A stretch of 64,000 bases of DNA from Acidobacteriota bacterium. Lineage in GTDB: Bacteria; Acidobacteriota; Aminicenantia; UBA2199. The stretch covers positions 96,251-160,250 of the forward strand of contig JBDLJQ010000001.1 of the NCBI GenBank assembly GCA_039714255.1. The letters run 5' to 3'. How positions within the stretch are numbered: the stretch's first letter is position 1; each line of letters opens with the position of its first letter. A program made the translations under genes and the position numbers. Shown here piece by piece: positions 1-64,000 of this stretch. Under the pieces are notes generated by a model. The model did not search any database, had not been told where the DNA came from, and saw nothing but the letters and a program-made list of their open reading frames with translations.

Positions 1-693
1 ATTGGGGGAGTTATAAGAACCCCTGACCCCTTTCACATTGAGGAGGTTGAAATTTTTTCTGATCTTTTTTGACCGGACATTAGGGAGGTCTATTGCAAGG
101 CGTGCAGGGTTGTTCTCTATCGGAATAACCTTGAACTTAACAGGATTGGACAATTCTATACCGAATTTTACAATATCTCCGACCCTTCCATCCATCTTAA
201 CATCTTTTATGAAACCATTTTTTCCAAATCTTATATTTTTTTTCTCAGGTGTAGTTCTTTTTACCTTTTTTATAATTTTCGGCCTGCTTATTCCCTTATT
301 CCCGGCCAGGCTTTTTACAACCGGGAATTCAATATAAAGCCCGTTCCTGTTTGTGAAAACCCTGTAATTGACCTTTTCTCTCAGAAGTATCTCAACATCA
401 ACATTTTTATCCTGGGGTTTAATATCAATTTCCCTGATAACCGGAGAATTAAAACTATATTTCTTTGTATCTCCAACGAAAGAGACATTATCAATTCTCA
501 TAACGATAAATTTAAAATTATCTTCGATCGGATAAAATAGGTCCGGAATCGGTAAAATAGAGTTGGTTTTAAAATGTAGCTGGACAAAATCGTCCCCTTT
601 AAGGTATTCAACATCTTTTATTACAACCTTTCCATTGAGAAAAAAAGTCGTAAAAATTAAAATTATTATTAAGAGTAGTGTTTTATTGTTCAT
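1..693 (-). CDS. pilQ: Type IV pilus secretin PilQ, N-terminal part only (gene runs off the window start)
   Basis: Hand translation of the minus strand from the ATG at 693-691 gives MNNKTLLLIIILIFTTFFLNGKVV..., a signal peptide followed by AMIN-like beta domains (VKMDGRVGDIVKFGIELSNPVKFKVIPIENNPARLAIDLPNV). There is no stop codon down to position 1. It lies 3' of pilMNOP in the canonical order and overlaps the pilP stop by 11 nt. It is not in the ORF track because it is truncated by the window edge. Confidence 0.55.
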   Translation of the reverse strand, partial: MNNKTLLLIIILIFTTFFLNGKVVIKDVEYLKGDDFVQLHFKTNSILPIPDLFYPIEDNFKFIVMRIDNVSFVGDTKKYSFNSPVIREIDIKPQDKNVDVEILLREKVNYRVFTNRNGLYIEFPVVKSLAGNKGISRPKIIKKVKRTTPEKKNIRFGKNGFIKDVKMDGRVGDIVKFGIELSNPVKFKVIPIENNPARLAIDLPNVRSKKIRKNFNLLNVKGVRGSYNSPN

Positions 694-1180
694 TTTTTCT
701 CTCATCCTCCTCTTCGGGATTTAATCTTTTTATGATAGTTCTTTCTTTTGTACCGCCAAGGGCAATTGTCAGAATTTTTTTAAATTCAACTGCATGGCTG
801 CTTATCTTAACGATTTCCCCATCATAAACATTATTACCCTCTTTTACGAGGTATGGCCTCCCGTCCGGGCCTTTCAGAAGGGCAATATATACTCCATTCT
901 TTTTTACTATTCCCTCCAGTTCCAACTGATCTATATCAAGGCCTTCAAGCCCTTCTTTCCTTTTTTTCTTCAACTTTGAACTGTTTCTCTGTAAAAGATT
1001 CCAGAAAGGATCTCTTCTTCCCATCGGGTTATAAACAAACTCTCCGGGAAGGCTTTCACTTTTTTGTATCTCCTCTTTGGCAACTTCACTCTTTTTTACA
1101 GCTTTTTCACTTCCACTGTTCTTCTGCTGGGGAGACAGCAGTAAAGTACCAAGGAGAAATAATATTAAAAGATATCTCAT
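683..1180 (-). CDS. pilP: Type IV pilus assembly lipoprotein PilP-like
   Basis: 165 aa with a signal peptide (MRYLLILFLLGTLLLS). Position between pilO and pilQ. The C-terminal half (KKNGVYIALLKGPDGRPYLVKEGNNVYDGEIVKI) resembles the PilP beta domain. Confidence 0.5.
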   Translation of the reverse strand: MRYLLILFLLGTLLLSPQQKNSGSEKAVKKSEVAKEEIQKSESLPGEFVYNPMGRRDPFWNLLQRNSSKLKKKRKEGLEGLDIDQLELEGIVKKNGVYIALLKGPDGRPYLVKEGNNVYDGEIVKISSHAVEFKKILTIALGGTKERTIIKRLNPEEEDERKNEQ

Positions 1181-1780
1181 TTAACCCCTCCTCCCCCGTC
1201 GTGAACCGGGGCGCTTTTTCTTAACTTTCGGTTCTCTGTAAATATAGGTGGAAGTTGTAAAACTTGCATTGATAGAATAATCACTGATCTTCTTTTTTAT
1301 AGGATTAATACTAAGACTGTTCACTGTGAATATTTTTTTCAGCCTGGATAGTTGATCAAAAAAGACTCCCAGATTATGATAAGTCCCCGCCAGGGTGATC
1401 TGGTAAGGAACCTGAATGTATATCTCTTTTTTTGATTCTTTCTGCTTTACAAATTTTCCTATCTTAAGTCTTGCACTGGAAATGATCGATTGTATTTTCT
1501 TGATTATCTGACTAACCTCATTCTTTTCAGGCAGAATAGTCTTCAGTTCTTCAAGTGTTGCTTCATAGTTTGCTATTTCTTCTTTAATCTGTTTTAACCT
1601 TCCCTCTTCTCTTTCGGCTTTCCTTATCTTTCTTTCAACTTCATCTATATCATTCTCTACTCTCACTATGGTGTCCTGTGTTGGCGAATAGTGCAAATAA
1701 TAGAAAAAACCGAACAGCACCGCTCCAATAAGGAGAAAAACCCCGAACTGGCCATACCAAGGTAAACTTTGAAGATCCAT
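1181..1780 (-). CDS. pilO: Type IV pilus assembly protein PilO
   Basis: N-terminal TM helix, then a coiled coil (RKIRKAEREEGRLKQIKEEIANYEATLEELK), then a PilO-like C-terminal domain. The likely start is the internal Met at 1780, 2 nt after the pilN stop, not the longer ORF reaching 1855. Confidence 0.6.
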   Translation of the reverse strand: MDLQSLPWYGQFGVFLLIGAVLFGFFYYLHYSPTQDTIVRVENDIDEVERKIRKAEREEGRLKQIKEEIANYEATLEELKTILPEKNEVSQIIKKIQSIISSARLKIGKFVKQKESKKEIYIQVPYQITLAGTYHNLGVFFDQLSRLKKIFTVNSLSINPIKKKISDYSINASFTTSTYIYREPKVKKKRPGSRRGRRG

Positions 1781-1781
1781 T

Positions 1782-2390
1782 TTACACAGCCCCCTTCTTA
1801 TTCGATATGTCGCGGAAAGTACACTGGAATCTGAATTCATAAACATCAACGCCAAGTTTCTTTTTTCTCACTGAATCCTTAAAGCCGGTATCAATATTAA
1901 AGAAATAATTTGTACTTTTCAGATTATTTATAAAATCTGCGATCTGGTTATTTGAAAGAGCACTTCCACTAAGGCTTAATACATTATTACTATATTTGAC
2001 ACTCCTCAGCCATACCATCTCAGGAAGGGCTCTCGAAAGTTGGTCCATCATTTTGACCGTATGCTGTTTTTGTGAGTTAAGATCCTGGATTATGGTTACC
2101 TTTTTCTCCAGCATTTTTTTCGTTTTTTCCAATACTTTTAAAGTTTTCAGAACCTCATCAAGTTCGGCCAGCCTCGCTTTTCGCTCTTCAAGATGTTTTT
2201 TTACAAAGTCAAGTTTGTTAGTCTGCAAAACAAACAATCCGCCTATTATAGCCAAAGTTAAGACTGCAGCGCCGGCAATAGCAGGGACATTTACCTTACT
2301 TTCCCTTTCCTCATCGGTAAATACTGCAGTATCACCCTGAACGGATACAACCTCTTTTTTTTCAGGACTTAATAAATTTACTTTTATCAT
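1782..2390 (-). CDS. pilN: Type IV pilus assembly protein PilN
   Basis: 202 aa. MIKVNLLSPEKKE is a PilN-type N-terminus, followed by one TM helix and a coiled coil. There is a 4-nt overlap with pilM. Confidence 0.65.
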   Translation of the reverse strand: MIKVNLLSPEKKEVVSVQGDTAVFTDEERESKVNVPAIAGAAVLTLAIIGGLFVLQTNKLDFVKKHLEERKARLAELDEVLKTLKVLEKTKKMLEKKVTIIQDLNSQKQHTVKMMDQLSRALPEMVWLRSVKYSNNVLSLSGSALSNNQIADFINNLKSTNYFFNIDTGFKDSVRKKKLGVDVYEFRFQCTFRDISNKKGAV

Positions 2391-3478
2391 TTCCCATCTC
2401 CAGCGGCCCTGAGAGCCAGGCCCATTGCAACATTAAAAACCGGGGCCATTTCATTAATAAAATTAAGATCAAATTTTTTCTCATTGATCTCTATATTATT
2501 AAAGGGATTAGCAATTTCAAAGGGAATATCAAATTCCTGGGAAAAGAAATCGAGGATCGACTCCAGATTCGCAGTTCCCCCGCTAAGGAGAATATTATCT
2601 ATACGGCCTTCCATTGTATTTGATCTGTAAAATTCAAATGTCTTCTTAATTTCATTCTTCAATTCACTGAAGATCAGGTTTATTACAGGTTTAACCGCAG
2701 CAGGAGATACACCTTCCACCTGCCTCCCTTTTTTAACTGACTCAGCTTTTTCATATTTCAGATTCAGTTCTTTCTGGATCAGGTCGGTAAACTGATTGCC
2801 TCCAAAAGCAATATCTCTGACAAATACAGGGTAGCCTCCTTTTGAAATTACAACATTAGTAATTGATGCTCCTATATTTATGATCGCAATGGTTCTATCA
2901 GCATACATCTCATAGTTCTTCATAACGCTGTTCAGAACTGCAAAAGATTCGAGATCAACCACTTCAACCTTTCTGCTTGCAATATCCAGAACATTAAGAT
3001 AGTCATTGAGCTTTTCTTTTTTTACAGCTGCAAGTATAACCCCTGCCATTCCGGACTGAGAGTCCGCCGTTTCTATAATCTCATAGTCAATATTGACCTC
3101 TTCAGGTGTAAAGGGGATATGGGGACGTGCTTCCCATAAAATATGTTCATGCATTTCAGCAGGATTAAGCCTCTGTACTTCGATCTTTTTCACGATTACA
3201 GAACTGCCCGAAACGCCAAACGAAAGGCTGCTGGACTTGGATTTACTTTCATAAAAAACGTGCTGAATGGAATCCGCAACTGCTGCAGAATCCATGATAC
3301 TACCCTCAACTATTGATTGGTAAGGTACAGGCTCGTAACCGAGGGAAACTAACTCATGAACTGTTTCCTTCCCCCTTTTCTTTGCCTTAACCTCAACCAG
3401 TTTTAAAGCAAACGAGCCAATGTCGAGGCCTAGTATTTTTTTTGATTTAAAACTGAAAAAAGACATACCATTCTCCAC
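2387..3478 (-). CDS. pilM: Type IV pilus assembly ATPase-like protein PilM (actin/FtsA fold)
   Basis: 363 aa. ILGLDIGSFALKLVEV is an actin-like phosphate-1 motif, and there is PilM-like similarity throughout. Confidence 0.75.
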   Translation of the reverse strand: MENGMSFFSFKSKKILGLDIGSFALKLVEVKAKKRGKETVHELVSLGYEPVPYQSIVEGSIMDSAAVADSIQHVFYESKSKSSSLSFGVSGSSVIVKKIEVQRLNPAEMHEHILWEARPHIPFTPEEVNIDYEIIETADSQSGMAGVILAAVKKEKLNDYLNVLDIASRKVEVVDLESFAVLNSVMKNYEMYADRTIAIINIGASITNVVISKGGYPVFVRDIAFGGNQFTDLIQKELNLKYEKAESVKKGRQVEGVSPAAVKPVINLIFSELKNEIKKTFEFYRSNTMEGRIDNILLSGGTANLESILDFFSQEFDIPFEIANPFNNIEINEKKFDLNFINEMAPVFNVAMGLALRAAGDGK

Positions 3479-3546
3479 TTATGGTTTTTATCCATACTGG
3501 TATCTGTTCTAGCATAGTGAAAACGAAAAGTCAAGTCCCCCTGCCT

Positions 3547-3572
3547 TTTTTTTGCAGATATATAGGGAATGT
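3547..3572. repeat. 26-bp direct repeat, copy 1 (tttttttgcagatatatagggaatgt)
   Basis: Perfect repeat of the sequence at 3635-3661, in the divergent pilM / rplU intergenic region. Confidence 0.85.
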
Positions 3573-3634
3573 CAGCAATGTAAACTCTCGAAACGCCCAT
3601 CCCACGCGGCTTTTCAAATTCAGGTTAAAAAAAA

Positions 3635-3661
3635 ATTTTTTTGCAGATATATAGGGAATGT
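3635..3661. repeat. 26-bp direct repeat, copy 2
   Basis: Identical to 3547-3572, with a period of about 88 bp. Confidence 0.85.
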
Positions 3662-3852
3662 ATGCATTTTCAACTCCTGTAATGCCGGATATAAGCAGAC
3701 TTTCGGATTTCTTCTTTTATATAGGACAATCAAGTAGGTTTTTTTTAAAATATTGGTTTTACATAGTCATTTGCAGAATAAAATTCAGTTAAAACTTGAA
3801 AACAAAAGGAGTTTATGGTATAAGAACATGATATAAAAAAAGGAGTGAACTG

Positions 3853-4281
3853 ATGTTTGCAATACTTGAAAGTGGCGGAAAGCAGTATAAGGTAGAAGAA
3901 GGCGATATACTGGAAGTTGAATTATTAGAGCAGGAAAAGATTTCAAAACAGAATAAATATACATTTAGCAATATTCTTCTCGTAAAAGGAAAAGAGACCC
4001 TGCTGGGCACTCCTTTCGTAAAAAATGCAATGGTTACGGCATCTGTACTTGAAGAGATAAAAGCACCGAAGGTCATAGTTTTTAAGAAAAAATCGAAAAA
4101 ACAATATAAAAAAACAAAAGGACACCGCCAGAAACTCCACAAGGTCCAGATAGATAAGATAGAGATCAAAGCCGAAACAAAGAAAAAAGCTGCTCCTGCA
4201 AAGGAAGAAGCGAAGAAAACCACACCAAAAAAACCTGCAGCAAAGAAAGCTGCTCCCAAAACGGAAAAAAAGGAGAAATAA
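3853..4281 (+). CDS. rplU: 50S ribosomal protein L21 with a Lys/Ala/Pro-rich C-terminal tail
   Basis: [18 protein letters not shown] is the L21 signature. RBS aaggag is upstream. The last ~40 aa are [32 protein letters not shown]. Confidence 0.9.
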
Positions 4282-4283
4282 TT

Positions 4284-4535
4284 ATGGCTCATAAAAAATC
4301 AGGCGGAAGTGCAAAGAACGGAAGAGACAGTATATCCAAAAGGCTGGGAGTAAAAAAATACGGCGGCGAAAAGATCAATGCAGGTTCAATAATTGTGAGA
4401 CAGAGGGGAACAAAGATCAAACCCGGACAGAATGTAGGGATCGGTAAAGATGATACTTTATTCGCTTTATCTACCGGAATAGTTCAATTCGTAACAAAGA
4501 ATAATAAAAAGGTTGTTGAGGTTATACCAAATTAG
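4284..4535 (+). CDS. rpmA: 50S ribosomal protein L27
   Basis: [16 protein letters not shown]... is the L27 signature. Confidence 0.92.
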
Positions 4536-4618
4536 TCTTTCCACCCCGGGCCATGGCCTTCAATTCCAGTTCCCGGAAATCCCGAGAATTAATAAATTCA
4601 TTTAATAAAAAATAACAA

Positions 4619-5626
4619 ATGTTTGTAGATAGAACTATAGTTACATTTATAGCAGGAAAAGGGGGTGACGGATGTGTCAGCTTCCACAGGGAAAAATTTA
4701 TCTCCAAAGGCGGGCCTGACGGAGGAGATGGAGGTAGCGGGGGAAGTATTATCCTCGTAAGCCGTATAAATGTTAACTCTTTAATTGATTTCAAGGGAAA
4801 TCATACAATAAAAGCAGAGAACGGAAAGAACGGAAGCGGCTCCAACAGATATGGAAGGAGCGGGAAAAACAATATCCTTAATGTTCCTCCAGGGACAGTT
4901 ATAAAATCATTCCCGGAAGAAAAAATAATTTTTGATTTTGGAAAAGAGGATGTTGAATTTGTTATAGCTGAAGGTGGAAAAGGAGGCCCTGGAAATGTTC
5001 ATTTTAAATCATCGGTAAACCAGGCTCCCAGAGTAGCAAAAGCAGGAACCCCCGGGGAATCCATAAAAGTAATACTTGAACTTAAGCTCATTGCATTTGC
5101 AGGCCTTGTGGGATTTCCCAATGCGGGAAAATCCACATTAATATCAAAGATCAGCCGGGCAAAACCCAAAGTGGCAAATTATCCCTTTACAACCTTATCA
5201 CCAGGCCTTGGTATTGTTTACCAGGGGTATGAAAGCATGGCAGTAGCTGATATTCCCGGGATAATAGAAGGCGCCCATAAGGGAGAAGGAATGGGGATAG
5301 ATTTTTTGAGGCATATAGAGCGAAACAGAGTACTCATCTTTCTTATTGATCCCGACCCTTCCGCAGAACATTCTCCAAAAAAGAGCCTTGAAATATTGAT
5401 TAATGAGTTAAAATCGTATAAAAAAGAGATAATGAGAAAAAAGTTTCTTGTTGCAGTTAATAAAATTGACCTGTTTGAAGAAACAGATAACCAGGAAAAA
5501 CTTAAGGAACTGAAGGAATATTGCAGCGAAAATAAACTGGATTATATTGAGATCTCTGCTTTAAAAGAGATTAACCTGAATAAACTAAAAAACAAACTTT
5601 TTACCCTTCTAAATGAAAAAGCCTAA
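4619..5626 (+). CDS. obg: GTPase Obg (short form without the C-terminal OCT/TGS domain)
   Basis: Obg fold N-terminus with glycine-rich GGDGGxGG repeats, then G1 (GFPNAGKST) and G3 (DIPG) motifs. 335 aa. Confidence 0.9.
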   Translation: MFVDRTIVTFIAGKGGDGCVSFHREKFISKGGPDGGDGGSGGSIILVSRINVNSLIDFKGNHTIKAENGKNGSGSNRYGRSGKNNILNVPPGTVIKSFPEEKIIFDFGKEDVEFVIAEGGKGGPGNVHFKSSVNQAPRVAKAGTPGESIKVILELKLIAFAGLVGFPNAGKSTLISKISRAKPKVANYPFTTLSPGLGIVYQGYESMAVADIPGIIEGAHKGEGMGIDFLRHIERNRVLIFLIDPDPSAEHSPKKSLEILINELKSYKKEIMRKKFLVAVNKIDLFEETDNQEKLKELKEYCSENKLDYIEISALKEINLNKLKNKLFTLLNEKA

Positions 5627-6257
5627 AAGAACAGGATTGCTTGGTGGAACATTCAACCCCGTCCACAACGGACATATTGATCTGGGAATTCGTGTTATGA
5701 AAGAGTTCAGACTGGACAGGATTCTCTTCATTCTCTCCGCAAGGCCTCCTCACAAATCAACAATTGACCTGGCACCTGTACATCTGAGGTGGAAAATGCT
5801 GAATGAAGCCCTGAAGCCTTATGATAAACTTGATCCCAGTGATATGGAGATAAAAAGAGACAGTTATTCCTGGACCATTGATACACTCACTCAGTTAAAG
5901 AAAGTTCATCCTGAAGAACAATTCTTTTTTATATCCGGAAGCGAAGGGTTCCTGAAAATAAAAACCTGGAAGCTTTATCAACAGGTCCTGAATTCCACAA
6001 ATTTCATAGTAGTTATGAGGAATAAAAACCAGCAGAAAAAAGTTTCTGACCTGTTAAGTTCCGAAAAGATAATTCCCCGGACAAAAAACAGAGAAAACCC
6101 AGAAATCCCCTCTGTTTGTTTTTTCTCATATGCATCAGATAAACTTGACATATCATCAACAATAGTAAGGGAAAAGATAAAAAAGAGGGAAAGTGTAAAA
6201 AAATTTTTAAATAATGAAGTAAAAAACATAATAGAGGAGTATAAACTCTATGAATAA
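5613..6257 (+). CDS. nadD: Nicotinate-nucleotide adenylyltransferase
   Basis: GGTFNPVHNGH is the (H/T)xGH nucleotidyltransferase motif. Conserved position after obg. Confidence 0.85.
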   Translation: MKKPKRTGLLGGTFNPVHNGHIDLGIRVMKEFRLDRILFILSARPPHKSTIDLAPVHLRWKMLNEALKPYDKLDPSDMEIKRDSYSWTIDTLTQLKKVHPEEQFFFISGSEGFLKIKTWKLYQQVLNSTNFIVVMRNKNQQKKVSDLLSSEKIIPRTKNRENPEIPSVCFFSYASDKLDISSTIVREKIKKRESVKKFLNNEVKNIIEEYKLYE

Positions 6258-6636
6258 TTCAGAACCTACAAAATTTTCAGAGAAACTTAAAAAATGGAGA
6301 ATCCCCCCCGGGATCAAAAAAGCCGCATCACTTATTGCAGATAAAAAAGGTGAAGATATCTCAATTTTAAAACTTAAAGGGATTTCAGATATAACAGACT
6401 TTATGATAATATGTAACGGGAACTCTGTGATACAGAACAGAGCTATCTCAAGTGAAATTCAGAAAACACTGAAAAAGGAACTGAATTTAAAGCCACTGGG
6501 GGTAGAGGGAGTTAATTTCGGGGACTGGATCCTCATTGACTATGTTGACTTTATAGTTCACATATTCTCCCGTGAAACCAGGGGAAAATTTTCCCTGGAA
6601 AAATTGTGGATGGATGCAAAAAGATACGATCTATGA
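6250..6636 (+). CDS. rsfS: Ribosome silencing factor RsfS (Iojap)
   Basis: 128 aa with Iojap-like sequence (ILKLKGISDITDFMIICNGNS). Conserved nadD-rsfS order. Confidence 0.8.
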   Translation: MNNSEPTKFSEKLKKWRIPPGIKKAASLIADKKGEDISILKLKGISDITDFMIICNGNSVIQNRAISSEIQKTLKKELNLKPLGVEGVNFGDWILIDYVDFIVHIFSRETRGKFSLEKLWMDAKRYDL

Positions 6637-7528
6637 ATTACTGAATAATTTACAAGATCCTTCTTCCATGGAGATCAGAAAAAAGATCGACATGGTAGCC
6701 AAACTGAATACCAATGTTCTATTTGTCGGAGAAACCGGAACCGGTAAAGATTTCTGGTCAAATTATCTTTTCCATAAGAGCGGAAAGGAGAATATCTTAA
6801 ACCTTAACTGTGGTGATGTTCCGGAAAACCTTCTTGAAAGTGAATGGTTCGGTTATAAAAAAGGTGCTTTCACAGGAGCAGACAGGGATTATGAGGGCAA
6901 GTGGAAGAAAGCTGAGAATGGAATATTATTCCTGAATCAGATAGATCTGCTGGGTTTAAATATGCAGGCAAGGCTTTTAAGGATCATTGAAAGGAAAAAA
7001 TATTTTTCTCTTGGTTCTCCAGTTGAAACAGGGATCAACTCAAGATTTATTTTTTCAGTCGACTTTGATATTGAGGAAAAAGTGAAGAGGAAAGAATTCA
7101 GGCAGGATCTGTTTTACAGGATCTCATCTTATATGATCTCAATACCATCATTAAATAAAAGAGAAAAAGATATAATACCGTTACTTGAATATTTTTCAAA
7201 AAAGAGAGGGCTGGCCATTAACCTTACGCATGCCGGATACAGATATATTACCGGATACAAATGGCCGGGCAATATAAGAGAAATAGAAAATTTTGTAAAC
7301 AATATATCTATAACAAAAGATAGCATTGATGACCATGACGCAGCCCGGCTGGACAAAATTCCTGCGGGAGATTTTAACAATGAAAATGAGTCAACTTTAA
7401 AAGAGATGGAGCGGAAATATATAAAGCACCTCATTAATAAATATAAGAACAAGTCAAAAGTTGCAAAGATCCTCGGAATCTCCAGAAAGGCACTTTATGA
7501 CAAACTTGAAAGATATGGGAAAAATTGA
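6614..7528 (+). CDS. Sigma54-interacting AAA+ enhancer-binding-protein homologue lacking any N-terminal sensor or receiver domain. The Walker B DE is replaced by NQ.
   Basis: Walker A GETGTGKD, the sigma54-contact loop GAFTGA, Walker B position LFLNQI (canonical LFLDEI), and a C-terminal Fis-type HTH (KVAKILGISRKALYDKLERYG). The start is probably the Met at 6614 or 6668, not the ORF start at 6572. It overlaps the rsfS 3' end and the rlmH 5' end. Confidence 0.7.
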   Translation: MQKDTIYELLNNLQDPSSMEIRKKIDMVAKLNTNVLFVGETGTGKDFWSNYLFHKSGKENILNLNCGDVPENLLESEWFGYKKGAFTGADRDYEGKWKKAENGILFLNQIDLLGLNMQARLLRIIERKKYFSLGSPVETGINSRFIFSVDFDIEEKVKRKEFRQDLFYRISSYMISIPSLNKREKDIIPLLEYFSKKRGLAINLTHAGYRYITGYKWPGNIREIENFVNNISITKDSIDDHDAARLDKIPAGDFNNENESTLKEMERKYIKHLINKYKNKSKVAKILGISRKALYDKLERYGKN

Positions 7529-7979
7529 CCTTCTCTGTATTGGAGAACAAAAATTCAGGAGCCTGAAAGAGCTTGAGAAAGATTATATAAAAAAGATCGG
7601 TTTTTTTTCCGGCTTTTCGGTAAAGAACCTTAAAGAGGTTAAAATAAAGGATGAAAAGATTCAAATGGAAAGAGAGGGGAAAGCAATATTGGAAAAACTT
7701 TCTCCTGGTGACCATGTGATAGCTCTTGACCGGAGAGGAAAGGAGATGGATTCCCTTAAGTTTGCAAACTATTTATCTGACAAGATATCATACAGCAACA
7801 AAAAACTGGTTTTTATTATCGGCGGGCAGATGGGATTGTCAGGGGAAGTATTAAAGAGATCAGATCTCACTCTCTCTTTTTCAAAAATGACATTTGCACA
7901 TGATATATTTAAAATTATTTTCCTTGAACAACTGTACAGAGCATTTTCAATAATTAAGGGGACAAAATATCACAGATAA
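7515..7979 (+). CDS. rlmH: 23S rRNA (pseudouridine1915-N3)-methyltransferase RlmH
   Basis: SPOUT fold sequence (GDHVIALDRRGKEMDSLKFA... LVFIIGGQMGLS). The start is the internal Met at 7515 (MGKIDLLCIGEQ). Confidence 0.8.
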   Translation: MGKIDLLCIGEQKFRSLKELEKDYIKKIGFFSGFSVKNLKEVKIKDEKIQMEREGKAILEKLSPGDHVIALDRRGKEMDSLKFANYLSDKISYSNKKLVFIIGGQMGLSGEVLKRSDLTLSFSKMTFAHDIFKIIFLEQLYRAFSIIKGTKYHR

Positions 7980-7995
7980 ATAAATAGGAGAAAAT

Positions 7996-9468
7996 ATGAA
8001 AATAAGGACCTTGTTTTTTTTACTCTCAATTTTAATTATTCCTATTGTTTCTGCAACAGGAAATGTAACTTTTAATGAACATTATACCGGCAATACACTG
8101 CGGATCGATTTTTTTCACACGTGGGAAAAAACCTATGAGGCAGTAAAACTGGATGCAGTTTATAAAGAGGGGCCCTGGGCGGGAAACCCGGACAGCCTTC
8201 TGGATCCTTTTGGTTACGGCAGGTATAAGATAAAATTATTCACAAAAGATACTTCACAACTTATATATTCAAAAGGGTATGATTCGTACTTCGGAGAATA
8301 TAAGACAACAAATGATGCCGCTGCAGGAAAAAGGAAAACATTCCATGAGACCGCTCTGTTACCATTCCCAAAGAAACCTGTTACATTTGTTCTTGAACTG
8401 ATGAATAAAAAAGGGGGAACCGAAAAACTTATTTCACTTGATCTGGATCCCTCATCACCTGATATAAAAGAGGCCGAAAAAAAAGATGATAAAACAATTC
8501 TGCCCGTTCACAACACAGGCGATCCCTCGAAAAAAGTTGACCTTGTTATAATAGCTGAGGGTTACAGGGCCGAAGATGAAAACAAACTGAAAAGAGACCT
8601 GGAAAAAGTAAAAAAAACATTCTTCAGCCAGCAGCCATATAAAAAAGAGAAAGATAAATTCAATATTAATTGTGTTTTTAAACCTTCGAAAGATAGCGGG
8701 CCTGATGAACCCAGGCAGAAAATTTTCAGAGATACAGCAATTTCAGCAACCTTTAACTCACTGGGATCCTCCCGGTATCTCCTGACAGAAGATAACAGAT
8801 CGTTGAGAAATATTGCATCAATGGTCCCATATGATGCTATTATTATAATGGTCAATTCAAAAAGATATGGCGGTGGAGGCATATACAATTCTTTCTGCAC
8901 ATTCACATCGGATAACAGACAGACCTCCTACCTGCTCCTCCACGAATTCGGCCATTCCTTTTCAGGGCTGGCAGACGAATATTATTCTTCGTCAGTAGCA
9001 TACAACGACTTTTATCCAAAAGGATCAGAGCCTGTGGAAGCAAATATCACAGCTCTCCTGGACCCGGAAAACCTGAAATGGAAAGATTATGTCACTGAAG
9101 GGATAAAGATCCCCACTCCCTGGGGAAAAACCGAATATGATGAGAAAAGTAAAAAATTCAGAAAAAAAAGGGCGGCTCTGAATAAAAAGATAGAAAAAAT
9201 GTCGAAGAACAACTTTCCGAAATTTGCAATAAAAAAAGTAAAAGCTGAACTGGATGAACTTATTGAAAAGAACAGGAAAGATACAAAAAGTTTTTTCTCT
9301 GATAATAAATTGAAGGACAGTGTCGGAGCATTTGAGGGGGCGGGATACTCATCCGAAGGGTTGTACAGGCCGATGCTGGACTGTATCATGTTCTCCATCG
9401 GACAGAAACCTTATTGCAGGGTTTGTGAAAAAGCTGTATCAGATATGATAAACTACTACACCCGCTAG
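7996..9468 (+). CDS. Secreted zinc metallopeptidase, M64 (IgA-protease-like) family
   Basis: Signal peptide and the HEFGHSFSGLADEY zincin motif. The overall architecture resembles the peptidase M64 N-terminal and catalytic domains. Confidence 0.6.
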   Translation: MKIRTLFFLLSILIIPIVSATGNVTFNEHYTGNTLRIDFFHTWEKTYEAVKLDAVYKEGPWAGNPDSLLDPFGYGRYKIKLFTKDTSQLIYSKGYDSYFGEYKTTNDAAAGKRKTFHETALLPFPKKPVTFVLELMNKKGGTEKLISLDLDPSSPDIKEAEKKDDKTILPVHNTGDPSKKVDLVIIAEGYRAEDENKLKRDLEKVKKTFFSQQPYKKEKDKFNINCVFKPSKDSGPDEPRQKIFRDTAISATFNSLGSSRYLLTEDNRSLRNIASMVPYDAIIIMVNSKRYGGGGIYNSFCTFTSDNRQTSYLLLHEFGHSFSGLADEYYSSSVAYNDFYPKGSEPVEANITALLDPENLKWKDYVTEGIKIPTPWGKTEYDEKSKKFRKKRAALNKKIEKMSKNNFPKFAIKKVKAELDELIEKNRKDTKSFFSDNKLKDSVGAFEGAGYSSEGLYRPMLDCIMFSIGQKPYCRVCEKAVSDMINYYTR

Positions 9469-9589
9469 AACAGGTCATATTATCCATTTTTCCTCCTGGA
9501 AAGTGATTTAGAAAAGTTACCCCGATCCGGTCTCTGACCCCTCCCCTTAAACATATTCTTCTTTCAGCTTAATTCTCAGGCAGGCTTAT

Positions 9590-10573
9590 TTGTATGATAC
9601 AATTGTACCTTTTAGATCAAAAACAGGATCAGGAATGTTGAAAATAACAAAAAAATCGTGGATATTTTATGCATTTGCTACATTTTTCCTTTTCGGTATA
9701 ACAAATTTTGCCCTTGGATATATCGGAGAGATAACCGGAAAAAACATTAACTCTTCCGTTTCATCAATAATTGTTCTCTGGATCGGAATGGGGACTCTCG
9801 GGATAATGGCTCCTCCATTTTTAAAAAAGATCAAAAGTAGCATTAAAAAGAACCATCATTGTAATTTTTCCATTTTCGGGATAATCTCGGGTTTAACCCT
9901 TGCTCTGGGCATGCTGACATTAAAGATAGGTTTTGTTGCCGACCCGTTCTCCAAGGGGCCCATCGTCTCAATAGTTTCTGCCAACGCTATGCTTGTTGCC
10001 ATTTTAGCCTGGATCATTCTCCGTGAAAAACTGAACAGATTTCAATTGTGGGGAATGACAATAATTATTACAGGAATCACATTGATCGCATCAGGAGGCA
10101 ACTCTATAGCAAGCTTCAGAGGAATTCTTTTCGGAATAGCAACAATGTTTCTTTTCGGGGCAACAAATTTTTTATTAAAATATTCAGGAGAAAAAGGTGC
10201 TGATTCCATCAATATGTCTGTGGTCCTCTGGCGTTCAGCCGGAACTTTCGGCCTTCTGACTTTAGCGTTAAGTTTACTGACAGGAAGAGGTTTAAGCGGC
10301 CTTGATAATTCTACTGCAATTTTAATATCTTTTTTTGCAGGTTTTGCCCTGGGGCTGGGGATGCTGACATTAAAACTTGCAATGACAAAGGGCCCTGCAG
10401 GCCCTGCCATTGCTTTAGCAGGAAGCAATGCATTAATGGTAACTATACTTGACCTGGCCGCATTCGGGTATATACCTTCGGTTTTAAAGATCATTGGAAT
10501 GATAACAGCCATATTGGGAATAATTATAATTGCCACTGCCAAGCCATCAAAGGTATCGGTTGTGCCAAAATAA
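9590..10573 (+). CDS. DMT-superfamily (EamA-like) transporter with an internal duplication
   Basis: About 10 TM helices in two homologous halves (LALGMLTLKIGF... / LGLGMLTLKLAM...). The start may be a downstream Met. Confidence 0.55.
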   Translation: MYDTIVPFRSKTGSGMLKITKKSWIFYAFATFFLFGITNFALGYIGEITGKNINSSVSSIIVLWIGMGTLGIMAPPFLKKIKSSIKKNHHCNFSIFGIISGLTLALGMLTLKIGFVADPFSKGPIVSIVSANAMLVAILAWIILREKLNRFQLWGMTIIITGITLIASGGNSIASFRGILFGIATMFLFGATNFLLKYSGEKGADSINMSVVLWRSAGTFGLLTLALSLLTGRGLSGLDNSTAILISFFAGFALGLGMLTLKLAMTKGPAGPAIALAGSNALMVTILDLAAFGYIPSVLKIIGMITAILGIIIIATAKPSKVSVVPK

Positions 10574-10765
10574 ACTTAAACTTATACAATACAGATCATA
10601 ATATTATTATCTGGATATATTCATTCAAAAAATTATAATTCATAAAAATGTTTTTTCTCTTACCACTAGCCTCTAGCCCCTCGCCCATTTCTAATTTATT
10701 TTTTTTACAGAACATTTTTCCGATCTATACGTTAGCTTAAGTGAAATCATTTTCACAAGGAGCTA

Positions 10766-11482
10766 ATGATGAATTTTAAAAAGATCTTATTGTTTATAAC
10801 AATTATTACTTTATCTGTATTTTTATCCTTCGGATCGGTTAACAAATCCATCTCAACCACGAAAGGGGAAAAAATTGGAAAATCTCTCAGTTCCGTGAAT
10901 GGAAGCATCACGGTCAGCCGGAATTGTAAAGTGAAGGGGAGAGTCGCCAATGTAAACGGAAGTATCCGTATAGAAGAAAATTGTGTGATAGGAAGTACTG
11001 TCAAAAATGTGAACGGCAGTATTAAAATTTATGAAGGTTGTAATACAGGTAACATTTCCAGTGTTAACGGAAGCATTAAAGTTGGAAAGAAAACAAATGT
11101 GGAAGGCGATATTGATTCGGTGAACGGATCTGTTTCATGTTATGAAGGAGTTGTTGTAACTGAAGATATTGAAACGGTAAACGGATCTTTTAAATTATCC
11201 GGAACCGAAGTAAAAGGCGGACTGGAAACCACCAACGGCAGGATCACTCTGAAAGATAGAAGTGTTATAAAAAAGGATATTATTATAAAGAAAAGTAAAG
11301 GTGGCTTTCTGCATAAATTCTTTGGAAGTAAAAAAAAGAGACTTGAGATAACATTAAAAGGGAAATCTGTTGTGGAGGGAGATATTATCAACAAAGATGA
11401 CGACCGCCCGGTTATCCTCTATCTTGAAAAAGGTTCAGTAATCAAGGGAAAAGTAATTAATGTAAAGATCGAAAAGATCTGA
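10766..11482 (+). CDS. Secreted beta-solenoid repeat protein (DUF4097/DUF2807-like 'VNGSI' repeats)
   Basis: Signal peptide, then at least 8 tandem ~19-aa repeats centred on VNGSI(K/R)(I/V), which are also visible as gtgaacgga... repeats in the DNA. A Lys-rich C-terminus follows. Confidence 0.5.
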   Translation: MMNFKKILLFITIITLSVFLSFGSVNKSISTTKGEKIGKSLSSVNGSITVSRNCKVKGRVANVNGSIRIEENCVIGSTVKNVNGSIKIYEGCNTGNISSVNGSIKVGKKTNVEGDIDSVNGSVSCYEGVVVTEDIETVNGSFKLSGTEVKGGLETTNGRITLKDRSVIKKDIIIKKSKGGFLHKFFGSKKKRLEITLKGKSVVEGDIINKDDDRPVILYLEKGSVIKGKVINVKIEKI

Positions 11483-11494
11483 ATACAACCATTC

Positions 11495-11615
11495 AGCTAT
11501 CAGCCTCGGTACGGATGTTATCATCCGCTTAACGCTGCTGGCTGCGGAGCGATCGGCATTCGAGTCGCTCCTGTAGTGCACGTGAGTGTGGATGGATGGC
11601 TACCCCTGATATTAA
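11495..11615 (+). ncRNA. G+C-rich, highly structured intergenic element of unknown function (putative sRNA or cis-regulatory RNA)
   Basis: About 120 nt, markedly G+C-rich against AT-rich flanks. It has nested hairpins cggatg-ttat-catccg and ggagcga-N12-tcgctcc, and a closing helix cagcc...ggctg. It lies between the repeat-protein stop (11482) and the tsaC start (11664). The strand is not determined. Confidence 0.3.
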
Positions 11616-11663
11616 GTTTTATCCTTTGTTTGATTTACATTTGAATTAAAGTATAATTATCCA

Positions 11664-12281
11664 ATGTCTGTTGAAATACAACATGTGGATATGACCAACC
11701 CGCACAGAAAGCAGTTTATCCATGCTGCAAAGATTCTAAAAAGAGGCGGGATAATAGTTTATCCTACAGACACAATCTACGGGCTTGCATGTGATGTTCT
11801 GAACAAAAAAGCAGTAGCCTCAATATTCAAGATCAAAAAAGCAGATAAGAACAAATTATTAAGCTTTATCTTTGCTGACCTGAACAAAGTTGCAGACTGG
11901 GCTCACATTCCCAATCATGCTTTCAGGATAATGAAGAGGATCCTTCCCGGAAAATATACCCTGGTACTTCCTGCATCCAAAAGTGTCCCTAAATCCCTTA
12001 TAGAAAAACGGAGGACCATTGGAGTAAGGGTCCCTGACTGTGAGGCAGCAAGAAATCTTGTTGAAGAACTCGGAAGGCCTCTGTTAAGCACAAGTGTACC
12101 CAAAGGCAGTGATGATTATTATACTGATCCGGAGGAAATTGCTAAAAATTTTAAAAATGATATTGACCTGATACTTGACGGAGGTATAATTCCGAATATT
12201 CCATCTACTGTTATCGATTTCACTGTTGAACCTCCCGAAATAATAAGGGAAGGGGCCGGTGAAACTGAATCTCTTTTCTGA
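11664..12281 (+). CDS. tsaC: L-threonylcarbamoyladenylate synthase (YrdC/Sua5 family)
   Basis: YPTDTIYGLACD and a YrdC-like fold. 205 aa. Confidence 0.8.
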   Translation: MSVEIQHVDMTNPHRKQFIHAAKILKRGGIIVYPTDTIYGLACDVLNKKAVASIFKIKKADKNKLLSFIFADLNKVADWAHIPNHAFRIMKRILPGKYTLVLPASKSVPKSLIEKRRTIGVRVPDCEAARNLVEELGRPLLSTSVPKGSDDYYTDPEEIAKNFKNDIDLILDGGIIPNIPSTVIDFTVEPPEIIREGAGETESLF

Positions 12282-12324
12282 TACGTTACTTGAAAAAAAG
12301 ACTTCACGATGATAAAAGGTAATC

Positions 12325-12597
12325 ATGAAAAATGCCCTTAAAAAATATCTGAAAAAAAAGATCGTAGTGGACACAAGTTCATCCTGGATCTATATAGGGA
12401 ACCTGAAAAATATTGGTGAAAATTCGATAGAATTAACAGATGTTGATGTCCATGACAGCAAGGATACAACAACAACAAAGGAGATATACCTTGTTCGCTC
12501 TAAGGAGACCGGTATAAAGAGCAACAGAGAAAATGTTTTTATCAACCTGGATTATATTGTAAGTTTTTCACCTTTTGATAAAGTTAAACAATTCTGA
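12325..12597 (+). CDS. Small hypothetical protein (90 aa), possibly with a beta-barrel or Sm-like fold
   Basis: ORF with aggtaa RBS-like sequence upstream. No recognised motif. Sits 3 nt upstream of the CULT-domain gene. Confidence 0.35.
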   Translation: MKNALKKYLKKKIVVDTSSSWIYIGNLKNIGENSIELTDVDVHDSKDTTTTKEIYLVRSKETGIKSNRENVFINLDYIVSFSPFDKVKQF

Positions 12598-12600
12598 ACA

Positions 12601-13011
12601 ATGGAATATCCCTTTCTTTTGAGATCTTCTGAAAAAAGTAAAAAGGCCCATGAAGGTAAGCCGGAAACTTCCGACAGGACAAAAACATCCAGGGAAAGAT
12701 ATTATCTATGTGTTTCGTGTTTTAACAGGATAACCACCGACAGGTTCAGGTCAGAGGTCATGGGTTCTTTTTCTCACAACTTTACAAATCCTGCCGGGAT
12801 CAATTTTGATATTATCTGTTTTTCTACAGCAAAAGGATGTAATATGACAGGTATACCGTCCATGGAATTCACATGGTTCCCGGGATATTCATGGTGTTAT
12901 GCTTATTGCAATTCCTGTAAAACCCACCTGGGATGGTTTTACAGATCCCCTGAGGATTCATTTTTTGGACTTATAAAAAACAGATTAAGATCAGATACAA
13001 TTGCACACTGA
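12601..13011 (+). CDS. Bacterial cereblon-like CULT-domain protein (beta-tent fold)
   Basis: CVSC ... FTWFPGYSWCYAYCNSCKTHLGWFY ... FFGL aligns with the human cereblon thalidomide-binding domain ([22 protein letters not shown] ... FWGL). Both CxxC pairs and the Trp cage residues are present. Confidence 0.65.
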   Translation: MEYPFLLRSSEKSKKAHEGKPETSDRTKTSRERYYLCVSCFNRITTDRFRSEVMGSFSHNFTNPAGINFDIICFSTAKGCNMTGIPSMEFTWFPGYSWCYAYCNSCKTHLGWFYRSPEDSFFGLIKNRLRSDTIAH

Positions 13012-13022
13012 AAATTTTTTTA

Positions 13023-13814
13023 TCACATGGTGCCACGATACATTCCACCGTCTATAAGGATCGTATCTCCGGTAATATAGGAAGCAAGATCAGAGAGTAG
13101 AAAGGCTGAAAAAGCCCCGAACTCCTCAGGAGATCCGATCTTATTTACAGGTATCGCTTTTTTTAATTCACCTTTAACCTCTTCATAACTTTTCCCTTCT
13201 TTTTTTGCTTTATTATTCAGGATTTGAACAACCCTTCCGGTTTGTATATATCCGGGAGCAATAACATTTGCTGTTATATTAAATTTTCCCACCTGATCTG
13301 ACAGGGTCTTAATATATGATACTACTCCTGCCCTCGAAATATTTGAAAGTGCAAGAGAAGGGATCGGCTGTTTAACTGAGATGGATGTGGATGCAAGTAT
13401 CCTGCCCCATAATTCCCGGCGCATATAGGGGAGAAAAGTTTTTACCAGGTTCACTGTACTGAAAAGATTCAATTTCAATGCATTGTTAAGATCCTCTGTT
13501 GAAAAATCCTCCACTCCACCGGGAGGCGGCCCTCCTGCATTGGCAAAAAGAATATGACAAGTTCCCAGCTTTTTCTCTACTTCCTCTTTCAGTTTTAAAA
13601 GATCACCTTCAATTGTAACATCACAGGAAACAGGAAAAACATTTGCTTTATACTTCACCGAGATCTCTTCAGCCGCCTTTTTTATTTTTTCTCTATTCCG
13701 TGAACATATCACAAGATCGACACCTTCTTCTGCGAGTGATTCTGCCACAGCCCTTCCAAGGCCGCTGCTTGCTGCTGCCACAACACCTTTTTTTCCTTTT
13801 ATTTTCAGGTCCAA
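13023..13814 (-). CDS. Short-chain dehydrogenase/reductase (SDR) family oxidoreductase
   Basis: N-terminal GxxxGxG-like motif (VVAAASSGLGRAVA) and an SDR fold. 263 aa. Confidence 0.75.
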   Translation of the reverse strand: MDLKIKGKKGVVAAASSGLGRAVAESLAEEGVDLVICSRNREKIKKAAEEISVKYKANVFPVSCDVTIEGDLLKLKEEVEKKLGTCHILFANAGGPPPGGVEDFSTEDLNNALKLNLFSTVNLVKTFLPYMRRELWGRILASTSISVKQPIPSLALSNISRAGVVSYIKTLSDQVGKFNITANVIAPGYIQTGRVVQILNNKAKKEGKSYEEVKGELKKAIPVNKIGSPEEFGAFSAFLLSDLASYITGDTILIDGGMYRGTM

Positions 13815-13838
13815 AATTTACCTCCCTCAAATTATTTA

Positions 13839-15071
13839 CTACTGTTTTTTATATTTTTCTTTTTCTCTCCAGATATAGATCTGATCACCTTTTCTGACCC
13901 TGAACGGAGTTTTTAATCCGGCCAGTTCTCCTTTCACAACAGAATTTATAACTTTGTGTTCCTGCTGAAGTTCCTCCACTTTCATAAACTCTGCCGGAGT
14001 ATTCCGCCCTGTAATAAAAAGCTCATCTCCCACCGAAATCTTACCGCTTCTCATTAAGATCTCCGCAACATTTATTTTATTATAAAACTTAATGACCTCT
14101 CCGGCAAATATTTTTTCATACCGGTGTTGTAATTTTCTGCTTATCCACTCAGAAGGTTCTCCAAAATAAAAACCTTCTGAAAAACCTCTGTTGTATACAC
14201 GGGAAAGTTTTTCCATCAATTCCTGTTTTTTCTCTTTATCAAGTTTATTTTCAAAATGGAGATCGATCGCCTCTCTGTATGAAGAGACCACTACTTTAAC
14301 ATATTCCAGTGAGCGCATCCTCCCCTCTATCTTGAAGGAGTGTATCCCGGCATCCACAAGCTCATCAATAAACAATATCGTATTAAGATCTTTAGGGCTG
14401 AGGAGATAATCCTTCCCCACAATATATTCTGCTTCTCCTGATTTATCCCGGATCTCAAACTCTCTTCTGCAAGACTGCCTGCACTCTCCCCTGTTGGCAG
14501 ATTTCCCCCATGATAGAGAAGACAGGAAACACCTCCCGGAAATACTCACACACATTGCACCATGAATAAAAGTTTCTATCTCTACCGGAAGCTCTTCTTC
14601 CCTGATATGTCTGAGAATATCCTCAATATCTTCCAGAGTGGACTCTCTTGAAAGAACAGCCCTTTCAGCTCCCAGAGATGCATAGAATTTTAATGCTTCG
14701 ATATTAGATATACTTGCCTGAGTTGAAATATGAATATTGAGCCCGATCCTTTTAGCGATGGAAAGAACTGCCATATCCCATAAAATAACCGCATCTACTC
14801 CGGCATTTTTTGCTTCTTTTAAAATATTTTCAATTTTTTCCAATTCACTGTTCATTACTACTACATTAAGTGCCAGGAATCCTTTCTTTCCATTTTTGTG
14901 GAGATAGGCCATTACTTTTTTTAACTCCATGGAGTCAAAATTTGAAGCCTTGGCCCTCATGTTAACTCCCCTGACCCCGAAATAGATACTATCAGCACCA
15001 CTTTCAACCGCTGTAATAAGCGAAGGCCAGTCTCCTGCCGGACATACAAGTTCAGGTTTGGTTTTTTTCAT
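13839..15071 (-). CDS. Peptidase U32 family protein (collagenase-like PrtC / RlhA-TrhP family)
   Basis: U32 N-terminal TIM-barrel sequence (ELVCPAGDW...SIYFG) and the conserved cysteine cluster (ECRQSCRREF). Confidence 0.8.
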   Translation of the reverse strand: MKKTKPELVCPAGDWPSLITAVESGADSIYFGVRGVNMRAKASNFDSMELKKVMAYLHKNGKKGFLALNVVVMNSELEKIENILKEAKNAGVDAVILWDMAVLSIAKRIGLNIHISTQASISNIEALKFYASLGAERAVLSRESTLEDIEDILRHIREEELPVEIETFIHGAMCVSISGRCFLSSLSWGKSANRGECRQSCRREFEIRDKSGEAEYIVGKDYLLSPKDLNTILFIDELVDAGIHSFKIEGRMRSLEYVKVVVSSYREAIDLHFENKLDKEKKQELMEKLSRVYNRGFSEGFYFGEPSEWISRKLQHRYEKIFAGEVIKFYNKINVAEILMRSGKISVGDELFITGRNTPAEFMKVEELQQEHKVINSVVKGELAGLKTPFRVRKGDQIYIWREKEKYKKQ

Positions 15072-15221
15072 TTTTAATAAAAGGCTCCCTTTTCCAGATG
15101 ATTTTATTCAAAAACGGCGTTCAAGTCAATAAATACGATATAATTGCCCCCATAAAATTTCAGCTGTTGAAATTAAATATTTTTTTAAATATAATGTTCT
15201 ATATAGTTGTGGGGGCACAGT

Positions 15222-15539
15222 ATGGAAAAAAGAAGAGAGACCAGGCACAGGGTCAGGCAACTGGTAAATGTTTCAGACAAAGTAGGGGTGTTGAATGACA
15301 TCTCAAGAAAAGGGGTAAACATTTCATTGACCTCTCTGCCGAAAGAGAGAAAGATCGACCTTAAATTAAAATTGGACGGAAAAGATATAAAGGTTTCAGC
15401 CATTGTGATGTGGGCAAAAAGAAAACTCAACTACAAAGAACATAATACAATGGGAATGATATTGGTAGATCCACCTCAGGAGTTGATAGAATACTGTATA
15501 TCACTGGATAATAAAGTAATTACCGGTGCTGATTCTTAA
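15222..15539 (+). CDS. PilZ-domain c-di-GMP-binding protein
   Basis: RxxxR (RRETRHR) and D/NxSxxG (DISRKGVNI) motifs. The start is the ATG at 15222; the ORF-track start at 15207 is TTG. Confidence 0.7.
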   Translation: MEKRRETRHRVRQLVNVSDKVGVLNDISRKGVNISLTSLPKERKIDLKLKLDGKDIKVSAIVMWAKRKLNYKEHNTMGMILVDPPQELIEYCISLDNKVITGADS

Positions 15540-17628
15540 CTGATTCCTTCCTCTGTATCTCCCTTATCCGAGTTCTGAGTTTCCTCCACCCCTTTTTATT
15601 CCCGGACATTAAAAGTTTTTCTGCGATATCCTGAAGAATATTGATGTTTTCAACACTATCCTTTACAGCTCCCTTATCCCATATTGTAATAACTTTCAGA
15701 TAAAGATCTCCTGCTTTTGAATAATTTTCTGATAACCTGTAAACCTCAGCAAGCTCATAAACATCATTGGCTGTCTCGAGACTCTCCTTTCCAAACTTTT
15801 TTTCCATAATATTTAGCTTTTGTTTAAACAAGTCCTTTGCATCCTCAAACTTTTTTGTCTCAATATACAGAATCCCAAGTTTCCTCAGAGTTTTATTAAT
15901 AGCAACATCATTGTTTTTGGAATTTAACCTGAAAATATCAATTGCTCTTTTCAGCAATTCTGCAGAGCCATCAAATCTACCGGCTTTTTTTCTGATATCT
16001 GCAAAATGTTCAAGAATCACAATTAAATTAATATTATCTCTGCCAAATGTAGTTTCATATCTTTTTAAAATTCCCTTGAATATGTTTTCTGCTTTTGAAT
16101 ATTCCCCTTTCCATGCAATAAATGTCAGATAATAATTTGTAGTAGTCATAGAGTCCGGGAATGTTTTCAGAGGGAATTTTTTTGTTATCTTAAAAGCTTT
16201 CTCAAAAATTGTTCCCGCTTTTTTCATATAATCCAAAGCTAAAGCAATAACAGGAAGGCCAAACAGAATCTCATGACTTATATTCAAGTTTGGGAAAAAA
16301 AATATTTCTCCGGATAAATAGTAATAATATGAACCGAGATTATTTAAAGAACTCAGGATCTCATAGCTGTTTTCCCCGTATAATTTTTTCCTGTCCTCAA
16401 ATATCCGTAAAAACAACCCTTCAGATCTTTTATATTCCCCTAACTTTTCATAGATGAATGCAAGGGTTGTCACAGCCTCATAATATATGGGGTCACCAGG
16501 TTCTGAAGGTACCGGCTCTATCCTCAATGATCGTTCGATAAACTGCTTCGCTTCACCAAATTTTTTCCACGAAAAATATAATGTTCCGAGTTCTCTTAAT
16601 GTGGAAGCTATACGAGGATCATTTTCACCATACATTTTTTCTTTTTCGCGAAGGACCCTTTTAAAGATCGAATCCGTATATGTATAGATCTTCTGGGCAT
16701 AATAGATCGAAGCCAGATTACTGAGGCTCCGGTACATAACCTCAGGGTTATTATCTGAAGATCTCAGATTTATGTCAATAACCTTTTTCATCAATCCCCT
16801 GGCTTCTGAATATTTTGACCATTTAAAATAAAGTGTTGCAAGGTTATTTAAATTTTTTGCTGTTTCCGGATTGTTGCGGCCGTAAATTTTTTCACTCAAT
16901 TCCAGAGATCTTAACAAAAACTTTTCCGCTCCCTCAAGGTCTCCCTGTGATTGATTTGTAAGCCCAAGGTTGCTTAGGATAAAAACAAGATCTTTTTCAT
17001 CTCCTTTCCCGAGATCAAGATTTAATTGAAGAGCTCTTTTTAATAGTTTTTCAGCCAGGTCAAAATCTCCATTTTTCCTGTGAATATTTCCTAGATATGA
17101 GATACTTCTCAAATATTCCTGATGATTTTTACCAAAAATATTAAATGAGAGTTCAACTCCTTTCTTAAAATATAAAATCGCTGAATTCATATTTTTTTTG
17201 GTTTCATATAAAAAAGCAAGATTTCTGGAATATTTTATTACATTTGCTGATCTTTTCCTTCCGCTTTTCAATTCCAGTTTAAGAGTGTTTTTAAAAAAAA
17301 GTTCTGCATTTTCCAGGTCCTTCATAGCTCTGTATATAACTCCGATATTATTTAAAGAAGTAATATAATTGGGATGGTTTTTACCAAAAGTTTTTTCTGC
17401 ATTTTTCAAAGCTACTTTACCTATCTCAAGAGCTTTCTCATATCTTTTTGCTTTATAAAGTTCCATTACATGGTTATTCTGTACGTTCCAGATATCCTCC
17501 TTTGTACCGTACAAAAAGGCACTTAAGAAAACAAACATGAAAAATACCGGAAAAACTGCCTTTATTCCTTTGTACACTGAAATTGGAGTTTGTTTTGATG
17601 AGATTTTATTCATTTTGCATTTTACCAC
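15520..17628 (-). CDS. Tetratricopeptide-repeat (TPR) protein with an N-terminal signal/TM segment
   Basis: Many tandem 34-aa TPR-like repeats (…NNIGVIYRAMKDLENAELFFKNTLKL…). 702 aa. Confidence 0.75.
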   Translation of the reverse strand: MVKCKMNKISSKQTPISVYKGIKAVFPVFFMFVFLSAFLYGTKEDIWNVQNNHVMELYKAKRYEKALEIGKVALKNAEKTFGKNHPNYITSLNNIGVIYRAMKDLENAELFFKNTLKLELKSGRKRSANVIKYSRNLAFLYETKKNMNSAILYFKKGVELSFNIFGKNHQEYLRSISYLGNIHRKNGDFDLAEKLLKRALQLNLDLGKGDEKDLVFILSNLGLTNQSQGDLEGAEKFLLRSLELSEKIYGRNNPETAKNLNNLATLYFKWSKYSEARGLMKKVIDINLRSSDNNPEVMYRSLSNLASIYYAQKIYTYTDSIFKRVLREKEKMYGENDPRIASTLRELGTLYFSWKKFGEAKQFIERSLRIEPVPSEPGDPIYYEAVTTLAFIYEKLGEYKRSEGLFLRIFEDRKKLYGENSYEILSSLNNLGSYYYYLSGEIFFFPNLNISHEILFGLPVIALALDYMKKAGTIFEKAFKITKKFPLKTFPDSMTTTNYYLTFIAWKGEYSKAENIFKGILKRYETTFGRDNINLIVILEHFADIRKKAGRFDGSAELLKRAIDIFRLNSKNNDVAINKTLRKLGILYIETKKFEDAKDLFKQKLNIMEKKFGKESLETANDVYELAEVYRLSENYSKAGDLYLKVITIWDKGAVKDSVENINILQDIAEKLLMSGNKKGWRKLRTRIREIQRKESVKNQHR

Positions 17629-17736
17629 TTTAAAATGAAATGTAAAATAGAAAAATCCGGTTTCAGTAAACTTGATTATAAACCTGATATGTAATATTAT
17701 TAACGCTTTCAGAGATAAAAAATTTAAAGGTCGATA

Positions 17737-19227
17737 ATGGAAAGTTCAACAGGTCAGATAAAAGATTCAGTATTGTCAGGGCAGCCAATTATCCAGATAA
17801 TTTCATATGAAGAAAAGAGGGTGGAAAATTATCTGGCCAAACTTTGTGAACAGATCTTCAGGACAGACAATATTGCTTTCTGGGATATGAATAACGGACT
17901 GATAAAAAAGGGACAGGCAGTGGAAAATACAATTGACCCTGTAAAAGCACTTGAATATATCACTAATGAAAAAGATCCGGGATTTTACATCTTCAGAGAC
18001 CTGACCCATTATATAAAAACCTCTCATAATACGGTCAGAAAGTTAAGAGAAGCTTATCTTACATTAAAAAATACAAAAAGAGTGATCTTTCTCCTGTCTC
18101 CTGAAGACTTTTTTTCAGATCAACTGAAGAAGGAAGTTGACATATTCAGATTCGAACTTCCCGATTATAACGAACTTGAGGAGTTATTTAAAAGATTTCT
18201 CAGCTCAATGAAAAAATCGGGCAAAACCATCAACCTGAATGATGAAGATAAGAGGATGTTTGTTATTGCAGTTCAGGGACTTACCTATGATGAAGCATAT
18301 AAGGCCTTTATGAAAGCTTTCCAGGGACAGAGTGAAATAAACAGAGAACTTCTGGATAAGATCCACCAGGAAAAAAAACAACTGATATTAAAAGAAGGAG
18401 TTCTGGAATATTATTCCCAGAAACTTTCCATAGATGATATGGGCGGCCTTGACAACCTCAAAGACTGGCTTACAAAAAGGGAGGGAGCTTTTTCAAAGGA
18501 AGCAAGAGAATATGGCCTTGAGAGGCCCCGGGGTTTTCTTGCCATGGGAATATCAGGATGCGGGAAAAGCCTCTCGGCCAAGATCACAGCATCTCTCTGG
18601 AACCTTCCGCTATTTCGCCTCGACATGAACCTTGTCTATTCCGGAATGGCCGGATCGCCTGAAATGGTATTTTCCAGAGCACTGAAAACCATGGATACAG
18701 TTGCACCGGCTATCCTGTGGATAGATGAAATAGAGAGTGGGATCACAGACAAACAGGGAGATAGTGCAAGTTCGAGAATTCTGGGATATTTTCTCACATG
18801 GATGCAGGAACATACATCTGAAATATTTATTGCCGCAACAGCAAACAGGATCGACCTGCTGCCTGCAGAGCTCCTGAGAAGGGGAAGGTTCGACCAGATC
18901 TTCTTTATCGACCTGCCTACCAGAAAAGAGAGGGAAGAGATATTTTCGATACACCTTAAAAGTAAGGGAAATGATACAAACAAGTTTAATATTCCCCAAC
19001 TTGCACAGATAACCAAAGGGTGGTCAGGGAGCGAGATCGAGCAGGTGATAATTTCAGCAATGTATGAAGCCTTTAATGAGAAAAGGGATCTTGAAGAGGA
19101 TGACCTCTTTGTAATATTTGGAAATACAGTACCACTGTCATTAACGATGGAGGAGCAGATAAAAAAGATAAGGAGCTGGGCACACAACAGAGCTGTGAGA
19201 GCTTCATCAGATAAAGAACTATATTAG
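17737..19227 (+). CDS. Classical-clade AAA ATPase with a ~230-aa uncharacterised N-terminal domain
   Basis: Walker A GISGCGKS, Walker B ILWIDEIE, and the second region of homology ATANRIDLLPAELLRRGRFD. The N-terminal half has no recognised motif. Confidence 0.75.
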   Translation: MESSTGQIKDSVLSGQPIIQIISYEEKRVENYLAKLCEQIFRTDNIAFWDMNNGLIKKGQAVENTIDPVKALEYITNEKDPGFYIFRDLTHYIKTSHNTVRKLREAYLTLKNTKRVIFLLSPEDFFSDQLKKEVDIFRFELPDYNELEELFKRFLSSMKKSGKTINLNDEDKRMFVIAVQGLTYDEAYKAFMKAFQGQSEINRELLDKIHQEKKQLILKEGVLEYYSQKLSIDDMGGLDNLKDWLTKREGAFSKEAREYGLERPRGFLAMGISGCGKSLSAKITASLWNLPLFRLDMNLVYSGMAGSPEMVFSRALKTMDTVAPAILWIDEIESGITDKQGDSASSRILGYFLTWMQEHTSEIFIAATANRIDLLPAELLRRGRFDQIFFIDLPTRKEREEIFSIHLKSKGNDTNKFNIPQLAQITKGWSGSEIEQVIISAMYEAFNEKRDLEEDDLFVIFGNTVPLSLTMEEQIKKIRSWAHNRAVRASSDKELY

Positions 19228-19250
19228 AGATATCAAATAAAGAGGTAAAA

Positions 19251-21806
19251 ATGGAAAAAATCAAGAAAAGTATTGAAATAATTAATTTATACAACAAACA
19301 TGCAGAGGTAAGAGCAAAGAGCAATATCCCCCCTCTTCCCCTGAACCCTGAACAGACGGAAGCTGTCTGCAATATACTCGCCTCGGGAACAGAAGATCGG
19401 ATACCTGAAATGACCGGGCTGTTAAAACACAGAGTATCTCCCGGCGTTGACCCCTCTGCAAAAGTAAAAGCAGACTTTCTGGGGAGGATAACCGGAGGAG
19501 AACTCTCAATTAAAGGCATTACGGAAAAGGAAGCGGTGGATATGCTGGGTACTATGATGGGCGGATACAATGTCAAATATTTAATAAGTGCATTGGGAAA
19601 TGAAAAACTTGCAGAGAATGCAGCAGAAGCTTTAAGTAAAACAATACTTGTCTATGACGATTTTATCACTGTTTCAGAATTATCAGAACAGAATAAATTT
19701 GCTGAAAAAGTGATCAGGTCCTGGGCTGATGGTAAATGGTTCCTGGAAAAAGAGGAACTCCCGTCCGGTATCAAAGTTAAAATTTATAAAGTAGACGGTG
19801 AGATAAATACAGATGATTTCTCTCCCGCAAGTGATGCCTGGAGCAGGCCGGATATCCCTCTCCATGCATTGTCCATGGGAAGAAGCAAGTTCCCCGAAGG
19901 GATTGAAACCATCAGTAAATGGAGAGAGGAGGGGCATATTGTAGCTTTCGCCGGGGATGTTGTAGGGACAGGCTCTTCAAGAAAATCTGCAACAAACAGC
20001 CTCCTGTGGCATATAGGTGATGATATCCCGTTTGTTCCGAATAAAAGGAGAAAAGGGATCGTTCTGGGAGGAGTTATTGCTCCGATATTCTTCAATACTC
20101 TTCAGGATTCAGGAGGCCTTCCCATCACCACAGATGTAACAAAACTGAAAACAGGTGATGAAATTGTTATTAACATGGTTGAAGGAACAATAAAAAAAAC
20201 GGGAAGTGAAGAGGTTTTATCTACCTTTGAAATCTCACCCGCTACACTGAGTGATGAATACAGAGCCGGAGGCCGTATCCCCCTTATTATAGGAAGGAGC
20301 CTTACGGAAAAAGCGGAACAGTTTCTTAAAACAGAAAAAAAGACAATATTCAGGGAAATAATTAATCCCGAACCCTCAAAAGAACAAAAATTCACCCTTG
20401 CACAAAAAATTGTGGGAAAAGCCTGCGGGTTTGAAGGTGTCCTGCCGGGAACTTCATGTGAGCCATTTATGACAACCGTGGGTTCACAGGATACCACCGG
20501 GCCAATGACAGCTGATGAACTAAAAGAGCTGGCATGCCTGAAATTCCAGACACCCATGTTCATGCAGTCCTTCTGCCATACAGCTGCTTATCCCAGGCCT
20601 GCAGATATAAAGATGCATAAAACACTTCCGGGATTTATAACAGAGAGGGAAGGAGTTTCCCTTAAACCAGGAGACGGAGTTATCCACACCTGGCTTAACC
20701 GCTTTTTGCTTCCCGATACGGTGGGGACAGGCGGAGATTCACACACACGTTTCCCCCTGGGAATATCATTTCCTGCAGGGTCGGGTCTCGTAGCTTTTGC
20801 AGGAGCCCTGGGTTTCATGCCTCTCGATATGCCTGAATCTGTTCTTGTAAGATTCAATGGAAAAATGAGGCCTGGTATTACTCTGAGGGATGTGGTAAAT
20901 GCAATACCTTATTTTGCAATACAGGAAGGGCTGCTGACCGTCCCGAAGAAAAATAAAAAAAATATCTTTAACGGAAAGATAATTGAAATAGAGGGGATGC
21001 CGGACATCACAGTGGAACAGGCATTTGAACTTATGGATGCCACTGCCGAAAGGAGTGCAGCAGCCGGAACAATAAAACTTTCCGAAAAGAGTGTTGCGGA
21101 CTATTTAAGGTCAAATTCCGCCCTGCTTTCAAAATTGATCGAAGACGGCTACAAGGACAGCAATACAATTCAGAAAAGGATCAATGATATAAACAGTTGG
21201 CTGGAAAACCCGGAACTTCTTTCAGCCGACCCGGGTTGTGAATATTCCGCAGTACTGGAAATAGACCTCTCCGATATTACCGAGCCAATCCTCAGCTGCC
21301 CCAATGACCCGGATGATGTAAAACTGCTGTCGGAAGTTTCGGGAACAAAAATTGATGATGTTTTCCTTGGTTCCTGCATGACAAATATAGGACATTTCAG
21401 AGCTGCAGGCAGGATATGGGAAAACCAGAAGAGAAATCCGGAAGTCAGAGTTTACCTGGATCCCCCCACAAGGATGGACCAGAATAAACTGAAAGATGAG
21501 GGATATTTCTCACTCTTTAATACAATGGGATCAAGGATCGAAGTACCCGGATGCTCTCTATGTATGGGGAATCAACTGAGGGTGCCGGACAAAGCTGCAG
21601 TTTATTCGACATCCACAAGGAATTTTGATAATAGGATGGGGACTGGAGCACAGGTGTTCCTCGGATCTGCAGAGCTTGGAGCCCTGGTTGCATTAAAGGG
21701 CAAGATACCTATGCCGGAAGAATATTTTAAAACCTATAATGAAAAAATTGCTCCACACGAGGATGAAATATACAACTATCTCCAGTTCGACAACGAATAT
21801 AAATAG
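19251..21806 (+). CDS. acnB: Aconitate hydratase B (bifunctional aconitase 2 / 2-methylisocitrate dehydratase)
   Basis: Near-identity to the E. coli AcnB blocks DAWSRPDIPLHAL, GDVVGTGSSRKSATNS and CHTAAYP, plus the PGCSLCMGNQ cluster ligands. 851 aa. Confidence 0.9.
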   Translation: MEKIKKSIEIINLYNKHAEVRAKSNIPPLPLNPEQTEAVCNILASGTEDRIPEMTGLLKHRVSPGVDPSAKVKADFLGRITGGELSIKGITEKEAVDMLGTMMGGYNVKYLISALGNEKLAENAAEALSKTILVYDDFITVSELSEQNKFAEKVIRSWADGKWFLEKEELPSGIKVKIYKVDGEINTDDFSPASDAWSRPDIPLHALSMGRSKFPEGIETISKWREEGHIVAFAGDVVGTGSSRKSATNSLLWHIGDDIPFVPNKRRKGIVLGGVIAPIFFNTLQDSGGLPITTDVTKLKTGDEIVINMVEGTIKKTGSEEVLSTFEISPATLSDEYRAGGRIPLIIGRSLTEKAEQFLKTEKKTIFREIINPEPSKEQKFTLAQKIVGKACGFEGVLPGTSCEPFMTTVGSQDTTGPMTADELKELACLKFQTPMFMQSFCHTAAYPRPADIKMHKTLPGFITEREGVSLKPGDGVIHTWLNRFLLPDTVGTGGDSHTRFPLGISFPAGSGLVAFAGALGFMPLDMPESVLVRFNGKMRPGITLRDVVNAIPYFAIQEGLLTVPKKNKKNIFNGKIIEIEGMPDITVEQAFELMDATAERSAAAGTIKLSEKSVADYLRSNSALLSKLIEDGYKDSNTIQKRINDINSWLENPELLSADPGCEYSAVLEIDLSDITEPILSCPNDPDDVKLLSEVSGTKIDDVFLGSCMTNIGHFRAAGRIWENQKRNPEVRVYLDPPTRMDQNKLKDEGYFSLFNTMGSRIEVPGCSLCMGNQLRVPDKAAVYSTSTRNFDNRMGTGAQVFLGSAELGALVALKGKIPMPEEYFKTYNEKIAPHEDEIYNYLQFDNEYK

Positions 21807-21810
21807 AGTT

Positions 21811-23823
21811 TTATTTTTTATATTTTTTCAGGGCTTCTTCTATCTTTTTTTCATCTGCTACATAGGGTAATGTAATATGGCCCTTTCCTCTATTTTCTTC
21901 ATTCCACTCTGCTACTGTTTCCAGTGAATTTTTATTCCTTGCCCAGGCACGCCTTGCAACACCATTCATAACATCCCACTCCATTGCCGAGCGGATGATC
22001 TTATCTTTCAATTTGCTTCCATCCAGAACAAGGCCGAACCCTCCGTTAAAAGCTTTACCTATTCCAACACCTCCGCCATTGGAAAGGACAACCATTGACA
22101 TTCCCCTCACGGCATCACCGGCAAAATTCTGTACTGCCATATCAGCAGTCACATTACTTCCATCCTTTATATTGGAAGTTTCCCTGAAAGGTGAATCAGT
22201 ACCTGAAACATCATGATGGTCGCGGCCGATCATAACAGGGCCGATCTCTCCGTTCCTGATCATCTCATTGAACTTTAAGGCAATATTAACTCTTCCACCT
22301 GCATCAGCATAGAGTATCCTCGCCTGGGTGCCAACAACAAGTTCATTCGTTTCAGCATCTTTTATCCACTGGTAATTATCCCTGTCCATACCACGCCTTT
22401 CAGGATCAATCCGGGTCATAGCAGCAGCATCGGTCTTTTTCAGGTCTTCTTTATTACCGGACAGGCATACCCATCTGAAGGGCCCGTAACCATAATCAAA
22501 ACACATGGGCCCCATTATATGCTCTACATAACTGGGATAAACAAATCCGGATGAGGGATCATCCGGGTTTATTGCAACTGATCTTTCTCCTGCATCAAAA
22601 ACCGCTTTCAGGAATGAATTGCCATAATCCCAGAAATAGGTTCCGTTCCCTGTCAGTTCTTTTATTAATTTATAGTGTTTCAGAAGTGACCTGTCCACCT
22701 CTTCATTAAATTTTTCCTGATCATTTTCAAGCAATTTACGCCCTTCTTCAAATGTATAACCTGCCGGTGTATATCCTCCGCCATAAGCATCGTGGCAGGA
22801 AGTCTGATCTGAGAGAAGTTCTATTTTTATTTTCTTTTCTGCAAAATATTCAAGGAGGTCCACAATATTTCCATGATATGCAATGGAGACAGCTTCTTTT
22901 GAGGCCCTGTATTCTTCCATCCATTTTGCTATTTGACTGAGATCCCCGGAAACCAGTGAGACCCAACCCTGGTCCAGTCTTGTCTTTATCCTGGAATAAT
23001 CCACCTCTGCAATAATCCCGATACCCCCGGTGATCTCAATTGCCTTCGGTTGTGCACCACTCATACCTCCCAGGCCTGAGCTTACAAAAACAACTCCACT
23101 GAGATCCTCATCCTGGGGTATGTTAAGATAAAGCCTCCCTGCATTCAGCAGGGTAATATATGTTCCATGTACGATCCCCTGCGGGCCGATATACATCCAT
23201 CCTCCCGCTGTCATCTGTCCGTAATTAGATACCCCCATTGCTGCAGCTTTCTGGAAACCTTCAAGGTTATCATAAAGCCCTACAAGCATCCCGTTAGTTG
23301 AGATCACCCTGGGGGATTCTTTAGAGGTTGGAAAAAGGCCAAGCGGATGACCCGAATATATAATCAGTGTCTGTTCATCGGTCATCTCTTCCAGATATTT
23401 TTTTGTAAGATTATATTGCATCCAGTTTTGGAAAACCTGCCCGTTCTCTCCATAGGTAACCAACTCATAAGGATAAAGTGCTACATCAAAGTCAAGATTA
23501 TTATCTATCATTACCTGAAAAGCCTTTGCTTCGACTATTTTCCCTTTGTATGTGTTAACAGGAGCCCCGCTGAGCTCTCCCTCAGGCCTGTACCTGTAAC
23601 CGTATATTCTCCCCTTTGTAAATAGTTCATCAAGGAATTCCGGAATAAGATCATCGTGAAGATTTTTCGGTATATAACGAAGAGCATTTTGAAGTGCTGT
23701 TATGATCTCCTCTTTTCCAAGATTCAATCCCCGGTTGGGTGCTCTTCTAATGTCCTGCCTGAACTCTTTTTTTTCAGGTAATCTATCGGGTAAAGTAAAG
23801 TTTATTCCATCTTTTAGTTCCAT
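21811..23823 (-). CDS. hutU: Urocanate hydratase
   Basis: Urocanase family sequence throughout (…GMSGAQPKA…, …WVCLSGNKEDL…). The true start is the Met at 23823 with ggagg 5 nt upstream. The ORF-track extension to 24087 crosses the purD promoter region and is an artefact. Confidence 0.85.
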   Translation of the reverse strand: MELKDGINFTLPDRLPEKKEFRQDIRRAPNRGLNLGKEEIITALQNALRYIPKNLHDDLIPEFLDELFTKGRIYGYRYRPEGELSGAPVNTYKGKIVEAKAFQVMIDNNLDFDVALYPYELVTYGENGQVFQNWMQYNLTKKYLEEMTDEQTLIIYSGHPLGLFPTSKESPRVISTNGMLVGLYDNLEGFQKAAAMGVSNYGQMTAGGWMYIGPQGIVHGTYITLLNAGRLYLNIPQDEDLSGVVFVSSGLGGMSGAQPKAIEITGGIGIIAEVDYSRIKTRLDQGWVSLVSGDLSQIAKWMEEYRASKEAVSIAYHGNIVDLLEYFAEKKIKIELLSDQTSCHDAYGGGYTPAGYTFEEGRKLLENDQEKFNEEVDRSLLKHYKLIKELTGNGTYFWDYGNSFLKAVFDAGERSVAINPDDPSSGFVYPSYVEHIMGPMCFDYGYGPFRWVCLSGNKEDLKKTDAAAMTRIDPERRGMDRDNYQWIKDAETNELVVGTQARILYADAGGRVNIALKFNEMIRNGEIGPVMIGRDHHDVSGTDSPFRETSNIKDGSNVTADMAVQNFAGDAVRGMSMVVLSNGGGVGIGKAFNGGFGLVLDGSKLKDKIIRSAMEWDVMNGVARRAWARNKNSLETVAEWNEENRGKGHITLPYVADEKKIEEALKKYKK

Positions 23824-23938
23824 AATTCCTCCAGGTTGAAATATATTCAAAACATCTGTAGTTGTCAAGGTTTTCTGTATGGCAATATTCTTTACCAATC
23901 TGTTCTTATATCGTATAATAAAAAAATCGGAGGCTAAC

Positions 23939-25201
23939 ATGAAAATATTAGTGATCGGTTCAGGCGGAAGGGAACATGCACTTATATGGAAGATATCCCA
24001 ATCAAAAAGGGTAGACAAGATATATGCCCTCCCTGGCAACGGCGGAATAAGTGATCTTGCAGAGATCGTTGATATAGATGCATCCAATATTATTGAGATC
24101 GCAGATTTTGTTCAGGAAAAAAAGATCCACCTCACTGTTGTAGGGCCCGAGCTTCCACTATCACTGGGGATCGTAGACGAATTCAACAAAAGAAACCTTA
24201 AGATATTCGGCCCCACCCGTAAAGCATCTTTAATTGAAAGTTCAAAGGCATTTGCAAAGGAATTTATGAAAAAAAATAAAATTCCTACAGCAGGATATAG
24301 TATCTTCAGCTCTGCCATGGAAGCAGTAAATTATATTAAAACCTGTAATTTTCCGGTGGTAGTAAAAACAGACGGGCTTGCAGCCGGAAAGGGAGTTTTT
24401 ATCTGTGAGGATATAAAAAGTGCAGAGGAGAGTATAAGGACGATCCTTATGGAAAATAAGTTTGGCAAGTCAGGAGAACAGATCGTGATCGAAGAATTTC
24501 TTAAGGGTGAAGAGATGTCATTTATAGTTATATCCGATGGAAAAAGGGCTTTGCCGCTTGTAACCTCAATGGATTATAAGAGAGCAGAAGAGAATGATAA
24601 GGGCCCCAATACGGGTGGGATGGGTGCAATATCACCTGCTCCGGGAATAAATGAAAAACTTTTTAATAAAATTATGGAATCAATAATATTGCCCACAATA
24701 GAAGGATTAAGGTTTGAGGGAAAAGAATTCAGAGGGGTTTTGTATGCAGGATTAATGATAACATCAGAAGGCCCCAAAACACTGGAATTTAATGTGAGAT
24801 TCGGCGACCCGGAGACCCAGGCCATTTTACTCAGATTAAAGAGCGATATAATAGACATATTTGAAGGTGCTGTTGAAGGCAGCCTTCACGATGTGGAAGC
24901 AGAGTGGGAAGAAAATGTTTCTGCATGTGTGGTCCTTGCTTCTGAGGGTTATCCCGGACAATACGAAACCGGAAAAAAACTTGAAGATCTCCATAGGGCA
25001 AAAACTTCCGGAGTAGAAATTTTCCATGCCGGTACAAGAGTTGAGGATAAAACATATCTGACATCCGGAGGAAGAGTATTAAATGTTTGCGCAAGCAGCC
25101 CAACTTTAAAGGAGACAATGAAAAAGATCTATGATTCGATCCCTTTCATAAAATATGAAAATTTATACTACAGAAAAGATATTGGAGGAATTAAACGATG
25201 A
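23939..25201 (+). CDS. purD: Phosphoribosylamine--glycine ligase
   Basis: MKILVIGSGGREHAL is the PurD N-terminus, on an ATP-grasp fold. The start is at 23939 with ggagg upstream and a tataat at 23914-23919. Confidence 0.9.
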   Translation: MKILVIGSGGREHALIWKISQSKRVDKIYALPGNGGISDLAEIVDIDASNIIEIADFVQEKKIHLTVVGPELPLSLGIVDEFNKRNLKIFGPTRKASLIESSKAFAKEFMKKNKIPTAGYSIFSSAMEAVNYIKTCNFPVVVKTDGLAAGKGVFICEDIKSAEESIRTILMENKFGKSGEQIVIEEFLKGEEMSFIVISDGKRALPLVTSMDYKRAEENDKGPNTGGMGAISPAPGINEKLFNKIMESIILPTIEGLRFEGKEFRGVLYAGLMITSEGPKTLEFNVRFGDPETQAILLRLKSDIIDIFEGAVEGSLHDVEAEWEENVSACVVLASEGYPGQYETGKKLEDLHRAKTSGVEIFHAGTRVEDKTYLTSGGRVLNVCASSPTLKETMKKIYDSIPFIKYENLYYRKDIGGIKR

Positions 25202-25698
25202 ATGCACAGATAGGAATAATACTTGGAAGCGATTCCGATTTTCCCTTTATTGAAGGAGGAATAAAACTTCTGAAAGAGTTTAAGATCCCTTTTATTATTG
25301 AGGTAAGTTCTGCTCACCGGACACCGGAGAGGACAGTTGAACTGGTAAGGGAATTTGAAGATAAAGGGGTCAAAGTCATAATAGCAGCAGCAGGAGGAGC
25401 GGCACATCTTCCAGGCGTGATCGCAGCACACACGCTTCTGCCGGTACTTGGTGTACCAATAACTTCTTTGATCTCAGGTATCGATTCACTTTATTCAATA
25501 GTTCAAATGCCTGGAGGAATTCCCGTTGCAGCTTTCAGCATTGGTAATTCCGGCGGGATCAACTCAGTCTTATTCGCAATGGAAATTCTTGCACTTGAGA
25601 ACAGATCTATAAAGGAAATGCTTGTAAAATTCAGAAAAGAACAAAAAATAAAAGTGATAGAAAAAAGTAAAAGGCTGAAGGATAAAATTGGAAGTTAA
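25198..25698 (+). CDS. purE: N5-carboxyaminoimidazole ribonucleotide mutase
   Basis: IGIILGSDSD and SAHRTP are PurE signatures. Confidence 0.9.
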   Translation: MNAQIGIILGSDSDFPFIEGGIKLLKEFKIPFIIEVSSAHRTPERTVELVREFEDKGVKVIIAAAGGAAHLPGVIAAHTLLPVLGVPITSLISGIDSLYSIVQMPGGIPVAAFSIGNSGGINSVLFAMEILALENRSIKEMLVKFRKEQKIKVIEKSKRLKDKIGS

Positions 25699-26945
25699 TG
25701 AAATTTTATGTCAATTATTTCGGATGCAGAGCAAATCAGGCAGAGATTCAGGATTGGATAATTGACCTTGAAAACTCAGGATACAGGCTGACTGACGATA
25801 TTGATGATGCAGATTTTGCAATTTTAAATACATGCAGTGTCACTGAAAAAGCCGAAAAAGATGTATTCAGATATATAAACAAAGTTTATAAAAAATCGAA
25901 TATCAGGTGGCTTATAGCCGGGTGTACTACAACAAAAGAACAGGAAACCCTGGAGAATAAATATAAAAATTATATCTTTCTGGATAATGTCAAAAAAAAG
26001 GGCATTGTCAGCATTGTTAAAGAAACATTCCCAATTGATGAAAATGTAATCTTCCACTCCTCTTTCAGGTCCAGGATATTTATGAAGATACAGGATGGAT
26101 GCAGTTTCAAATGTTCTTTCTGCATTGTACCCTTATTGAGGGGAAAACCGTCAAGTTTACCCATTGAAGATGTGGTCCGGAAAGCATCCTATTATTCATC
26201 GCTTGGTTACAGGGAAGTAATATTAACAGGGATAAACCTTTCATCTTACGGATATGACCTGTTCCCCAGAGTAAATATACTTGACCTGGTAAAGGAACTG
26301 AACAAAATAAAAGATATTGAAATAATAAGGCTTAGTTCACTTGACCCCAGATACATTAAATACGGGTTTATAAAGGAGTTAAGTTATCTGGACAAAATTG
26401 CAGAAAGTTTCCATTTTTCATTTCAGAGCGGGAGCAATACGGTATTGAAGAGGATGAAAAGGAATAGTAATGTAAAAGATTACAGAAAGATACTTGATAC
26501 TTTTCTCACATTTTTTCCTGATGCAAATTATGGCGCCGATATTATTCTTGGTTTTCCCGGAGAGACAGACAAAGAATATCTGGAAACCTTCAATTTTATA
26601 AAGAAAAGTGAATTAAATTATATTCACACTTTCCCATATTCCTCAAGAGGCGGAACAAAAGCAGCAGAACTTGAACCTGTTCCCGGCCTTCTTATCAAAA
26701 AAAGGGTAAGAGAGTTCCGGGATATGAATAAAGAAAAAAAGATCAGATACCGGGAAAAATTTCGTGGTAGAAAAATTGAAGGAATTTTAATTGAGGAAAA
26801 GGATAATTATTCCCTGATAATGACAAAAAATTATCTGACTGTAAAGGTCCCTCCTCTGAAAGGTTACAAAAAAAAGAAACTGACCGTTGAGGTAACAAAA
26901 ATAATTAATGACAACATATGTGAGGGAAAAGTTGTTGAAAAATAA
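25698..26945 (+). CDS. mtaB: Radical-SAM methylthiotransferase, MiaB/MtaB family (tRNA modification)
   Basis: N-terminal MTTase Cys triad (C10, C46, C76), the radical-SAM CSFKCSFC motif, and a C-terminal TRAM-like region. Confidence 0.7.
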   Translation: MKFYVNYFGCRANQAEIQDWIIDLENSGYRLTDDIDDADFAILNTCSVTEKAEKDVFRYINKVYKKSNIRWLIAGCTTTKEQETLENKYKNYIFLDNVKKKGIVSIVKETFPIDENVIFHSSFRSRIFMKIQDGCSFKCSFCIVPLLRGKPSSLPIEDVVRKASYYSSLGYREVILTGINLSSYGYDLFPRVNILDLVKELNKIKDIEIIRLSSLDPRYIKYGFIKELSYLDKIAESFHFSFQSGSNTVLKRMKRNSNVKDYRKILDTFLTFFPDANYGADIILGFPGETDKEYLETFNFIKKSELNYIHTFPYSSRGGTKAAELEPVPGLLIKKRVREFRDMNKEKKIRYREKFRGRKIEGILIEEKDNYSLIMTKNYLTVKVPPLKGYKKKKLTVEVTKIINDNICEGKVVEK

Positions 26946-27411
26946 GCCCTTTATAATTTTTATATTTATTCTCTATTTTCTTTATACCGGATATCTATTT
27001 CCTTCAAAAGGGCCTGACAATCCTGCCACAGGGAAAAAAGCCCTTGAAAAATCACTGATATTTCCCGGACTCGGCCAGCTTATTGAAAAAAAATATTTTA
27101 ACGGGATACTTTTTATTACCGGTGAACTTTTTTGTATAACAAATTTTCTTATAAACAACAGCAGAGGGAATGAAGCGTATGAAAATTATAAAATTGCCGA
27201 CACAACTGAAAACGCTATAATATGGCGGGAAAAGGTGGAAAAATATGATAAAAAAAGAAATATTTTTCTGCTGGCCGGTGCTGGCATATGGATTTTAAAT
27301 TTGGTCGATATATTTATTCATATAAAAAAAAAATATAAAAGGAATATCTCTTTATCCATAAAAAATGGCAAAAACAATAAAATATCTCTTGGTATTGGTT
27401 ATAGTTTTTAG
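26908..27411 (+). CDS. DUF5683-like small membrane protein
   Basis: SLIFPGLGQL...YFNG motif with two TM helices. The start is uncertain because the ORF overlaps the mtaB 3' end by 38 nt. Confidence 0.4.
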   Translation: MTTYVREKLLKNKPFIIFIFILYFLYTGYLFPSKGPDNPATGKKALEKSLIFPGLGQLIEKKYFNGILFITGELFCITNFLINNSRGNEAYENYKIADTTENAIIWREKVEKYDKKRNIFLLAGAGIWILNLVDIFIHIKKKYKRNISLSIKNGKNNKISLGIGYSF

Positions 27412-28087
27412 TTCTATTACCTCATGCAAGGATAGAATATTTAACAATCCTTTCGACCCTGACAAAGATGAACGGGGTTTTGAAATATTGTCTGTAATAA
27501 ACATTGAGAACAGATATTCACCGACAGACATAACATTCTCGGGAAATTCTCTCTGGATCACCCCCAGATATTCCGGAGCTATCTCAATTAATTATAATTC
27601 CGGAGCTGTCATCCGGCGGCTTGAATTCAACAACAGGCCGGTTAACGGAATAGGATATGACGGAAGCGACCTGTGGTTGAACCTGAAAGATGCTGCCGAG
27701 GTGACAAATGTAAATATTGTGAATGGAGAAATAATAAAATCTTTAAAACTTCCGGAAGGAAATTATATTCATCTGGATTTTCACTCACCCAATCTTTACA
27801 TTGCAGACAGACAGAGTAATTCTATCCTGTCCATCGATCCTGATAGTGGAACGATTTTAGATACTATCCGTGGGCCTTCCTTTACGATAGATGGAATATG
27901 CTTTGACGGTACCAGTTTCTGGATACTTGAATTATCCACACTTAAGATATTTAAGATCGATATTAACGGGGATATTGTCAACACTTACCGGTCTCCAACC
28001 GAAACTCCCTCAGGGCTATGCTGCAGTGACGGGATAATATGGCTTGGTGACAGTACAGGTAAAATACTAAAGCTCAGATTCCAGTGA
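27365..28087 (+). CDS. Putative lipoprotein with beta-propeller-like repeats
   Basis: Signal peptide with a lipobox-like ITSC, then repeated SIDPDSG / DGxxxWL blades. Confidence 0.45.
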   Translation: MAKTIKYLLVLVIVFSSITSCKDRIFNNPFDPDKDERGFEILSVINIENRYSPTDITFSGNSLWITPRYSGAISINYNSGAVIRRLEFNNRPVNGIGYDGSDLWLNLKDAAEVTNVNIVNGEIIKSLKLPEGNYIHLDFHSPNLYIADRQSNSILSIDPDSGTILDTIRGPSFTIDGICFDGTSFWILELSTLKIFKIDINGDIVNTYRSPTETPSGLCCSDGIIWLGDSTGKILKLRFQ

Positions 28088-29916
28088 AAAATAATATCTC
28101 TTTAATGATGATCTTCTTTATCCTGGGTACCTCCCTGTTGGTACAGGGCAAAAGCCTTGCTGAGATAGAGGGAAAATATCTGTTTTACAGCTATGATTTT
28201 AATTATATTTTCGGCAGGGGGGAGATCATACTGAAACTGGGTAAAAAAATGATCAAAGGAGAAATGATTGAAATTGACATAAAAAGAAGGAGAGGAATAA
28301 TTTCCACAGACTGCAAAATCAGTGAAACAGGGGAGCCGGAGAAATTATCCGATATGGTTGAATTCAACCTGAAGGACCCTGCCATATCTCTTTTTTCATT
28401 TGGCAAAGAGGTAAAAACCTTTAAAATTCCGGAAAAGGGGAAAACCTCAGGCTTTATCAGGAAGGGGCAGAAAATGCTAAAAGATTCTCTTCTATACTTT
28501 GTGGGGCAAAAATTTATTATTAAAAAAAATTTTGATATCATTGGACAGAATGTGACCATATTTGTTGAGGGGACACCGTCATTATCATTAAAAAAATTCA
28601 GAATGAACAAAGGTTTAACCAATAGTAAAGATATTTTTAACCTTAACAACCTCTGGTATTACAATACAACCGGCCTCCGTGCCGACCTCTCTCTTCACTT
28701 TGATAAAAAGGGGGAAAAGAGATCCTTTGTCAACGATGAGAGCCTGAAACTGAATTATGATATTTTCGGAAAAAATCCGGAAAAACAAAAATTTTCCGGA
28801 GAGTTCAGGTCAAAAAGCAAAATAGATCTTTCCGAAAAAAGCAGTTTAAGATTTGAATTGTCCCACATAACCGAAAATATGACAGACATCAGGCTCGGCT
28901 ATTCTTTCAAACCGAAAAAAATAATGGATTCATCTTTTTCTCTATATTACAAAAATCCCGATTCCGAGAGGGAAGAATTATGGTTTATGTCAGATGTGGG
29001 GTTAAACTTTAATAAATTAGGAAACATAAGGATCAGATATAATATTGAGAAAGAGAGCAGGTATAATGCAAGTCTCAGTTATACCAACAGGATCGGGAAA
29101 TATCTTAATATCAACATGAATACAAACCTTACAAAGATCAATATTTCTGACTCAACTTTCAATAAACTATCAAATTCAAATTTTTCTCTCTCATATTCAA
29201 CAAAAATATTTAATCTTTCAACAGAATATTCACTAAACAGGGATCTTTTATATGAAAATTCAAGATCATCTCCAAGGGTCAACCTCAACTTCACACCTTT
29301 CCGGATCTATGGGGGGTTGCTGAATATAGGCTTCTCTTCTTCTTTTATGATCAATACAATAAATAAAGGGGAACTGACGGAAGAATCCTTCCGGTCAAAC
29401 ACTTCCCTGACTGTTAATAGCGAAAAACTCTTTTTATTCAATAATACCTCAATAGATTTTTCCATGCGATTTGAACAATTCATAGACAAAGATCCGTTGG
29501 AAAATTTTACTTCTTCAGGAATAATTCTCACAGGTGAACACAAATTTTCATCCCTGACATCCTTCAGGCTTGTCTATAATTATTATTCCAGGAGGTCCAC
29601 AAGAGGATGGCTGATAGCAGGAACTTCTACCGGAGATATAACTGCACTCTTCAAAACACGGCTTAAAAACGGCCTTGCAGATCTCTGGTGTTCTCTGTCA
29701 TACGATAGTGCAGGAGGAAATTATACTTCAGGATTTGTTAATATAAATATAAATCTTTTTAAGAACTGGAAATTTCATTCTCAGGTGAATCACAATTTTG
29801 AATTCGGTAATACAAGTTATAATTTATATCTGGACAGGAAAGCCGGGAGGATCCTTTTAAGGGCTTCATACAGGTCTTTATCAAAACAATTTCTCGTTGA
29901 GGTGATCCCTAACTGA
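28084..29916 (+). CDS. Predicted outer-membrane beta-barrel protein. Possibly an LptD-like homologue, by its position directly upstream of rsmA/ksgA.
   Basis: Signal peptide, 610 aa, alternating amphipathic beta-strand pattern rich in Tyr/Asn/Ser. Only the synteny with ksgA suggests LptD, by analogy with the E. coli lptD-surA-pdxA-ksgA operon. Confidence 0.35.
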   Translation: MKNNISLMMIFFILGTSLLVQGKSLAEIEGKYLFYSYDFNYIFGRGEIILKLGKKMIKGEMIEIDIKRRRGIISTDCKISETGEPEKLSDMVEFNLKDPAISLFSFGKEVKTFKIPEKGKTSGFIRKGQKMLKDSLLYFVGQKFIIKKNFDIIGQNVTIFVEGTPSLSLKKFRMNKGLTNSKDIFNLNNLWYYNTTGLRADLSLHFDKKGEKRSFVNDESLKLNYDIFGKNPEKQKFSGEFRSKSKIDLSEKSSLRFELSHITENMTDIRLGYSFKPKKIMDSSFSLYYKNPDSEREELWFMSDVGLNFNKLGNIRIRYNIEKESRYNASLSYTNRIGKYLNINMNTNLTKINISDSTFNKLSNSNFSLSYSTKIFNLSTEYSLNRDLLYENSRSSPRVNLNFTPFRIYGGLLNIGFSSSFMINTINKGELTEESFRSNTSLTVNSEKLFLFNNTSIDFSMRFEQFIDKDPLENFTSSGIILTGEHKFSSLTSFRLVYNYYSRRSTRGWLIAGTSTGDITALFKTRLKNGLADLWCSLSYDSAGGNYTSGFVNININLFKNWKFHSQVNHNFEFGNTSYNLYLDRKAGRILLRASYRSLSKQFLVEVIPN

Positions 29917-29917
29917 G

Positions 29918-30700
29918 ATGGGACGTCAGAAGCTGGGGCAGCATTTTCTCGTAAACAGACATATAGCTCAGAAAATTGTAAAACCCCTTTTTTCCCATAA
30001 TGGAAATATATTTGAGATCGGCCCGGGGAAAGGGATACTTACTGAATTGATCGTTGAATTAAAACCGGGAAAACATTTTATTGCAGTGGAAAAAGATCCT
30101 GCACTTTATGAAAACCTTAAAAGAACATTATCCAATAAAGTTGAATTTATTAATAGTGACATCCTCGATATCGATCCAGGCCAGCTCTTTAATAAAGGTC
30201 AGACATACCTGGTAAGTAATGTGCCATATAACATTTCAAAAGAACTGATCGATTGGATTTTGACCTTTAACAAATATTTCCCACAGGGTGTACTTATGGT
30301 ACAGAAAGAATTTTATTTAAAAATGATTTCAGAGCCGGCATCAAAAGAATATAACCCCCGGTCAATACTTTTTAACATGATCTACAATATAAAAAAGATA
30401 ATTGAGGTAAAACCGGGATCATTCTCACCTCCTCCAAAAGTTAATTCCACTGTTTTTATCTTTGAAGCAAAAAAGGATAAGATGATTACTGGAAAGATAA
30501 GTGAAGATTTTTATTCATTCCTGAAAATAATTTTTCATAACAGAAGAAAAACACTTTCCAACAATCTGGCCAGGTCATACTCTCCCGAAAAAATAAGATC
30601 TTTACTTCAATCACAAAACATCCCCTTAAACATCCGCGGAGAACAACTGGCAGGAGACATCCTGTACAACCTCTTTCTTCATCTTAATACCGATCAATAA
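29918..30700 (+). CDS. rsmA: 16S rRNA (adenine1518/1519-N6)-dimethyltransferase
   Basis: GQHFLVN, EIGPGKGILT and NVPYNIS are KsgA motifs. Confidence 0.9.
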   Translation: MGRQKLGQHFLVNRHIAQKIVKPLFSHNGNIFEIGPGKGILTELIVELKPGKHFIAVEKDPALYENLKRTLSNKVEFINSDILDIDPGQLFNKGQTYLVSNVPYNISKELIDWILTFNKYFPQGVLMVQKEFYLKMISEPASKEYNPRSILFNMIYNIKKIIEVKPGSFSPPPKVNSTVFIFEAKKDKMITGKISEDFYSFLKIIFHNRRKTLSNNLARSYSPEKIRSLLQSQNIPLNIRGEQLAGDILYNLFLHLNTDQ

Positions 30701-30751
30701 AAGATCTCTCTTATATTTCAAATAGATCAAAAATTCAAATTTTACGGAATT

Positions 30752-31783
30752 CTATAGAGTGGCCATTCCGGTATTAAAATAGTCTTTCAGGATGGTCCAG
30801 GTGGGCCCGTTAAATCCCTCGTAAATCCCGGCAAGGGAGAAAATGATCAAACCGGCAAAAAGCAGGATTACGGGAATAAACATTGTCATTAGGGCCGCCT
30901 TTTTCAATTCACCATAACGGGAAAATTTTCCGGCTGTGATCATGAAATAGAACAGTCCAAAAGAGAAGACAGCTCCGAACCAGGCAAAGAAGTTCAGGAG
31001 AGGTACTCCCAGTATTAAATCTGCACCTTCTCTGTATAAAACCGGGTTCCATTTCCATAACCCCATTTCTGTAGCAAATGGATCCAGTTGAAGATCGATC
31101 AACAGGGCGGAAAACGGCACAAGGAAAATAGAAAGAAGAAGAGATTTTCCCTTTTTCAGGCGGGGGAGTGCCTCCATGATCTTTTCACACATAAACACCG
31201 TTATATAAAATGTCGAACTCCATCCCAGCATGGTGACAAGAGGTGCATTAAAAAAGGGGAGATAGACTGAGTAGTGGTTTTCAAAGAAAAAACCCATGGT
31301 TACACCTCCGCTTTCCAGAAAAAATCCATAGATAAGCGCAGGTATAATAAACATGAAAAAGTCCCTCTTTCTTCTGTGGAGATAACAGTGAATTCCTATA
31401 AGAAATTCCACCAGTAAAACCGTTAACTCAAAATATAATTTATAGTTTTTCAGATGGATCTCCAATGTATCTCCCAGCCTGACGGGAAATGCAAGAAGAA
31501 AAATGAGGATCATATTAACCGATAGTCCTAATAGCAGATTTCGGGCAAAATCCTTTTTCCTTTTTTCTGCAATGGTACTATCGGTATAAATCCTGGACAG
31601 ATAAAAGGCAAAGAACAAAATTAAGGGGAAAATGAAAGTTGTTGCCCTGCCATACCGTTGTACAGGGGTTAATGAAATATAACTGAAGGTCAGGGATGTC
31701 ACCCCGATGTAAACATACCAGGCAGGAAGATTTTCCCATATCTCCATCCCGGCATTTCGTAACATCCCTTTTATTTCACTCAT
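30752..31783 (-). CDS. Polytopic integral membrane protein of unknown function
   Basis: 343 aa with about 9 hydrophobic helices and no recognised motif. Confidence 0.4.
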   Translation of the reverse strand: MSEIKGMLRNAGMEIWENLPAWYVYIGVTSLTFSYISLTPVQRYGRATTFIFPLILFFAFYLSRIYTDSTIAEKRKKDFARNLLLGLSVNMILIFLLAFPVRLGDTLEIHLKNYKLYFELTVLLVEFLIGIHCYLHRRKRDFFMFIIPALIYGFFLESGGVTMGFFFENHYSVYLPFFNAPLVTMLGWSSTFYITVFMCEKIMEALPRLKKGKSLLLSIFLVPFSALLIDLQLDPFATEMGLWKWNPVLYREGADLILGVPLLNFFAWFGAVFSFGLFYFMITAGKFSRYGELKKAALMTMFIPVILLFAGLIIFSLAGIYEGFNGPTWTILKDYFNTGMATL

Positions 31784-31877
31784 AATTAATGATTAATAAT
31801 ACAGATAGAAAATGATTTTTTCAATTCCCGCTGCACGCCTGTTTCAGGTAAGAGTCCCTCACTCTCACCGTCATCTG

Positions 31878-33530
31878 TTACGACAATCCTGTTATATTAT
31901 GACCCGATATATCAATATCGATCCCTTCGGCAGAAGGCACTTTTGGCAGCCCGGGCATAAGCATAATATCTCCGGAAACCGGGATAAGGTAACCTCCTCC
32001 GCTGGCAATATTTATTTTATTGATGTTCAGCCTCCATCCTGTGGGAACATTCAGTTTCTTACTGTTGTCTGAGAATGATAGAGGTGTCTTTGCGATACAG
32101 ACAGGGAAGTTCCCCATCCCTAGCCTCTTTATAACCTTCAGTCTCCTCTTGGCTTCCCAGGAGAATATAACACCATCAGCTCCGTATATCCTCTTTGCAA
32201 CTTTTTCTATCTTTATTTCGGGAGCATCATCGCTATTGTACACCCTGTGGAACTTACCATCAGACCTGTCAGCTGCAGTTGTCACCTTTTCTGCCAGTTT
32301 AATAGCTCCTTCTCCCCCCTTTGCAAAGCCTTCGCTCCTCTCAACTTCCACACCCAGTTCCCTGCAGTAAGACTCTATCACCTTAAGTTCCTCCTCTTTA
32401 TCGTCTGGAAAAACGTTAACAGCAACCACAGGTTCAAAACCGAGATCCTTGATATTACCTATATGTTTACCCAGGTTCCTTACTCCATCTTTCAACGACT
32501 CAATCTCCTCTCCTCCACCCTGGTGTCTCAAAGCTCTCACCGTTGCAACGACAACCACCGCATGGATCTTATACCCCGCACTGGCAGATACCAGGTCCAC
32601 ATACTTCTCAAATCCAAGATCAGAGCCGAATCCGCACTCCGTTACAACATAATCACTGAGTTTTAATGCAAGCTTTGTGGCAGTGACGCTATTGGTCCCG
32701 AAGGAGATATTGGCGAAGGGGCCGCCATGTATCAATGCAGGAGTGTTCTCTATTGTCTGTACCAGGTTTGGCTTAATGGCATCCCTCATCACCGCTGCCA
32801 TGGCACCGCAGACCTTGAAATCCCTGGCATATACCGGCTCCCTGTCCCTGGTGAATCCAACAAGGATATTGCCCAGCCTCTTCTTAAGTTCTTCTATATT
32901 CCTCGCCAGGGTGAGGATGGCCATGATCTCACTGGCAGCTGATATTATAAACCCGTCCTCTCTGGGGTAACCCTGACCCTTCCCTCCGAGGCCCACCACC
33001 ATATTCCTGAGGCTCCGGTCATTCATATCCATGGCTCTGGTCCATACTATTTTCCTCGTATCCAGCCCCTTTTTATTGGTGAAGTGGATATGGTTATCCA
33101 CCACAGCGGAGAGGAGATTGTGTGCCGTGGTGACAGCATGGATATCTCCAGTAAAGTGGAGATTAATATCCTCCATGGGGAGCACCTGGGAATATCCCCC
33201 TCCGGCTCCTCCACCCTTAACTCCGAATACCGGGCCCAGAGATGGTTCACGAAGAGCAACTATGGATTTTTTCCCCAGCCTGTTCATCCCCATGGACAGA
33301 GCTATGGATGTGGTGGTCTTACCCTCTCCATACCTGGTGGGCGTAATGGCAGTGACCACAATGAGCTTACCATCCTTTTTATCCTCCAGCCTCTTTACAG
33401 TCCTCAGGGATACTTTCCCCTTGTAGTGGCCGTAGGGCCAGAACTCAGTATCCTCTATCCCGAGACTCTCTCTGATTAACTCTATCTCTTTAAGTCTTGT
33501 TCCCCTTGCTATCTCTATATCAGATTTCAT
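31878..33530 (-). CDS. fhs: Formate--tetrahydrofolate ligase
   Basis: TPTRYGEGKTTTSIAL (the FTHFS P-loop) and a PLGFSDN-type C-terminal block. Confidence 0.9.
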   Translation of the reverse strand: MKSDIEIARGTRLKEIELIRESLGIEDTEFWPYGHYKGKVSLRTVKRLEDKKDGKLIVVTAITPTRYGEGKTTTSIALSMGMNRLGKKSIVALREPSLGPVFGVKGGGAGGGYSQVLPMEDINLHFTGDIHAVTTAHNLLSAVVDNHIHFTNKKGLDTRKIVWTRAMDMNDRSLRNMVVGLGGKGQGYPREDGFIISAASEIMAILTLARNIEELKKRLGNILVGFTRDREPVYARDFKVCGAMAAVMRDAIKPNLVQTIENTPALIHGGPFANISFGTNSVTATKLALKLSDYVVTECGFGSDLGFEKYVDLVSASAGYKIHAVVVVATVRALRHQGGGEEIESLKDGVRNLGKHIGNIKDLGFEPVVAVNVFPDDKEEELKVIESYCRELGVEVERSEGFAKGGEGAIKLAEKVTTAADRSDGKFHRVYNSDDAPEIKIEKVAKRIYGADGVIFSWEAKRRLKVIKRLGMGNFPVCIAKTPLSFSDNSKKLNVPTGWRLNINKINIASGGGYLIPVSGDIMLMPGLPKVPSAEGIDIDISGHNITGLS

Positions 33531-33659
33531 TTCTCCTCCGGAAAAATAGTATCAACGGGGTCTTCAATAGTCAAATCTTAACCATTCAAACACAGAATCC
33601 CCTTGACAAAATCGGGAAAATCTTATTAAATATACTATTCATTATTAGTAAATTATTGA

Positions 33660-35174
33660 TTGAAGGAGAATCAGATGTTGAAAAGAACAGCTATAGCAAT
33701 TTTTATTTTATTTATATTGGGCAGTTTTTTTATTGCCGCCGATGTGCATTCTGCTAATGAAACATCAGCAATAGAACACCACACCGAGGGCGAACATTCC
33801 GGAGGACATAATATCGGAGGAGAACTTCCGATCTGGTCAGCAATACCTTTTGTTGGTATATTGTTGTCAATAGCACTTTTTCCACTCATCGCTCCTAAAT
33901 TCTGGCACCATAATTTCGGTAAAATTTCTTTCTTCTGGGCTCTGGTCTTTTCACTTCCATTCCTCCTTTTTTATAAAACAACAGCAATTCATGAAATACT
34001 TCATATATATTTTATAGACTATATCCCCTTTATAATACTCCTCTGGGCACTCTATACAGTATCCGGAGGAATACTTCTTAAAGGGTCCATTAAAGGAAAT
34101 CCCATCACTAATCTTGTAATGCTTCTGATAGGAACTTTATTGTCATCATGGATAGGGACCACAGGTTCTGCAATGCTCCTTATCAGGCCGATAATCAGAT
34201 CAAATGCAGATCGTAAGAACAAAGTACATATTGTAATATTTTTTATCTTCCTTGTTGCCAATATAGGAGGATCACTCACCCCCCTGGGGGACCCGCCCCT
34301 TTTCCTCGGTTTTCTTCATGGTGTAAGTTTTTTCTGGACCTTAAAACTGATCCCCCACATGGCATTTGTATCTGTAATTCTTCTTGCAGTATTCTTCGCC
34401 CTCGACTCCTTTTACTATAAAAAAGAGGAAGAAGACAGGTTGGAAAAATATGTTGAAAAAAAGAGAGAACCTATCCGCCTTCTGGGTACCCACAACATGA
34501 TTTTTCTTCTGGGAATTATCAGTGGCGTCTTATTCTCCGGCAGTGTGAAACTGGGTGCCGTTAATATACTGGGTATTCATATGACCTGGGAGAATATCGC
34601 CAGGGACCTCTTTCTTGTACTTATGGGAATACTTTCATTAAAAACAACAAAGGACAGCCTGAGAAAGGATAACAACTTTACCTGGTTCCCGATCCAGGAA
34701 GTTGCAATTCTTTTTGCCGGGATTTTCATGACAATTATTCCTGCTCTGGCAATGTTAAAGGCCGGGGCACAGGGTCCTCTTGGTTTTATTGTGAATGCAG
34801 TTAAAGAACCATGGCACTATTTCTGGATAACCGGTGGACTTTCAAGTTTTCTCGACAATGCCCCTACATATCTGACATTCTTTAATACAGCATTAGGACA
34901 ATTCTTCCCGGGTATCCCCGAATCAAAAGCAGTTCTTTCACTTATGTATAAAACACAGCCCCAGAATTATCCCCTTTATCTGAAAGCGATCTCAGCCGGT
35001 GCTGTTTTTATGGGAGCCATGACATATATCGGTAATGCTCCGAACTTTATGGTCAAATCCATTGCTGAAGAAAATGGTATTCCGATGCCCAGTTTCTTCG
35101 GATATATGATCAAATATTCGCTTATTTTCCTGGTACCGGTATTTATTATAGTTACCCTGGTATTTTTTAAATAG
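33660..35174 (+). CDS. ArsB/NhaD-superfamily ion transporter (NhaD-like Na+/H+ antiporter)
   Basis: Signal peptide, a His-rich loop, and two-repeat permease topology with G-x-L-T-P-L-G-D-P-P motifs. A TTGACA-N17-TTAAAT promoter-like sequence lies at about 33604-33632. Confidence 0.55.
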   Translation: MKENQMLKRTAIAIFILFILGSFFIAADVHSANETSAIEHHTEGEHSGGHNIGGELPIWSAIPFVGILLSIALFPLIAPKFWHHNFGKISFFWALVFSLPFLLFYKTTAIHEILHIYFIDYIPFIILLWALYTVSGGILLKGSIKGNPITNLVMLLIGTLLSSWIGTTGSAMLLIRPIIRSNADRKNKVHIVIFFIFLVANIGGSLTPLGDPPLFLGFLHGVSFFWTLKLIPHMAFVSVILLAVFFALDSFYYKKEEEDRLEKYVEKKREPIRLLGTHNMIFLLGIISGVLFSGSVKLGAVNILGIHMTWENIARDLFLVLMGILSLKTTKDSLRKDNNFTWFPIQEVAILFAGIFMTIIPALAMLKAGAQGPLGFIVNAVKEPWHYFWITGGLSSFLDNAPTYLTFFNTALGQFFPGIPESKAVLSLMYKTQPQNYPLYLKAISAGAVFMGAMTYIGNAPNFMVKSIAEENGIPMPSFFGYMIKYSLIFLVPVFIIVTLVFFK

Positions 35175-35181
35175 AGCAGGT

Positions 35182-35439
35182 TTAGCTTTTTTTCAGATAA
35201 CTTAACTCTTTTTTAAGGGATTTTTCTTCTTCGGTATAATTATACAATAAAACAAGAAGGTCGGGCTTGACAAGATCATCTTCCGGAAGATGGTCTATAA
35301 GATCTTTTATACTTCGGATCTTTTTCCCGGCCTCTTTTAATTTTTTTTTACAATATTCTCCCATCACCTTATCAGCACTTTCCTGTATCTCACTTATTTC
35401 ATTATAAGAGATCAGGCCGGATTCATCGTCTTTTTCCAT
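35182..35439 (-). CDS. Small hypothetical protein (85 aa)
   Basis: ORF only; acidic and helical. Confidence 0.3.
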   Translation of the reverse strand: MEKDDESGLISYNEISEIQESADKVMGEYCKKKLKEAGKKIRSIKDLIDHLPEDDLVKPDLLVLLYNYTEEEKSLKKELSYLKKS

Positions 35440-35568
35440 CTCAAGTAAATAATAACCTTATACTTTAAATTTTTCAATTTTTTAATTAAAAAACAAAGCA
35501 CTTTTTCTGTTTCTGCTGACTTCTGACTTCTAATTAAAGTGCCTGTCCCCTTTTTCCCTTTTTTAAGA

Positions 35569-35666
35569 TAATGACAACATCAATTTTTTGAATGACAAGT
35601 TCATAAAATTTCTAATGACATACCCGGAGGGAATAAATGACAATCTTATTAATTCCATCTTTGACA
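35569..35666 (+). promoter_or_regulatory. Array of four (T/A)AATGACA repeats plus a TTGACA, upstream of the Yip1 gene
   Basis: TAATGACA at 35569, GAATGACA at 35590, TAATGACA at 35623, AAATGACA at 35636, and TTGACA at 35661-35666. The TTGACA is followed by a 17-nt spacer and TATAAG at 35684-35689, which looks like a sigma70-type promoter. Confidence 0.4.
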
Positions 35667-35713
35667 TTTTTTTTTTGATTTGTTATAAGAGAATGAAGAT
35701 AAAGGAGGAATTA

Positions 35714-36310
35714 ATGGATTTTAACAAAATATTTCAACGGGCACTCGCAATAATCACAAAACCGGTGGATGAGTGGAAAAAAATAAAGGGCGAATCAGCG
35801 ACAGTTGCAGACCTCTTCACAAATTATGCGATCATTCTTGCTGCAATTCCGGCAATTGCAGGTTTTCTTGGATATATGATGATCGGAAGATCATTTATGG
35901 GGATGACAATCAGACTCCCATTCGGAAATTCTATTGTATGGGCTATCATGATGTATATTTTTTCACTGATCGGTGTATTCGTACTCGCTTTTGTGATTGA
36001 TACATTAGCTCCCAACTTTGGATCAAAAAAAGATATGGTTGCTTCAACAAAAGTTGCCGTATATTCTACGACCCCGTCATGGGTAGGCGGTATATTTCAT
36101 ATAATCCCGGCACTGGCAATACTGGCCATGATAGCCGGATTCTATTCCCTCTACCTTCTCTTCCTGGGAATAAAAGATATAAAAGAACCTCAGGGTGATA
36201 AGGCCACACCTTATTTTATAGTTGTAATTGTCACATATATAATTGTCGCATTCCTTATCTCTTTTATTGTGGGATCAATCGCATTCGGAAGAGCCGGGGG
36301 ATTTATGTAA
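35714..36310 (+). CDS. Yip1-family membrane protein (DUF1282/YIP1)
   Basis: Start at 35714 with aaggagg upstream (MDFNKIFQRALAIITKPVDEWKK). Five TM helices in the typical Yip1 layout. Confidence 0.6.
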   Translation: MDFNKIFQRALAIITKPVDEWKKIKGESATVADLFTNYAIILAAIPAIAGFLGYMMIGRSFMGMTIRLPFGNSIVWAIMMYIFSLIGVFVLAFVIDTLAPNFGSKKDMVASTKVAVYSTTPSWVGGIFHIIPALAILAMIAGFYSLYLLFLGIKDIKEPQGDKATPYFIVVIVTYIIVAFLISFIVGSIAFGRAGGFM

Positions 36311-36358
36311 ACAGTTTTTTTTCTTTTAAAAAAGAATAATTCTATTCAAATAAATATA

Positions 36359-36390
36359 CAGCTCCCTTGATCAAAAGGGAGCTGTTTCTT
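36359..36390 (+). terminator. Rho-independent terminator after the Yip1 gene
   Basis: Perfect 10-bp stem cagctccctt / aagggagctg with loop gatcaa, followed by tttctt. Confidence 0.7.
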
Positions 36391-36514
36391 CCGGGTTTTC
36401 CCATGATCATTTTCCATAATTGAAATAGTGCGGAAACTTTTATATAATTATGTTCCTGTGAAACTTTATATAAAAATTAAGCGTCATAGTTAAAATAGAT
36501 ATTTGGAGGATAGT

Positions 36515-37933
36515 ATGAAAAAAACAGGATTTATAGCCGGAATCAGTTTTCTGGCCGGTGCAATTTTCTTTGCACTTGCATTCGGATATATTCAGAATTC
36601 TGACGGGACACCGGTAATAAAACAGGAAGAAGCTTTTGCCCAGTCAAAAACTGAAAATTCATTTAATTTTGTCTCACTTGTAAAAAAGGTAAAACCGGCA
36701 GTAGTAAAAGTGGAATCGGAAGCCATAAGGGAGAGAAGGTCAATGTTCAGAGATGACCTTTTCGACAGATTTTTTAACAATCCCAAGAGGAAAGAGAGAG
36801 TTTCCGGAATGGGTTCCGGATTTTTGATATCATCAGACGGTTTTATAATAACAAATAACCATGTAGTTAAAGATGCCATCAAAGTAACTATCTCCACAAT
36901 AGACGGCAAAAAACATATAGCTAAAATAATAGGGACTGACTCTAAGACCGACCTTGCCCTTTTAAAAATAAAAGGGAAGAACCACCCCTATGTTGAACTG
37001 GGAAATTCGGAAAAAGTTGAAGTTGGTGAGTGGGTGCTTGCAATCGGGAACCCTTTCTCCCAGGATCTGACCGTTACATCAGGGATCATCTCTGCAAAAG
37101 GGAGAAGGATCCGTGCTGCAGAATATGAAGATTATCTCCAGACCGATGCAGCTATAAACCGCGGTAATTCAGGCGGGCCCCTGATCAACCTTAAAGGAAA
37201 GGTTATCGGGATAAATTCAGTTATTATCGCTCCTGCAGGGGGAAGTGTGGGGATCGGTTTTGCAATCCCATCCGATATGGCTAAAAAAGTAATAGGAGAC
37301 ATTAAGACCAAAGGGAGGGTAATCAGAGGCTGGTTCGGAATAAGTATTCAGGAATTCAATAAAGAAGATGCCAAACAATTTGATTATCCTGTCAGCGGAC
37401 TTCTGATAACCCAGGTGGAGAATAACTCTCCGGCTGAAAAATCCGGATTAAAAAGGAACGATTTTATAATAAAATTGAACAATAAAAGGATCAGAAGCGG
37501 CCATGACCTTAAACTGAAGATTGCCAACGCAAATCCCGGAGAGATAATTCCGGTTACCATCTTCAGGGGAGATAAAAAGCTCAATATTAAAGTGAAGATA
37601 GGGGAAGCACCCGATACACTGAAATTCAGGACAAGAGGAGATGACGGCCGGACAGTTGACCTTGGAATGATACTTGTAGATAACAGCAGGTCGCTGGCAA
37701 GAGAATATGAGTTAAGGACATCTCAGGGAATAGTTGTTCAGAAAGCTGCCGGGATAGCCACTCGTAATGGTATAAAGGCTTTTGATGTTATTCTTGGAGT
37801 GAACAGAGCTGAAATAACTTCGGTTGAACAATTCAGGAAGATAATGGGTGAAAAAAAATCAGGATCATATGTTTTCCTCTATATCAACAGGTTCGGCCAG
37901 GAATTCTACAATAAGTTCAAATTACCTGAATGA
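36515..37933 (+). CDS. htrA: Periplasmic serine endoprotease, DegP/HtrA family, with two PDZ domains
   Basis: Catalytic triad context (TNNHVV, DLALLKI, GNSGGPL) and two PDZ-like regions. The start is the ATG at 36515 after ggagga. Confidence 0.88.
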   Translation: MKKTGFIAGISFLAGAIFFALAFGYIQNSDGTPVIKQEEAFAQSKTENSFNFVSLVKKVKPAVVKVESEAIRERRSMFRDDLFDRFFNNPKRKERVSGMGSGFLISSDGFIITNNHVVKDAIKVTISTIDGKKHIAKIIGTDSKTDLALLKIKGKNHPYVELGNSEKVEVGEWVLAIGNPFSQDLTVTSGIISAKGRRIRAAEYEDYLQTDAAINRGNSGGPLINLKGKVIGINSVIIAPAGGSVGIGFAIPSDMAKKVIGDIKTKGRVIRGWFGISIQEFNKEDAKQFDYPVSGLLITQVENNSPAEKSGLKRNDFIIKLNNKRIRSGHDLKLKIANANPGEIIPVTIFRGDKKLNIKVKIGEAPDTLKFRTRGDDGRTVDLGMILVDNSRSLAREYELRTSQGIVVQKAAGIATRNGIKAFDVILGVNRAEITSVEQFRKIMGEKKSGSYVFLYINRFGQEFYNKFKLPE

Positions 37934-38757
37934 TCTTTTATAAATCATCTTCAGCCGGTAATAGTTTCCTTGTTATTGAAAAAGAAGAGCTGAAAAATAA
38001 GAACAAAAATATATCAGAATTTTCCCGGAATATCTGTAACAGAGAGGAGGGTGCCGGTGCAGACGGCCTTATAATTTATGAAGACAGAGGCAGTTCTGTT
38101 AAATTTTCTATATTCAACAGAGATGGCAGCGAAGCTGAGATATCGGGAAACGGAATGGCGGGATTATCTTCCCTCTTATTTTATCTGGGAGAAAAAGAGA
38201 AAGAAATTGTTCTTGATACAAAAGCAGGGAAAAAAACTATCAGCCTTATCAAAAAGGAAGGGAATGAATTTAACCTTATGGTTGAGATAGGGGTTCCCGA
38301 TTTTTTTAACCTTGAATTCTTCCCCTTTCTGGAAGAGGGAAGAACATTTTATGAATATAAAGATTTTTCTTTTTATCCCGTCTCGGTGGGCAATCCTCAT
38401 ATAGTCCTTTTTCCTGAAACAAAACCGGAAAAAGACGAAATGATAAAAATAGGAGCCGAACTTGAACAGGGATCAATTTTTCCCCGGAGGACAAATGTTG
38501 AGTTCGTATTTCCTTTTAAAAAGAATATCACTAATACCGATACAGAGATAGATGCTTTTTTTTATGAGAGAGGGGCCGGAGAAACAAACCATTCTTCCAC
38601 CGGAAGTGCTGCAATTTATTCTGTAATGAAGAACCGGAACCTTTTAAACAAAGATCTGTTAATAAAATACGGGAGGAAAAATATCAGAATTCGGGGAGAA
38701 AATAAGATTTATATTGAAAATTATACAAAAATAGTTTATAAAGGAGTTTATCTTTAA
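37930..38757 (+). CDS. Diaminopimelate-epimerase-fold protein with both catalytic Cys replaced by Ser
   Basis: Aligns along its length with E. coli DapF (GNSFLVIE/GNDFMVVD, DGSEAEISGNG vs DGSEVAQCGNG, VGNPHIV vs MGNPHCV, YERGAGETNHSSTGS vs YERGAGETQACGSGA). The codons at the two Cys positions are tcg and tcc. There is a 4-nt overlap with htrA. Confidence 0.65.
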   Translation: MIFYKSSSAGNSFLVIEKEELKNKNKNISEFSRNICNREEGAGADGLIIYEDRGSSVKFSIFNRDGSEAEISGNGMAGLSSLLFYLGEKEKEIVLDTKAGKKTISLIKKEGNEFNLMVEIGVPDFFNLEFFPFLEEGRTFYEYKDFSFYPVSVGNPHIVLFPETKPEKDEMIKIGAELEQGSIFPRRTNVEFVFPFKKNITNTDTEIDAFFYERGAGETNHSSTGSAAIYSVMKNRNLLNKDLLIKYGRKNIRIRGENKIYIENYTKIVYKGVYL

Positions 38758-38762
38758 CTATA

Positions 38763-39398
38763 ATGAGAAAATTACCGGCTGCAATTCTATTATGTTTTGT
38801 GTTCACCTTCAGCATATTTCTATACGGTGATACACTGTATACAGTTGATAACAAAGTATACACGGGGAAACTTGTAGCTTTTAAATTTGACACCGTATAT
38901 TTTAATGTTTATAAATTCGGAAAAATTTCAGAAACAAAAAGATTCCCGCTCTTCAAGATACACAAAATTGTATTTAACCCGAAGAAAGATATGATCGAAT
39001 CCTCTTTTGAAATTGAACAAAAATATAAAAAGCTCAGAAGAGGCAAAAGGGTAAAAACCATAATACTTAAGGCCGGCACAAAATGGATGGATACAAATAT
39101 TAAACTGAGGGAAAAACAGAGCATCCTTTTTTCCACAACAGGATCCATAGTGATCAAGGGTGAACAAAAAGTTTATCAATATGGCGAACTGAATGTCAGC
39201 TTTCATATGCAGAAACAACTTCCCACACAGCCTACAGGCGCAATAATAGCAAAGATCGGTAAAGAGGGAACCCCTTTTTATATTGGAGCAAATCTCGCTC
39301 CCTTCAAAATCAATAAAGCGGGAAAATTGTTTATAGGGATAAACGATTTTAATTTTGACGATAATAGTGGTAATTTTACAGTTAAAATATATTATTAA
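38763..39398 (+). CDS. Secreted protein with a C-terminal PA-IL/LecA-like lectin domain
   Basis: Signal peptide. The C-terminus (GAIIAKIGKEGTPFYIGANL...INDFNFDDNSGNFTVKIY) resembles P. aeruginosa LecA (IGNSGTIPVN...[20 protein letters not shown]). Confidence 0.45.
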   Translation: MRKLPAAILLCFVFTFSIFLYGDTLYTVDNKVYTGKLVAFKFDTVYFNVYKFGKISETKRFPLFKIHKIVFNPKKDMIESSFEIEQKYKKLRRGKRVKTIILKAGTKWMDTNIKLREKQSILFSTTGSIVIKGEQKVYQYGELNVSFHMQKQLPTQPTGAIIAKIGKEGTPFYIGANLAPFKINKAGKLFIGINDFNFDDNSGNFTVKIYY

Positions 39399-40290
39399 AA
39401 ACTATAAATGGTTTAAATTTGTGAAGTTTAAGATCTTTACGGGCAATTGCCAGTAAATTGCCATCGTCATCAAATATTCTGTAATTTTCAGATTCACTCT
39501 TTGAAGAGATCTTAAGAATATCATTCAGTGAAAGTAATCCACCGTTAAGCACAACTCTCCTTCCATTATATGTTACTGTTATGGCAGGAAATTCAGGTAA
39601 CATCAGCTCAATGGGCATGATACTTTTATGGATCCCTTTATCCTGTTTTATTGTTTCCAGTTCCTCTATATTTGAAGCATCATCCAGAGTAAAATCACCA
39701 ACACCCTCTCTGACAAGTTTTTCAAGAAAAGCCCCGGCCCCGGTTTTTTCCCCTACATTATGGGCAAGGGAACGGATATAGGTCCCCGATGAAGTTTCCG
39801 CTCTGAACCATAACAGATCATTTTCCCTTATTTCAGTTTCCAGGGAAAAGATCTCAACTTCTTTCGGAGATATTTCTACTTCGATATCTTTTCTTGCATA
39901 TTTATATAAAGGGATCCCTTTATGTTTTTTTGCTGAATATATAGGCGGATATTGAAGGAACTTTCCCCTGAACGGTGAAAGGACAGGTTCCAGATCAATT
40001 TTATTAAGGTTTATACTTTTCTTTTCCCCTGCTATTTTACCTTCACTGTCGTATGTTGTAGTTGCATATCCAAATTTTATCAGGCCTGTATAGATCTTGT
40101 TTTTTCCGACGAAAAAATCAAAAAATTTCGTTGCATTCCCCACACCTACAAGGAGAAGGCCTTCAGCCAGCGGATCCAGCGTCCCGAAATGCCCTGCTTT
40201 TTTTACCTTGAATATTTCTTTTACTTTTTTTACAACTTCATGAGAACTTATCCCTCTCTCTTTTGCAACTAAAACCATTCCATTGATCAT
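39382..40290 (-). CDS. truB: tRNA pseudouridine(55) synthase
   Basis: GHFGTLDPLAEGLL is the TruB catalytic Asp motif, and there is a C-terminal PUA domain. Confidence 0.9.
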   Translation of the reverse strand: MINGMVLVAKERGISSHEVVKKVKEIFKVKKAGHFGTLDPLAEGLLLVGVGNATKFFDFFVGKNKIYTGLIKFGYATTTYDSEGKIAGEKKSINLNKIDLEPVLSPFRGKFLQYPPIYSAKKHKGIPLYKYARKDIEVEISPKEVEIFSLETEIRENDLLWFRAETSSGTYIRSLAHNVGEKTGAGAFLEKLVREGVGDFTLDDASNIEELETIKQDKGIHKSIMPIELMLPEFPAITVTYNGRRVVLNGGLLSLNDILKISSKSESENYRIFDDDGNLLAIARKDLKLHKFKPFIVFNNIF

Positions 40291-40309
40291 AAATAATTCC
40301 CGGGCCTTT

Positions 40310-41260
40310 TTATTTTAATTGTTTTTTAATAAACTCTATAACACTCTTTTTTGCATCAGAAAAATTTCCGGGGAAAAAGAATCCAGCTGCATGATCATGG
40401 CCTCCACCGTCAAAATGTTTTGCCATTTCAGAAGAGCTGAAACTGCCTTTTGACCTTACCGATATTCTGTAATAATCTTTTTTGATCTCTTTAAAGAAAA
40501 GTGTCACAACTACTCCCCTGATAGATCTTACAATTGAAATAATATCTTCTGTTTCGAAATGTTCAAGAGCAGATTTGCTTAAAAAATCTTTCCGGAAATT
40601 AATAACAGCAATTTTGCCGTTTTCCTCCAGATCCAGAGTGGAAAGTATTTTCTGCAAAAGCTGTATTTTTTCAACAGGGTTAGAGTTGAAAATAAGATCA
40701 CTTATATCATGGGGTGAAATATTTGATCTCTTTACAATTTCAGAAGCGATATTCAGGGATTTGAAAGTGGTGTTTGAATATTTAAATGAACCTGTATCTG
40801 AAGAAATAGCTGCATAAAGATTAAACCCTATCTCCTTTGTAAATTCAATTTCCAAAGCTACGCCTAATTCATACACCAGCTCTCCCACTGCTGATGCTTC
40901 CGGGTCTATCCAGTTTATATTTGATTCCATTGAACTTGTGGCATGATGATCTATATTGATGGTAAAATATTTATCCAGATTTTTTTGTCCACATCTCTCT
41001 TCACTACCCCCTTCAATAAGGAGCAACAGATCAAATTCATCCGGATAGATCTGTTTATGTTCTATGGAATCATAAGATGGAAATGCAGATATGGGAAAAG
41101 GTGCAATATCTATGTTTCGGTAGCTTACATCCTTCCCGAGCTGTTTCAACATAAGCATCAGGGCCAGTCCGCTTCCCACACAATCCGCGTCAGGCCTGAT
41201 ATGGGAACTAATTGCAATTCTTTTTGATTCAATTATTTTCTTCTTAATTTCATTTATCAT
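40310..41260 (-). CDS. nrnA: DHH-family phosphoesterase (NrnA-like oligoribonuclease / pAp phosphatase)
   Basis: DHH motifs (SSHIRPDADCVGS, NIDHH) and a DHHA1-like C-terminus with GGGH. Typical rbfA-truB neighbourhood. Confidence 0.75.
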   Translation of the reverse strand: MINEIKKKIIESKRIAISSHIRPDADCVGSGLALMLMLKQLGKDVSYRNIDIAPFPISAFPSYDSIEHKQIYPDEFDLLLLIEGGSEERCGQKNLDKYFTINIDHHATSSMESNINWIDPEASAVGELVYELGVALEIEFTKEIGFNLYAAISSDTGSFKYSNTTFKSLNIASEIVKRSNISPHDISDLIFNSNPVEKIQLLQKILSTLDLEENGKIAVINFRKDFLSKSALEHFETEDIISIVRSIRGVVVTLFFKEIKKDYYRISVRSKGSFSSSEMAKHFDGGGHDHAAGFFFPGNFSDAKKSVIEFIKKQLK

Positions 41261-41586
41261 GTTCCATTACCTTTTTTTGAAAAATTCTTCTGATCAAACT
41301 CAAATGCCGAATCAAAATAGAATTGTAACTCAGGAATATATTTAAGATGCATTGACCTCGATAACTCTTTTTTTATAAACCCTTTTGCTTTATTTAATTT
41401 TTTGAGTAATTCTTCTGTCTCAATACCTATGGTTGAAACAAAGATCTTTGCCAGTTTCAGATCCCTGCTGACGACAATATTTGAAATCGATACTATTTTA
41501 AGATCCGGATCATTAAGTTTATTTAATAAAATTTCTGCAAGTGAATTTTTCAGTGTACTGGAAAATTTTTCAACTCTAAAGGGCAT
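41257..41586 (-). CDS. rbfA: Ribosome-binding factor A
   Basis: KH-like RbfA sequence (LKNSLAEILLNKLNDPDL...VSRDLKLAKIFVS). Confidence 0.85.
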   Translation of the reverse strand: MPFRVEKFSSTLKNSLAEILLNKLNDPDLKIVSISNIVVSRDLKLAKIFVSTIGIETEELLKKLNKAKGFIKKELSRSMHLKYIPELQFYFDSAFEFDQKNFSKKGNGT

Positions 41587-41867
41587 CAGACAAACTCAAT
41601 ATCGGCTTTTATTATTTCAACAGGATAATTACTAAAAATAAACTCTTCGATCTGGTCAAAAATTTTCTGGATATATGACCTGGAGTTGGAAACCATTGCC
41701 ACTGATATTTCTATCTTTTTCCATGTATTCTGGAATCCACTCTCAATTATTGAAATATTATACCTGTTCTTTAACTTCTCTTTTATACTGAGAACTATTC
41801 TTCTTTTCTCTTTTAAACTATGGGTATCTCTTGAGAACATTTCAATCTTCATAATACCGGTTATCAT
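41586..41867 (-). CDS. DUF503 (YlxP-like) protein
   Basis: 93 aa with the conserved SLKEKR motif, between infB and rbfA as in Firmicutes. Confidence 0.7.
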   Translation of the reverse strand: MITGIMKIEMFSRDTHSLKEKRRIVLSIKEKLKNRYNISIIESGFQNTWKKIEISVAMVSNSRSYIQKIFDQIEEFIFSNYPVEIIKADIEFV

Positions 41868-44233
41868 TCCTGCTGTTTTAATTCATAAGCTTCAAGGACA
41901 TCTCCAATCTCTATCGAATTAAAATTTTTCACTTTTATGCCACATTCTGTTCCGGCTTTTACTTCCTTTACTTCATCCTTTATCCTTTTAAGGGTTTCTA
42001 TCTCACCTTCAAAAACCAGATCATCATTTCTCAAAACCTTCAGTTTGGATTTGTTTGTAACTTTTCCTTCTTTAACTATACATCCGGCAATGATCCCGAG
42101 TTTTGAGATCTTGAATTTTTGAAGAACTTCAATTTTTCCGATCAGGGTTTCTATAAATACAGGCTCAATTTCACCTTTAATAGCTTTATCAAGCTCTTCC
42201 ATAAGGTGATAAATAACATTATACAATTTTATTTCGACTTTTTCCCTTTTTGCCGCTACCAGTATTTTCTGTGGAGCTTTCACATTAAATCCTAAAATTA
42301 TTGCACCGGAAGTTGAGGCCAGAAGTATATCGCTATCACTGATATTACCTATGCTTTTATGTATAAGGTTGATCTTCAGGTCTTTATGCCCCATTTTCAT
42401 CAGGATCTCTTCAAGTATTTCACCCGAACCAAAATTATCTGTTTTAAGAATTATTGGAAACTCTTTTATCTTTTTTTCATCAAGTTTTTGAAAAAGGTTT
42501 TGCAGGCTGAGCTTTTTATCTGCTTCGATCTCATCTCTTTTATTCTCTTTTTTATGATGTTTCCTCAACTCAATAACTTTTTTCGCTTTAACAATATTGT
42601 CAACTATCTGCAGCCTTTCTCCGGCTTCAGGTACCACTTCAAATCCCATTATTTTAACAGGCCATGGCCTTTCTGCTATGTTCAGGGTCTTTCCTGTATC
42701 ATCAAAGATAGATCTTATTTTTCCTGTTGAATTCCCGCAGATAAAATAATCTCCCCTTTTTACATCTCCCTCCTGTATCAGAACAGTCCCTATTGGGCCC
42801 AGTTTCGGGTCAAGATGAGATTCAATAATGGTCCCCCATCCCGGGACCCCACTGTAAGCTTTTAATTCCTGCATCTCGGAAACAAGATTAACCATTTCAA
42901 GCAGCGAATCAAGATTTTGATTCAGTTTTGCTGATATATCTACAGAAACCACATCTCCACCCCAATCTTCAACCACCAGATTGTGAGTAGTAAGTTCCTG
43001 CTTGACCTTATTCGGATCAGCACTATCAAGATCAATTTTATTTATCGCAACAATGATGGGGACATTTGCAGCTCTTGCATGATCAATAGCCTCTATGGTC
43101 TGAGGCTTAATACCATCATTTGCAGCGACTACAAGTATTACAATATCAGTTACCCTGGCTCCTCTTGCCCTGAGATTCGTAAAAGCTTCATGCCCCGGTG
43201 TATCAATAAATATAACTTCACCTTTTTTTGTTTTTAATCTATATGCACCTATACTCTGAGTAATCCCGCCTGCTTCACCGTCAACTACTTTGGTTTTACG
43301 TAAAGTATCAAGCAGGGTTGTTTTTCCATGGTCAACATGGCCCATGACCGTAACAATTGGTGACCTCGGGCTTAATTCTGATTTGTTCTTATTTATATAG
43401 TCTGAAAATATGGACTCTTCAAATCCGACTATATCAACCTCAACATTAAATTCTTTGCAGATTTCTTTTATCCCATCTTCATCAAGAAACTGGTTCGGGA
43501 GAAACTCTTTTCCCCGACTCCTCATTTTGTCTTCAATAAATTTCAATTTGATATTAAGTTTGTCACCAAGCTCTTTTAATGTAATAAAATCCGATGTCTG
43601 GATCAATTCCGGTACGTTTGTCAGGTCAGCCTCTTTTCTTTCAATTGTTGATACTTCCTTTTTTACTCTTTCAGATGCATCTTTTTTACTGTTTCTGTGA
43701 TGAAATTGTGAATGTCTCCGGGGCCTGTTATATTTTGGAAATTGTTTTTTCACTACCGGCTTTGCTTTAGTTACAGTTGCTTTCTTTTCCACCGGTGTTT
43801 CTATATCAACTTTTTTTACTTCCGGTTTTTTTACTACCTCTTTTTTCTCCTCCGGTTTTATTTCAGCTTTTTTTATCACTTGTTCTTCCGGTTTTTTTAT
43901 TTCCGGCTTCACAACTTTTTCTTCAACTACAACTTCCTTTTCCTTAATGATCTCTTTCGGTTTTTCAACCTCTGTAATTTCCTCTTTTTTTACTTCCTCT
44001 ACTGCCTTTTCTTCTTTTTTCTTTTTCCCTTTTCCCAGATTCTTGAATTCTTTAACAATATTTTCAAATTTATCAAGATTCTGGGAAAAATCTCTTAATA
44101 ATTCAAGTTGTTCCATTGATATGGCAGAAGAGTGGGATTTCACCGGGATACCATTCTTCTCAAGGAAGAACATTGCCAATTTGTTTGATATGTTAAATTG
44201 TTTTGTCGCTTCATGTAATTTAATATTCTGCAA
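41864..44233 (-). CDS. infB: Translation initiation factor IF-2
   Basis: G domain ([21 protein letters not shown]). The Lys/Glu-rich N-terminal region has KPE repeats. Confidence 0.95.
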
Positions 44234-44242
44234 TTAAGCCTC

Positions 44243-45301
44243 CTACAGTTTTTTCTGAGTTACTTTAGTAAAATTTTCCATTCTGTTCGTAAGCTGGAGA
44301 TTCCACCTGGTAAGACGGGATGCAAGCTTTATATTGATTCCCTTTTTTCCTATGGCGGCAGATAAAGTACTCTCAGAGACCGTTACTTCAGCCATTTTAT
44401 TTTCTTCATCAATTATTTTTACTTTTGTTACTTCGGCAGGAGTTAATGCAGATGATATAAACCTTTCAACTGATTCATTCCAGGCTATAACATCAATTCT
44501 TTCCCCCTGCAATTCTTTGGTTATTGATAAAACCCGGTTTCCATTCATACCTACAACGGCTCCAACGGGATCCACAGATTTATCGGTTGAATAAACTGCT
44601 ACTTTTGTTTTTACACCAGGTTCCCTTGCAATCCCGAATATTTTAACGATCCCTTCAGATACTTCCGGTACCTCTTTTTTGACCAATTCCCTGACAAAAT
44701 CATTCATATAGCGTGAGCCAAGCACAAGGGGGCCCTTTCCTTCCGAAAAAACCCTTTTAACATAGAACCTGATAATATCTCCTCTGTTAAACTCATCTTT
44801 CGGAGATAACTCTTTATGGGGAATAATTGCTTCTCCGATCTCCAGAGCAGCTATTATTCCATTCTTTTCTATCCGCCTTACATCACCGGAAATAAGGGTA
44901 TCGGTTAAATTAACATATTTTGAATAAATAGTATGCTGTTCTGCTTTCTGAACCTTATCCATAATAATATTTCTGGCGGTCTGAGCGGCAACTCTGCCAA
45001 GAGTTTCTCCGGGAAGAAAAATTTTTATCTCATCCCCGACCTTGGCTTTGGAATCGTGCTTCAAAGCCTCTTTCCAGGAAATTTCCGAAGAATCGGAAGG
45101 TTCATTTACAACTGATTTTTTTGTATAGACATTTATCCTGCCCTGCTCTTTATTGATCTCGACCTGAATATCGGCCTTGTGGTCAAAATATTTGTCAGCT
45201 ACAGTGAGTAATGCTTCTTCTATGGCAGAGTAGAAAATATCGGGAGAAATACCACGCTCCCTGCTTAATTGTTCTATGCTTCTCAATAACTCTTCTGCCA
45301 T
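44243..45301 (-). CDS. nusA: Transcription termination/antitermination factor NusA
   Basis: The N-terminal domain, S1 and two KH domains are recognisable. 352 aa, so there are no C-terminal AR domains. Confidence 0.9.
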   Translation of the reverse strand: MAEELLRSIEQLSRERGISPDIFYSAIEEALLTVADKYFDHKADIQVEINKEQGRINVYTKKSVVNEPSDSSEISWKEALKHDSKAKVGDEIKIFLPGETLGRVAAQTARNIIMDKVQKAEQHTIYSKYVNLTDTLISGDVRRIEKNGIIAALEIGEAIIPHKELSPKDEFNRGDIIRFYVKRVFSEGKGPLVLGSRYMNDFVRELVKKEVPEVSEGIVKIFGIAREPGVKTKVAVYSTDKSVDPVGAVVGMNGNRVLSITKELQGERIDVIAWNESVERFISSALTPAEVTKVKIIDEENKMAEVTVSESTLSAAIGKKGINIKLASRLTRWNLQLTNRMENFTKVTQKKL

Positions 45302-45367
45302 GTATTTTCCTCTTCATTTTAAGTCACCGGTTATTATAAGGAATTTTTTCTTAAAAATCAACCTTAA

Positions 45368-46483
45368 TCACCTTTTTAGAGCACCCGCAAACCATTCCCA
45401 CAGTCTTTTATGAAATTTTAAAGATGACGGATCATTCATAAGAAAGCTTTTTAAAGTAAAATAGGGCCCATTTTCAGGATCACCTGTGAAGAATTGTATA
45501 CCTTTATAGAGGAGATGAGGTTCCGGGTGAAATTGAACCCCAAGCACATTAGTAAATTTTTTGTGTTCCAGTGCTTCAATTACCTTTCCGTCCATAGACC
45601 CGGCAGCTACAAAGAGATCTTTACCTCTCTTTTCAACTGCCTGATGGTGGGATGAAAGTATATAAGGGATATTATTCACTCCCCCGTTTATATTTTTCAG
45701 AATAACCGACCTGTTCCTGATCTTAATTCTATGAAAAGCCGGGGCAATCATATCTTTGGAACCGGGAAACATCAGTTTTTTATAAACCGAACTGTGGATC
45801 TTATCCTCATCCTGTGCAAGGACCTCATCCACTGACCTGAACTTATAAATTTCAGAGGGGATATCCTGGTATAGTGTACCGCCGGCTGCTACATTCATAC
45901 TCTGAGCTCCCAGACATATACCCAGTACCGGATACTCTTTATCTTTCTCCAGAAAAGGTTTAAAAGTTTTATTCTGAAACCCTCCTATCAAATGAAATAG
46001 GAAAGATACTTCATACATTGACCGTACCGGTGAAGTGGCAACGGTCAGCAACCTGTTCTTTTCACCGTAGATCACAGGTGGAATATCCATTCCTCCTGTA
46101 AAAATTATTCCGTCACTCTCATTAAAAATTGTATAGAACTGGCTGCTCCATAAATTTTTTTTAAAGAGATCATTTCCACTTACGTTCCCCCTTATCTCAA
46201 TAAATTCTACCCATCTAAGGTTTTTTTTTGCTACAAAATCGAAAGATTTTTTATAGTCTGTAAGTTCATTACGGTGATAAACACAAAGGAGCTTCATGTC
46301 TTTTATATCGACTATCCCTGTCTCTCTCATTGCCACAATATTTTTTATCTGTGAAACTGCGGGCCTGCACATAACAAGATTTACACTTTTATTTTCAGTT
46401 TTTTCGACCGATCCCGGAAACCCGTAAACAGCCATAATACCGATTAGAAATAACAATAGAATTTTAGAAATAATTTTCATTTT
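45368..46483 (-). CDS. Secreted class-I glutamine amidotransferase-like hydrolase (peptidase C26 / gamma-glutamyl hydrolase family)
   Basis: GICLGAQ (nucleophile elbow), HHQA and FHPE motifs. The probable start is the Met at 46483 (MKIISKILLLF signal peptide), not the ORF start at 46561. Confidence 0.6.
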   Translation of the reverse strand, partial: KMKIISKILLLFLIGIMAVYGFPGSVEKTENKSVNLVMCRPAVSQIKNIVAMRETGIVDIKDMKLLCVYHRNELTDYKKSFDFVAKKNLRWVEFIEIRGNVSGNDLFKKNLWSSQFYTIFNESDGIIFTGGMDIPPVIYGEKNRLLTVATSPVRSMYEVSFLFHLIGGFQNKTFKPFLEKDKEYPVLGICLGAQSMNVAAGGTLYQDIPSEIYKFRSVDEVLAQDEDKIHSSVYKKLMFPGSKDMIAPAFHRIKIRNRSVILKNINGGVNNIPYILSSHHQAVEKRGKDLFVAAGSMDGKVIEALEHKKFTNVLGVQFHPEPHLLYKGIQFFTGDPENGPYFTLKSFLMNDPSSLKFHKRLWEWFAGALKR

Positions 46484-46580
46484 ACCTCCGGTTTTTCTTA
46501 AAAATAAGATAATAGAAAAATCAAAAAATTGCAAATTTCTGTTTATTGGAATCCTTATCACTCTATGATATTATTCAACC

Positions 46581-48863
46581 ATGCTGAAAGCCTTTGATAA
46601 GTATGTCCTGAAAGAGATCGCATCTCCATTTGCCATAGGGTTGCTGATCTATACATTTACATTGCTGATCAACATGATATTTATTCTTTCACAGACACTT
46701 ATATCAAAAGGAGCTACAACATTTACAATTGTAAAAATACTGGTTTACCTTTTGCCTGATATTCTCTCTTTCACTATTCCCATGGCAACTTTGATGGGAG
46801 TACTTGCGGGAATGAGCCGCATGAGCACAGACTCGGAAATTGTTGCCCTGAGAACAATGGGTGTGAATAACTTCAGGATATTCAGGCCCATTATAATATT
46901 CTCCCTGATCACATGGTTCATTTCCTCTATCCTTATAATGTATCTTGCCCCGGAAGGGAATTATCAATATCGTAAACTCAATACAAAGATCATGTTATCA
47001 AAAGCTATGTCAAGTATGAAACCGAGAACATTTAACTATGAACTTTATCCCTTTGTATTATTCTTTAATGATATTGATAAAAAGACAAATGAGTGGAAAG
47101 ATGTATTCCTTTATTCCAGAAAAGATCCCAGGACTGACAATGTTATCCTTGCAAAACGGGGAAGTTTCATACAGCTTGAAGGGGAAAGAAAAAGCTATTT
47201 TTCACTGAAAAATGCAACTCTTCACAGCTTTGAAAAAATGAATCCCGGGAAAAAATATTTCACAACATTTCATAAAAAAACCTCTGAAGAGATAATGGAA
47301 ACACTAACCGTAAAAAGAACCAGAAGCAGCCAGCAGCTGATCTTCCCCGAACTGATAAAAAAGATGAAAGAGAGACCGGATGATATTGGCCTTAAGAGGG
47401 AGTTTCACAGAAAATTTTCACTACCCTTTGCATGCCTTGCCCTGGGGTTCCTTGCCCTTTCACTCGGAATATCAACAAAAAAGGGAGGTAAGGTAAGTGG
47501 TTTTATTATTTCCCTTGGGATAATTTTCATCTATTATACTGCAATTACAACATTTCAGAACATTGTCATGAAAGGGATAGTCTCCCCTTTCTTCGGTATG
47601 TGGGCTCCCAATTTTTTCCTGCTCCTTTCAGGATTGATATTTTATTATTACAGCTCAAGGGAAAAATCAATAAACTGGGATAAAATTTTTTCCATCTTCC
47701 ACAGGGAAAAATTTAAAGGAGAGAAAAAAAAAGGTAATATAGTTTTTTCCATCTCCATAAAGAAACCGCAATTAAGATTGTTTAAAATAATAGATGTTTA
47801 TATTCTGAAAAAAATGGTGGCAATGCTGCTGTTTATATTTACATCTCTACTGATGGTCTTTTATATAGTGCGTATTGTAGAACTTATTGACACTATGATC
47901 GAGAACAATATTCCATTTGCCTATGTTTTAAAGTATGTATACTATAATACTCCGGAAATGATAAGCTTTGTACTCCCCGTATCCATATTAACAACTGTTC
48001 TTCTAACTTTCTCAATAATGAGTAAAAACAATGAAATAACCGCAGTCCGTGTCAGTGGTATCAGCTTATACAGAATTGCAGTTCCTGCAATAGTTGTTGG
48101 AATTTTTTTCTCTTTCCTCTACTTTTATATACAGGAAACCATTACCCCCGGAGCGAACAGAAATGCAGTGAGAGTCCTTAATAAAATCTATAAACGAAAG
48201 AGTGCTCCCGATCCGGAACTTTATAAAACCTGGATCTCCGGTAAGGATAACACCTTCTACTTTTATTCTCTGGATACAAAAAACCTGGGGAAAAAGTATA
48301 AAAATTTTAATATTCTCAAATTGAATAAAGATTTTTCAATTAAAGAGAGAATATCAGCACGCACTGCAGTATGGAAAAACAAGAAGGATATAGTATTAAG
48401 AAGAGGTTTTACAAGGGATTTTACAAATAATTCACCCGTCAGGTTTTCAACTTTTAATAAGAAAATTTTTAATATAGAGGAGGGCAAATCATATTTTTCA
48501 AAAAAAGTTTCATATGGCCGGCATATGAATATTTCCCAGCTTAAAGAATATATAAAATATCTGAAGAAGAACGGATCAGAAACTACCAGATATGAGGCAA
48601 AGCTGTTTTATCATTATGCTTTCCCGTTCTCCAGCCTGATAATGGTGTTGATCGCAATACCTTTTTCATTTAGGATGGGTAAAAAGGGGACTCTGTTCGG
48701 TATCGGTATTGCAGTAGCAATATCAATGGTTTTCTGGGCAATTTTCAGTATTTTCAGCGCAATGGGTTCGGCATCAGTTCTATCCCCATTCATTTCTGCT
48801 TTTGCACCAATTCTTTTATTCGCTTCCATTTCCATATATCTTTTTGTAAACATAAAAACATAA
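46581..48863 (+). CDS. lptFG: Fused LPS-export permease LptF-LptG (two YjgP/YjgQ modules in one polypeptide)
   Basis: 760 aa. Residues 1-360 and about 400-760 each have the 6-TM plus periplasmic beta-jellyroll layout of LptF/LptG (two homologous blocks: IYTFTLLINMIFILSQTL... and IFTSLLMVFYIVRIVELID...). Confidence 0.65.
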   Translation: MLKAFDKYVLKEIASPFAIGLLIYTFTLLINMIFILSQTLISKGATTFTIVKILVYLLPDILSFTIPMATLMGVLAGMSRMSTDSEIVALRTMGVNNFRIFRPIIIFSLITWFISSILIMYLAPEGNYQYRKLNTKIMLSKAMSSMKPRTFNYELYPFVLFFNDIDKKTNEWKDVFLYSRKDPRTDNVILAKRGSFIQLEGERKSYFSLKNATLHSFEKMNPGKKYFTTFHKKTSEEIMETLTVKRTRSSQQLIFPELIKKMKERPDDIGLKREFHRKFSLPFACLALGFLALSLGISTKKGGKVSGFIISLGIIFIYYTAITTFQNIVMKGIVSPFFGMWAPNFFLLLSGLIFYYYSSREKSINWDKIFSIFHREKFKGEKKKGNIVFSISIKKPQLRLFKIIDVYILKKMVAMLLFIFTSLLMVFYIVRIVELIDTMIENNIPFAYVLKYVYYNTPEMISFVLPVSILTTVLLTFSIMSKNNEITAVRVSGISLYRIAVPAIVVGIFFSFLYFYIQETITPGANRNAVRVLNKIYKRKSAPDPELYKTWISGKDNTFYFYSLDTKNLGKKYKNFNILKLNKDFSIKERISARTAVWKNKKDIVLRRGFTRDFTNNSPVRFSTFNKKIFNIEEGKSYFSKKVSYGRHMNISQLKEYIKYLKKNGSETTRYEAKLFYHYAFPFSSLIMVLIAIPFSFRMGKKGTLFGIGIAVAISMVFWAIFSIFSAMGSASVLSPFISAFAPILLFASISIYLFVNIKT

Positions 48864-48940
48864 ATGGAGTAAAATTCAAAATAATGGAACTTTTTCTTGT
48901 GTTTTTCGTCATTTTAAGTATGAGACAGGATAATTAGAAG

Positions 48941-49456
48941 TTGATAAAAAAAATTAAAGAAGGAGATAAAAGAGGTTGGAACATGCTTATAGATAAATAT
49001 TCAAATTCTGTTTATAACCTGGCATATAACTTTTGTGGCAATAAAGATGATGCCAGTGATATAACTCAGGATATATTTATCAAGATATATAATAATATTG
49101 ATAAATTCAATGAAAATTACAACCTCTCCTCCTGGATAATGAGATTATCAAAGAACCATTGTATAGACCATTGGAGAAAGAACAAAAAGAATGCTTTAAG
49201 GATCGATTTCGAAGAAAATCTCGCTGTTGAGGATGAGTCACCTGAAGAAGAATTGATCAAAAGCCGGGAAATTGAAGATCTCAGGGAAACACTGCTCAAA
49301 TTGAAACCGGAGTACAGGGCTTTAATAATATTCAGGGATATAAATAACAATTCCTACCAGGAAATATCAGAGCTTCTGGATATTCCTCTGGGAACAGTTA
49401 AATCAAGAATTAACAGAGCAAGGATACAACTTGCAGGGTTATATAAAAATGAATAA
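48941..49456 (+). CDS. ECF-type RNA polymerase sigma-70 family factor
   Basis: Region 2 (SWIMRLSKNHCIDHWRKNKK) and region 4 HTH (SYQEISELLDIPLGTVKSRINRARIQL). Confidence 0.85.
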   Translation: MIKKIKEGDKRGWNMLIDKYSNSVYNLAYNFCGNKDDASDITQDIFIKIYNNIDKFNENYNLSSWIMRLSKNHCIDHWRKNKKNALRIDFEENLAVEDESPEEELIKSREIEDLRETLLKLKPEYRALIIFRDINNNSYQEISELLDIPLGTVKSRINRARIQLAGLYKNE

Positions 49457-49982
49457 TAAAAACTTAGATTGTAAAAAGATCGAAGAATTATTATCCGGTT
49501 TTATTGAGAATGATCTGAGCCCGGATGAAAGACGTAATGTGGAACAACATCTTGCTTCCTGTAGCAAATGCAGTGAGAAGGAAGAGAACATACTCCATTT
49601 GAGATCTGTTCTTCCGGAACTAACTACCGATATCCCTTTCTTCATGAAGAACAGGCTTTATTACATTGCCGAGGCAGAGGAACACGAACCCGACAAGCAA
49701 TGGCCCTATATAAAGTGGGTTGCTGCAGCAATCGGAACTATAATACTTTTTCTGAACCTTTTCTATTTCACAAATATATTTCCCGCTGCAAACAAAACAT
49801 TACATACGGCTGTAGCGGGGATAGAAAAGTTTGTTGTGGAGACAGAGGCATTTTTTGAACGCATAAAGGAATCAAACAACAATTTACGAATAAATAAAAA
49901 TGAGTCCATCTCAAAAAACGACGAAGAGGAAACTGAGAAAGAGACTACAAAAATGACTAAAAAGGGGGTTATTTATGGATAA
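49449..49982 (+). CDS. Zinc-binding (ZAS-like) transmembrane anti-sigma factor
   Basis: C-x24-HLASCSKC (HxxxCxxC) and a single TM helix (WVAAAIGTIILFLNLFYF). Overlaps the sigma-factor gene. Confidence 0.7.
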   Translation: MNNKNLDCKKIEELLSGFIENDLSPDERRNVEQHLASCSKCSEKEENILHLRSVLPELTTDIPFFMKNRLYYIAEAEEHEPDKQWPYIKWVAAAIGTIILFLNLFYFTNIFPAANKTLHTAVAGIEKFVVETEAFFERIKESNNNLRINKNESISKNDEEETEKETTKMTKKGVIYG

Positions 49983-50475
49983 TGATCTAAGATCAACTGA
50001 AAAAAAACACCCGGGACTAGCTGCCGTAATATCAGCTCTGTTCCCAGGATCGGGACTTTTTTATGTGGGAAATTATGTTAAAGGTTTTTCATATCTCCTT
50101 ATATTCGTACTTCTGATCGTCCTGCTTGTAAATACAGCTACAGATGGAAGGCAATCGATGATCATGGAAATTATTATCTTTTCTCTTCTGCTTGCAGGAT
50201 TTTATGTTTTTCAGATCATTGACAGTTACAATGAAGCAAAGCTTACCGGAAGCTATCCGGATAAAGAGGTGAGTGATGATGTCAGATCGGAGATCTCGCT
50301 GACCGGTTCAATAATAATATTGATACTTGGAGTCCTTTTTTTAATGAGGAACCTTGAACTTATTTCTTATAGAAATATTATTAAATTGTGGCCTCTGTTC
50401 CTTATTGGTGTAGGCCTGAAAATAGTAATTGAATTTTTATTGGAAAAGGAGAATGATAATGAGCAAGAAAAATAG
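49975..50475 (+). CDS. Membrane protein with an N-terminal FPGxGxxYxG (TM2/DUF5683-like) motif and a C-terminal DUF5668 (LiaF-type) TM region
   Basis: ALFPGSGLFYVGNYVKG, and ...LGVLFLMRNLELISYRNIIKLWPLFLIGVGL. Confidence 0.5.
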   Translation: MDNDLRSTEKKHPGLAAVISALFPGSGLFYVGNYVKGFSYLLIFVLLIVLLVNTATDGRQSMIMEIIIFSLLLAGFYVFQIIDSYNEAKLTGSYPDKEVSDDVRSEISLTGSIIILILGVLFLMRNLELISYRNIIKLWPLFLIGVGLKIVIEFLLEKENDNEQEK

Positions 50476-50647
50476 TGAAACAATATTCTGGGGAATAATT
50501 ATAATTTTAATAGGAATAATTTTCCTTGCAAAAAATCTCGGTTGGACTGACCTTCACATTTGGGACATAGTTGGAAAATACTGGCCACTCATATTAATTT
50601 ATATCGGAGCAAAAAATATAATTTCCTTCATTTCAAATAAAAAATGA
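50429..50647 (+). CDS. Small DUF5668 (LiaF N-terminal-like) membrane protein
   Basis: IFWGIIIILIGIIFLAKNLGW...KYWPLILIYIG. The start is probably an internal Met near 50453-50459. Confidence 0.45.
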   Translation: MNFYWKRRMIMSKKNSETIFWGIIIILIGIIFLAKNLGWTDLHIWDIVGKYWPLILIYIGAKNIISFISNKK

Positions 50648-51879
50648 AAAAAAAAGAGATCCTGTTAATTGCCGCTTTGATCATTTTCGGATTTGTCTAT
50701 CATTTTTTTGAATCCGGAGAAATAGCTTTTATAAAATCGGGTAACGAAAATTCAAAGAAAATCATTGACAGAAACCATCCTAATTTTTTTACAAATGATC
50801 TTGTTTTTAGCGAAAGTATCTTGTCCTTAAAGATCATAAACCCTGCAGGGGAAATCTCTGTGGAACCCTCCATTGACAAAAGAACAACTGTAGAAATTAC
50901 TTCTGTTATTTATCATAAGGATAAAAAAAAGATCGAAGAATTAAAGAGCCAATACTCCCTTAAAAAAACTGAAGTATCCGGGAAAGGTATAATTGAGGTA
51001 ATTAAAGGAGAAAATACCTTCCCCTACAAGCGGGTAAGAATCAATTTTAAGATCAGAATTCCAAAAGAAATTGAAATTAAACTTTATAACCGGTTTGGAA
51101 ATATAGTTATTAAAGGTACGGGAAAAAACATCTATATTGACGAAAAGTTCGGGGACATTCAGATCGAAGATATTGAATCAAAACTGAAGATCCTCTCATT
51201 ACATGGAAATATTAATCTATCCAATATAAAAGGTGATATCAATCTTATTACAAAGTTAACAAAAACAGAGATCGAAGGTGCGGGCAATATAGAATGTAAG
51301 GCAAATCTTGCAACTCTTATTATTTCCGATATTCCACAAAGTAAAAAAATTGATATAAACGGGGAACATACAAAGATGATCTTTTCCGGGATAAATTCCG
51401 AACAGATCAGGATCGGTAATTCACATCAACTTGTCAGAATAGAAAACTCAAAAGCTGAATCCATTACAATAACAGCCAGGAACTGCAGGATCATCAGTGA
51501 TACAATCAATGTTAATGAATTAATTGTAAAAAACTCCCAGAACAGGGTCAGGCTGGAAAAAATTTCAGGAAAAGATATCAGTGTTCTTCTCAAACATGGA
51601 AACCTTGTTATATCACCTGACAGGAATATTGAGAATATTAATATCCTGAACAGCTATTCAAATATAAAAGTAAATCTTCCCCGGGAAATAGACCCTGGAT
51701 TCAACCTCTCAACTAAATATGGTGAAATTGTAAATAATACTAAATTTGATTTTAATACTATTAAAGAGAGATACAAATTAACACTGACCCGGACAGGGAC
51801 AATACCTCAGATCGTTATTAATAACAGCTACGGAAAAATTATTCTGGAAACAGAAAAAGAAGAACCGCAAGACCAGTAG
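50644..51879 (+). CDS. DUF4097 (toastrack / LiaF C-terminal-like) beta-helical repeat protein with an N-terminal TM anchor
   Basis: Repeated G(N/D)I(N/E)(L/V) rungs (LHGNINLSNIKGDINLITKL...). 411 aa. Confidence 0.6.
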   Translation: MKKKEILLIAALIIFGFVYHFFESGEIAFIKSGNENSKKIIDRNHPNFFTNDLVFSESILSLKIINPAGEISVEPSIDKRTTVEITSVIYHKDKKKIEELKSQYSLKKTEVSGKGIIEVIKGENTFPYKRVRINFKIRIPKEIEIKLYNRFGNIVIKGTGKNIYIDEKFGDIQIEDIESKLKILSLHGNINLSNIKGDINLITKLTKTEIEGAGNIECKANLATLIISDIPQSKKIDINGEHTKMIFSGINSEQIRIGNSHQLVRIENSKAESITITARNCRIISDTINVNELIVKNSQNRVRLEKISGKDISVLLKHGNLVISPDRNIENINILNSYSNIKVNLPREIDPGFNLSTKYGEIVNNTKFDFNTIKERYKLTLTRTGTIPQIVINNSYGKIILETEKEEPQDQ

Positions 51880-51976
51880 GGGTAGAAGTTACCCCTGTAA
51901 TTGAGTTCAAACCTTGACATTATCCCCATAATCCTATAAATATAAGAATTACAGATACAAATTCAAAAGGAGCATA

Positions 51977-52867
51977 ATGAAGGATCAGAAATTCGAAAAA
52001 ACAGAACTTGCCATTATGGGGGGAAGCGGATTTTATGAGATGGAATCATTAAAAAACGAGAACTATATCCGGATTGATACTCCTTACGGATCTCCTTCGG
52101 AAAAAATATTAACCGGAGAATTAAATGGTAACAGGATCGCTTTTTTATCCAGGCATGGTATTGGGCACAGATTTAATCCATCGGAAGTCAATTACAGAGC
52201 AAATCTTTATGCATTAAAACTACTTGGTGTAAAGAGGCTCATATCTTTTACTGCAGTGGGATCACTTAAGGAAAAGATAGAACCAACCGATATTGTGATC
52301 CCCGATCAATACTATGACAACACTTTCAAGAGAGAAAAAACCTATTTTGAGGACGGTTTTGTAGCTCATGTTTCCATGGCCAAACCGGTGTGTCCCTTCT
52401 TTTCGGACAAAGTTTACAGAGCTGCAAAAGATCTGGGTCTCAATGTTCATAAAGGCGGAACATATTTTAATATGGAGGGGCCGCAATTTTCATCCATAGG
52501 AGAATCAAATGTTTACAGAGATCTTGATTTTTCCATTATCGGGATGACACAGGCAATAGAAGCAAAACTGGCACGTGAACTGGAAATGTGTTTTATACCG
52601 GTAGCATTTGTTACTGATTATGACTGCTGGCATCCCGAAACAGAATCTGTCACTGCAGAAATGGTTGTGACCAATCTTAATAAGAACATTAAGAGTGGAA
52701 AAATACTATTAGAAAAGATCCTGCCGGAGATCCTGTCTGCCAAACCGGATTGTTCCTGCAGCTCTTCACTGGAAAATTCATTCATGACAGATCCGGGCAA
52801 AGTTTCGGAAGAAACAAAGAACAGATTAATGCCGATAATAAAAAAATATTTAAACAGAGGAAACTGA
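51977..52867 (+). CDS. mtnP: S-methyl-5'-thioadenosine phosphorylase
   Basis: PNP/MTAP family (GGSGFYEME, LSRHGIGHRF, NMEGPQFS) with an MTAP-type Cys-rich C-terminus. Confidence 0.85.
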   Translation: MKDQKFEKTELAIMGGSGFYEMESLKNENYIRIDTPYGSPSEKILTGELNGNRIAFLSRHGIGHRFNPSEVNYRANLYALKLLGVKRLISFTAVGSLKEKIEPTDIVIPDQYYDNTFKREKTYFEDGFVAHVSMAKPVCPFFSDKVYRAAKDLGLNVHKGGTYFNMEGPQFSSIGESNVYRDLDFSIIGMTQAIEAKLARELEMCFIPVAFVTDYDCWHPETESVTAEMVVTNLNKNIKSGKILLEKILPEILSAKPDCSCSSSLENSFMTDPGKVSEETKNRLMPIIKKYLNRGN

Positions 52868-53932
52868 ATGAAAAACCTTATTCTCGTTATCAACACAGGA
52901 AATACCTCCACAAAGATAGGTATCTTTGACCTGGACAAAGAAATTTTTACAGAAACAATAAAACATTCCGATAAAGAATTAAGCAGATTTTCTGATATTA
53001 ATGAACAACTGGAATTCAGGGAACATCTTGTGCTGGAATTTCTAAAGGATAAAAATATAGATATTAATACACTTAAAGCTGTGGCAGCCCGCGGAGGCCT
53101 TCTCAAACCCCTTGCAAGCGGGACCTATTTTGTTAATGAAGAGATGATCAAAGACCTGAAAGCAGGTAAGAACGGGATGCATGCGTCACATCTCTCTGCA
53201 CAAATAGGAAATTCAATTGCAGAGAAATCATCTATTCACTGTTATATCGTTGACCCTATTTCGGTTGATGAATTTACCCCTGTGGCCAGATTATCAGGCC
53301 ATAAACTTTTTAACAGAATAATGTTATCCCACGCACTTAATATGAAAGCTGTTTCTAAAAGATATGCAAAAGAGAACAACTTGAATTATAATGATCTTAA
53401 CCTTATCATTATTCATCTTGGAACCGGAATTTCAGTATCTGCCCACCAGAATGGAAAAATGGTTGATAGTATTAATTCCAGTGAGGAGGGAACTTTTTCA
53501 CCCGACAGAGCCGGCGGGATACCGGTTTTACAAGCTGCAAAATATATAATTGAAAATAAAATTGATTTTAAAACTTTTTCAAATCTCATCTTCGGTAATG
53601 GCGGCCTTCAGTCCTATTTAAATACAAAAGATTTTATGAAAATTGAAAATATGTACAAATCCGGCGATAAAAAAGTAATTGAAGTTGTAGATGCAATGGC
53701 TTATCAGGTAGCAAAAGATGCAGGATCAATGGCAACCGTTTTAACGGGAAAAATTGACAAAATAATAATAACAGGAGGAATGGCAAATTCCGAATTATTA
53801 GTTAACCTGATCTCTGTAAGAATAAATTTTCTTGCTACGTTATTACTTTACCCCGGGGAAGATGAAATGACAGCCCTTGCTGAAGGAGTAAGCCGGATAC
53901 TTACCGGGGAAGAAGAAGAGATGTCATATTAA
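52868..53932 (+). CDS. buk: Butyrate-kinase-family (ASKHA) acyl kinase
   Basis: Colinear with Thermotoga Buk2 (INTGNTSTKI, GKNGMHASHL, IIHLGTGIS, GNGGL, AMAYQVAKD, ITGGMA). The start codon overlaps the mtnP stop (TGAATG). Confidence 0.75.
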   Translation: MKNLILVINTGNTSTKIGIFDLDKEIFTETIKHSDKELSRFSDINEQLEFREHLVLEFLKDKNIDINTLKAVAARGGLLKPLASGTYFVNEEMIKDLKAGKNGMHASHLSAQIGNSIAEKSSIHCYIVDPISVDEFTPVARLSGHKLFNRIMLSHALNMKAVSKRYAKENNLNYNDLNLIIIHLGTGISVSAHQNGKMVDSINSSEEGTFSPDRAGGIPVLQAAKYIIENKIDFKTFSNLIFGNGGLQSYLNTKDFMKIENMYKSGDKKVIEVVDAMAYQVAKDAGSMATVLTGKIDKIIITGGMANSELLVNLISVRINFLATLLLYPGEDEMTALAEGVSRILTGEEEEMSY

Positions 53933-53933
53933 A

Positions 53934-54491
53934 ATGGAAAGCATTGATAAAAAGAACAGCGATTTTGAAATTAGTTTAAAAAAGCTGGATGCACGTATAG
54001 AAAATTTAAAAGCTCAGTATAATTTGTTTTTTTCAGGAGAGCTTAGTATTCCCCCGGAAAAGGAGAGAGAGAATATGGAAAAAGAAATAAGAAATATCCT
54101 CTCTAAAGATCTAAAATCTTCCAAACTCTCTTTTCTTACACAAAATGTATCTTCCAAATTCACTCTATATAATAATATGTGGCTGAAAAGGCTTAATCAG
54201 ATAGAACTTGGTTTAGTACAGAGAAAAAGAAAAACACCTTCGTATGATAATAATATTAAAAAAACCCCCACCAGAGAAAAAAGTTTGAATATCAGTCTTA
54301 ATGATGAAAAAACATTTGACAATTTTTTCGATAATTATGACTCAATATTAAAGCAGAATAAATTAAAAACAAAAAAGTCAAAAGACGATATGATCAATTC
54401 CCTGAAATATAAACTTATTTCGGAAAACCTTATTGATGCAAATGTAAAATTATCATTTTCAAAAGGTAAAATTAAGATTAAGATCAAGTGA
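53934..54491 (+). CDS. Hypothetical protein (185 aa), third gene of the mtnP-buk operon
   Basis: The ORF starts 2 nt after the buk stop. Helical and Lys-rich, with no recognised motif. Confidence 0.4.
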   Translation: MESIDKKNSDFEISLKKLDARIENLKAQYNLFFSGELSIPPEKERENMEKEIRNILSKDLKSSKLSFLTQNVSSKFTLYNNMWLKRLNQIELGLVQRKRKTPSYDNNIKKTPTREKSLNISLNDEKTFDNFFDNYDSILKQNKLKTKKSKDDMINSLKYKLISENLIDANVKLSFSKGKIKIKIK

Positions 54492-54516
54492 TATTTTTAT
54501 AAAATACTTATCGTTA

Positions 54517-57500
54517 TTATTTCTGATATAAGATCTGAACACTGTCCTTGCCTGTCAGTTTTTCTATCTCCTGCTTCATTGTAATTGTAGGTTTCATATT
54601 TTCAACCCGGATAACAACCCTTTCACTGTCACCTTTATTGATGATCATAAAACATGGAGTAGAATCCCTGAATCTGGATATTTTTTTTGTTAATTCTTCT
54701 GAAAAAGTATCGCTTAGTTTGTCATAATTAATGTTTATCGTAATTTTCCGGGCTCTTCTTTTCAGGAAACTTTCAAGTTCAACAAGTTCTTCCACATAAA
54801 TATTTTTATTTGTATCACCATTATCTGGTAGCTTTCCTTTAAGATAATAAGGAAAATCAAGTTTTAAATTATCCTTCAGATCTTCCCATACAACCCTCTC
54901 TTCAAATCCATTATTTCGGAAACCGTTTCTTTTGCTTTTTCCAAAAATAAGAAGTTTTATACGGCCTGTCAGATCTTCAAAATAAAGTTCCCCGTAAAAA
55001 GTCCCTTTCTTTGATTTTCTGGCTTTATAGGATGTTACAACTCCTCCGAGCCTTACTGTATCTCCGGAAAATTCATTTGAGTTGATCTTGGAGATTGAAG
55101 TGTTCGATATCTTTCTGATCTCCAGAAAAAATTTTTCAAGAGGATTATGGCTTATATAGACCCCTGCAGTCTCTTTTTCGCCCTGGATAATTTCAGCCTC
55201 ATGCCACTCGGTAAGTGCAAGTTTTTCTTTCGGTAAAACTATTTTATCCATTTCTTCTTCGGAGAATAGTGACAACTGGTTTTTTGAACGGTGCTTAATA
55301 ATTATGGATGCCTGTCTTATCACCTCTTCAATGCTTTCATAAAGAGATCTCCTTTTAATATTAAAACTATCAAAGGCCCCGGCTTTAATAAGGCTTTCCA
55401 GGACAGCTTTATTTGCTTTACTTAAATCAGCTCTTAAAATAAAATCGGAAAAATCTTTAAATAATCCCTCTTTCTCTCTTGTTTTTAAAAAACTTCTGAT
55501 AGCTGCTCCCCCTACATTTTTTAATCCCTTCAGGCCAAACCTGATCGAATTTTTAGTCTCTGCACTGAACTTTTCAAAACTTTTATTAATATCCGGGGGA
55601 AGTATCTCAATATTCATCTTTTTACTTTCAGATATATACTGAATGATCTTTGAATCTGTAGATGTTTTGTCAGACTCAGCGCTCAGTAGAGCTGACATAA
55701 AATAAACGGGATAATGTACTTTAAGATAGGCAGTCTGATAAGCAAGGTTTGCATAGGCCGTTGAATGAGATTTATTGAATCCATATTCGGCAAATGTACT
55801 CATCTGGGAGAATAGTTCTTCTGCTTTTTTTTTGTTAAAACCACGTTTTACAGCACCTTCTACAAAACTTTTTTTAACCGAAGGTAATTTCTGAGTAAGT
55901 TTTTTCCCCATTATTTTTCTCATCTCATCAGCTTTGCTCATGGGAAATCCTGCAATTACCTGGGAGAGCCTCATTACCTGCTCCTGAAAAACAATTACCC
56001 CGAATGTATCTGAGAGGATCTCTTCTGTTTCCGGAAATATATATGAAACATTCTCTTTTCCAATCTTTCGTTTAACATAAGTATCAGCCATTCCGGTACC
56101 AAGGGGCCCGGGCCTGTAAAGTCCGTTTAACACTATCAGGTCCTCAAATCTTGTTGGTTTTGACCTTTTCAAGAAATCTCTCATACCTGAACTTTCAAAT
56201 TGAAAAATACCATCTGTATGGCCGTCCTGAAATATCTTATATACTTTTTTATCATCAAGAGGAATATTGTTCAGGTCAACATCAAGTTTTTCCACTTCTG
56301 AAATTGATTTTAAAATATTTTTAATAATAGTTAGTGTTTTTAATCCCAGAATATCAAGTTTGAGCAATCCTATCTCTTCAACTTCCTCTTTTTCAAATTG
56401 TGTAACGATCTTGTCTTTGGCTTTATAAAGAGGCATAAATTCAGTTAGTTTTTTTGGCGCAATTACAACACCTGCCGCATGCATTCCGGTATTCCTGATA
56501 TTGTTTTCAAGCTTTAATGCATAGTCCATCAGTTTGGGTGCTGCATCCATTCTTTTTATTTCACTCTGAAGTTCTTCATTTTTTTCAAGTTCAGCCAGAA
56601 GGCTGACTTTCGGAGTTTCAGGGATCATTTTTGCAAGTTTATTTACATCCCCCAGCGGAACCTCCAATACCCTCCCGGTATCCCTTATGGCAAGTTTTGC
56701 CTTCATTTTTCCGAAAGTGACTATTTGCGCAACATTTTCATCCCCATATTTATTCCTGATATAATCAATAACATCCTCTCTTCTTTCAGGGTCAAAATCG
56801 AGGTCAATATCAGGAAGAGAAATTCTTTCCGGATTCAGGAACCTTTCAAAAATAAGATCATAAACAAGAGGATCAATACTGGTTATTCCCATCACGTAAG
56901 AAACAAGACTTCCTACAACAGAGCCCCTGCCCGGGCCTATCAGGATATCATTCTCTTTTGAAAACCGGATAATATCCCAGACTATAAGAAAATATCCCGG
57001 AAATTCCATTTCACGGATCTTTTCTATCTCATAGTTCAGCCGTTCTTCATAAATGGAAATATCTTTTCCATCTTTTATAAGATCTTCTTTTACCCTTTCA
57101 AAACCTTTCCTGCATATAAGTTCAAAATATCCATCTATGGAAAACTCCTCCGGAACATTGAACTTCGGGAGGAAATATTCACCCAGTCTGAATTCAAAAT
57201 TACATTTTGCGGCTATTTCCATAGTGTTTTCAATTGCAGATGGATAATCTTTAAATAATTCAACCATTTCTTCAGTGGACTTCAGATACATCTCATCGGT
57301 CTCTTTTTTCATATTCCTTTCAGAATTACTTAACACTTCGTTTGTCTGAAGGCAGATCAATATTTCCCGGGCATCTGAATCTTCCCTTGTAAGATAATGA
57401 ACATCATTTGTTGCAACCAGGGGGATATCAAGATCTCCGGCAAGGCTCACTAACCGGGGGAGTACCTCAACCTGTTTATCCAGGCCGTGATTTTGTATCT

Positions 57501-58023
57501 CAATATAATAATCTTCCCCGAAAACCTCTTTATACCATTCAGCAGCTTTGTAGGCTTCCTCATCTTTTCCCCGTAGAAGGAGAAATGGTATTTCTCCCTG
57601 GATACAGGAAGAAAGAACAACCAGGCCTCCGCTGTATTTTTTTAGATTTTCTTTATCGATTCTGGGTTTCCTGTAAAATCCCTCCAGGAATGAAAGAGTG
57701 ATAAGTTGTGAGAGGTTTTTATATCCCTCTTCATTTTTTACCAGCACAACAAGATGATGATAATTTACTTCACCCTGGCCCTTTCTGGGACGATGATCGA
57801 TAGTAAAGGGGGTGATATACATTTCTGACCCTATAATTGCTTTAATACCATTAGCTTTTGCTTCTTTAAAGAAGCTTACAGCACCAAGGATATTTCCGTG
57901 GTCTGTCAGGGCCACCGCAGGCATATTCAGGTTCTTTACCTTTTTTATTAATGAAGAGATCTTCTGATTTGAATCAAGAAGGCTGTATTCGGAGTGGAGA
58001 TGCAAATGGATAAAACTTTTCAT
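54517..58023 (-). CDS. dnaE: DNA polymerase III alpha subunit
   Basis: PHP domain N-terminus (HLHLHSEYSLLDS), polymerase core, and an OB fold. 1168 aa. Confidence 0.95.
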   Translation of the reverse strand: MKSFIHLHLHSEYSLLDSNQKISSLIKKVKNLNMPAVALTDHGNILGAVSFFKEAKANGIKAIIGSEMYITPFTIDHRPRKGQGEVNYHHLVVLVKNEEGYKNLSQLITLSFLEGFYRKPRIDKENLKKYSGGLVVLSSCIQGEIPFLLLRGKDEEAYKAAEWYKEVFGEDYYIEIQNHGLDKQVEVLPRLVSLAGDLDIPLVATNDVHYLTREDSDAREILICLQTNEVLSNSERNMKKETDEMYLKSTEEMVELFKDYPSAIENTMEIAAKCNFEFRLGEYFLPKFNVPEEFSIDGYFELICRKGFERVKEDLIKDGKDISIYEERLNYEIEKIREMEFPGYFLIVWDIIRFSKENDILIGPGRGSVVGSLVSYVMGITSIDPLVYDLIFERFLNPERISLPDIDLDFDPERREDVIDYIRNKYGDENVAQIVTFGKMKAKLAIRDTGRVLEVPLGDVNKLAKMIPETPKVSLLAELEKNEELQSEIKRMDAAPKLMDYALKLENNIRNTGMHAAGVVIAPKKLTEFMPLYKAKDKIVTQFEKEEVEEIGLLKLDILGLKTLTIIKNILKSISEVEKLDVDLNNIPLDDKKVYKIFQDGHTDGIFQFESSGMRDFLKRSKPTRFEDLIVLNGLYRPGPLGTGMADTYVKRKIGKENVSYIFPETEEILSDTFGVIVFQEQVMRLSQVIAGFPMSKADEMRKIMGKKLTQKLPSVKKSFVEGAVKRGFNKKKAEELFSQMSTFAEYGFNKSHSTAYANLAYQTAYLKVHYPVYFMSALLSAESDKTSTDSKIIQYISESKKMNIEILPPDINKSFEKFSAETKNSIRFGLKGLKNVGGAAIRSFLKTREKEGLFKDFSDFILRADLSKANKAVLESLIKAGAFDSFNIKRRSLYESIEEVIRQASIIIKHRSKNQLSLFSEEEMDKIVLPKEKLALTEWHEAEIIQGEKETAGVYISHNPLEKFFLEIRKISNTSISKINSNEFSGDTVRLGGVVTSYKARKSKKGTFYGELYFEDLTGRIKLLIFGKSKRNGFRNNGFEERVVWEDLKDNLKLDFPYYLKGKLPDNGDTNKNIYVEELVELESFLKRRARKITININYDKLSDTFSEELTKKISRFRDSTPCFMIINKGDSERVVIRVENMKPTITMKQEIEKLTGKDSVQILYQK

Positions 58024-59562
58024 CTATTCCCACTCAATAGTTCCCGGGGGTTTCGATGTCAGGTCATAAGTAACCCTGTTTATTCCTTTTACTTCATTGA
58101 CTATCCTGTTTGCAACAGATTTAAGGAAATCGTGTGGTGCAGGGAACCAGTCGGCTGTCATTCCATCAATACTTTCAACTATCCTTACAACTGCCACATT
58201 TTCATAGGTTCTTATATCACCCATAACTCCTACACTTTTTACCGGCAGTATGACAACAAATGCCTGCCATACTTTTTTATATAGATCGAAATTATCAAGT
58301 TCCTCTTTCAGAATTGCATCTGCTTCCTGTAATTTTTTTATCTTTTCTTTTGTTATTCTGCCAAGGATCCGAATTGCCAGTCCGGGGCCCGGGAAAGGAT
58401 GCCTTTGTATGAACCTCTTTTCAAGCCCAAGTTCTTTCCCCACTTCCCTCACCTCATCTTTAAACAGTTCTCTGAAAGGCTCAACCAGCTTCCACCTCAT
58501 TTTATCAGGTAGTCCTCCTACATTATGATGGCTTTTAATAGTGGCTGAAGGCCCTTTAACAGAAACCGATTCAATAACATCCGGATATAATGTACCCTGT
58601 GCGAAAAGTTTAACTTTTCCTATTTTATCTTCAACTGTACTGAAAATATCAATAAATGTTTTTCCAATTATTTTTCTTTTAGATTCCGGAGAACTTATAT
58701 TCTTCAGGTTTTTTAAAAAGATACTTCCCGCATCTATCCCGGTTACATTAAGTTTAAGTTCTTCCCTGAATCTTTTCATCAGGGTTTTATACTCATTCTT
58801 CCTCAATAGCCCGGTATCAATGAAAACCGGTGTTAACTGGTCACCAATTGCTTTTTTTAACAAGAGGGCAAGTACCGTAGAGTCAACACCCCCACTTAAG
58901 CCGAGAATTACTTTCTCTTTACCCACCATCTCTCTTATGCTTTTTATAGATGCTTTAATAAAATTTCCCATACTCCAGTCGGGAACAAGTTTTGCTATGT
59001 GAAAAAGAAAATTGGAGAGGATCTTTTTTCCCTCTTCTGTATGAACAACTTCCGCATGGAACTGGATCCCGAATATTTTTCTTTCAATTGATTCAAAAAC
59101 GGCAATCTCACTGTTTTTTGTTCTTCCGGTCACAATAAAATCTTCCGGATATTCCGTGATCTTATCGCCATGACTCATCCATACTGAAGATCTATTTCTG
59201 ACACCTTTCAGCAATCCGCTATCCTTAAGAACTTCAAGTTTTGCAAGGCCATATTCCCTTTCATCAGCCGGATCAACTTTCATACCACCCAGATAGGCAA
59301 TAAGCTGTAATCCATAGCATATTCCAAGAACCGGGACCCCAAGCTGAAGGATATTTTCTTCAACCCTGGGAGCATTTTTTTCATAGACACTTGAAGGCCC
59401 GCCTGAAAAAATAATTGCCCCCGGAGCTTTTTTTCTGATCTCTTTTAAAGGAGTATTAAAGGGCAGTATCTCACAGTAAACCTTTAATTCTCTTACCCTG
59501 CGGGCAATAAGCTGGGTATACTGGGAACCAAAATCTAAAACTATTACACTATTATTGTTCAT
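58024..59562 (-). CDS. guaA: GMP synthase (glutamine-hydrolysing)
   Basis: GATase domain (GICYGLQ) plus the ATP-PPase SGGVDS motif. It ends with the canonical TIEWE. Confidence 0.95.
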
Positions 59563-59602
59563 TTGAATTCTAATTAAAATTATATAATAAAAAGGACAGT
59601 GA

Positions 59603-60142
59603 TTAAAGTAATTTCAGCAGTCCGGAAGTGATCATTCCGAAAATAATTCTTGATGTATCAAAAATATTTATCCCTGATTCATTTGATATTTCAGAGATAC
59701 TTCTACGTCCATCAATATTGGAAATTACCAGCCACTCAAGAGTGGAAAGTGATATTTTTCTACGTTCCCCTTTGTCTATTTCGCTGAATGACGGGACTGA
59801 ATCAATGGATCCGATCTTTTTCCTCAGCAATTTCCATTCATCAATCCTTCTTGCAGAATCCATTAATAAAGAGGTTATCGATTTTGTTATTGAAACTTCC
59901 ACATCAAAATTCTGTTCTTCAAAAACGAAATCACCCTTTCCCCATGAGATCAATGTGAAAACAGCATCTTCCCCTTTAAAGTTACCAACTTCAGAATGAG
60001 AAATTGCCCCTTCTTTTATATATATATATCCCTTCTCCCCGGTATCCTTTTCAAGGACAAAACGACCACTTTGTCTGGAATTAGAGACCAGTTGCATTAT
60101 ATCAGCTAAATTAATCGAATCAAGAGAACCTTTTAAACTCAT
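59603..60142 (-). CDS. DUF4388-domain protein
   Basis: [29 protein letters not shown] matches the DUF4388 N-terminal signature (GxLxxxxLxDLLQxL...TGxLxL). Confidence 0.55.
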
Positions 60143-60145
60143 TTT

Positions 60146-60163
60146 TATATAATTAATTATATA
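60146..60163. promoter_or_regulatory. 18-bp perfect palindrome TATATAATTAATTATATA at the divergent DUF4388 / hypothetical-gene promoter
   Basis: The sequence is self-complementary and sits 4 nt upstream of the DUF4388 start codon (minus strand), in a 187-bp AT-rich intergenic region. Confidence 0.5.
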
Positions 60164-60329
60164 AATTTAACAGATTTTGTCAAGAACTATTCTCAATTTT
60201 ATACAAAATAAAGATATATATTCAAATAATTATTCAAATTTTAGAGTTTAAAAAATTAAATTGAATGCAAAACCTTACAATAATACGGTTTTTGTTGAAA
60301 AATCTGACTTTATAATTTAAAATAGGCTC

Positions 60330-61715
60330 ATGGAAAATAAAGAGATAGAAAACGTCGGAGATTTTTTTATTGAAAATAAAACAAATCTGACCCTTGAGGA
60401 GAAATGGGACAAACTCTATGAAAGCTGGATCAATAAAGTTGATAGCGAAAAACATATGCTCAGCCTTTTTGAATTAAAATTATGGTTGGAAAGTATTGAA
60501 GAATTTTTTTCCTCTGATTATCTTGAATCAATTATTTTTAAATTTCAGACAGTAGATTCCAGAGATTATTCTTTTTACCTTAATACTTTTTCAAAAATTC
60601 TGGGAAAGATACTTAAACAACTTAAGGACCTGGATTTCAAGAAGGATAAAAGGCTTATTAATTTTGAAGAATTTATTGTAGAAAAAGTTCTTGAAAAATC
60701 AGGCTCAAACAGATTTCCTTCTTTGAGGGATATAAATTCCCCGGAATCATGGTTTTTCAGCTTCAGAACATTCCTGCATAATATCAGAGTTATCTCAAAT
60801 GACCTCGTTAAATCTGAGATACTTTCTCAACGGACCTTTTCTTCTGTAAAAAAACTTTACCACAAAGAACTTTTGAATAACCCGATAATCATTTCACTGC
60901 TTAACGGAAAATTCATTCCAAAAATGGATAAAATATACCAGAAAGATATTTCAGATATAATAAGTGAAATAGGGGAAAAAAAACTGAAAAAGAATATTGG
61001 TATTCTGTATATCCTCGCTTTCAGAACTTTGAAAGTCAATAACTTTATTGAGCTTAATATAAAAAAAAACAGGGATACAAATATTTCTATTCCCCTTATT
61101 CTTGCTCTGAAAAAACATATAAACAGTATAGATAAATTTTATCGGGGAAGGCTGAATGATACATTATTAGAATCTGAAATACCTCAAAAGCATCAGGCTC
61201 AACTCAGTAAAGCATTTAATTCTTTTCATCAGGAATACAAAAAAATATTCGAAACTGAATTTTTAAATTTTTTTCATACCGATCCGGAAAAATTCAACAA
61301 ACGAAATCTGTTGAGGAATATAGTTTATATTTCCGATATAGCAATTCAGGAGTTGATCGAAAATATTTCAAAACTTTTTAATCCTGAATTTGAAGGTGTT
61401 ACTATTTTTGAAAATTATCTTTCCCGCAACCAGAGATCTGTTGTTTTAAAAAAGAAGTTAATGAGCCTTCATACAAAAATAAACGATTTTTTTTCAAAAA
61501 AAGGTTCAATATCATCATCTGATCTTTTCTTTGAACTAAACCTGTTTATTGAGACCGACCTGAACTTCCTTCTTTATAAAGACTGGAGTGAGTTCCTGAA
61601 TCACTATAATAATCTGCAAAAATCTGACTTTACGCCGGAATTTAAATTAAATTTAAAAGCATTTCATACTTATATAACAGAAATACTAAAAGAGATAGTC
61701 GACAACAAAGGCTGA
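60330..61715 (+). CDS. Hypothetical all-alpha protein (461 aa), no recognised domain
   Basis: Long ORF with an RBS-like sequence upstream, divergent from the DUF4388 gene and followed by ndk. Confidence 0.45.
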   Translation: MENKEIENVGDFFIENKTNLTLEEKWDKLYESWINKVDSEKHMLSLFELKLWLESIEEFFSSDYLESIIFKFQTVDSRDYSFYLNTFSKILGKILKQLKDLDFKKDKRLINFEEFIVEKVLEKSGSNRFPSLRDINSPESWFFSFRTFLHNIRVISNDLVKSEILSQRTFSSVKKLYHKELLNNPIIISLLNGKFIPKMDKIYQKDISDIISEIGEKKLKKNIGILYILAFRTLKVNNFIELNIKKNRDTNISIPLILALKKHINSIDKFYRGRLNDTLLESEIPQKHQAQLSKAFNSFHQEYKKIFETEFLNFFHTDPEKFNKRNLLRNIVYISDIAIQELIENISKLFNPEFEGVTIFENYLSRNQRSVVLKKKLMSLHTKINDFFSKKGSISSSDLFFELNLFIETDLNFLLYKDWSEFLNHYNNLQKSDFTPEFKLNLKAFHTYITEILKEIVDNKG

Positions 61716-61737
61716 TCTGTTTATTAGGAGGTTCAAT

Positions 61738-62190
61738 TTGAACACAGAAAAGACATTTGTAATGGTTAAACCTGACGGAGTCCAGAGAGGCCTGGTGGGA
61801 GAAGTAATATCAAGATTTGAAAAAAAAGGATTAAGGATAGCCGGGATAAAAATGGTAAATATCCACAGAGAACTTGCATCAAAACACTATAATGAACACA
61901 GGGAAAAACCTTTTTATGAAGACCTGATCAGGTTTATTACTTCAGGCCCTGTTGTAGCAATGGTCCTGGACGGCCCTGATGCAATCTCCATTGTCAGAAA
62001 ACTGGTTGGTGCAACAGCACCTCAAAATGCGGAACCCGGATCCATAAGGGGTGACTATGTTGTTTTTACAACTTTTAATATAGTACATGCCTCTGATTCA
62101 ACGGAATCTTCTGACAGAGAGATAGACTTATTTTTCACTGAGTCCGAGCTGACAGAATATAAACTTGATATCCAGAACAATCTATACTAA
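61738..62190 (+). CDS. ndk: Nucleoside-diphosphate kinase
   Basis: TFVMVKPDGVQRGLVGEVISRFE, with the NIVHASD active-site His. Confidence 0.92.
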   Translation: MNTEKTFVMVKPDGVQRGLVGEVISRFEKKGLRIAGIKMVNIHRELASKHYNEHREKPFYEDLIRFITSGPVVAMVLDGPDAISIVRKLVGATAPQNAEPGSIRGDYVVFTTFNIVHASDSTESSDREIDLFFTESELTEYKLDIQNNLY

Positions 62191-62207
62191 ATAATAAAAC
62201 TCTTATA

Positions 62208-63104
62208 ATGCGGTCCGGAGAGAGGATTTTAGTTATTCTTAACCCTTCTTCAGGAGTCGTATCAAAAGATGTAGCTGCATCCTATATTTTTAAAAAGCTG
62301 ACAAAGAGCTTTGATACCGTATCATTAATAAACTCGAATTCTCCTGAGGACGGTTATAATATTGCAAAAAAAGGCCTTGACAGCTTTGATGTTATTACTG
62401 CATTCGGAGGAGACGGAACTATAAATTCCATTGCCTCTGCTCTTGTAGGTACAGACAAAACCCTGGGAATCCTTCCCGGAGGATCGGGCAACGGGTTGAT
62501 AAGAAACCTTAAAATTTCATTGTCGTGGAGAAGTGCTCTTGATACTCTTATCAACGGAAAGGATAAATATATTGATATAGGAAAAATTAACAATTCATAT
62601 TTTTTTAATGTTGCAGGGGTAGGGCTGGATGGTTTTATTTCGAAAAAATTTAACCTTGAATCAAAAACCAGAGGGATCACTCCATATATTTATTATGCTT
62701 TAAAAGGCTATTTTGAAATGCCTTCATTTAAAGTAAAAATTAACAGTGATGATATTGAGTTTGATGAAGAAATTATGCTGATTGCTTTTGCAAATTTTCA
62801 GCAATATGGAGGTAATGCTATTATTGCACCTTTTGCCGATCCTTTTGACGGCTATCTTGATCTTTGTATTATTAAAAACTTTAAGTTCGTCAAAAGTGCC
62901 CTGAACCTTAAAAGGGTATTTAACGGTAATATTCATAAGTTCCCTTTTTATAACACCTTTAAGTTTAAAAAAGCACATATTGAAGCTATTGACATAAAAA
63001 TCCCATCTACAATTGACGGGGAATACGGGGGAGAAGACAGGAAGGATTATTTAATTGAAGTTGTTCCCAAAAGTATAAAAATAAGAACTCCCGGGAATAA
63101 ATAA
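62208..63104 (+). CDS. Diacylglycerol-kinase-catalytic-domain lipid kinase (YegS/BmrU-like)
   Basis: NPSSG...GGDGT motif and a DAGK_cat fold. Confidence 0.75.
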   Translation: MRSGERILVILNPSSGVVSKDVAASYIFKKLTKSFDTVSLINSNSPEDGYNIAKKGLDSFDVITAFGGDGTINSIASALVGTDKTLGILPGGSGNGLIRNLKISLSWRSALDTLINGKDKYIDIGKINNSYFFNVAGVGLDGFISKKFNLESKTRGITPYIYYALKGYFEMPSFKVKINSDDIEFDEEIMLIAFANFQQYGGNAIIAPFADPFDGYLDLCIIKNFKFVKSALNLKRVFNGNIHKFPFYNTFKFKKAHIEAIDIKIPSTIDGEYGGEDRKDYLIEVVPKSIKIRTPGNK

Positions 63105-63155
63105 AAAAGGGAGACTTAAAAAAGTCTCCCTTCTATTTTAGTAACTCTAATATAC

Positions 63156-63596
63156 TTATTCTATAGACGTACCCTGCTCAGTTACCAGACCAACAATTTC
63201 TATCTGTGCATTTTTTATAAGGTTCATAACATCGACAACATATCCATATTCAAGATCAACATCAGCTTTCAAAAGTACTTTGCTCGCCCTGTCCTGAGCG
63301 TCTTCCATTATTGCTTCAATCTTGGAAACAAGGTCACTTTCTTCAATCACTTTATTATCAAGAAATATTTCTACAGCATTGGTAACTTTATTTAACCTCA
63401 GGGTTACTTCGGTTATTTTTCCCGGCTCAGGCTGAGTGTTATAATTTACCGACTCAGGCAAAGTAACATTTGCCCCTTTTTGAACCATTGGAGTAATAAC
63501 CATAAAGATAATAAGAAGAACCAGCAATATATCACACAGGGGTACTACATTTGGTTCTGATTTTGTAGATTTCGACCCTGTATCACCGCCAGCCAT
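63156..63596 (-). CDS. exbD: Biopolymer transport protein ExbD/TolR
   Basis: Single N-terminal TM helix (LCDILLVLLIIFMV) and an ExbD periplasmic domain. Downstream of exbB. Confidence 0.8.
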   Translation of the reverse strand: MAGGDTGSKSTKSEPNVVPLCDILLVLLIIFMVITPMVQKGANVTLPESVNYNTQPEPGKITEVTLRLNKVTNAVEIFLDNKVIEESDLVSKIEAIMEDAQDRASKVLLKADVDLEYGYVVDVMNLIKNAQIEIVGLVTEQGTSIE

Positions 63597-63598
63597 AA

Positions 63599-64000
63599 TC
63601 AGGCTCCTTTATTTTTTAATTTAATAAAGTGGTCTATAAGCTCAGATGAAGCGTTTGCCATTTCACCGGTAAAAATATCAACCTTGTTGAGCAGTGAATT
63701 AAAGAACCAGACAGCAACAATAGCAACACCGATCCCGACTCCGGTTGAAACAAGAGCTTCAGCAATACCGGCAGCAACAGTACCAATACCACCTGAGCCG
63801 GAAATAGACATACTCTGGAATGAATTAATAATTCCAAAAACAGTTCCGAACAGTCCAACAAAAGGTGCTGTTGAACCGATTGATGCCAGAGAGTTCAAAC
63901 CTCTCTTAAATTCGTGAACACCCTTAATGGTTGCCCTTTCAATAGCTCTTTTTGCAGATTCAACCTGTTCCACATAAGATGCTTTTGCATCTTCCTGGAA
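63599..64000 (-). CDS. exbB: MotA/TolQ/ExbB proton-channel protein, C-terminal part only (gene starts beyond the window end)
   Basis: APFVGLFGTVFGIINSF... is the ExbB/TolQ TM2-TM3 signature. The frame stays open to position 64000. The ORF-track 'Met' at 63973 is an internal GTG. Confidence 0.8.
   Translation of the reverse strand, partial: FQEDAKASYVEQVESAKRAIERATIKGVHEFKRGLNSLASIGSTAPFVGLFGTVFGIINSFQSMSISGSGGIGTVAAGIAEALVSTGVGIGVAIVAVWFFNSLLNKVDIFTGEMANASSELIDHFIKLKNKGA

Follow-up and report, generated by a model that had tools for sequence, protein, structure and literature searches.

Enhancer-binding proteins (EBPs) are textbook transcription activators that need ATP, and Walker B Glu-to-Gln and Glu-to-Ala variants are laboratory tools for freezing their cycle. 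The 64,000-nucleotide stretch of Acidobacteriota DNA analysed here (the window) raises the question of what such a change does in a natural protein. The original prediction placed a receiver-less EBP homologue with a Walker B Asp-Glu to Asn-Gln substitution inside the rsfS-rlmH operon, and the open reading frame, the Pfam domains and the alignments all confirmed it.

The open reading frame ran from 6572 to 7528 on the plus strand, opening with GTG at 6572 and counting 318 aa from that codon. The start residue was equivalent to ATG 6614 in 33 of 36 aligned orthologues (MQKDTI/MPNDTI, ~306 aa), which makes 6614-7528 (304 aa) the probable gene. It was found to overlap both neighbours, as claimed earlier, by 23 nt for rsfS and 14 nt for rlmH. 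The gene string and its putative promoter are as follows.

3796..3824, plus strand: putative sigma70-type promoter of the rplU string (TTGAAA, 17 nt, TGG-TATAAG), picked by eye without a scan
3853-4281, plus strand: rplU
4284-4535, plus strand: rpmA
4619-5626, plus strand: obg
5613-6257, plus strand: nadD
6250..6636, plus strand: rsfS (ribosomal silencing factor), its last 23 nt overlapping the start of the EBP-like gene
6614..7528, plus strand: EBP-like gene, 304 aa, with a start (ATG 6614) common to orthologues
7515..7979, plus strand: rlmH (SPOUT 23S rRNA methyltransferase), from ATG 7515, its first 14 nt overlapping the end of the EBP-like gene

Pfam searches with the window protein returned Sigma54_activat (PF00158; 2.1e-46, profile positions 5-167 of 168), AAA_lid_14 (1.8e-9) and HTH_8 (5.9e-10). 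The match to the AAA+ profile began near residue 15 (of 304), and just ~30 residues in two short helices precede the AAA+ core. An N-terminal regulatory domain is absent, in agreement with the expected lack of a sensor or receiver domain. The motifs of the protein lie at the following positions.

6728..6751, plus strand: Walker A (P-loop) GETGTGKD, residues 39-46, with Lys45 intact and then Asp where canonical EBPs carry Glu
6863..6880, plus strand: L1 loop GAFTGA (sigma54-contact motif), residues 84-89, inside the block LLESEWFGYxxGAFTGA
6923..6940, plus strand: degenerate Walker B ILFLNQ, residues 104-109
6935-6937 (aat) and 6938-6940 (cag), plus strand: N108 and Q109, replacing the canonical Walker B Asp and Glu
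7055..7063, plus strand: altered sensor I SVD, residues 148-150, canonically ATN
7100..7120, plus strand: Arg-finger segment RQDLFYR, residues 163-169, within FRQDLFYR
7262..7282, plus strand: sensor II segment WPGNIRE, residues 217-223
7394..7516, plus strand: C-terminal Fis-type helix-turn-helix (HTH; Pfam HTH_8), residues ~261-301

The codons aat cag were present, but at 6935-6940, one base away from the 6934-6939 given for them before. Likewise, the view that the protein has every EBP hallmark held for Walker A, GAFTGA, the Arg fingers and the Fis-type HTH, but not for sensor I. In phmmer alignments to PDB chains, the query segment "ilflnqidl" lay on "tlfldeige" of NtrC1 (4l4u), ZraR (1ojl), NtrC4 (3dzd) and NifA (9qq6), with no gaps near Walker B. 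The ungapped alignment to four solved EBPs places N and Q in the Walker B Asp and Glu columns, so that LFLNQI matches the LFLDEI position column for column, as had been proposed. In the AlphaFold2 model (pLDDT 85.5), N108 closes the strand of residues 104-108 (beta3), which is the expected site of the Walker B Asp.

We surveyed 124 family proteins and 61 species-level genomes, nearly all labelled Aminicenantes/Acidobacteriota, and compared them with the 146 nearest non-family EBPs. The catalytic Glu was found in none of the 124 proteins, which carried NQ (111), DQ (7) or NR (6), and in none of the 61 loci, which carried NQ (43), NG (6), NR (4), NN (3), DQ (2), NH (1) or GS (1), one locus being truncated. 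Walker B DE was present in 137 of the 146 non-family EBPs (94%), indicating a pattern beyond chance. The sequences indicate that the Walker B substitution is ancient and fixed in the family. In the literature searched, no earlier description of the family was found. To look for an ancestor with DE at this operon position, we searched with P0147, the most divergent member; the matches were family members only, followed by unrelated canonical EBPs.

The survey also bears on whether the substitution arose through an error in sequencing or assembly, or through recent inactivation in a decaying pseudogene. This reading was rejected, and its probability is close to nil: a protein from an independent assembly (P0001) was 100% identical to the window EBP-like protein, the substitution recurred in the 61 species-level genomes and the 124 protein clusters, and the reading frames were intact. 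In addition, dN/dS of the gene was 0.15 against a 75%-identical orthologue, compared with 0.05-0.11 for neighbouring genes.

An unbiased comparison of columns that are near-invariant in canonical EBPs showed changes at E46D, T104I, D108N, E109Q, A148S, T149A and N150D, and the changed columns clustered in the hydrolysis site. Missing from the family are the Asp-Glu of Walker B, the Thr-Asn of sensor I and the Glu that follows the P-loop Lys. Sensor I is Thr in 87% and Asn in 88% of canonical EBPs, as opposed to SVD in the window and SAD, STD, SAG and others in the family. The loss of hydrolysis, predicted at first from Walker B, is made more likely by these sensor I changes (T to A or V, N to D) and by the E-to-D change after the P-loop Lys. 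The canonical positions K45, N65, GAFTGA, R144, R163, D165, R169, R183 and R222 were kept. Walker A residues G39, G42, G44 and K45 were 99-100% conserved in the family, the Arg fingers R163 and R169 were present in 124 of 124 proteins, and the sensor II residue R222 in 123 of 124. The L1 block LLESEWFGYxxGAFTGA was invariant or near-invariant and formed the most conserved part of the protein. Among the 61 loci the loop itself read GAFTGA (42), GAFSGA (18) or GSFTGA (1), with rare variants (GAFTDA, GAFSDA and GAFTSA) in a few members of the family. The Fis-type HTH was conserved across the family; for the outlier P0147, the Pfam search gave no HTH match.

Deeper family branches show variation at the second Walker B position and at the sensor I Asp, in keeping with relaxed catalytic constraint. 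N108, Q109, D111 and D68 were highly conserved in the main clade, which could mean a remodelled yet working active site.

The place of the gene was nearly constant. rsfS lay directly upstream in 60 of the 61 loci, with the 23-nt overlap in 50, and rlmH lay downstream in 52. The family gene order is rpmA-obg-nadD-rsfS-X-rlmH, where X is the EBP-like gene, preceded here by rplU, and an outlier of 38-40% identity occupies the same slot. The EBP-like gene is presumably co-transcribed within this ribosome-biogenesis string. No terminator-like site was found on the plus strand between 3400 and 8100, and no known RNA element within 3300-8200. Upstream of rplU, a 9-mer, TGGTATAAA, was common to 19 of 54 regions; no candidate HTH operator was common to all clades, and only a sigma70-like -10 element was widely shared. 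The pilMNOPQ cluster does not run into the ribosomal operon as had been stated: with pil gene identity taken from a syntenic locus (L001), it is encoded on the minus strand and points away from rplU, from which a 374-bp spacer separates it. A tandem 51-nt repeat, limited to the subclade with pilM upstream, reads as two leftward promoters.

We also searched for sigma54 and for partner EBPs. RpoN-box and GAFTGA regular expressions in six frames revealed no rpoN and no second EBP in the window and 65 family loci (690 kb, which samples little of each genome and does so redundantly). Pfam searches of 30 further window ORFs gave just housekeeping genes and one ECF sigma factor. With the closest receiver-bearing EBP (P0149) as the query, a full search retrieved sequences from Persephonella, Ignavibacteria and other groups, and none from Aminicenantia. 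Canonical GAFTGA/DE EBPs were present in sister Acidobacteriota classes (L067-L084), and the family itself, whose receiver-less members count ~305 aa, appears to be confined to Aminicenantia. Literature searches found no paper on sigma-54 or rpoN in Aminicenantes, and neither an Acidobacteriota comparative paper nor the Francke 2011 sigma54 survey addressed Aminicenantia sigma54. What points to sigma54 in these genomes is the conservation of GAFTGA together with the sister-class EBPs. For -24/-12 promoters (TGGCAC-N5-TTGC, at most 1 mismatch), the window gave 3 matches versus 1.7 expected, all intragenic, and the family loci gave 2 versus 4.9 in shuffles, with no enrichment near the locus.

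We favour, at a rough probability of 0.42, the reading that the protein is an EBP paralogue which binds ATP but cannot hydrolyse it, and which works by binding sigma54-RNA polymerase in a nucleotide-dependent way. Judged by its motifs, the family probably regulates by binding and not as a motor, its AAA+ site seeming to have shifted from an ATP-hydrolysing motor to an ATP-binding module incapable of hydrolysis. The gene would be translationally coupled to rsfS within rplU-rpmA-obg-nadD-rsfS-X-rlmH, and the protein would therefore probably be made in step with ribosome-biogenesis genes. The protein would bind ATP tightly and form stable rings like those of the PspF variant E108Q, and its HTH would dock it on DNA. 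The L1 loops, in the ATP-state conformation, would then engage sigma54 region I in the closed complex, and sigma54-RNA polymerase would be held in a blocked or poised intermediate, or the protein would compete with genuine activators. Because ATP would not be turned over, the complex is proposed to be held without repeated open-complex formation. ATP binding, the lack of hydrolysis, ring formation, sigma54 binding and the regulatory sign are all predicted properties in this scheme, and the trap, decoy or scaffold function suggested at first is likewise a prediction.

PspF E108Q offers an experimental precedent for the tight-binding, ring-forming step and for the engagement of sigma54 (PMC4132715). 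It had <1% ATPase activity, bound ATP 30-fold more tightly, was constitutively hexameric and formed an ATP-dependent stable intermediate complex with the sigma54 holoenzyme, for which GAFTGA was required (PMC4132715). A more specific proposal, which we consider rather doubtful, is that the ATP-locked EBP acts on sigma54 as a brake or poising factor tied to growth, its amount fixed relative to the ribosome-biogenesis/silencing genes obg-nadD-rsfS-rlmH, and that it binds ATP or senses the ATP/ADP ratio without hydrolysis. Its GAFTGA loops would occupy closed complexes, and sigma54 regulons would stay silent or primed during ribosome synthesis. If this proposal is true, the protein would be the first known pseudo-ATPase EBP and the first protein-level sigma54 antagonist derived from sigma54's own activator.

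The original prediction went too far in stating that the E-to-Q change by itself ends hydrolysis and fixes the activator onto sigma54: PspF E108Q keeps its residual ATPase, and at low ATP or on pre-melted DNA it can still activate transcription (PMC4132715). Its activation was maximal at ~0.02 mM ATP, 100-fold below the wild type, and it fully remodelled the holoenzyme on pre-melted DNA (PMC4132715), so E to Q is not a pure trap, and an activator role for the family is possible. The protein might then be a slow, binding-driven activator with little or no turnover, tuned to low ATP and serving sigma54 promoters that melt easily, consistent with the conserved GAFTGA, Arg fingers and HTH and with an AT-rich window (GC ~0.37). 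We consider this unlikely. The lesion is more severe than that of E108Q, taking in the Walker B Asp and sensor I besides the Glu, and several clades have G, N, R or H at the Glu column. Family loci also reach 69% GC, so easy melting is not general, and the promoter search near the locus found no sigma54 promoter. Less likely still is a regulator that works without sigma54, in which the AAA+ domain is a nucleotide-sensing oligomerisation module and the Fis-type HTH represses or activates sigma70 promoters, possibly that of its own ribosome-related operon. The absence of rpoN from the window and the 690 kb of family loci, the putative sigma70-like promoter of the operon and the fixed place beside rsfS, which suggests a ribosome or growth link, are in line with it. 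TyrR, VpsR and Rhodobacter capsulatus NtrC are precedents, and VpsR (7v2b) was among the PDB sequence matches of the window protein. However, these relatives have lost GAFTGA, as opposed to the family, in which 61 of 61 loci read GAF[TS]GA or GSFTGA, and the rplU upstream regions gave no operator shared by all clades.

The Arg fingers serve the site of the neighbouring subunit, and they are invariant in the family although its own site looks dead. They could thus indicate an inactive subunit in a mixed ring with an active EBP encoded elsewhere, to which it would donate Arg fingers in trans and L1 loops, tuning or targeting the activator. Co-dependent EBP pairs such as HrpR/HrpS exist (PMC3105312), and PspF linked dimers tolerated hydrolysis-defective alternating subunits in DNA remodelling (PMC4132715). 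ATP-dependent homo-oligomerisation equally needs Arg fingers, however, and a partner EBP gene was linked in none of the 61 loci and was not seen in the window. The P0149-seeded search also yielded no canonical Aminicenantia EBP, and we rate the mixed ring below the sigma54-independent regulator. Improbable, and ranked lower again, is a normal ATPase with a relocated carboxylate, in which the family-specific acidic residues D150 (at sensor I), D111 and D68 would stand in for the Walker B Asp and Glu. The change from DE...ATN to NQ...SAD does resemble a D/N swap between adjacent strand ends, and all 124 proteins carry D111 (two positions after the Glu column) and D68, at columns that are Gly and Ala in canonical EBPs. 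However, various members have G, A, T, E, S, H or N in place of D150. Furthermore, the canonical acid at column 112 (E/D in 119 of 146) is Leu in the family, so D111 looks like a one-position shift and not a new catalytic residue.

If the preferred reading of an ATP-binding, non-hydrolysing paralogue holds, the family is a natural one in which the hydrolysis residues are gone and the residues for ATP binding, ring formation, sigma54 contact and DNA binding are under purifying selection. Its maintenance across loci with GC from 0.29 to 0.69 (29 to 69%) suggests that evolution found a use for the "frozen" EBP state. The family would then offer a natural system for asking what ATP binding alone does to the sigma54 holoenzyme, and its invariant place after rsfS suggests an unexplored tie between sigma54-type regulation and ribosome biogenesis or silencing. 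Annotation pipelines name its members "sigma-54-dependent Fis family transcriptional regulator" or "NtrC family response regulator"; both the activity and the receiver domain that these names imply are misleading for the family.

Among known systems, PspF of E. coli is similar in being a receiver-less AAA+ protein with an HTH and ~300 aa, with GAFTGA, Walker A, the Arg fingers and sensor II in common, and engineered E108Q is the laboratory counterpart of natural Q109. The natural protein differs from E108Q in additionally lacking the Walker B Asp and the sensor I Thr and Asn. The similarity to PspF is only at the general EBP level (TIGR02974, 173 bits versus a cutoff of 443.55), and no curated NCBIfam equivalog reached its cutoff, including NF008622 (144 bits versus 529) and TyrR NF008085 (150 bits versus 576). 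Furthermore, the window gene lies in a ribosome-biogenesis operon and not in a stress operon, and has rsfS and rlmH as neighbours (in 52 of 61 loci) instead of a linked pspA-type partner.

The best sequence matches by phmmer in the PDB were NtrC1 and NtrC4 of Aquifex aeolicus, ZraR and NifA (E 7.6e-48 to 5e-44). They are only 30-36% identical to the window protein and differ from it in their receiver or GAF domains and in keeping both DE and ATN. NtrC1 ATPase domains were also the best fold matches of the AlphaFold2 model (TM 0.85-0.88, target-normalised; rmsd ~2.2 Å), the top one being the NtrC1 Walker B mutant 3m0e; FlrC, FleQ and PspF were other fold matches. VpsR, TyrR and R. capsulatus NtrC are EBP-like and regulate sigma70 promoters independently of ATP hydrolysis, and the family differs from them in retaining GAF[T/S]GA almost without exception. 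HrpR/HrpS (PMC3105312) and FleQ/FleT are co-dependent pairs with short or truncated EBP paralogues working within mixed rings. As far as is known, the partners in these pairs keep their catalytic motifs and are encoded by adjacent genes, as opposed to the window gene, which has no linked partner EBP gene. In NSF D2 and ORC4/5-type subunits, Walker A is kept, the catalytic residues of Walker B and sensor I are lost, and the nucleotide is a structural or switch ligand. They belong to unrelated AAA+ clades, none a transcription factor with a sigma54-contact loop. By analogy, the window protein most likely works like these degenerate, non-hydrolysing AAA+ modules.

The open reading frame of the original prediction exists at 6572-7528 (+), with 318 aa counted from its GTG codon. 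In a 36-sequence alignment, 33 orthologues start at the equivalent of ATG 6614 (MQKDTI or MPNDTI, ~306 aa), and the gene, called X in the gene strings below, was therefore set from this codon. The features of the operon are as follows.

3796-3824 (+), putative sigma70-type promoter found by eye: TTGAAA, 17 nt, TGG-TATAAG, 30 bp upstream of rplU
6250-6636 (+), rsfS, 3' end shared with X over 23 nt
6614-7528 (+), X, 304 aa (used for residue numbers), start by orthologue alignment
7515 (+), conserved ATG start of rlmH, 14-nt overlap with X, whose stop codon is 7526-7528

X thus overlaps both neighbors, as predicted. Its Pfam matches were Sigma54_activat (2.1e-46), AAA_lid_14 and HTH_8, and nothing was found N-terminal to them, in agreement with the proposed lack of a sensor domain. 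A phmmer search of all PDB chains placed 'ilflnqidl' of X opposite 'tlfldeige' of A. aeolicus NtrC1, ZraR, NtrC4 and NifA, and no gap lay close by, so the predicted change of Walker B DE to NQ holds, with N108 and Q109 in the Asp and Glu columns. The codons had been read correctly as aat and cag but placed one base off (6934-6939); they lie at 6935-6937 and 6938-6940. In an AlphaFold2 model from 36 orthologues (pLDDT 85.5), strand beta3 terminates at N108, and the closest PDB folds were NtrC1 ATPase domains, with a Walker B mutant (3m0e) as the top hit. By sequence homology, X is an enhancer-binding protein (EBP). The claim that it has every EBP hallmark was too broad, since sensor I reads S-V-D as opposed to the canonical A-T-N.

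Orthologues share the substitution. The best 120 database homologues were about 300-318 aa long with 55-100% identity, their named sources being Aminicenantes or Acidobacteriota MAGs, and one from an independent assembly was 100% identical to X. The Walker B pair in 124 aligned family proteins was NQ (111), DQ (7) or NR (6), and Glu was never found at the catalytic column, whereas 137 of the 146 nearest non-family EBPs had DE. Scanning a single genome for each GTDB species yielded 61 family loci (45-70% identity to X), below which came a sharp identity gap and then ordinary EBPs at ≤34%, all with DE and ATN. These loci carried NQ (43), NG (6), NR (4), NN (3), DQ (2), NH (1) and GS (1), none with Glu, and one was truncated. 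Their L1 loops read GAFTGA (42), GAFSGA (18) or GSFTGA (1), and the P-loop Lys and the Arg-finger motif were each present in 60/61, the remaining locus being cut off in each case. Among 1.84 billion cluster representatives, only three further family-level representatives were found, and two ~300-aa outliers with NQ or NG (proteins P0138 and P0147) preceded the generic EBPs. The Walker B substitution belongs to the family as a whole and is no accident; the identical protein from an independent assembly and the lack of Glu among the 124 proteins make an artefact exceedingly improbable.

Family and non-family columns were compared without prior choice of positions. Of the canonical near-invariant residues, those altered in the family are concentrated near the hydrolysis site.

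Residues altered and kept in the family, from the column comparison
Altered: Glu following the P-loop Lys to Asp, E46D
Altered: T104I
Altered: Walker B, D108N and E109Q
Altered: sensor I, A148S, T149A/V and N150D
Kept: Walker A, G39, G42, G44 and K45
Kept: glutamate-switch Asn65
Kept: block LLESE-FG-xx-GAF[TS]GA
Kept: R144, R163, D165, R169 and R183
Kept: WxGNxRE including R222, plus the HTH

Six residues (W48, D68, W78, W97, D111 and L112) were invariant and family-specific. The catalytic residues are gone, and those for nucleotide binding, inter-subunit contact, substrate contact and DNA binding are kept, a pattern that, judged from the sequences, marks an AAA+ module that has become a nucleotide-dependent binding or switch module. 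Deeper branches vary at the Glu column (Q, G, N, R, H, S) and at the sensor I Asp (D, G, A, T), as relaxed catalytic constraint would be expected to look. The dN/dS of X was 0.15 against a 75%-identical orthologue (locus L004), compared to 0.05-0.11 for neighboring genes, and X is under purifying selection.

Directly upstream of X, rsfS was present in 60 of the 61 loci, the last ending at a contig edge, and the overlap was 23 nt in 50. rlmH followed X in 52 loci, and the complete rpmA-obg-nadD-rsfS-X-rlmH string was present in 47. An aminotransferase gene and thiI replace rlmH in CP070627.1 (a 9.1-Mb genome), with the rsfS overlap retained. Because the rsfS slot is constant across loci of 29 to 69% GC, and is also occupied by the outlier P0147 (38-40% identical, contig of 30% GC), X is an old and stable insertion at the rsfS-rlmH junction. 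Genes obg through rlmH overlap mutually in the window, no terminator-like site was found on the + strand at 3400-8100, and the -10 region of the putative rplU promoter is the commonest 9-mer in rplU upstream regions (19/54). X is presumably co-transcribed with its operon neighbors. The pilMNOPQ cluster, described earlier as running into the ribosomal operon, is encoded on the minus strand and points away from rplU, from which a 374-bp spacer separates it.

This spacer contains a 51-nt direct repeat (3547-3597 and 3636-3686, spaced 89 bp) with the exact 26-nt core TTTTTTTGCAGATATATAGGGAATGT. Tandem copies at 89-90 bp occupy the same place in loci L001/L014, L004, L011, L013, L025 and L043, and single copies occur in L005 and L009; these loci are a subclade with pilMNOPQ upstream, as confirmed by gene calls for L001/L014 only. 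By eye, each copy reads TTTACA or TTGAAA, 16 nt, TATATC on the minus strand, so the repeats may be a pair of leftward pilM promoters and are not sigma54 promoters. The 83-nt rpmA-obg spacer (4536-4618) carries GC-rich palindromic sequence (CCCGGGCCATGGCC, TTCCCGGAA), and relatives L009, L011, L014 and L043 have a different inverted repeat there (CTTCAGA...TCTGAAG), which hints that a conserved hairpin, an attenuator or processing site, separates obg from the ribosomal-protein genes. Rfam gave no match to this spacer. Some genomes with the locus (L023, L036, L037, L038, L041 and the 'binchicken' loci) are filed as Deferrimicrobium, Chrysiogenales, Patescibacteria, Omnitrophota or 'uncultured Clostridia'. 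The flanking L27 and Obg of such loci are 65-89% and 54-71% identical to the window's, and L27, Obg and RsfS are as near to it as those of labelled Aminicenantes, so these labels are probably submitter placeholders or mis-binning.

Elsewhere in the window, the remaining genes are housekeeping genes and an ECF sigma module. This compact envelope-stress-type module (48941-51879, +), right behind a fused lptF/lptG gene (46581-48863), comprises an ECF sigma70 (171 aa), a zf-HC2 anti-sigma (183 aa), a LiaF-like membrane protein (166 aa) and a DUF4097 'toastrack' protein (411 aa). At 15520-19227, a 702-aa TPR-repeat protein (minus strand) is divergent from a 496-aa classical AAA (PF00004) ATPase whose N-terminal ~260 aa are unannotated. 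The listed TTG start of the urocanase ORF (21811-24087, -, 758 aa) is probably too far upstream, since Pfam domains begin only at residue 175 and the 5' part of the ORF shares ~200 nt with purD (ORF 23879-25201, +) on the other strand. The 20-24 kb block is the GC peak of the window (0.43 vs ~0.37).

Neither an RpoN box nor a second GAFTGA protein was found in the window or in 690 kb of family loci, and -24/-12 consensus matches were at or below chance in both. Canonical Aminicenantia EBPs, sought via the closest receiver-bearing relatives, were not found, nor was any literature account of sigma-54 or rpoN in Aminicenantes. Sister Acidobacteriota classes do have canonical GAFTGA/DE EBPs (loci L067-L084). 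Solely from these and from the strong conservation of the L1 loop, we infer that organisms carrying X have sigma54, the point at which any sigma54-based mechanism is most vulnerable.

Experimentally, the closest parallel is PspF E108Q, which has <1% ATPase activity, binds ATP 30-fold more tightly, forms hexamers without needing nucleotide, and assembles with the sigma54 holoenzyme into a stable intermediate that depends on both ATP and GAFTGA (PMC4132715). From this behavior and the residue pattern, we infer a function for X, with a probability of roughly 0.4: X would assemble into a ring with ATP bound, anchored to DNA through the HTH, that contacts sigma54 region I and is unable to cycle. 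Such a ring would block or poise sigma54-dependent promoters or outcompete real activators, in an amount fixed by the ribosome-biogenesis operon.

PspF E108Q can still activate transcription at low ATP or on pre-melted DNA (PMC4132715), so X may instead be a slow, binding-driven activator, the foremost alternative, albeit an unlikely one. A sigma54-independent regulator, likewise unlikely, comes behind it, followed by an inactive subunit of mixed rings, a doubtful reading. A remodelled but active ATPase is quite improbable, as the variable sensor I Asp argues against a catalytic carboxylate relocated to position 150. The non-cycling ATP-bound ring is the reading we favor.

Three otherwise canonical non-family EBPs from other lineages (P0149, P0233 and P0270) have Walker B 'LNE', in which Asp is Asn and the catalytic Glu is kept. 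Their P-loop, GETGTGKD, resembles that of the family, and their ATN sensor I is intact. P0270 (L086/L087) lies in an unrelated gene context, and relatives of P0149 occur in Persephonella, Ignavibacteria and others. In the cluster search, P0123, P0126, P0134 and P0141 (764-1027 aa) each matched X in three separate stretches and appear to have tandem EBP-type AAA+ modules. Degenerate Walker B pairs (DG, EN, DH) were seen in P0141 and the two-stretch proteins P0137 and P0143.

Lacking the defining Walker B DE and sensor I, X would fall outside the functional class of ATP-hydrolysing activators, and no NCBIfam equivalog model attained its cutoff. In full-text literature searches, no account was found of a natural EBP that is Walker-B-deficient and carries GAFTGA, or of an rsfS-rlmH pair with an EBP gene in between. 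The host organisms are uncultured; the finding itself is robust, holds across a broad phylogenetic range and can be tested directly. X has no linked partner gene, unlike HrpR/S and FleQ/T, and is set apart from PspF by its level of sequence similarity, its partners and its context. Unlike TyrR, VpsR and R. capsulatus NtrC, it retains GAFTGA.

Follow-up and report, generated by a model that had tools for sequence, protein, structure and literature searches.

The window (the whole 64-kb stretch of DNA that was analysed) carries a dapF-like gene encoding a form of diaminopimelate (DAP) epimerase in which serine stands at the positions of both catalytic cysteines. Tentatively, and with a confidence a little short of even, we read this ORF from its sequence as the orthologous dapF of an Aminicenantes bacterium, a naturally thiol-free enzyme that most likely still acts on DAP via serine hydroxyls.

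Identification of the dapF-like gene

The ORF (37930..38757, forward strand) had an ATG start and encoded 275 amino acids. The protein contained PF01678 twice (Pfam, E 2e-29) and scored 149.3 bits on TIGR00652, the NCBIfam equivalog model of DapF, against a cutoff of 114.65; this match was full-length, with residues 1–274 on profile positions 1–268 of 270. The curated equivalog and the two DAP_epimerase domains placed the protein in the DapF family, and the annotation seen in JGI and NCBI records also names the Ser/Ser lineage 'diaminopimelate epimerase'. The AF2 model of the Ser/Ser protein (pLDDT 93, pTM 0.91) was compared with the PDB by Foldseek, a check against DapF that the preliminary description had proposed, and the best 18 matches were DapF without exception (TM 0.67–0.83; E ~1e-23 for the top DapF matches; 20–27% identity to solved DapFs). 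The model adopted the DapF fold, and each catalytic position lay at the N-terminus of one of the two central helices. The domain, equivalog, and structural comparisons thus upheld the earlier statement that the protein is colinear with diaminopimelate epimerase.

Serine at both catalytic positions

The phmmer alignments with five solved DapFs gave one ungapped register across both active-site motifs, in which 'AEISGNG' of the query paired with 'SQCGNG', 'EMCGNG', and 'KSCGNG', and 'ETNHSSTG' paired with 'ETQACGSG' and 'VTQACGTG'. Ser72 (codon TCG, 38143..38145, forward strand) took the position of catalytic Cys73 of Haemophilus influenzae DapF and Ser222 (codon TCT, 38593..38595, forward strand) that of catalytic Cys217, and the adjoining Ser223 (codon TCC, 38596–38598, forward strand) replaced the conserved Gly218. 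Ser72 and Ser222 also aligned onto the engineered serines of the H. influenzae C73S (2Q9H) and C217S (2Q9J) mutants, respectively, and fell in identical columns when the protein was aligned with 75 Cys/Cys representatives by MAFFT. In the AF2 model, Ser72 directly preceded the helix 73–85 and Ser222 the helix 223–235. The thiol/thiolate pair of DapF was missing from the protein, every alignment placing Ser72/Ser222 at Cys73/Cys217. Both active-site thiols had been read as serine in the preliminary description, for which an alignment shifting the serines off the catalytic positions would have been fatal; the reading was borne out, with no shift seen in the alignments run. Of the two codons given there, tcg was right for Ser72, whereas tcc belongs to Ser223 and not to Ser222.

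The sole cysteine of the window protein was Cys36, which aligned with Ala34 of H. influenzae DapF. It was 98% conserved in Ser/Ser sequences, but cysteine also occupied this site in 76% of Cys/Cys DapFs, and Cys36 was not adopted as a substitute thiol.

Conservation of the serine pair in Acidobacteriota

The Ser/Ser pair was found in all 118 readable close homologues; two large Acidobacteriota clades at greater distance had it too, without exception (120/120 and 119/119). Overall, the change is fixed in Acidobacteriota proteins numbering in the thousands. Among 141 full-length representatives at 50% identity, 60 were Ser/Ser and six were hybrids, all with serine at the first position and cysteine at the second and none with the reverse arrangement. 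In a codon survey of 67 fetched loci and the window, 67 and 65 codons were read at the two sites. TCC, TCG, TCA, and TCT were all used at both serine sites, and neither AGY nor a cysteine codon ever occurred. There were three exceptions in this survey: an asparagine in one locus (L063) and threonine readings in two others (L065 and L066), the latter attributed to a register shift of tblastn. The asparagine at site 72 of L063 and the split matches of L061 were considered as divergent paralogues and rejected, because these loci came from frameshifted long-read assemblies. Serine was unvarying at both sites in hundreds of diverged sequences, even though different codons encoded it. The use of all four TCN codons at both sites, with no other residue outside artefacts, indicated that purifying selection acts on serine itself at both sites.

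In the distant Ser/Ser clade, departures from Cys/Cys DapF were almost confined to the catalytic pair and a small number of neighbouring positions (M71, M59, and V211), and the clade scored 197–251 bits on the DapF equivalog model. A full-text literature search yielded no description of DapF with a natural Ser/Ser pair, and no work on how Aminicenantes or Acidobacteria metabolize DAP or lysine.

Substrate-binding residues

Comparison of 45 diverse Ser/Ser sequences showed that N11, D45, G46, N63, G66, S72, G73, N74, G75, G154, N155, P156, N189, E213, R214, G215, G217, T219, S222, and G225 were invariant, a set that includes both serines. By alignment, the H. influenzae counterparts of this set were N11, D43/Q44, N64, G74, N75, N157, N190, E208, and R209, and H. 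influenzae S219 corresponded to T224 of the query, which was nearly invariant among Ser/Ser sequences. We take the DAP ligands of H. influenzae DapF (2GKE/2GKJ) to be N11, N64, G74, N75, N157, N190, E208, R209, and S219, as Pillai and colleagues reportedly described in 2006. The residues binding both ends of DAP were present in the query as N11, N63, G73, N74, N155, N189, E213, R214, and T224.

The Aminicenantes clade was without Arg77, Cys78, Gly223, Gly249/250, and Gly264, residues that were at least 88–99% conserved in Cys/Cys DapF; at site 223, glycine was found in 99% of Cys/Cys DapF and serine in 87% of the Aminicenantes clade. No new candidate base was found among the positions separating Ser/Ser from Cys/Cys sequences. 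Within the syntenic group of htrA, dapF, truB, and DHH, dapF was the least conserved gene in 24 of 24 loci, with a median identity of 45% compared with 52–61% for its neighbours, which would fit relaxed constraint. Nevertheless, since the two serines and the DAP contacts are invariant while synonymous codons vary, simple decay, one form of the pseudo-enzyme idea put forward earlier, is unlikely.

Gene neighbourhood and copy number

The upstream gene of the operon (36503..37933, forward strand) encoded an htrA/degP-type serine protease of 476 amino acids with Trypsin_2 and two PDZ domains (Pfam). As described earlier, it overlapped dapF by 4 nt, the start of dapF and the stop of htrA sharing ATGA (37930..37933, forward strand), which implies translational coupling of htrA and dapF(SS). 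A gene 5 nt downstream of dapF (38763..39398, forward strand) encoded a 211-amino-acid protein of no known family, without a match in Pfam or NCBIfam; its N-terminus was hydrophobic and the protein is probably secreted. The operon partners of the window gene were envelope proteins and not biosynthetic enzymes. A homologue of the 211-amino-acid protein (46–63% identity) came after dapF(SS) in 35 loci, and an htrA homologue lay immediately upstream in 58 Aminicenantes loci, 52 of which had an overlap (−4 in 48 and −1 in four). The htrA gene was also upstream of dapF in a distant Ser/Ser lineage (L072 and L073). The Bryobacterales loci and the other non-Aminicenantes Acidobacteriota loci that were examined lacked this linkage.

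In some lineages, Ser/Ser dapF sits within amino-acid biosynthetic operons, the gene order being aminotransferase-dapF-trpEGDCFBA in L070 and aminotransferase-dapF-...-aroAEKBQ in L074. Several neighbours were considered as enzymes of known pathways. The M20 peptidase adjoining Ser/Ser dapF in L065 and L068 was not accepted as DapE, its best NCBIfam matches being generic M20/glutamate carboxypeptidase models below cutoff; the aminotransferases of L067, L070, and L074 were generic or MocR-like and were rejected as DapL or DapC; and a PGM gene was PgmG-like and was rejected as GlmM. The statement that Ser/Ser dapF sits with DAP genes was dropped, since it was not possible to confirm the peptidase or the aminotransferases as DapE, DapL, or DapC.

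A genome scan with a pattern from an 18-sequence alignment located Ser/Ser dapF at the same locus in 61 Aminicenantes/Acidobacteriota genomes, counted at species level. Neither the 64-kb window nor ~10 kb upstream of it nor the 67 related loci screened contained a further PF01678 gene or any other gene for DAP, and the nearest Cys/Cys representatives bearing a name were from other phyla. At the loci examined, the window gene behaves, by its sequence and position, as the single, syntenic, orthologous dapF of its lineage. The earlier proposal of a DapF paralogue beside the real enzyme was not supported, given the equivalog score, the shared locus, and the lack of a second copy in the loci screened. 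Fixation of Ser/Ser, the invariant DAP contacts, and the kept htrA-dapF overlap together suggested that this is the lineage's own thiol-free DapF orthologue and not a side paralogue.

Discussion

Canonical DapFs (H. influenzae 1BWZ/2GKE, E. coli 4IJZ, B. anthracis 2OTN, and Arabidopsis 3EJX) are equal to the query in length, likewise contain PF01678 twice, adopt its fold (TM 0.75–0.84), and share with it the DAP-binding set N11, N63, N155, N189, E213, R214, and T224 (query numbering). The query clade differs from them in replacing Arg78, Cys79, and Gly218 (H. influenzae numbering), the C-terminal Gly-Gly, and both catalytic cysteines. Other relatives with the same fold are the O-ureidoserine racemase DcsC (7VDY), the histidine racemases HisR/CntK (9CR1), and the PhzF/YddE isomerases, all of which have substrate-binding residues different from the DAP set. 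The sequence match to DcsC had E 1.5e-9, compared with 7e-24 for DapF, and PhzF/YddE resembled the query at the fold level only (Foldseek, TM 0.59–0.71, 9–16% identity). PhzF is a DapF-fold scaffold that works without cysteine; however, the query had no Pfam or NCBIfam match to this family, which uses a Glu/Asp catalytic pair, and it keeps the DapF motifs.

Natural exchanges of cysteine for a hydroxyl residue are known in other cofactor-independent two-base scaffolds, namely EcL-DER and MMP0739 (Thr/Cys) and the Cys/Thr trans-3-hydroxy-L-proline dehydratases, where they change the direction or the type of reaction (PMC8142540). These enzymes belong to other superfamilies or distant branches and retain one cysteine, whereas the query retains none. 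In proline-racemase-type epimerases, Cys-to-Thr produces trans-3-hydroxyproline dehydratases (PMC8142540), but the parallel is an analogy only: the query had no Pfam or NCBIfam match to the proline racemase superfamily and no Cys/Thr pair, and proline-racemase-type structures (Foldseek, E ~1e-12, 12–15% identity) ranked below all DapF, DcsC, and PhzF.

According to the reading that we favour, the ancestral Cys73/Cys217 pair would have become Ser/Ser by one TGY-to-TCY transversion per change, passing through Ser/Cys intermediates of the kind that exist today, and the Ser/Ser state would then have been fixed in large clades of Acidobacteriota. The predicted structure keeps the fold and the two helix N-termini bearing the catalytic residues, and the protein would still close around LL-/meso-diaminopimelate. 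Exchange of the alpha-proton is most likely retained, with the two serine hydroxyls as a putative acid/base pair; the helix dipoles, together with conserved His157/Glu213 beside Ser222, may assist them. The Ser/Ser enzyme would probably be slower than thiol enzymes and would not respond to disulfide inactivation. In Aminicenantes, dapF would share a message with htrA, the gene of the periplasmic protease, by way of the ATGA overlap, and genes for envelope proteins would follow, an arrangement that may tie its supply to envelope maintenance. The H. influenzae C73S and C217S enzymes are said to have lost orders of magnitude in activity in the work of Koo and colleagues in 2000, and a double-Ser enzyme should be worse than the single mutants unless compensated. 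The loss of Arg77, Cys78, and Gly223 and the faster evolution than neighbouring genes also count, at the level of sequence, against full activity. The crystallized mutants 2Q9H and 2Q9J, made in order to slow catalysis for crystallography (PMC11602996), have one serine each, while the natural protein bears exactly both substitutions at the aligned positions and keeps them under selection across the phylum. In enzymes of this class, catalysis is slowed or hindered when cysteine is mutated to serine (PMC11602996), but natural aspartate/glutamate racemases with threonine for cysteine still racemise and offer a precedent (PMC8142540).

Whether the hydroxyls serve another reaction was also considered. 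A DAP-like diamino-dicarboxylate might be bound and undergo elimination, dehydration, or a one-directional conversion instead of 1,1-proton transfer, meso-DAP then being made by another enzyme. Precedents from two superfamilies of cofactor-independent racemases (PMC8142540) and the further canonical residues lost in the Aminicenantes clade speak for this, as does the strict conservation of serine, which implies that the hydroxyls matter; the Ser-first/Cys-second order of all six hybrids would be expected if one half-reaction is lost first. We nevertheless regard it as rather unlikely, because the whole DAP-binding constellation is unchanged, including Asn63, Asn155, Asn189, and Arg214 of the distal site, DAP has no beta-leaving group for elimination, the substrate-shifted relatives (DcsC, the PhzF/YddE group, and HisR) score progressively lower in fold and sequence, and nothing in the gene neighbourhoods points to an enzyme with which it could form a new pathway.

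A role without catalysis, as a dead DAP binder such as a DAP-pool sensor or a modulating partner of the kind that E. coli DapF is to RppH, co-expressed with HtrA for envelope homeostasis, is improbable to a somewhat greater degree. It would account for the lack of a thiol at either catalytic position, the loss of Arg77, Cys78, Gly223, and the Gly-Gly turn, evolution faster than all syntenic neighbours, and the envelope character of the operon partners, and the solved E. coli DapF-RppH complex (6D13), which was in the Foldseek list, shows that such a role is found in the family. However, a mere binder should tolerate alanine, glycine, or threonine, yet serine is invariant at both sites with varying codons; moreover, the distant Ser/Ser clade with its high equivalog scores has lost almost none of the other canonical DapF residues, and the htrA linkage does not extend to the Bryobacterales and other non-Aminicenantes loci. 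Sequencing or assembly error, or recent inactivation of dapF, was refuted as the source of the serine codons. Although the sequence comes from a metagenome-assembled genome, and some related long-read loci (L061 and L063) contained frameshifts, the ORF is intact, the identical protein was deposited independently in NCBI and Logan, the same two serines recur in all homologues across numerous independent assemblies, and the AF2 model is very confident.

DapF is the textbook case of a cofactor-free racemase that works with two cysteines. It is also a target for antibacterials, and inhibitors of the aziridino-DAP type alkylate its catalytic cysteines. A natural cofactor-independent Ser/Ser epimerase, if true, would contradict the rule that enzymes of this class use two cysteines. 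Going beyond the window, we consider it possible, with somewhat more doubt than the reading of the gene itself, that the thiol-free Ser/Ser enzyme is the only DAP epimerase across much of Acidobacteriota (Aminicenantia, Blastocatellia, Bryobacterales, and relatives) and deprotonates C-alpha by serine hydroxyls. Either a cysteine-free DapF works, or Acidobacteriota make this cell-wall building block in another way. If serine does the chemistry, this would break new ground mechanistically and yield a DapF that is redox-insensitive and resistant to thiol alkylators; if it does not, the lysine and peptidoglycan pathway reconstructions for a very abundant phylum of soils and sediments would rest on a mis-assigned step.

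Identity of the gene and its catalytic positions

The dapF homologue, here dapF(SS) (37930–38757, plus strand, ATG start), encodes a 275-aa protein in a window with a G+C content of 37%. The protein matched Pfam DAP_epimerase twice and, from end to end, the NCBIfam equivalog TIGR00652 (DapF), with 149.3 bits against a curated cutoff of 114.65. An identical protein is on record as 'MAG: diaminopimelate epimerase [Acidobacteriota bacterium]' from a 168-kb contig.

In phmmer alignments with the solved DapFs of B. anthracis, Arabidopsis, a cyanobacterium, and H. influenzae, both active-site motifs lay in a single ungapped register, with no shift of the serine residues off the catalytic positions. 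The first motif, N63-x-D65-G66-S-E-A-E-I-S72-G73-N74-G75, corresponded to N64-x-D-G-S-x-x-x-x-C73-G74-N75-G76, and the second, E213-R214-G-A-G-E-T219-N-H-S222-S223-T224-G225, to E208-R209-G-A-G-E-T-Q-A-C217-G218-S219-G220. MAFFT alignment with 75 representatives having cysteine at both sites (Cys/Cys) gave the same columns. The serines engineered in the H. influenzae mutants C73S (2Q9H) and C217S (2Q9J) occupy exactly the positions of the natural serines in this protein (Ser/Ser). In a very confident AlphaFold2 model (56 homologues as input; pLDDT 93, pTM 0.91), Ser72 directly precedes helix 73–85 and Ser222 helix 223–235, which is the DapF active-site geometry. A Foldseek search of the PDB placed DapF structures at ranks 1–18 (E ~1e-23, TM 0.67–0.83), followed by DcsC and further DapFs, with PhzF/YddE, HisR, and proline-racemase-type proteins far below. 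The alignments and the model thus confirmed the preliminary description, in which serine replaced both catalytic cysteines. Both serines are real, but the TCC codon assigned there to the second site encodes S223, which stands in place of the conserved Gly218; S222, aligned with Cys217, is encoded by TCT (38593–38595).

Distribution of the Ser/Ser form

Among the best 120 homologues, all 118 readable sequences were Ser/Ser. Of 1.84 billion 50%-identity representatives searched, 9,221 were relatives, and the 141 full-length proteins in the best 150 of these comprised 60 Ser/Ser, 75 Cys/Cys, 6 Ser/Cys, and no Cys/Ser forms. The hybrids (P0164, P0172, P0173, P0184, P0193, and P0214) all had serine at the first site and cysteine at the second (0/6 reversed); this orientation may mean that Cys/Cys gave way to Ser/Ser in a set order, or that the enzymes work in one direction. 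In a rough neighbor-joining tree of the representatives, Ser/Ser proteins fell mainly into two large adjacent clades, that of the query with the motif ERGxGxTxxSSTGS and a broader one with ERGVGxTxSSGTG, and a few small Ser/Ser groups were nested among Cys/Cys sequences. Searches from two broader-clade members returned Ser/Ser proteins in 120/120 and 119/119 of the matches listed, the named ones being Blastocatellia, Acidobacteria, or Bryobacteraceae. Clade-specific peptide patterns, scanned against one genome per GTDB species, matched 61 loci, whose titles were almost all Candidatus Aminicenantes, Aminicenantia, or Acidobacteriota. The full Aminicenantes-type order CitMHS-Yip1-htrA-dapF-p211-truB-DHH was also present on many contigs with the title 'uncultured Clostridia bacterium ... 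binchicken' (loci L004, L005, L019–L021, L026, and others), and these titles appear to be placeholders or wrong taxonomy. The nearest named Cys/Cys representatives came from Altiarchaeota, Atribacteria, and Clostridia, and none from Acidobacteriota.

Conservation of the serines and the DAP pocket

In the window and 67 fetched loci, TCC, TCG, TCA, and TCT were all used at each serine site, and neither AGY nor cysteine codons occurred at either. This is a pattern of synonymous drift with serine strictly conserved, and it fits an origin from TGY via a single transversion. The only non-serine readings were Asn in L063 and Thr in L065/L066. The former was rejected as a true substitution because it lies in a frameshifted long-read assembly; dapF(SS) is frameshifted in the long-read MAG assemblies L061 (6001–6917) and L063 (6001–6900), most likely through assembly errors rather than as pseudogenes. 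The Thr was put down to a tblastn register shift, since MAFFT and a motif scan gave Ser/Ser for the encoded protein, P0199.

Across 45 diverse Ser/Ser sequences, N11, D45, G46, N63, G66, S72, G73, N74, G75, G154, N155, P156, N189, E213, R214, G215, G217, T219, S222, and G225 were invariant. From ligand-bound H. influenzae structures and the alignment, we take these columns to be the residues holding both carboxylates and both amines of DAP. Their invariance indicates that the pocket is kept for DAP or something nearly identical.

In the Ser/Ser representatives, Met71 (87% in Cys/Cys) was replaced by Ile or Leu, Met59 by Phe or variable residues, and Val211 by Phe or Ile. The broad clade otherwise retained the canonical residues (197–251 bits with the DapF model). 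The Aminicenantes clade of the query was more derived, having lost Arg77 (to Ala), Cys78 (to Gly), Gly223 (to Ser), the Gly249-Gly250 turn, and Gly264, all 88–99% conserved in Cys/Cys enzymes. No candidate new base (His, Lys, Tyr, or acidic) arose in Ser/Ser relative to Cys/Cys representatives; His157 and Glu213, adjoining the second catalytic position, were kept. The sole cysteine of the protein, Cys36 (38035–38037), aligned with Ala34 of H. influenzae DapF, and cysteine occurred there in 59/60 Ser/Ser and 57/75 Cys/Cys representatives. In 24/24 loci sharing htrA, dapF, truB, and DHH with the window, dapF was the least conserved of the four, with a median identity of 45% versus 52–61% for the others.

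Genomic neighborhood

The gene order is CitMHS transporter, Yip1-domain protein, htrA, dapF(SS), and p211, followed on the opposite strand by truB, DHH phosphoesterase, rbfA, DUF503, infB, and nusA. The htrA/DegP-type protease (36503–37933; 476 aa) contains one Trypsin_2 and two PDZ domains, and its stop codon overlaps the dapF(SS) start by four bases (ATGA), as the preliminary description had noted. Among 58 loci with htrA directly upstream, the overlap was ATGA in 48 and one base in 4 more. A distant Ser/Ser lineage whose identity to the query is just 34% (L072, 552–2872; L073, 6529–8849) had the same overlap, with rplS and rnhB following there; the coupling therefore predates the query's own clade. 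The linkage was not found in the Bryobacterales and other non-Aminicenantes Acidobacteriota loci examined.

Five nucleotides 3' of dapF(SS), p211 (38763–39398, plus strand) encodes a probably secreted 211-aa protein with a hydrophobic N-terminus. It matched no Pfam or NCBIfam family, and homologues (46–63% identity) follow dapF in 35 related loci; it is an uncharacterized conserved operon member. In L037 and L056, dapF is followed by a ~220-aa signal-peptide protein resembling an outer-membrane protein and a putative lipoprotein. In two other Ser/Ser lineages (L070, 6735–8855; L074, 5424–7585), dapF lies directly after a stand-alone aminotransferase among trp or aro biosynthetic genes. The two aminotransferases are orthologous (42% identical), resemble the aminotransferase domain of MocR-type regulators, and were not recognizable as DapL or DapC. 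Neighboring M20 peptidase and aminotransferases were not confirmed as DapE, DapL, or DapC. The 64-kb window and ~10 kb upstream contained no other DAP-pathway gene or second DapF homologue, and none of the fetched loci yielded a further dapF copy by tblastn.

Elsewhere in the window, a 760-aa ORF (46581–48863, plus strand) with two LptF_LptG matches looks like a fused LptF-LptG permease; the corresponding region of L002 was split into several short calls. In a 758-aa urocanase ORF (21811–24087, minus strand), the Urocanase_N match begins only at residue 175, indicating either an N-terminal extension of ~170 aa or an ORF called too long. A 354-aa ORF (52868–53932, plus strand), adjoining a PNP/UDP phosphorylase, matched the acetate kinase profile in its C-terminal half only (178–344 of 392) and belongs to the acetokinase family as a short or divergent member.

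Possible function of the Ser/Ser protein

In its behavior this gene is the dapF orthologue of these bacteria and not the extra paralogue suggested earlier: it is single in the window and fetched loci, syntenic, and widespread, and its score exceeds the equivalog cutoff. The strictly conserved serine pair and the untouched DAP pocket together argue for a hydroxyl-dependent function on DAP. We tentatively place first a working Ser/Ser epimerase, probably slower, although somewhat short of even odds: in enzymes of this class, replacing Cys with Ser hinders catalysis (PMC11602996), no compensating base is evident, and the Aminicenantes clade is extra-diverged and faster-evolving. Natural Thr-for-Cys racemases and dehydratases of related mechanistic classes provide precedent both for retained racemization and for a changed reaction (PMC8142540); an altered chemistry or a one-directional conversion, with which the hybrid orientation could agree, ranks second and seems rather unlikely. 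A non-catalytic DAP-binding protein would fit the missing thiols and the faster evolution, and the strictly conserved serine pair would speak against it; we consider it slightly less probable again.

Full-text literature searches found no description of a natural Ser/Ser DapF, and phmmer and Foldseek searches of the PDB found none among solved structures. The protein is relevant to enzymologists and to the reconstruction of lysine and peptidoglycan metabolism in Acidobacteriota.
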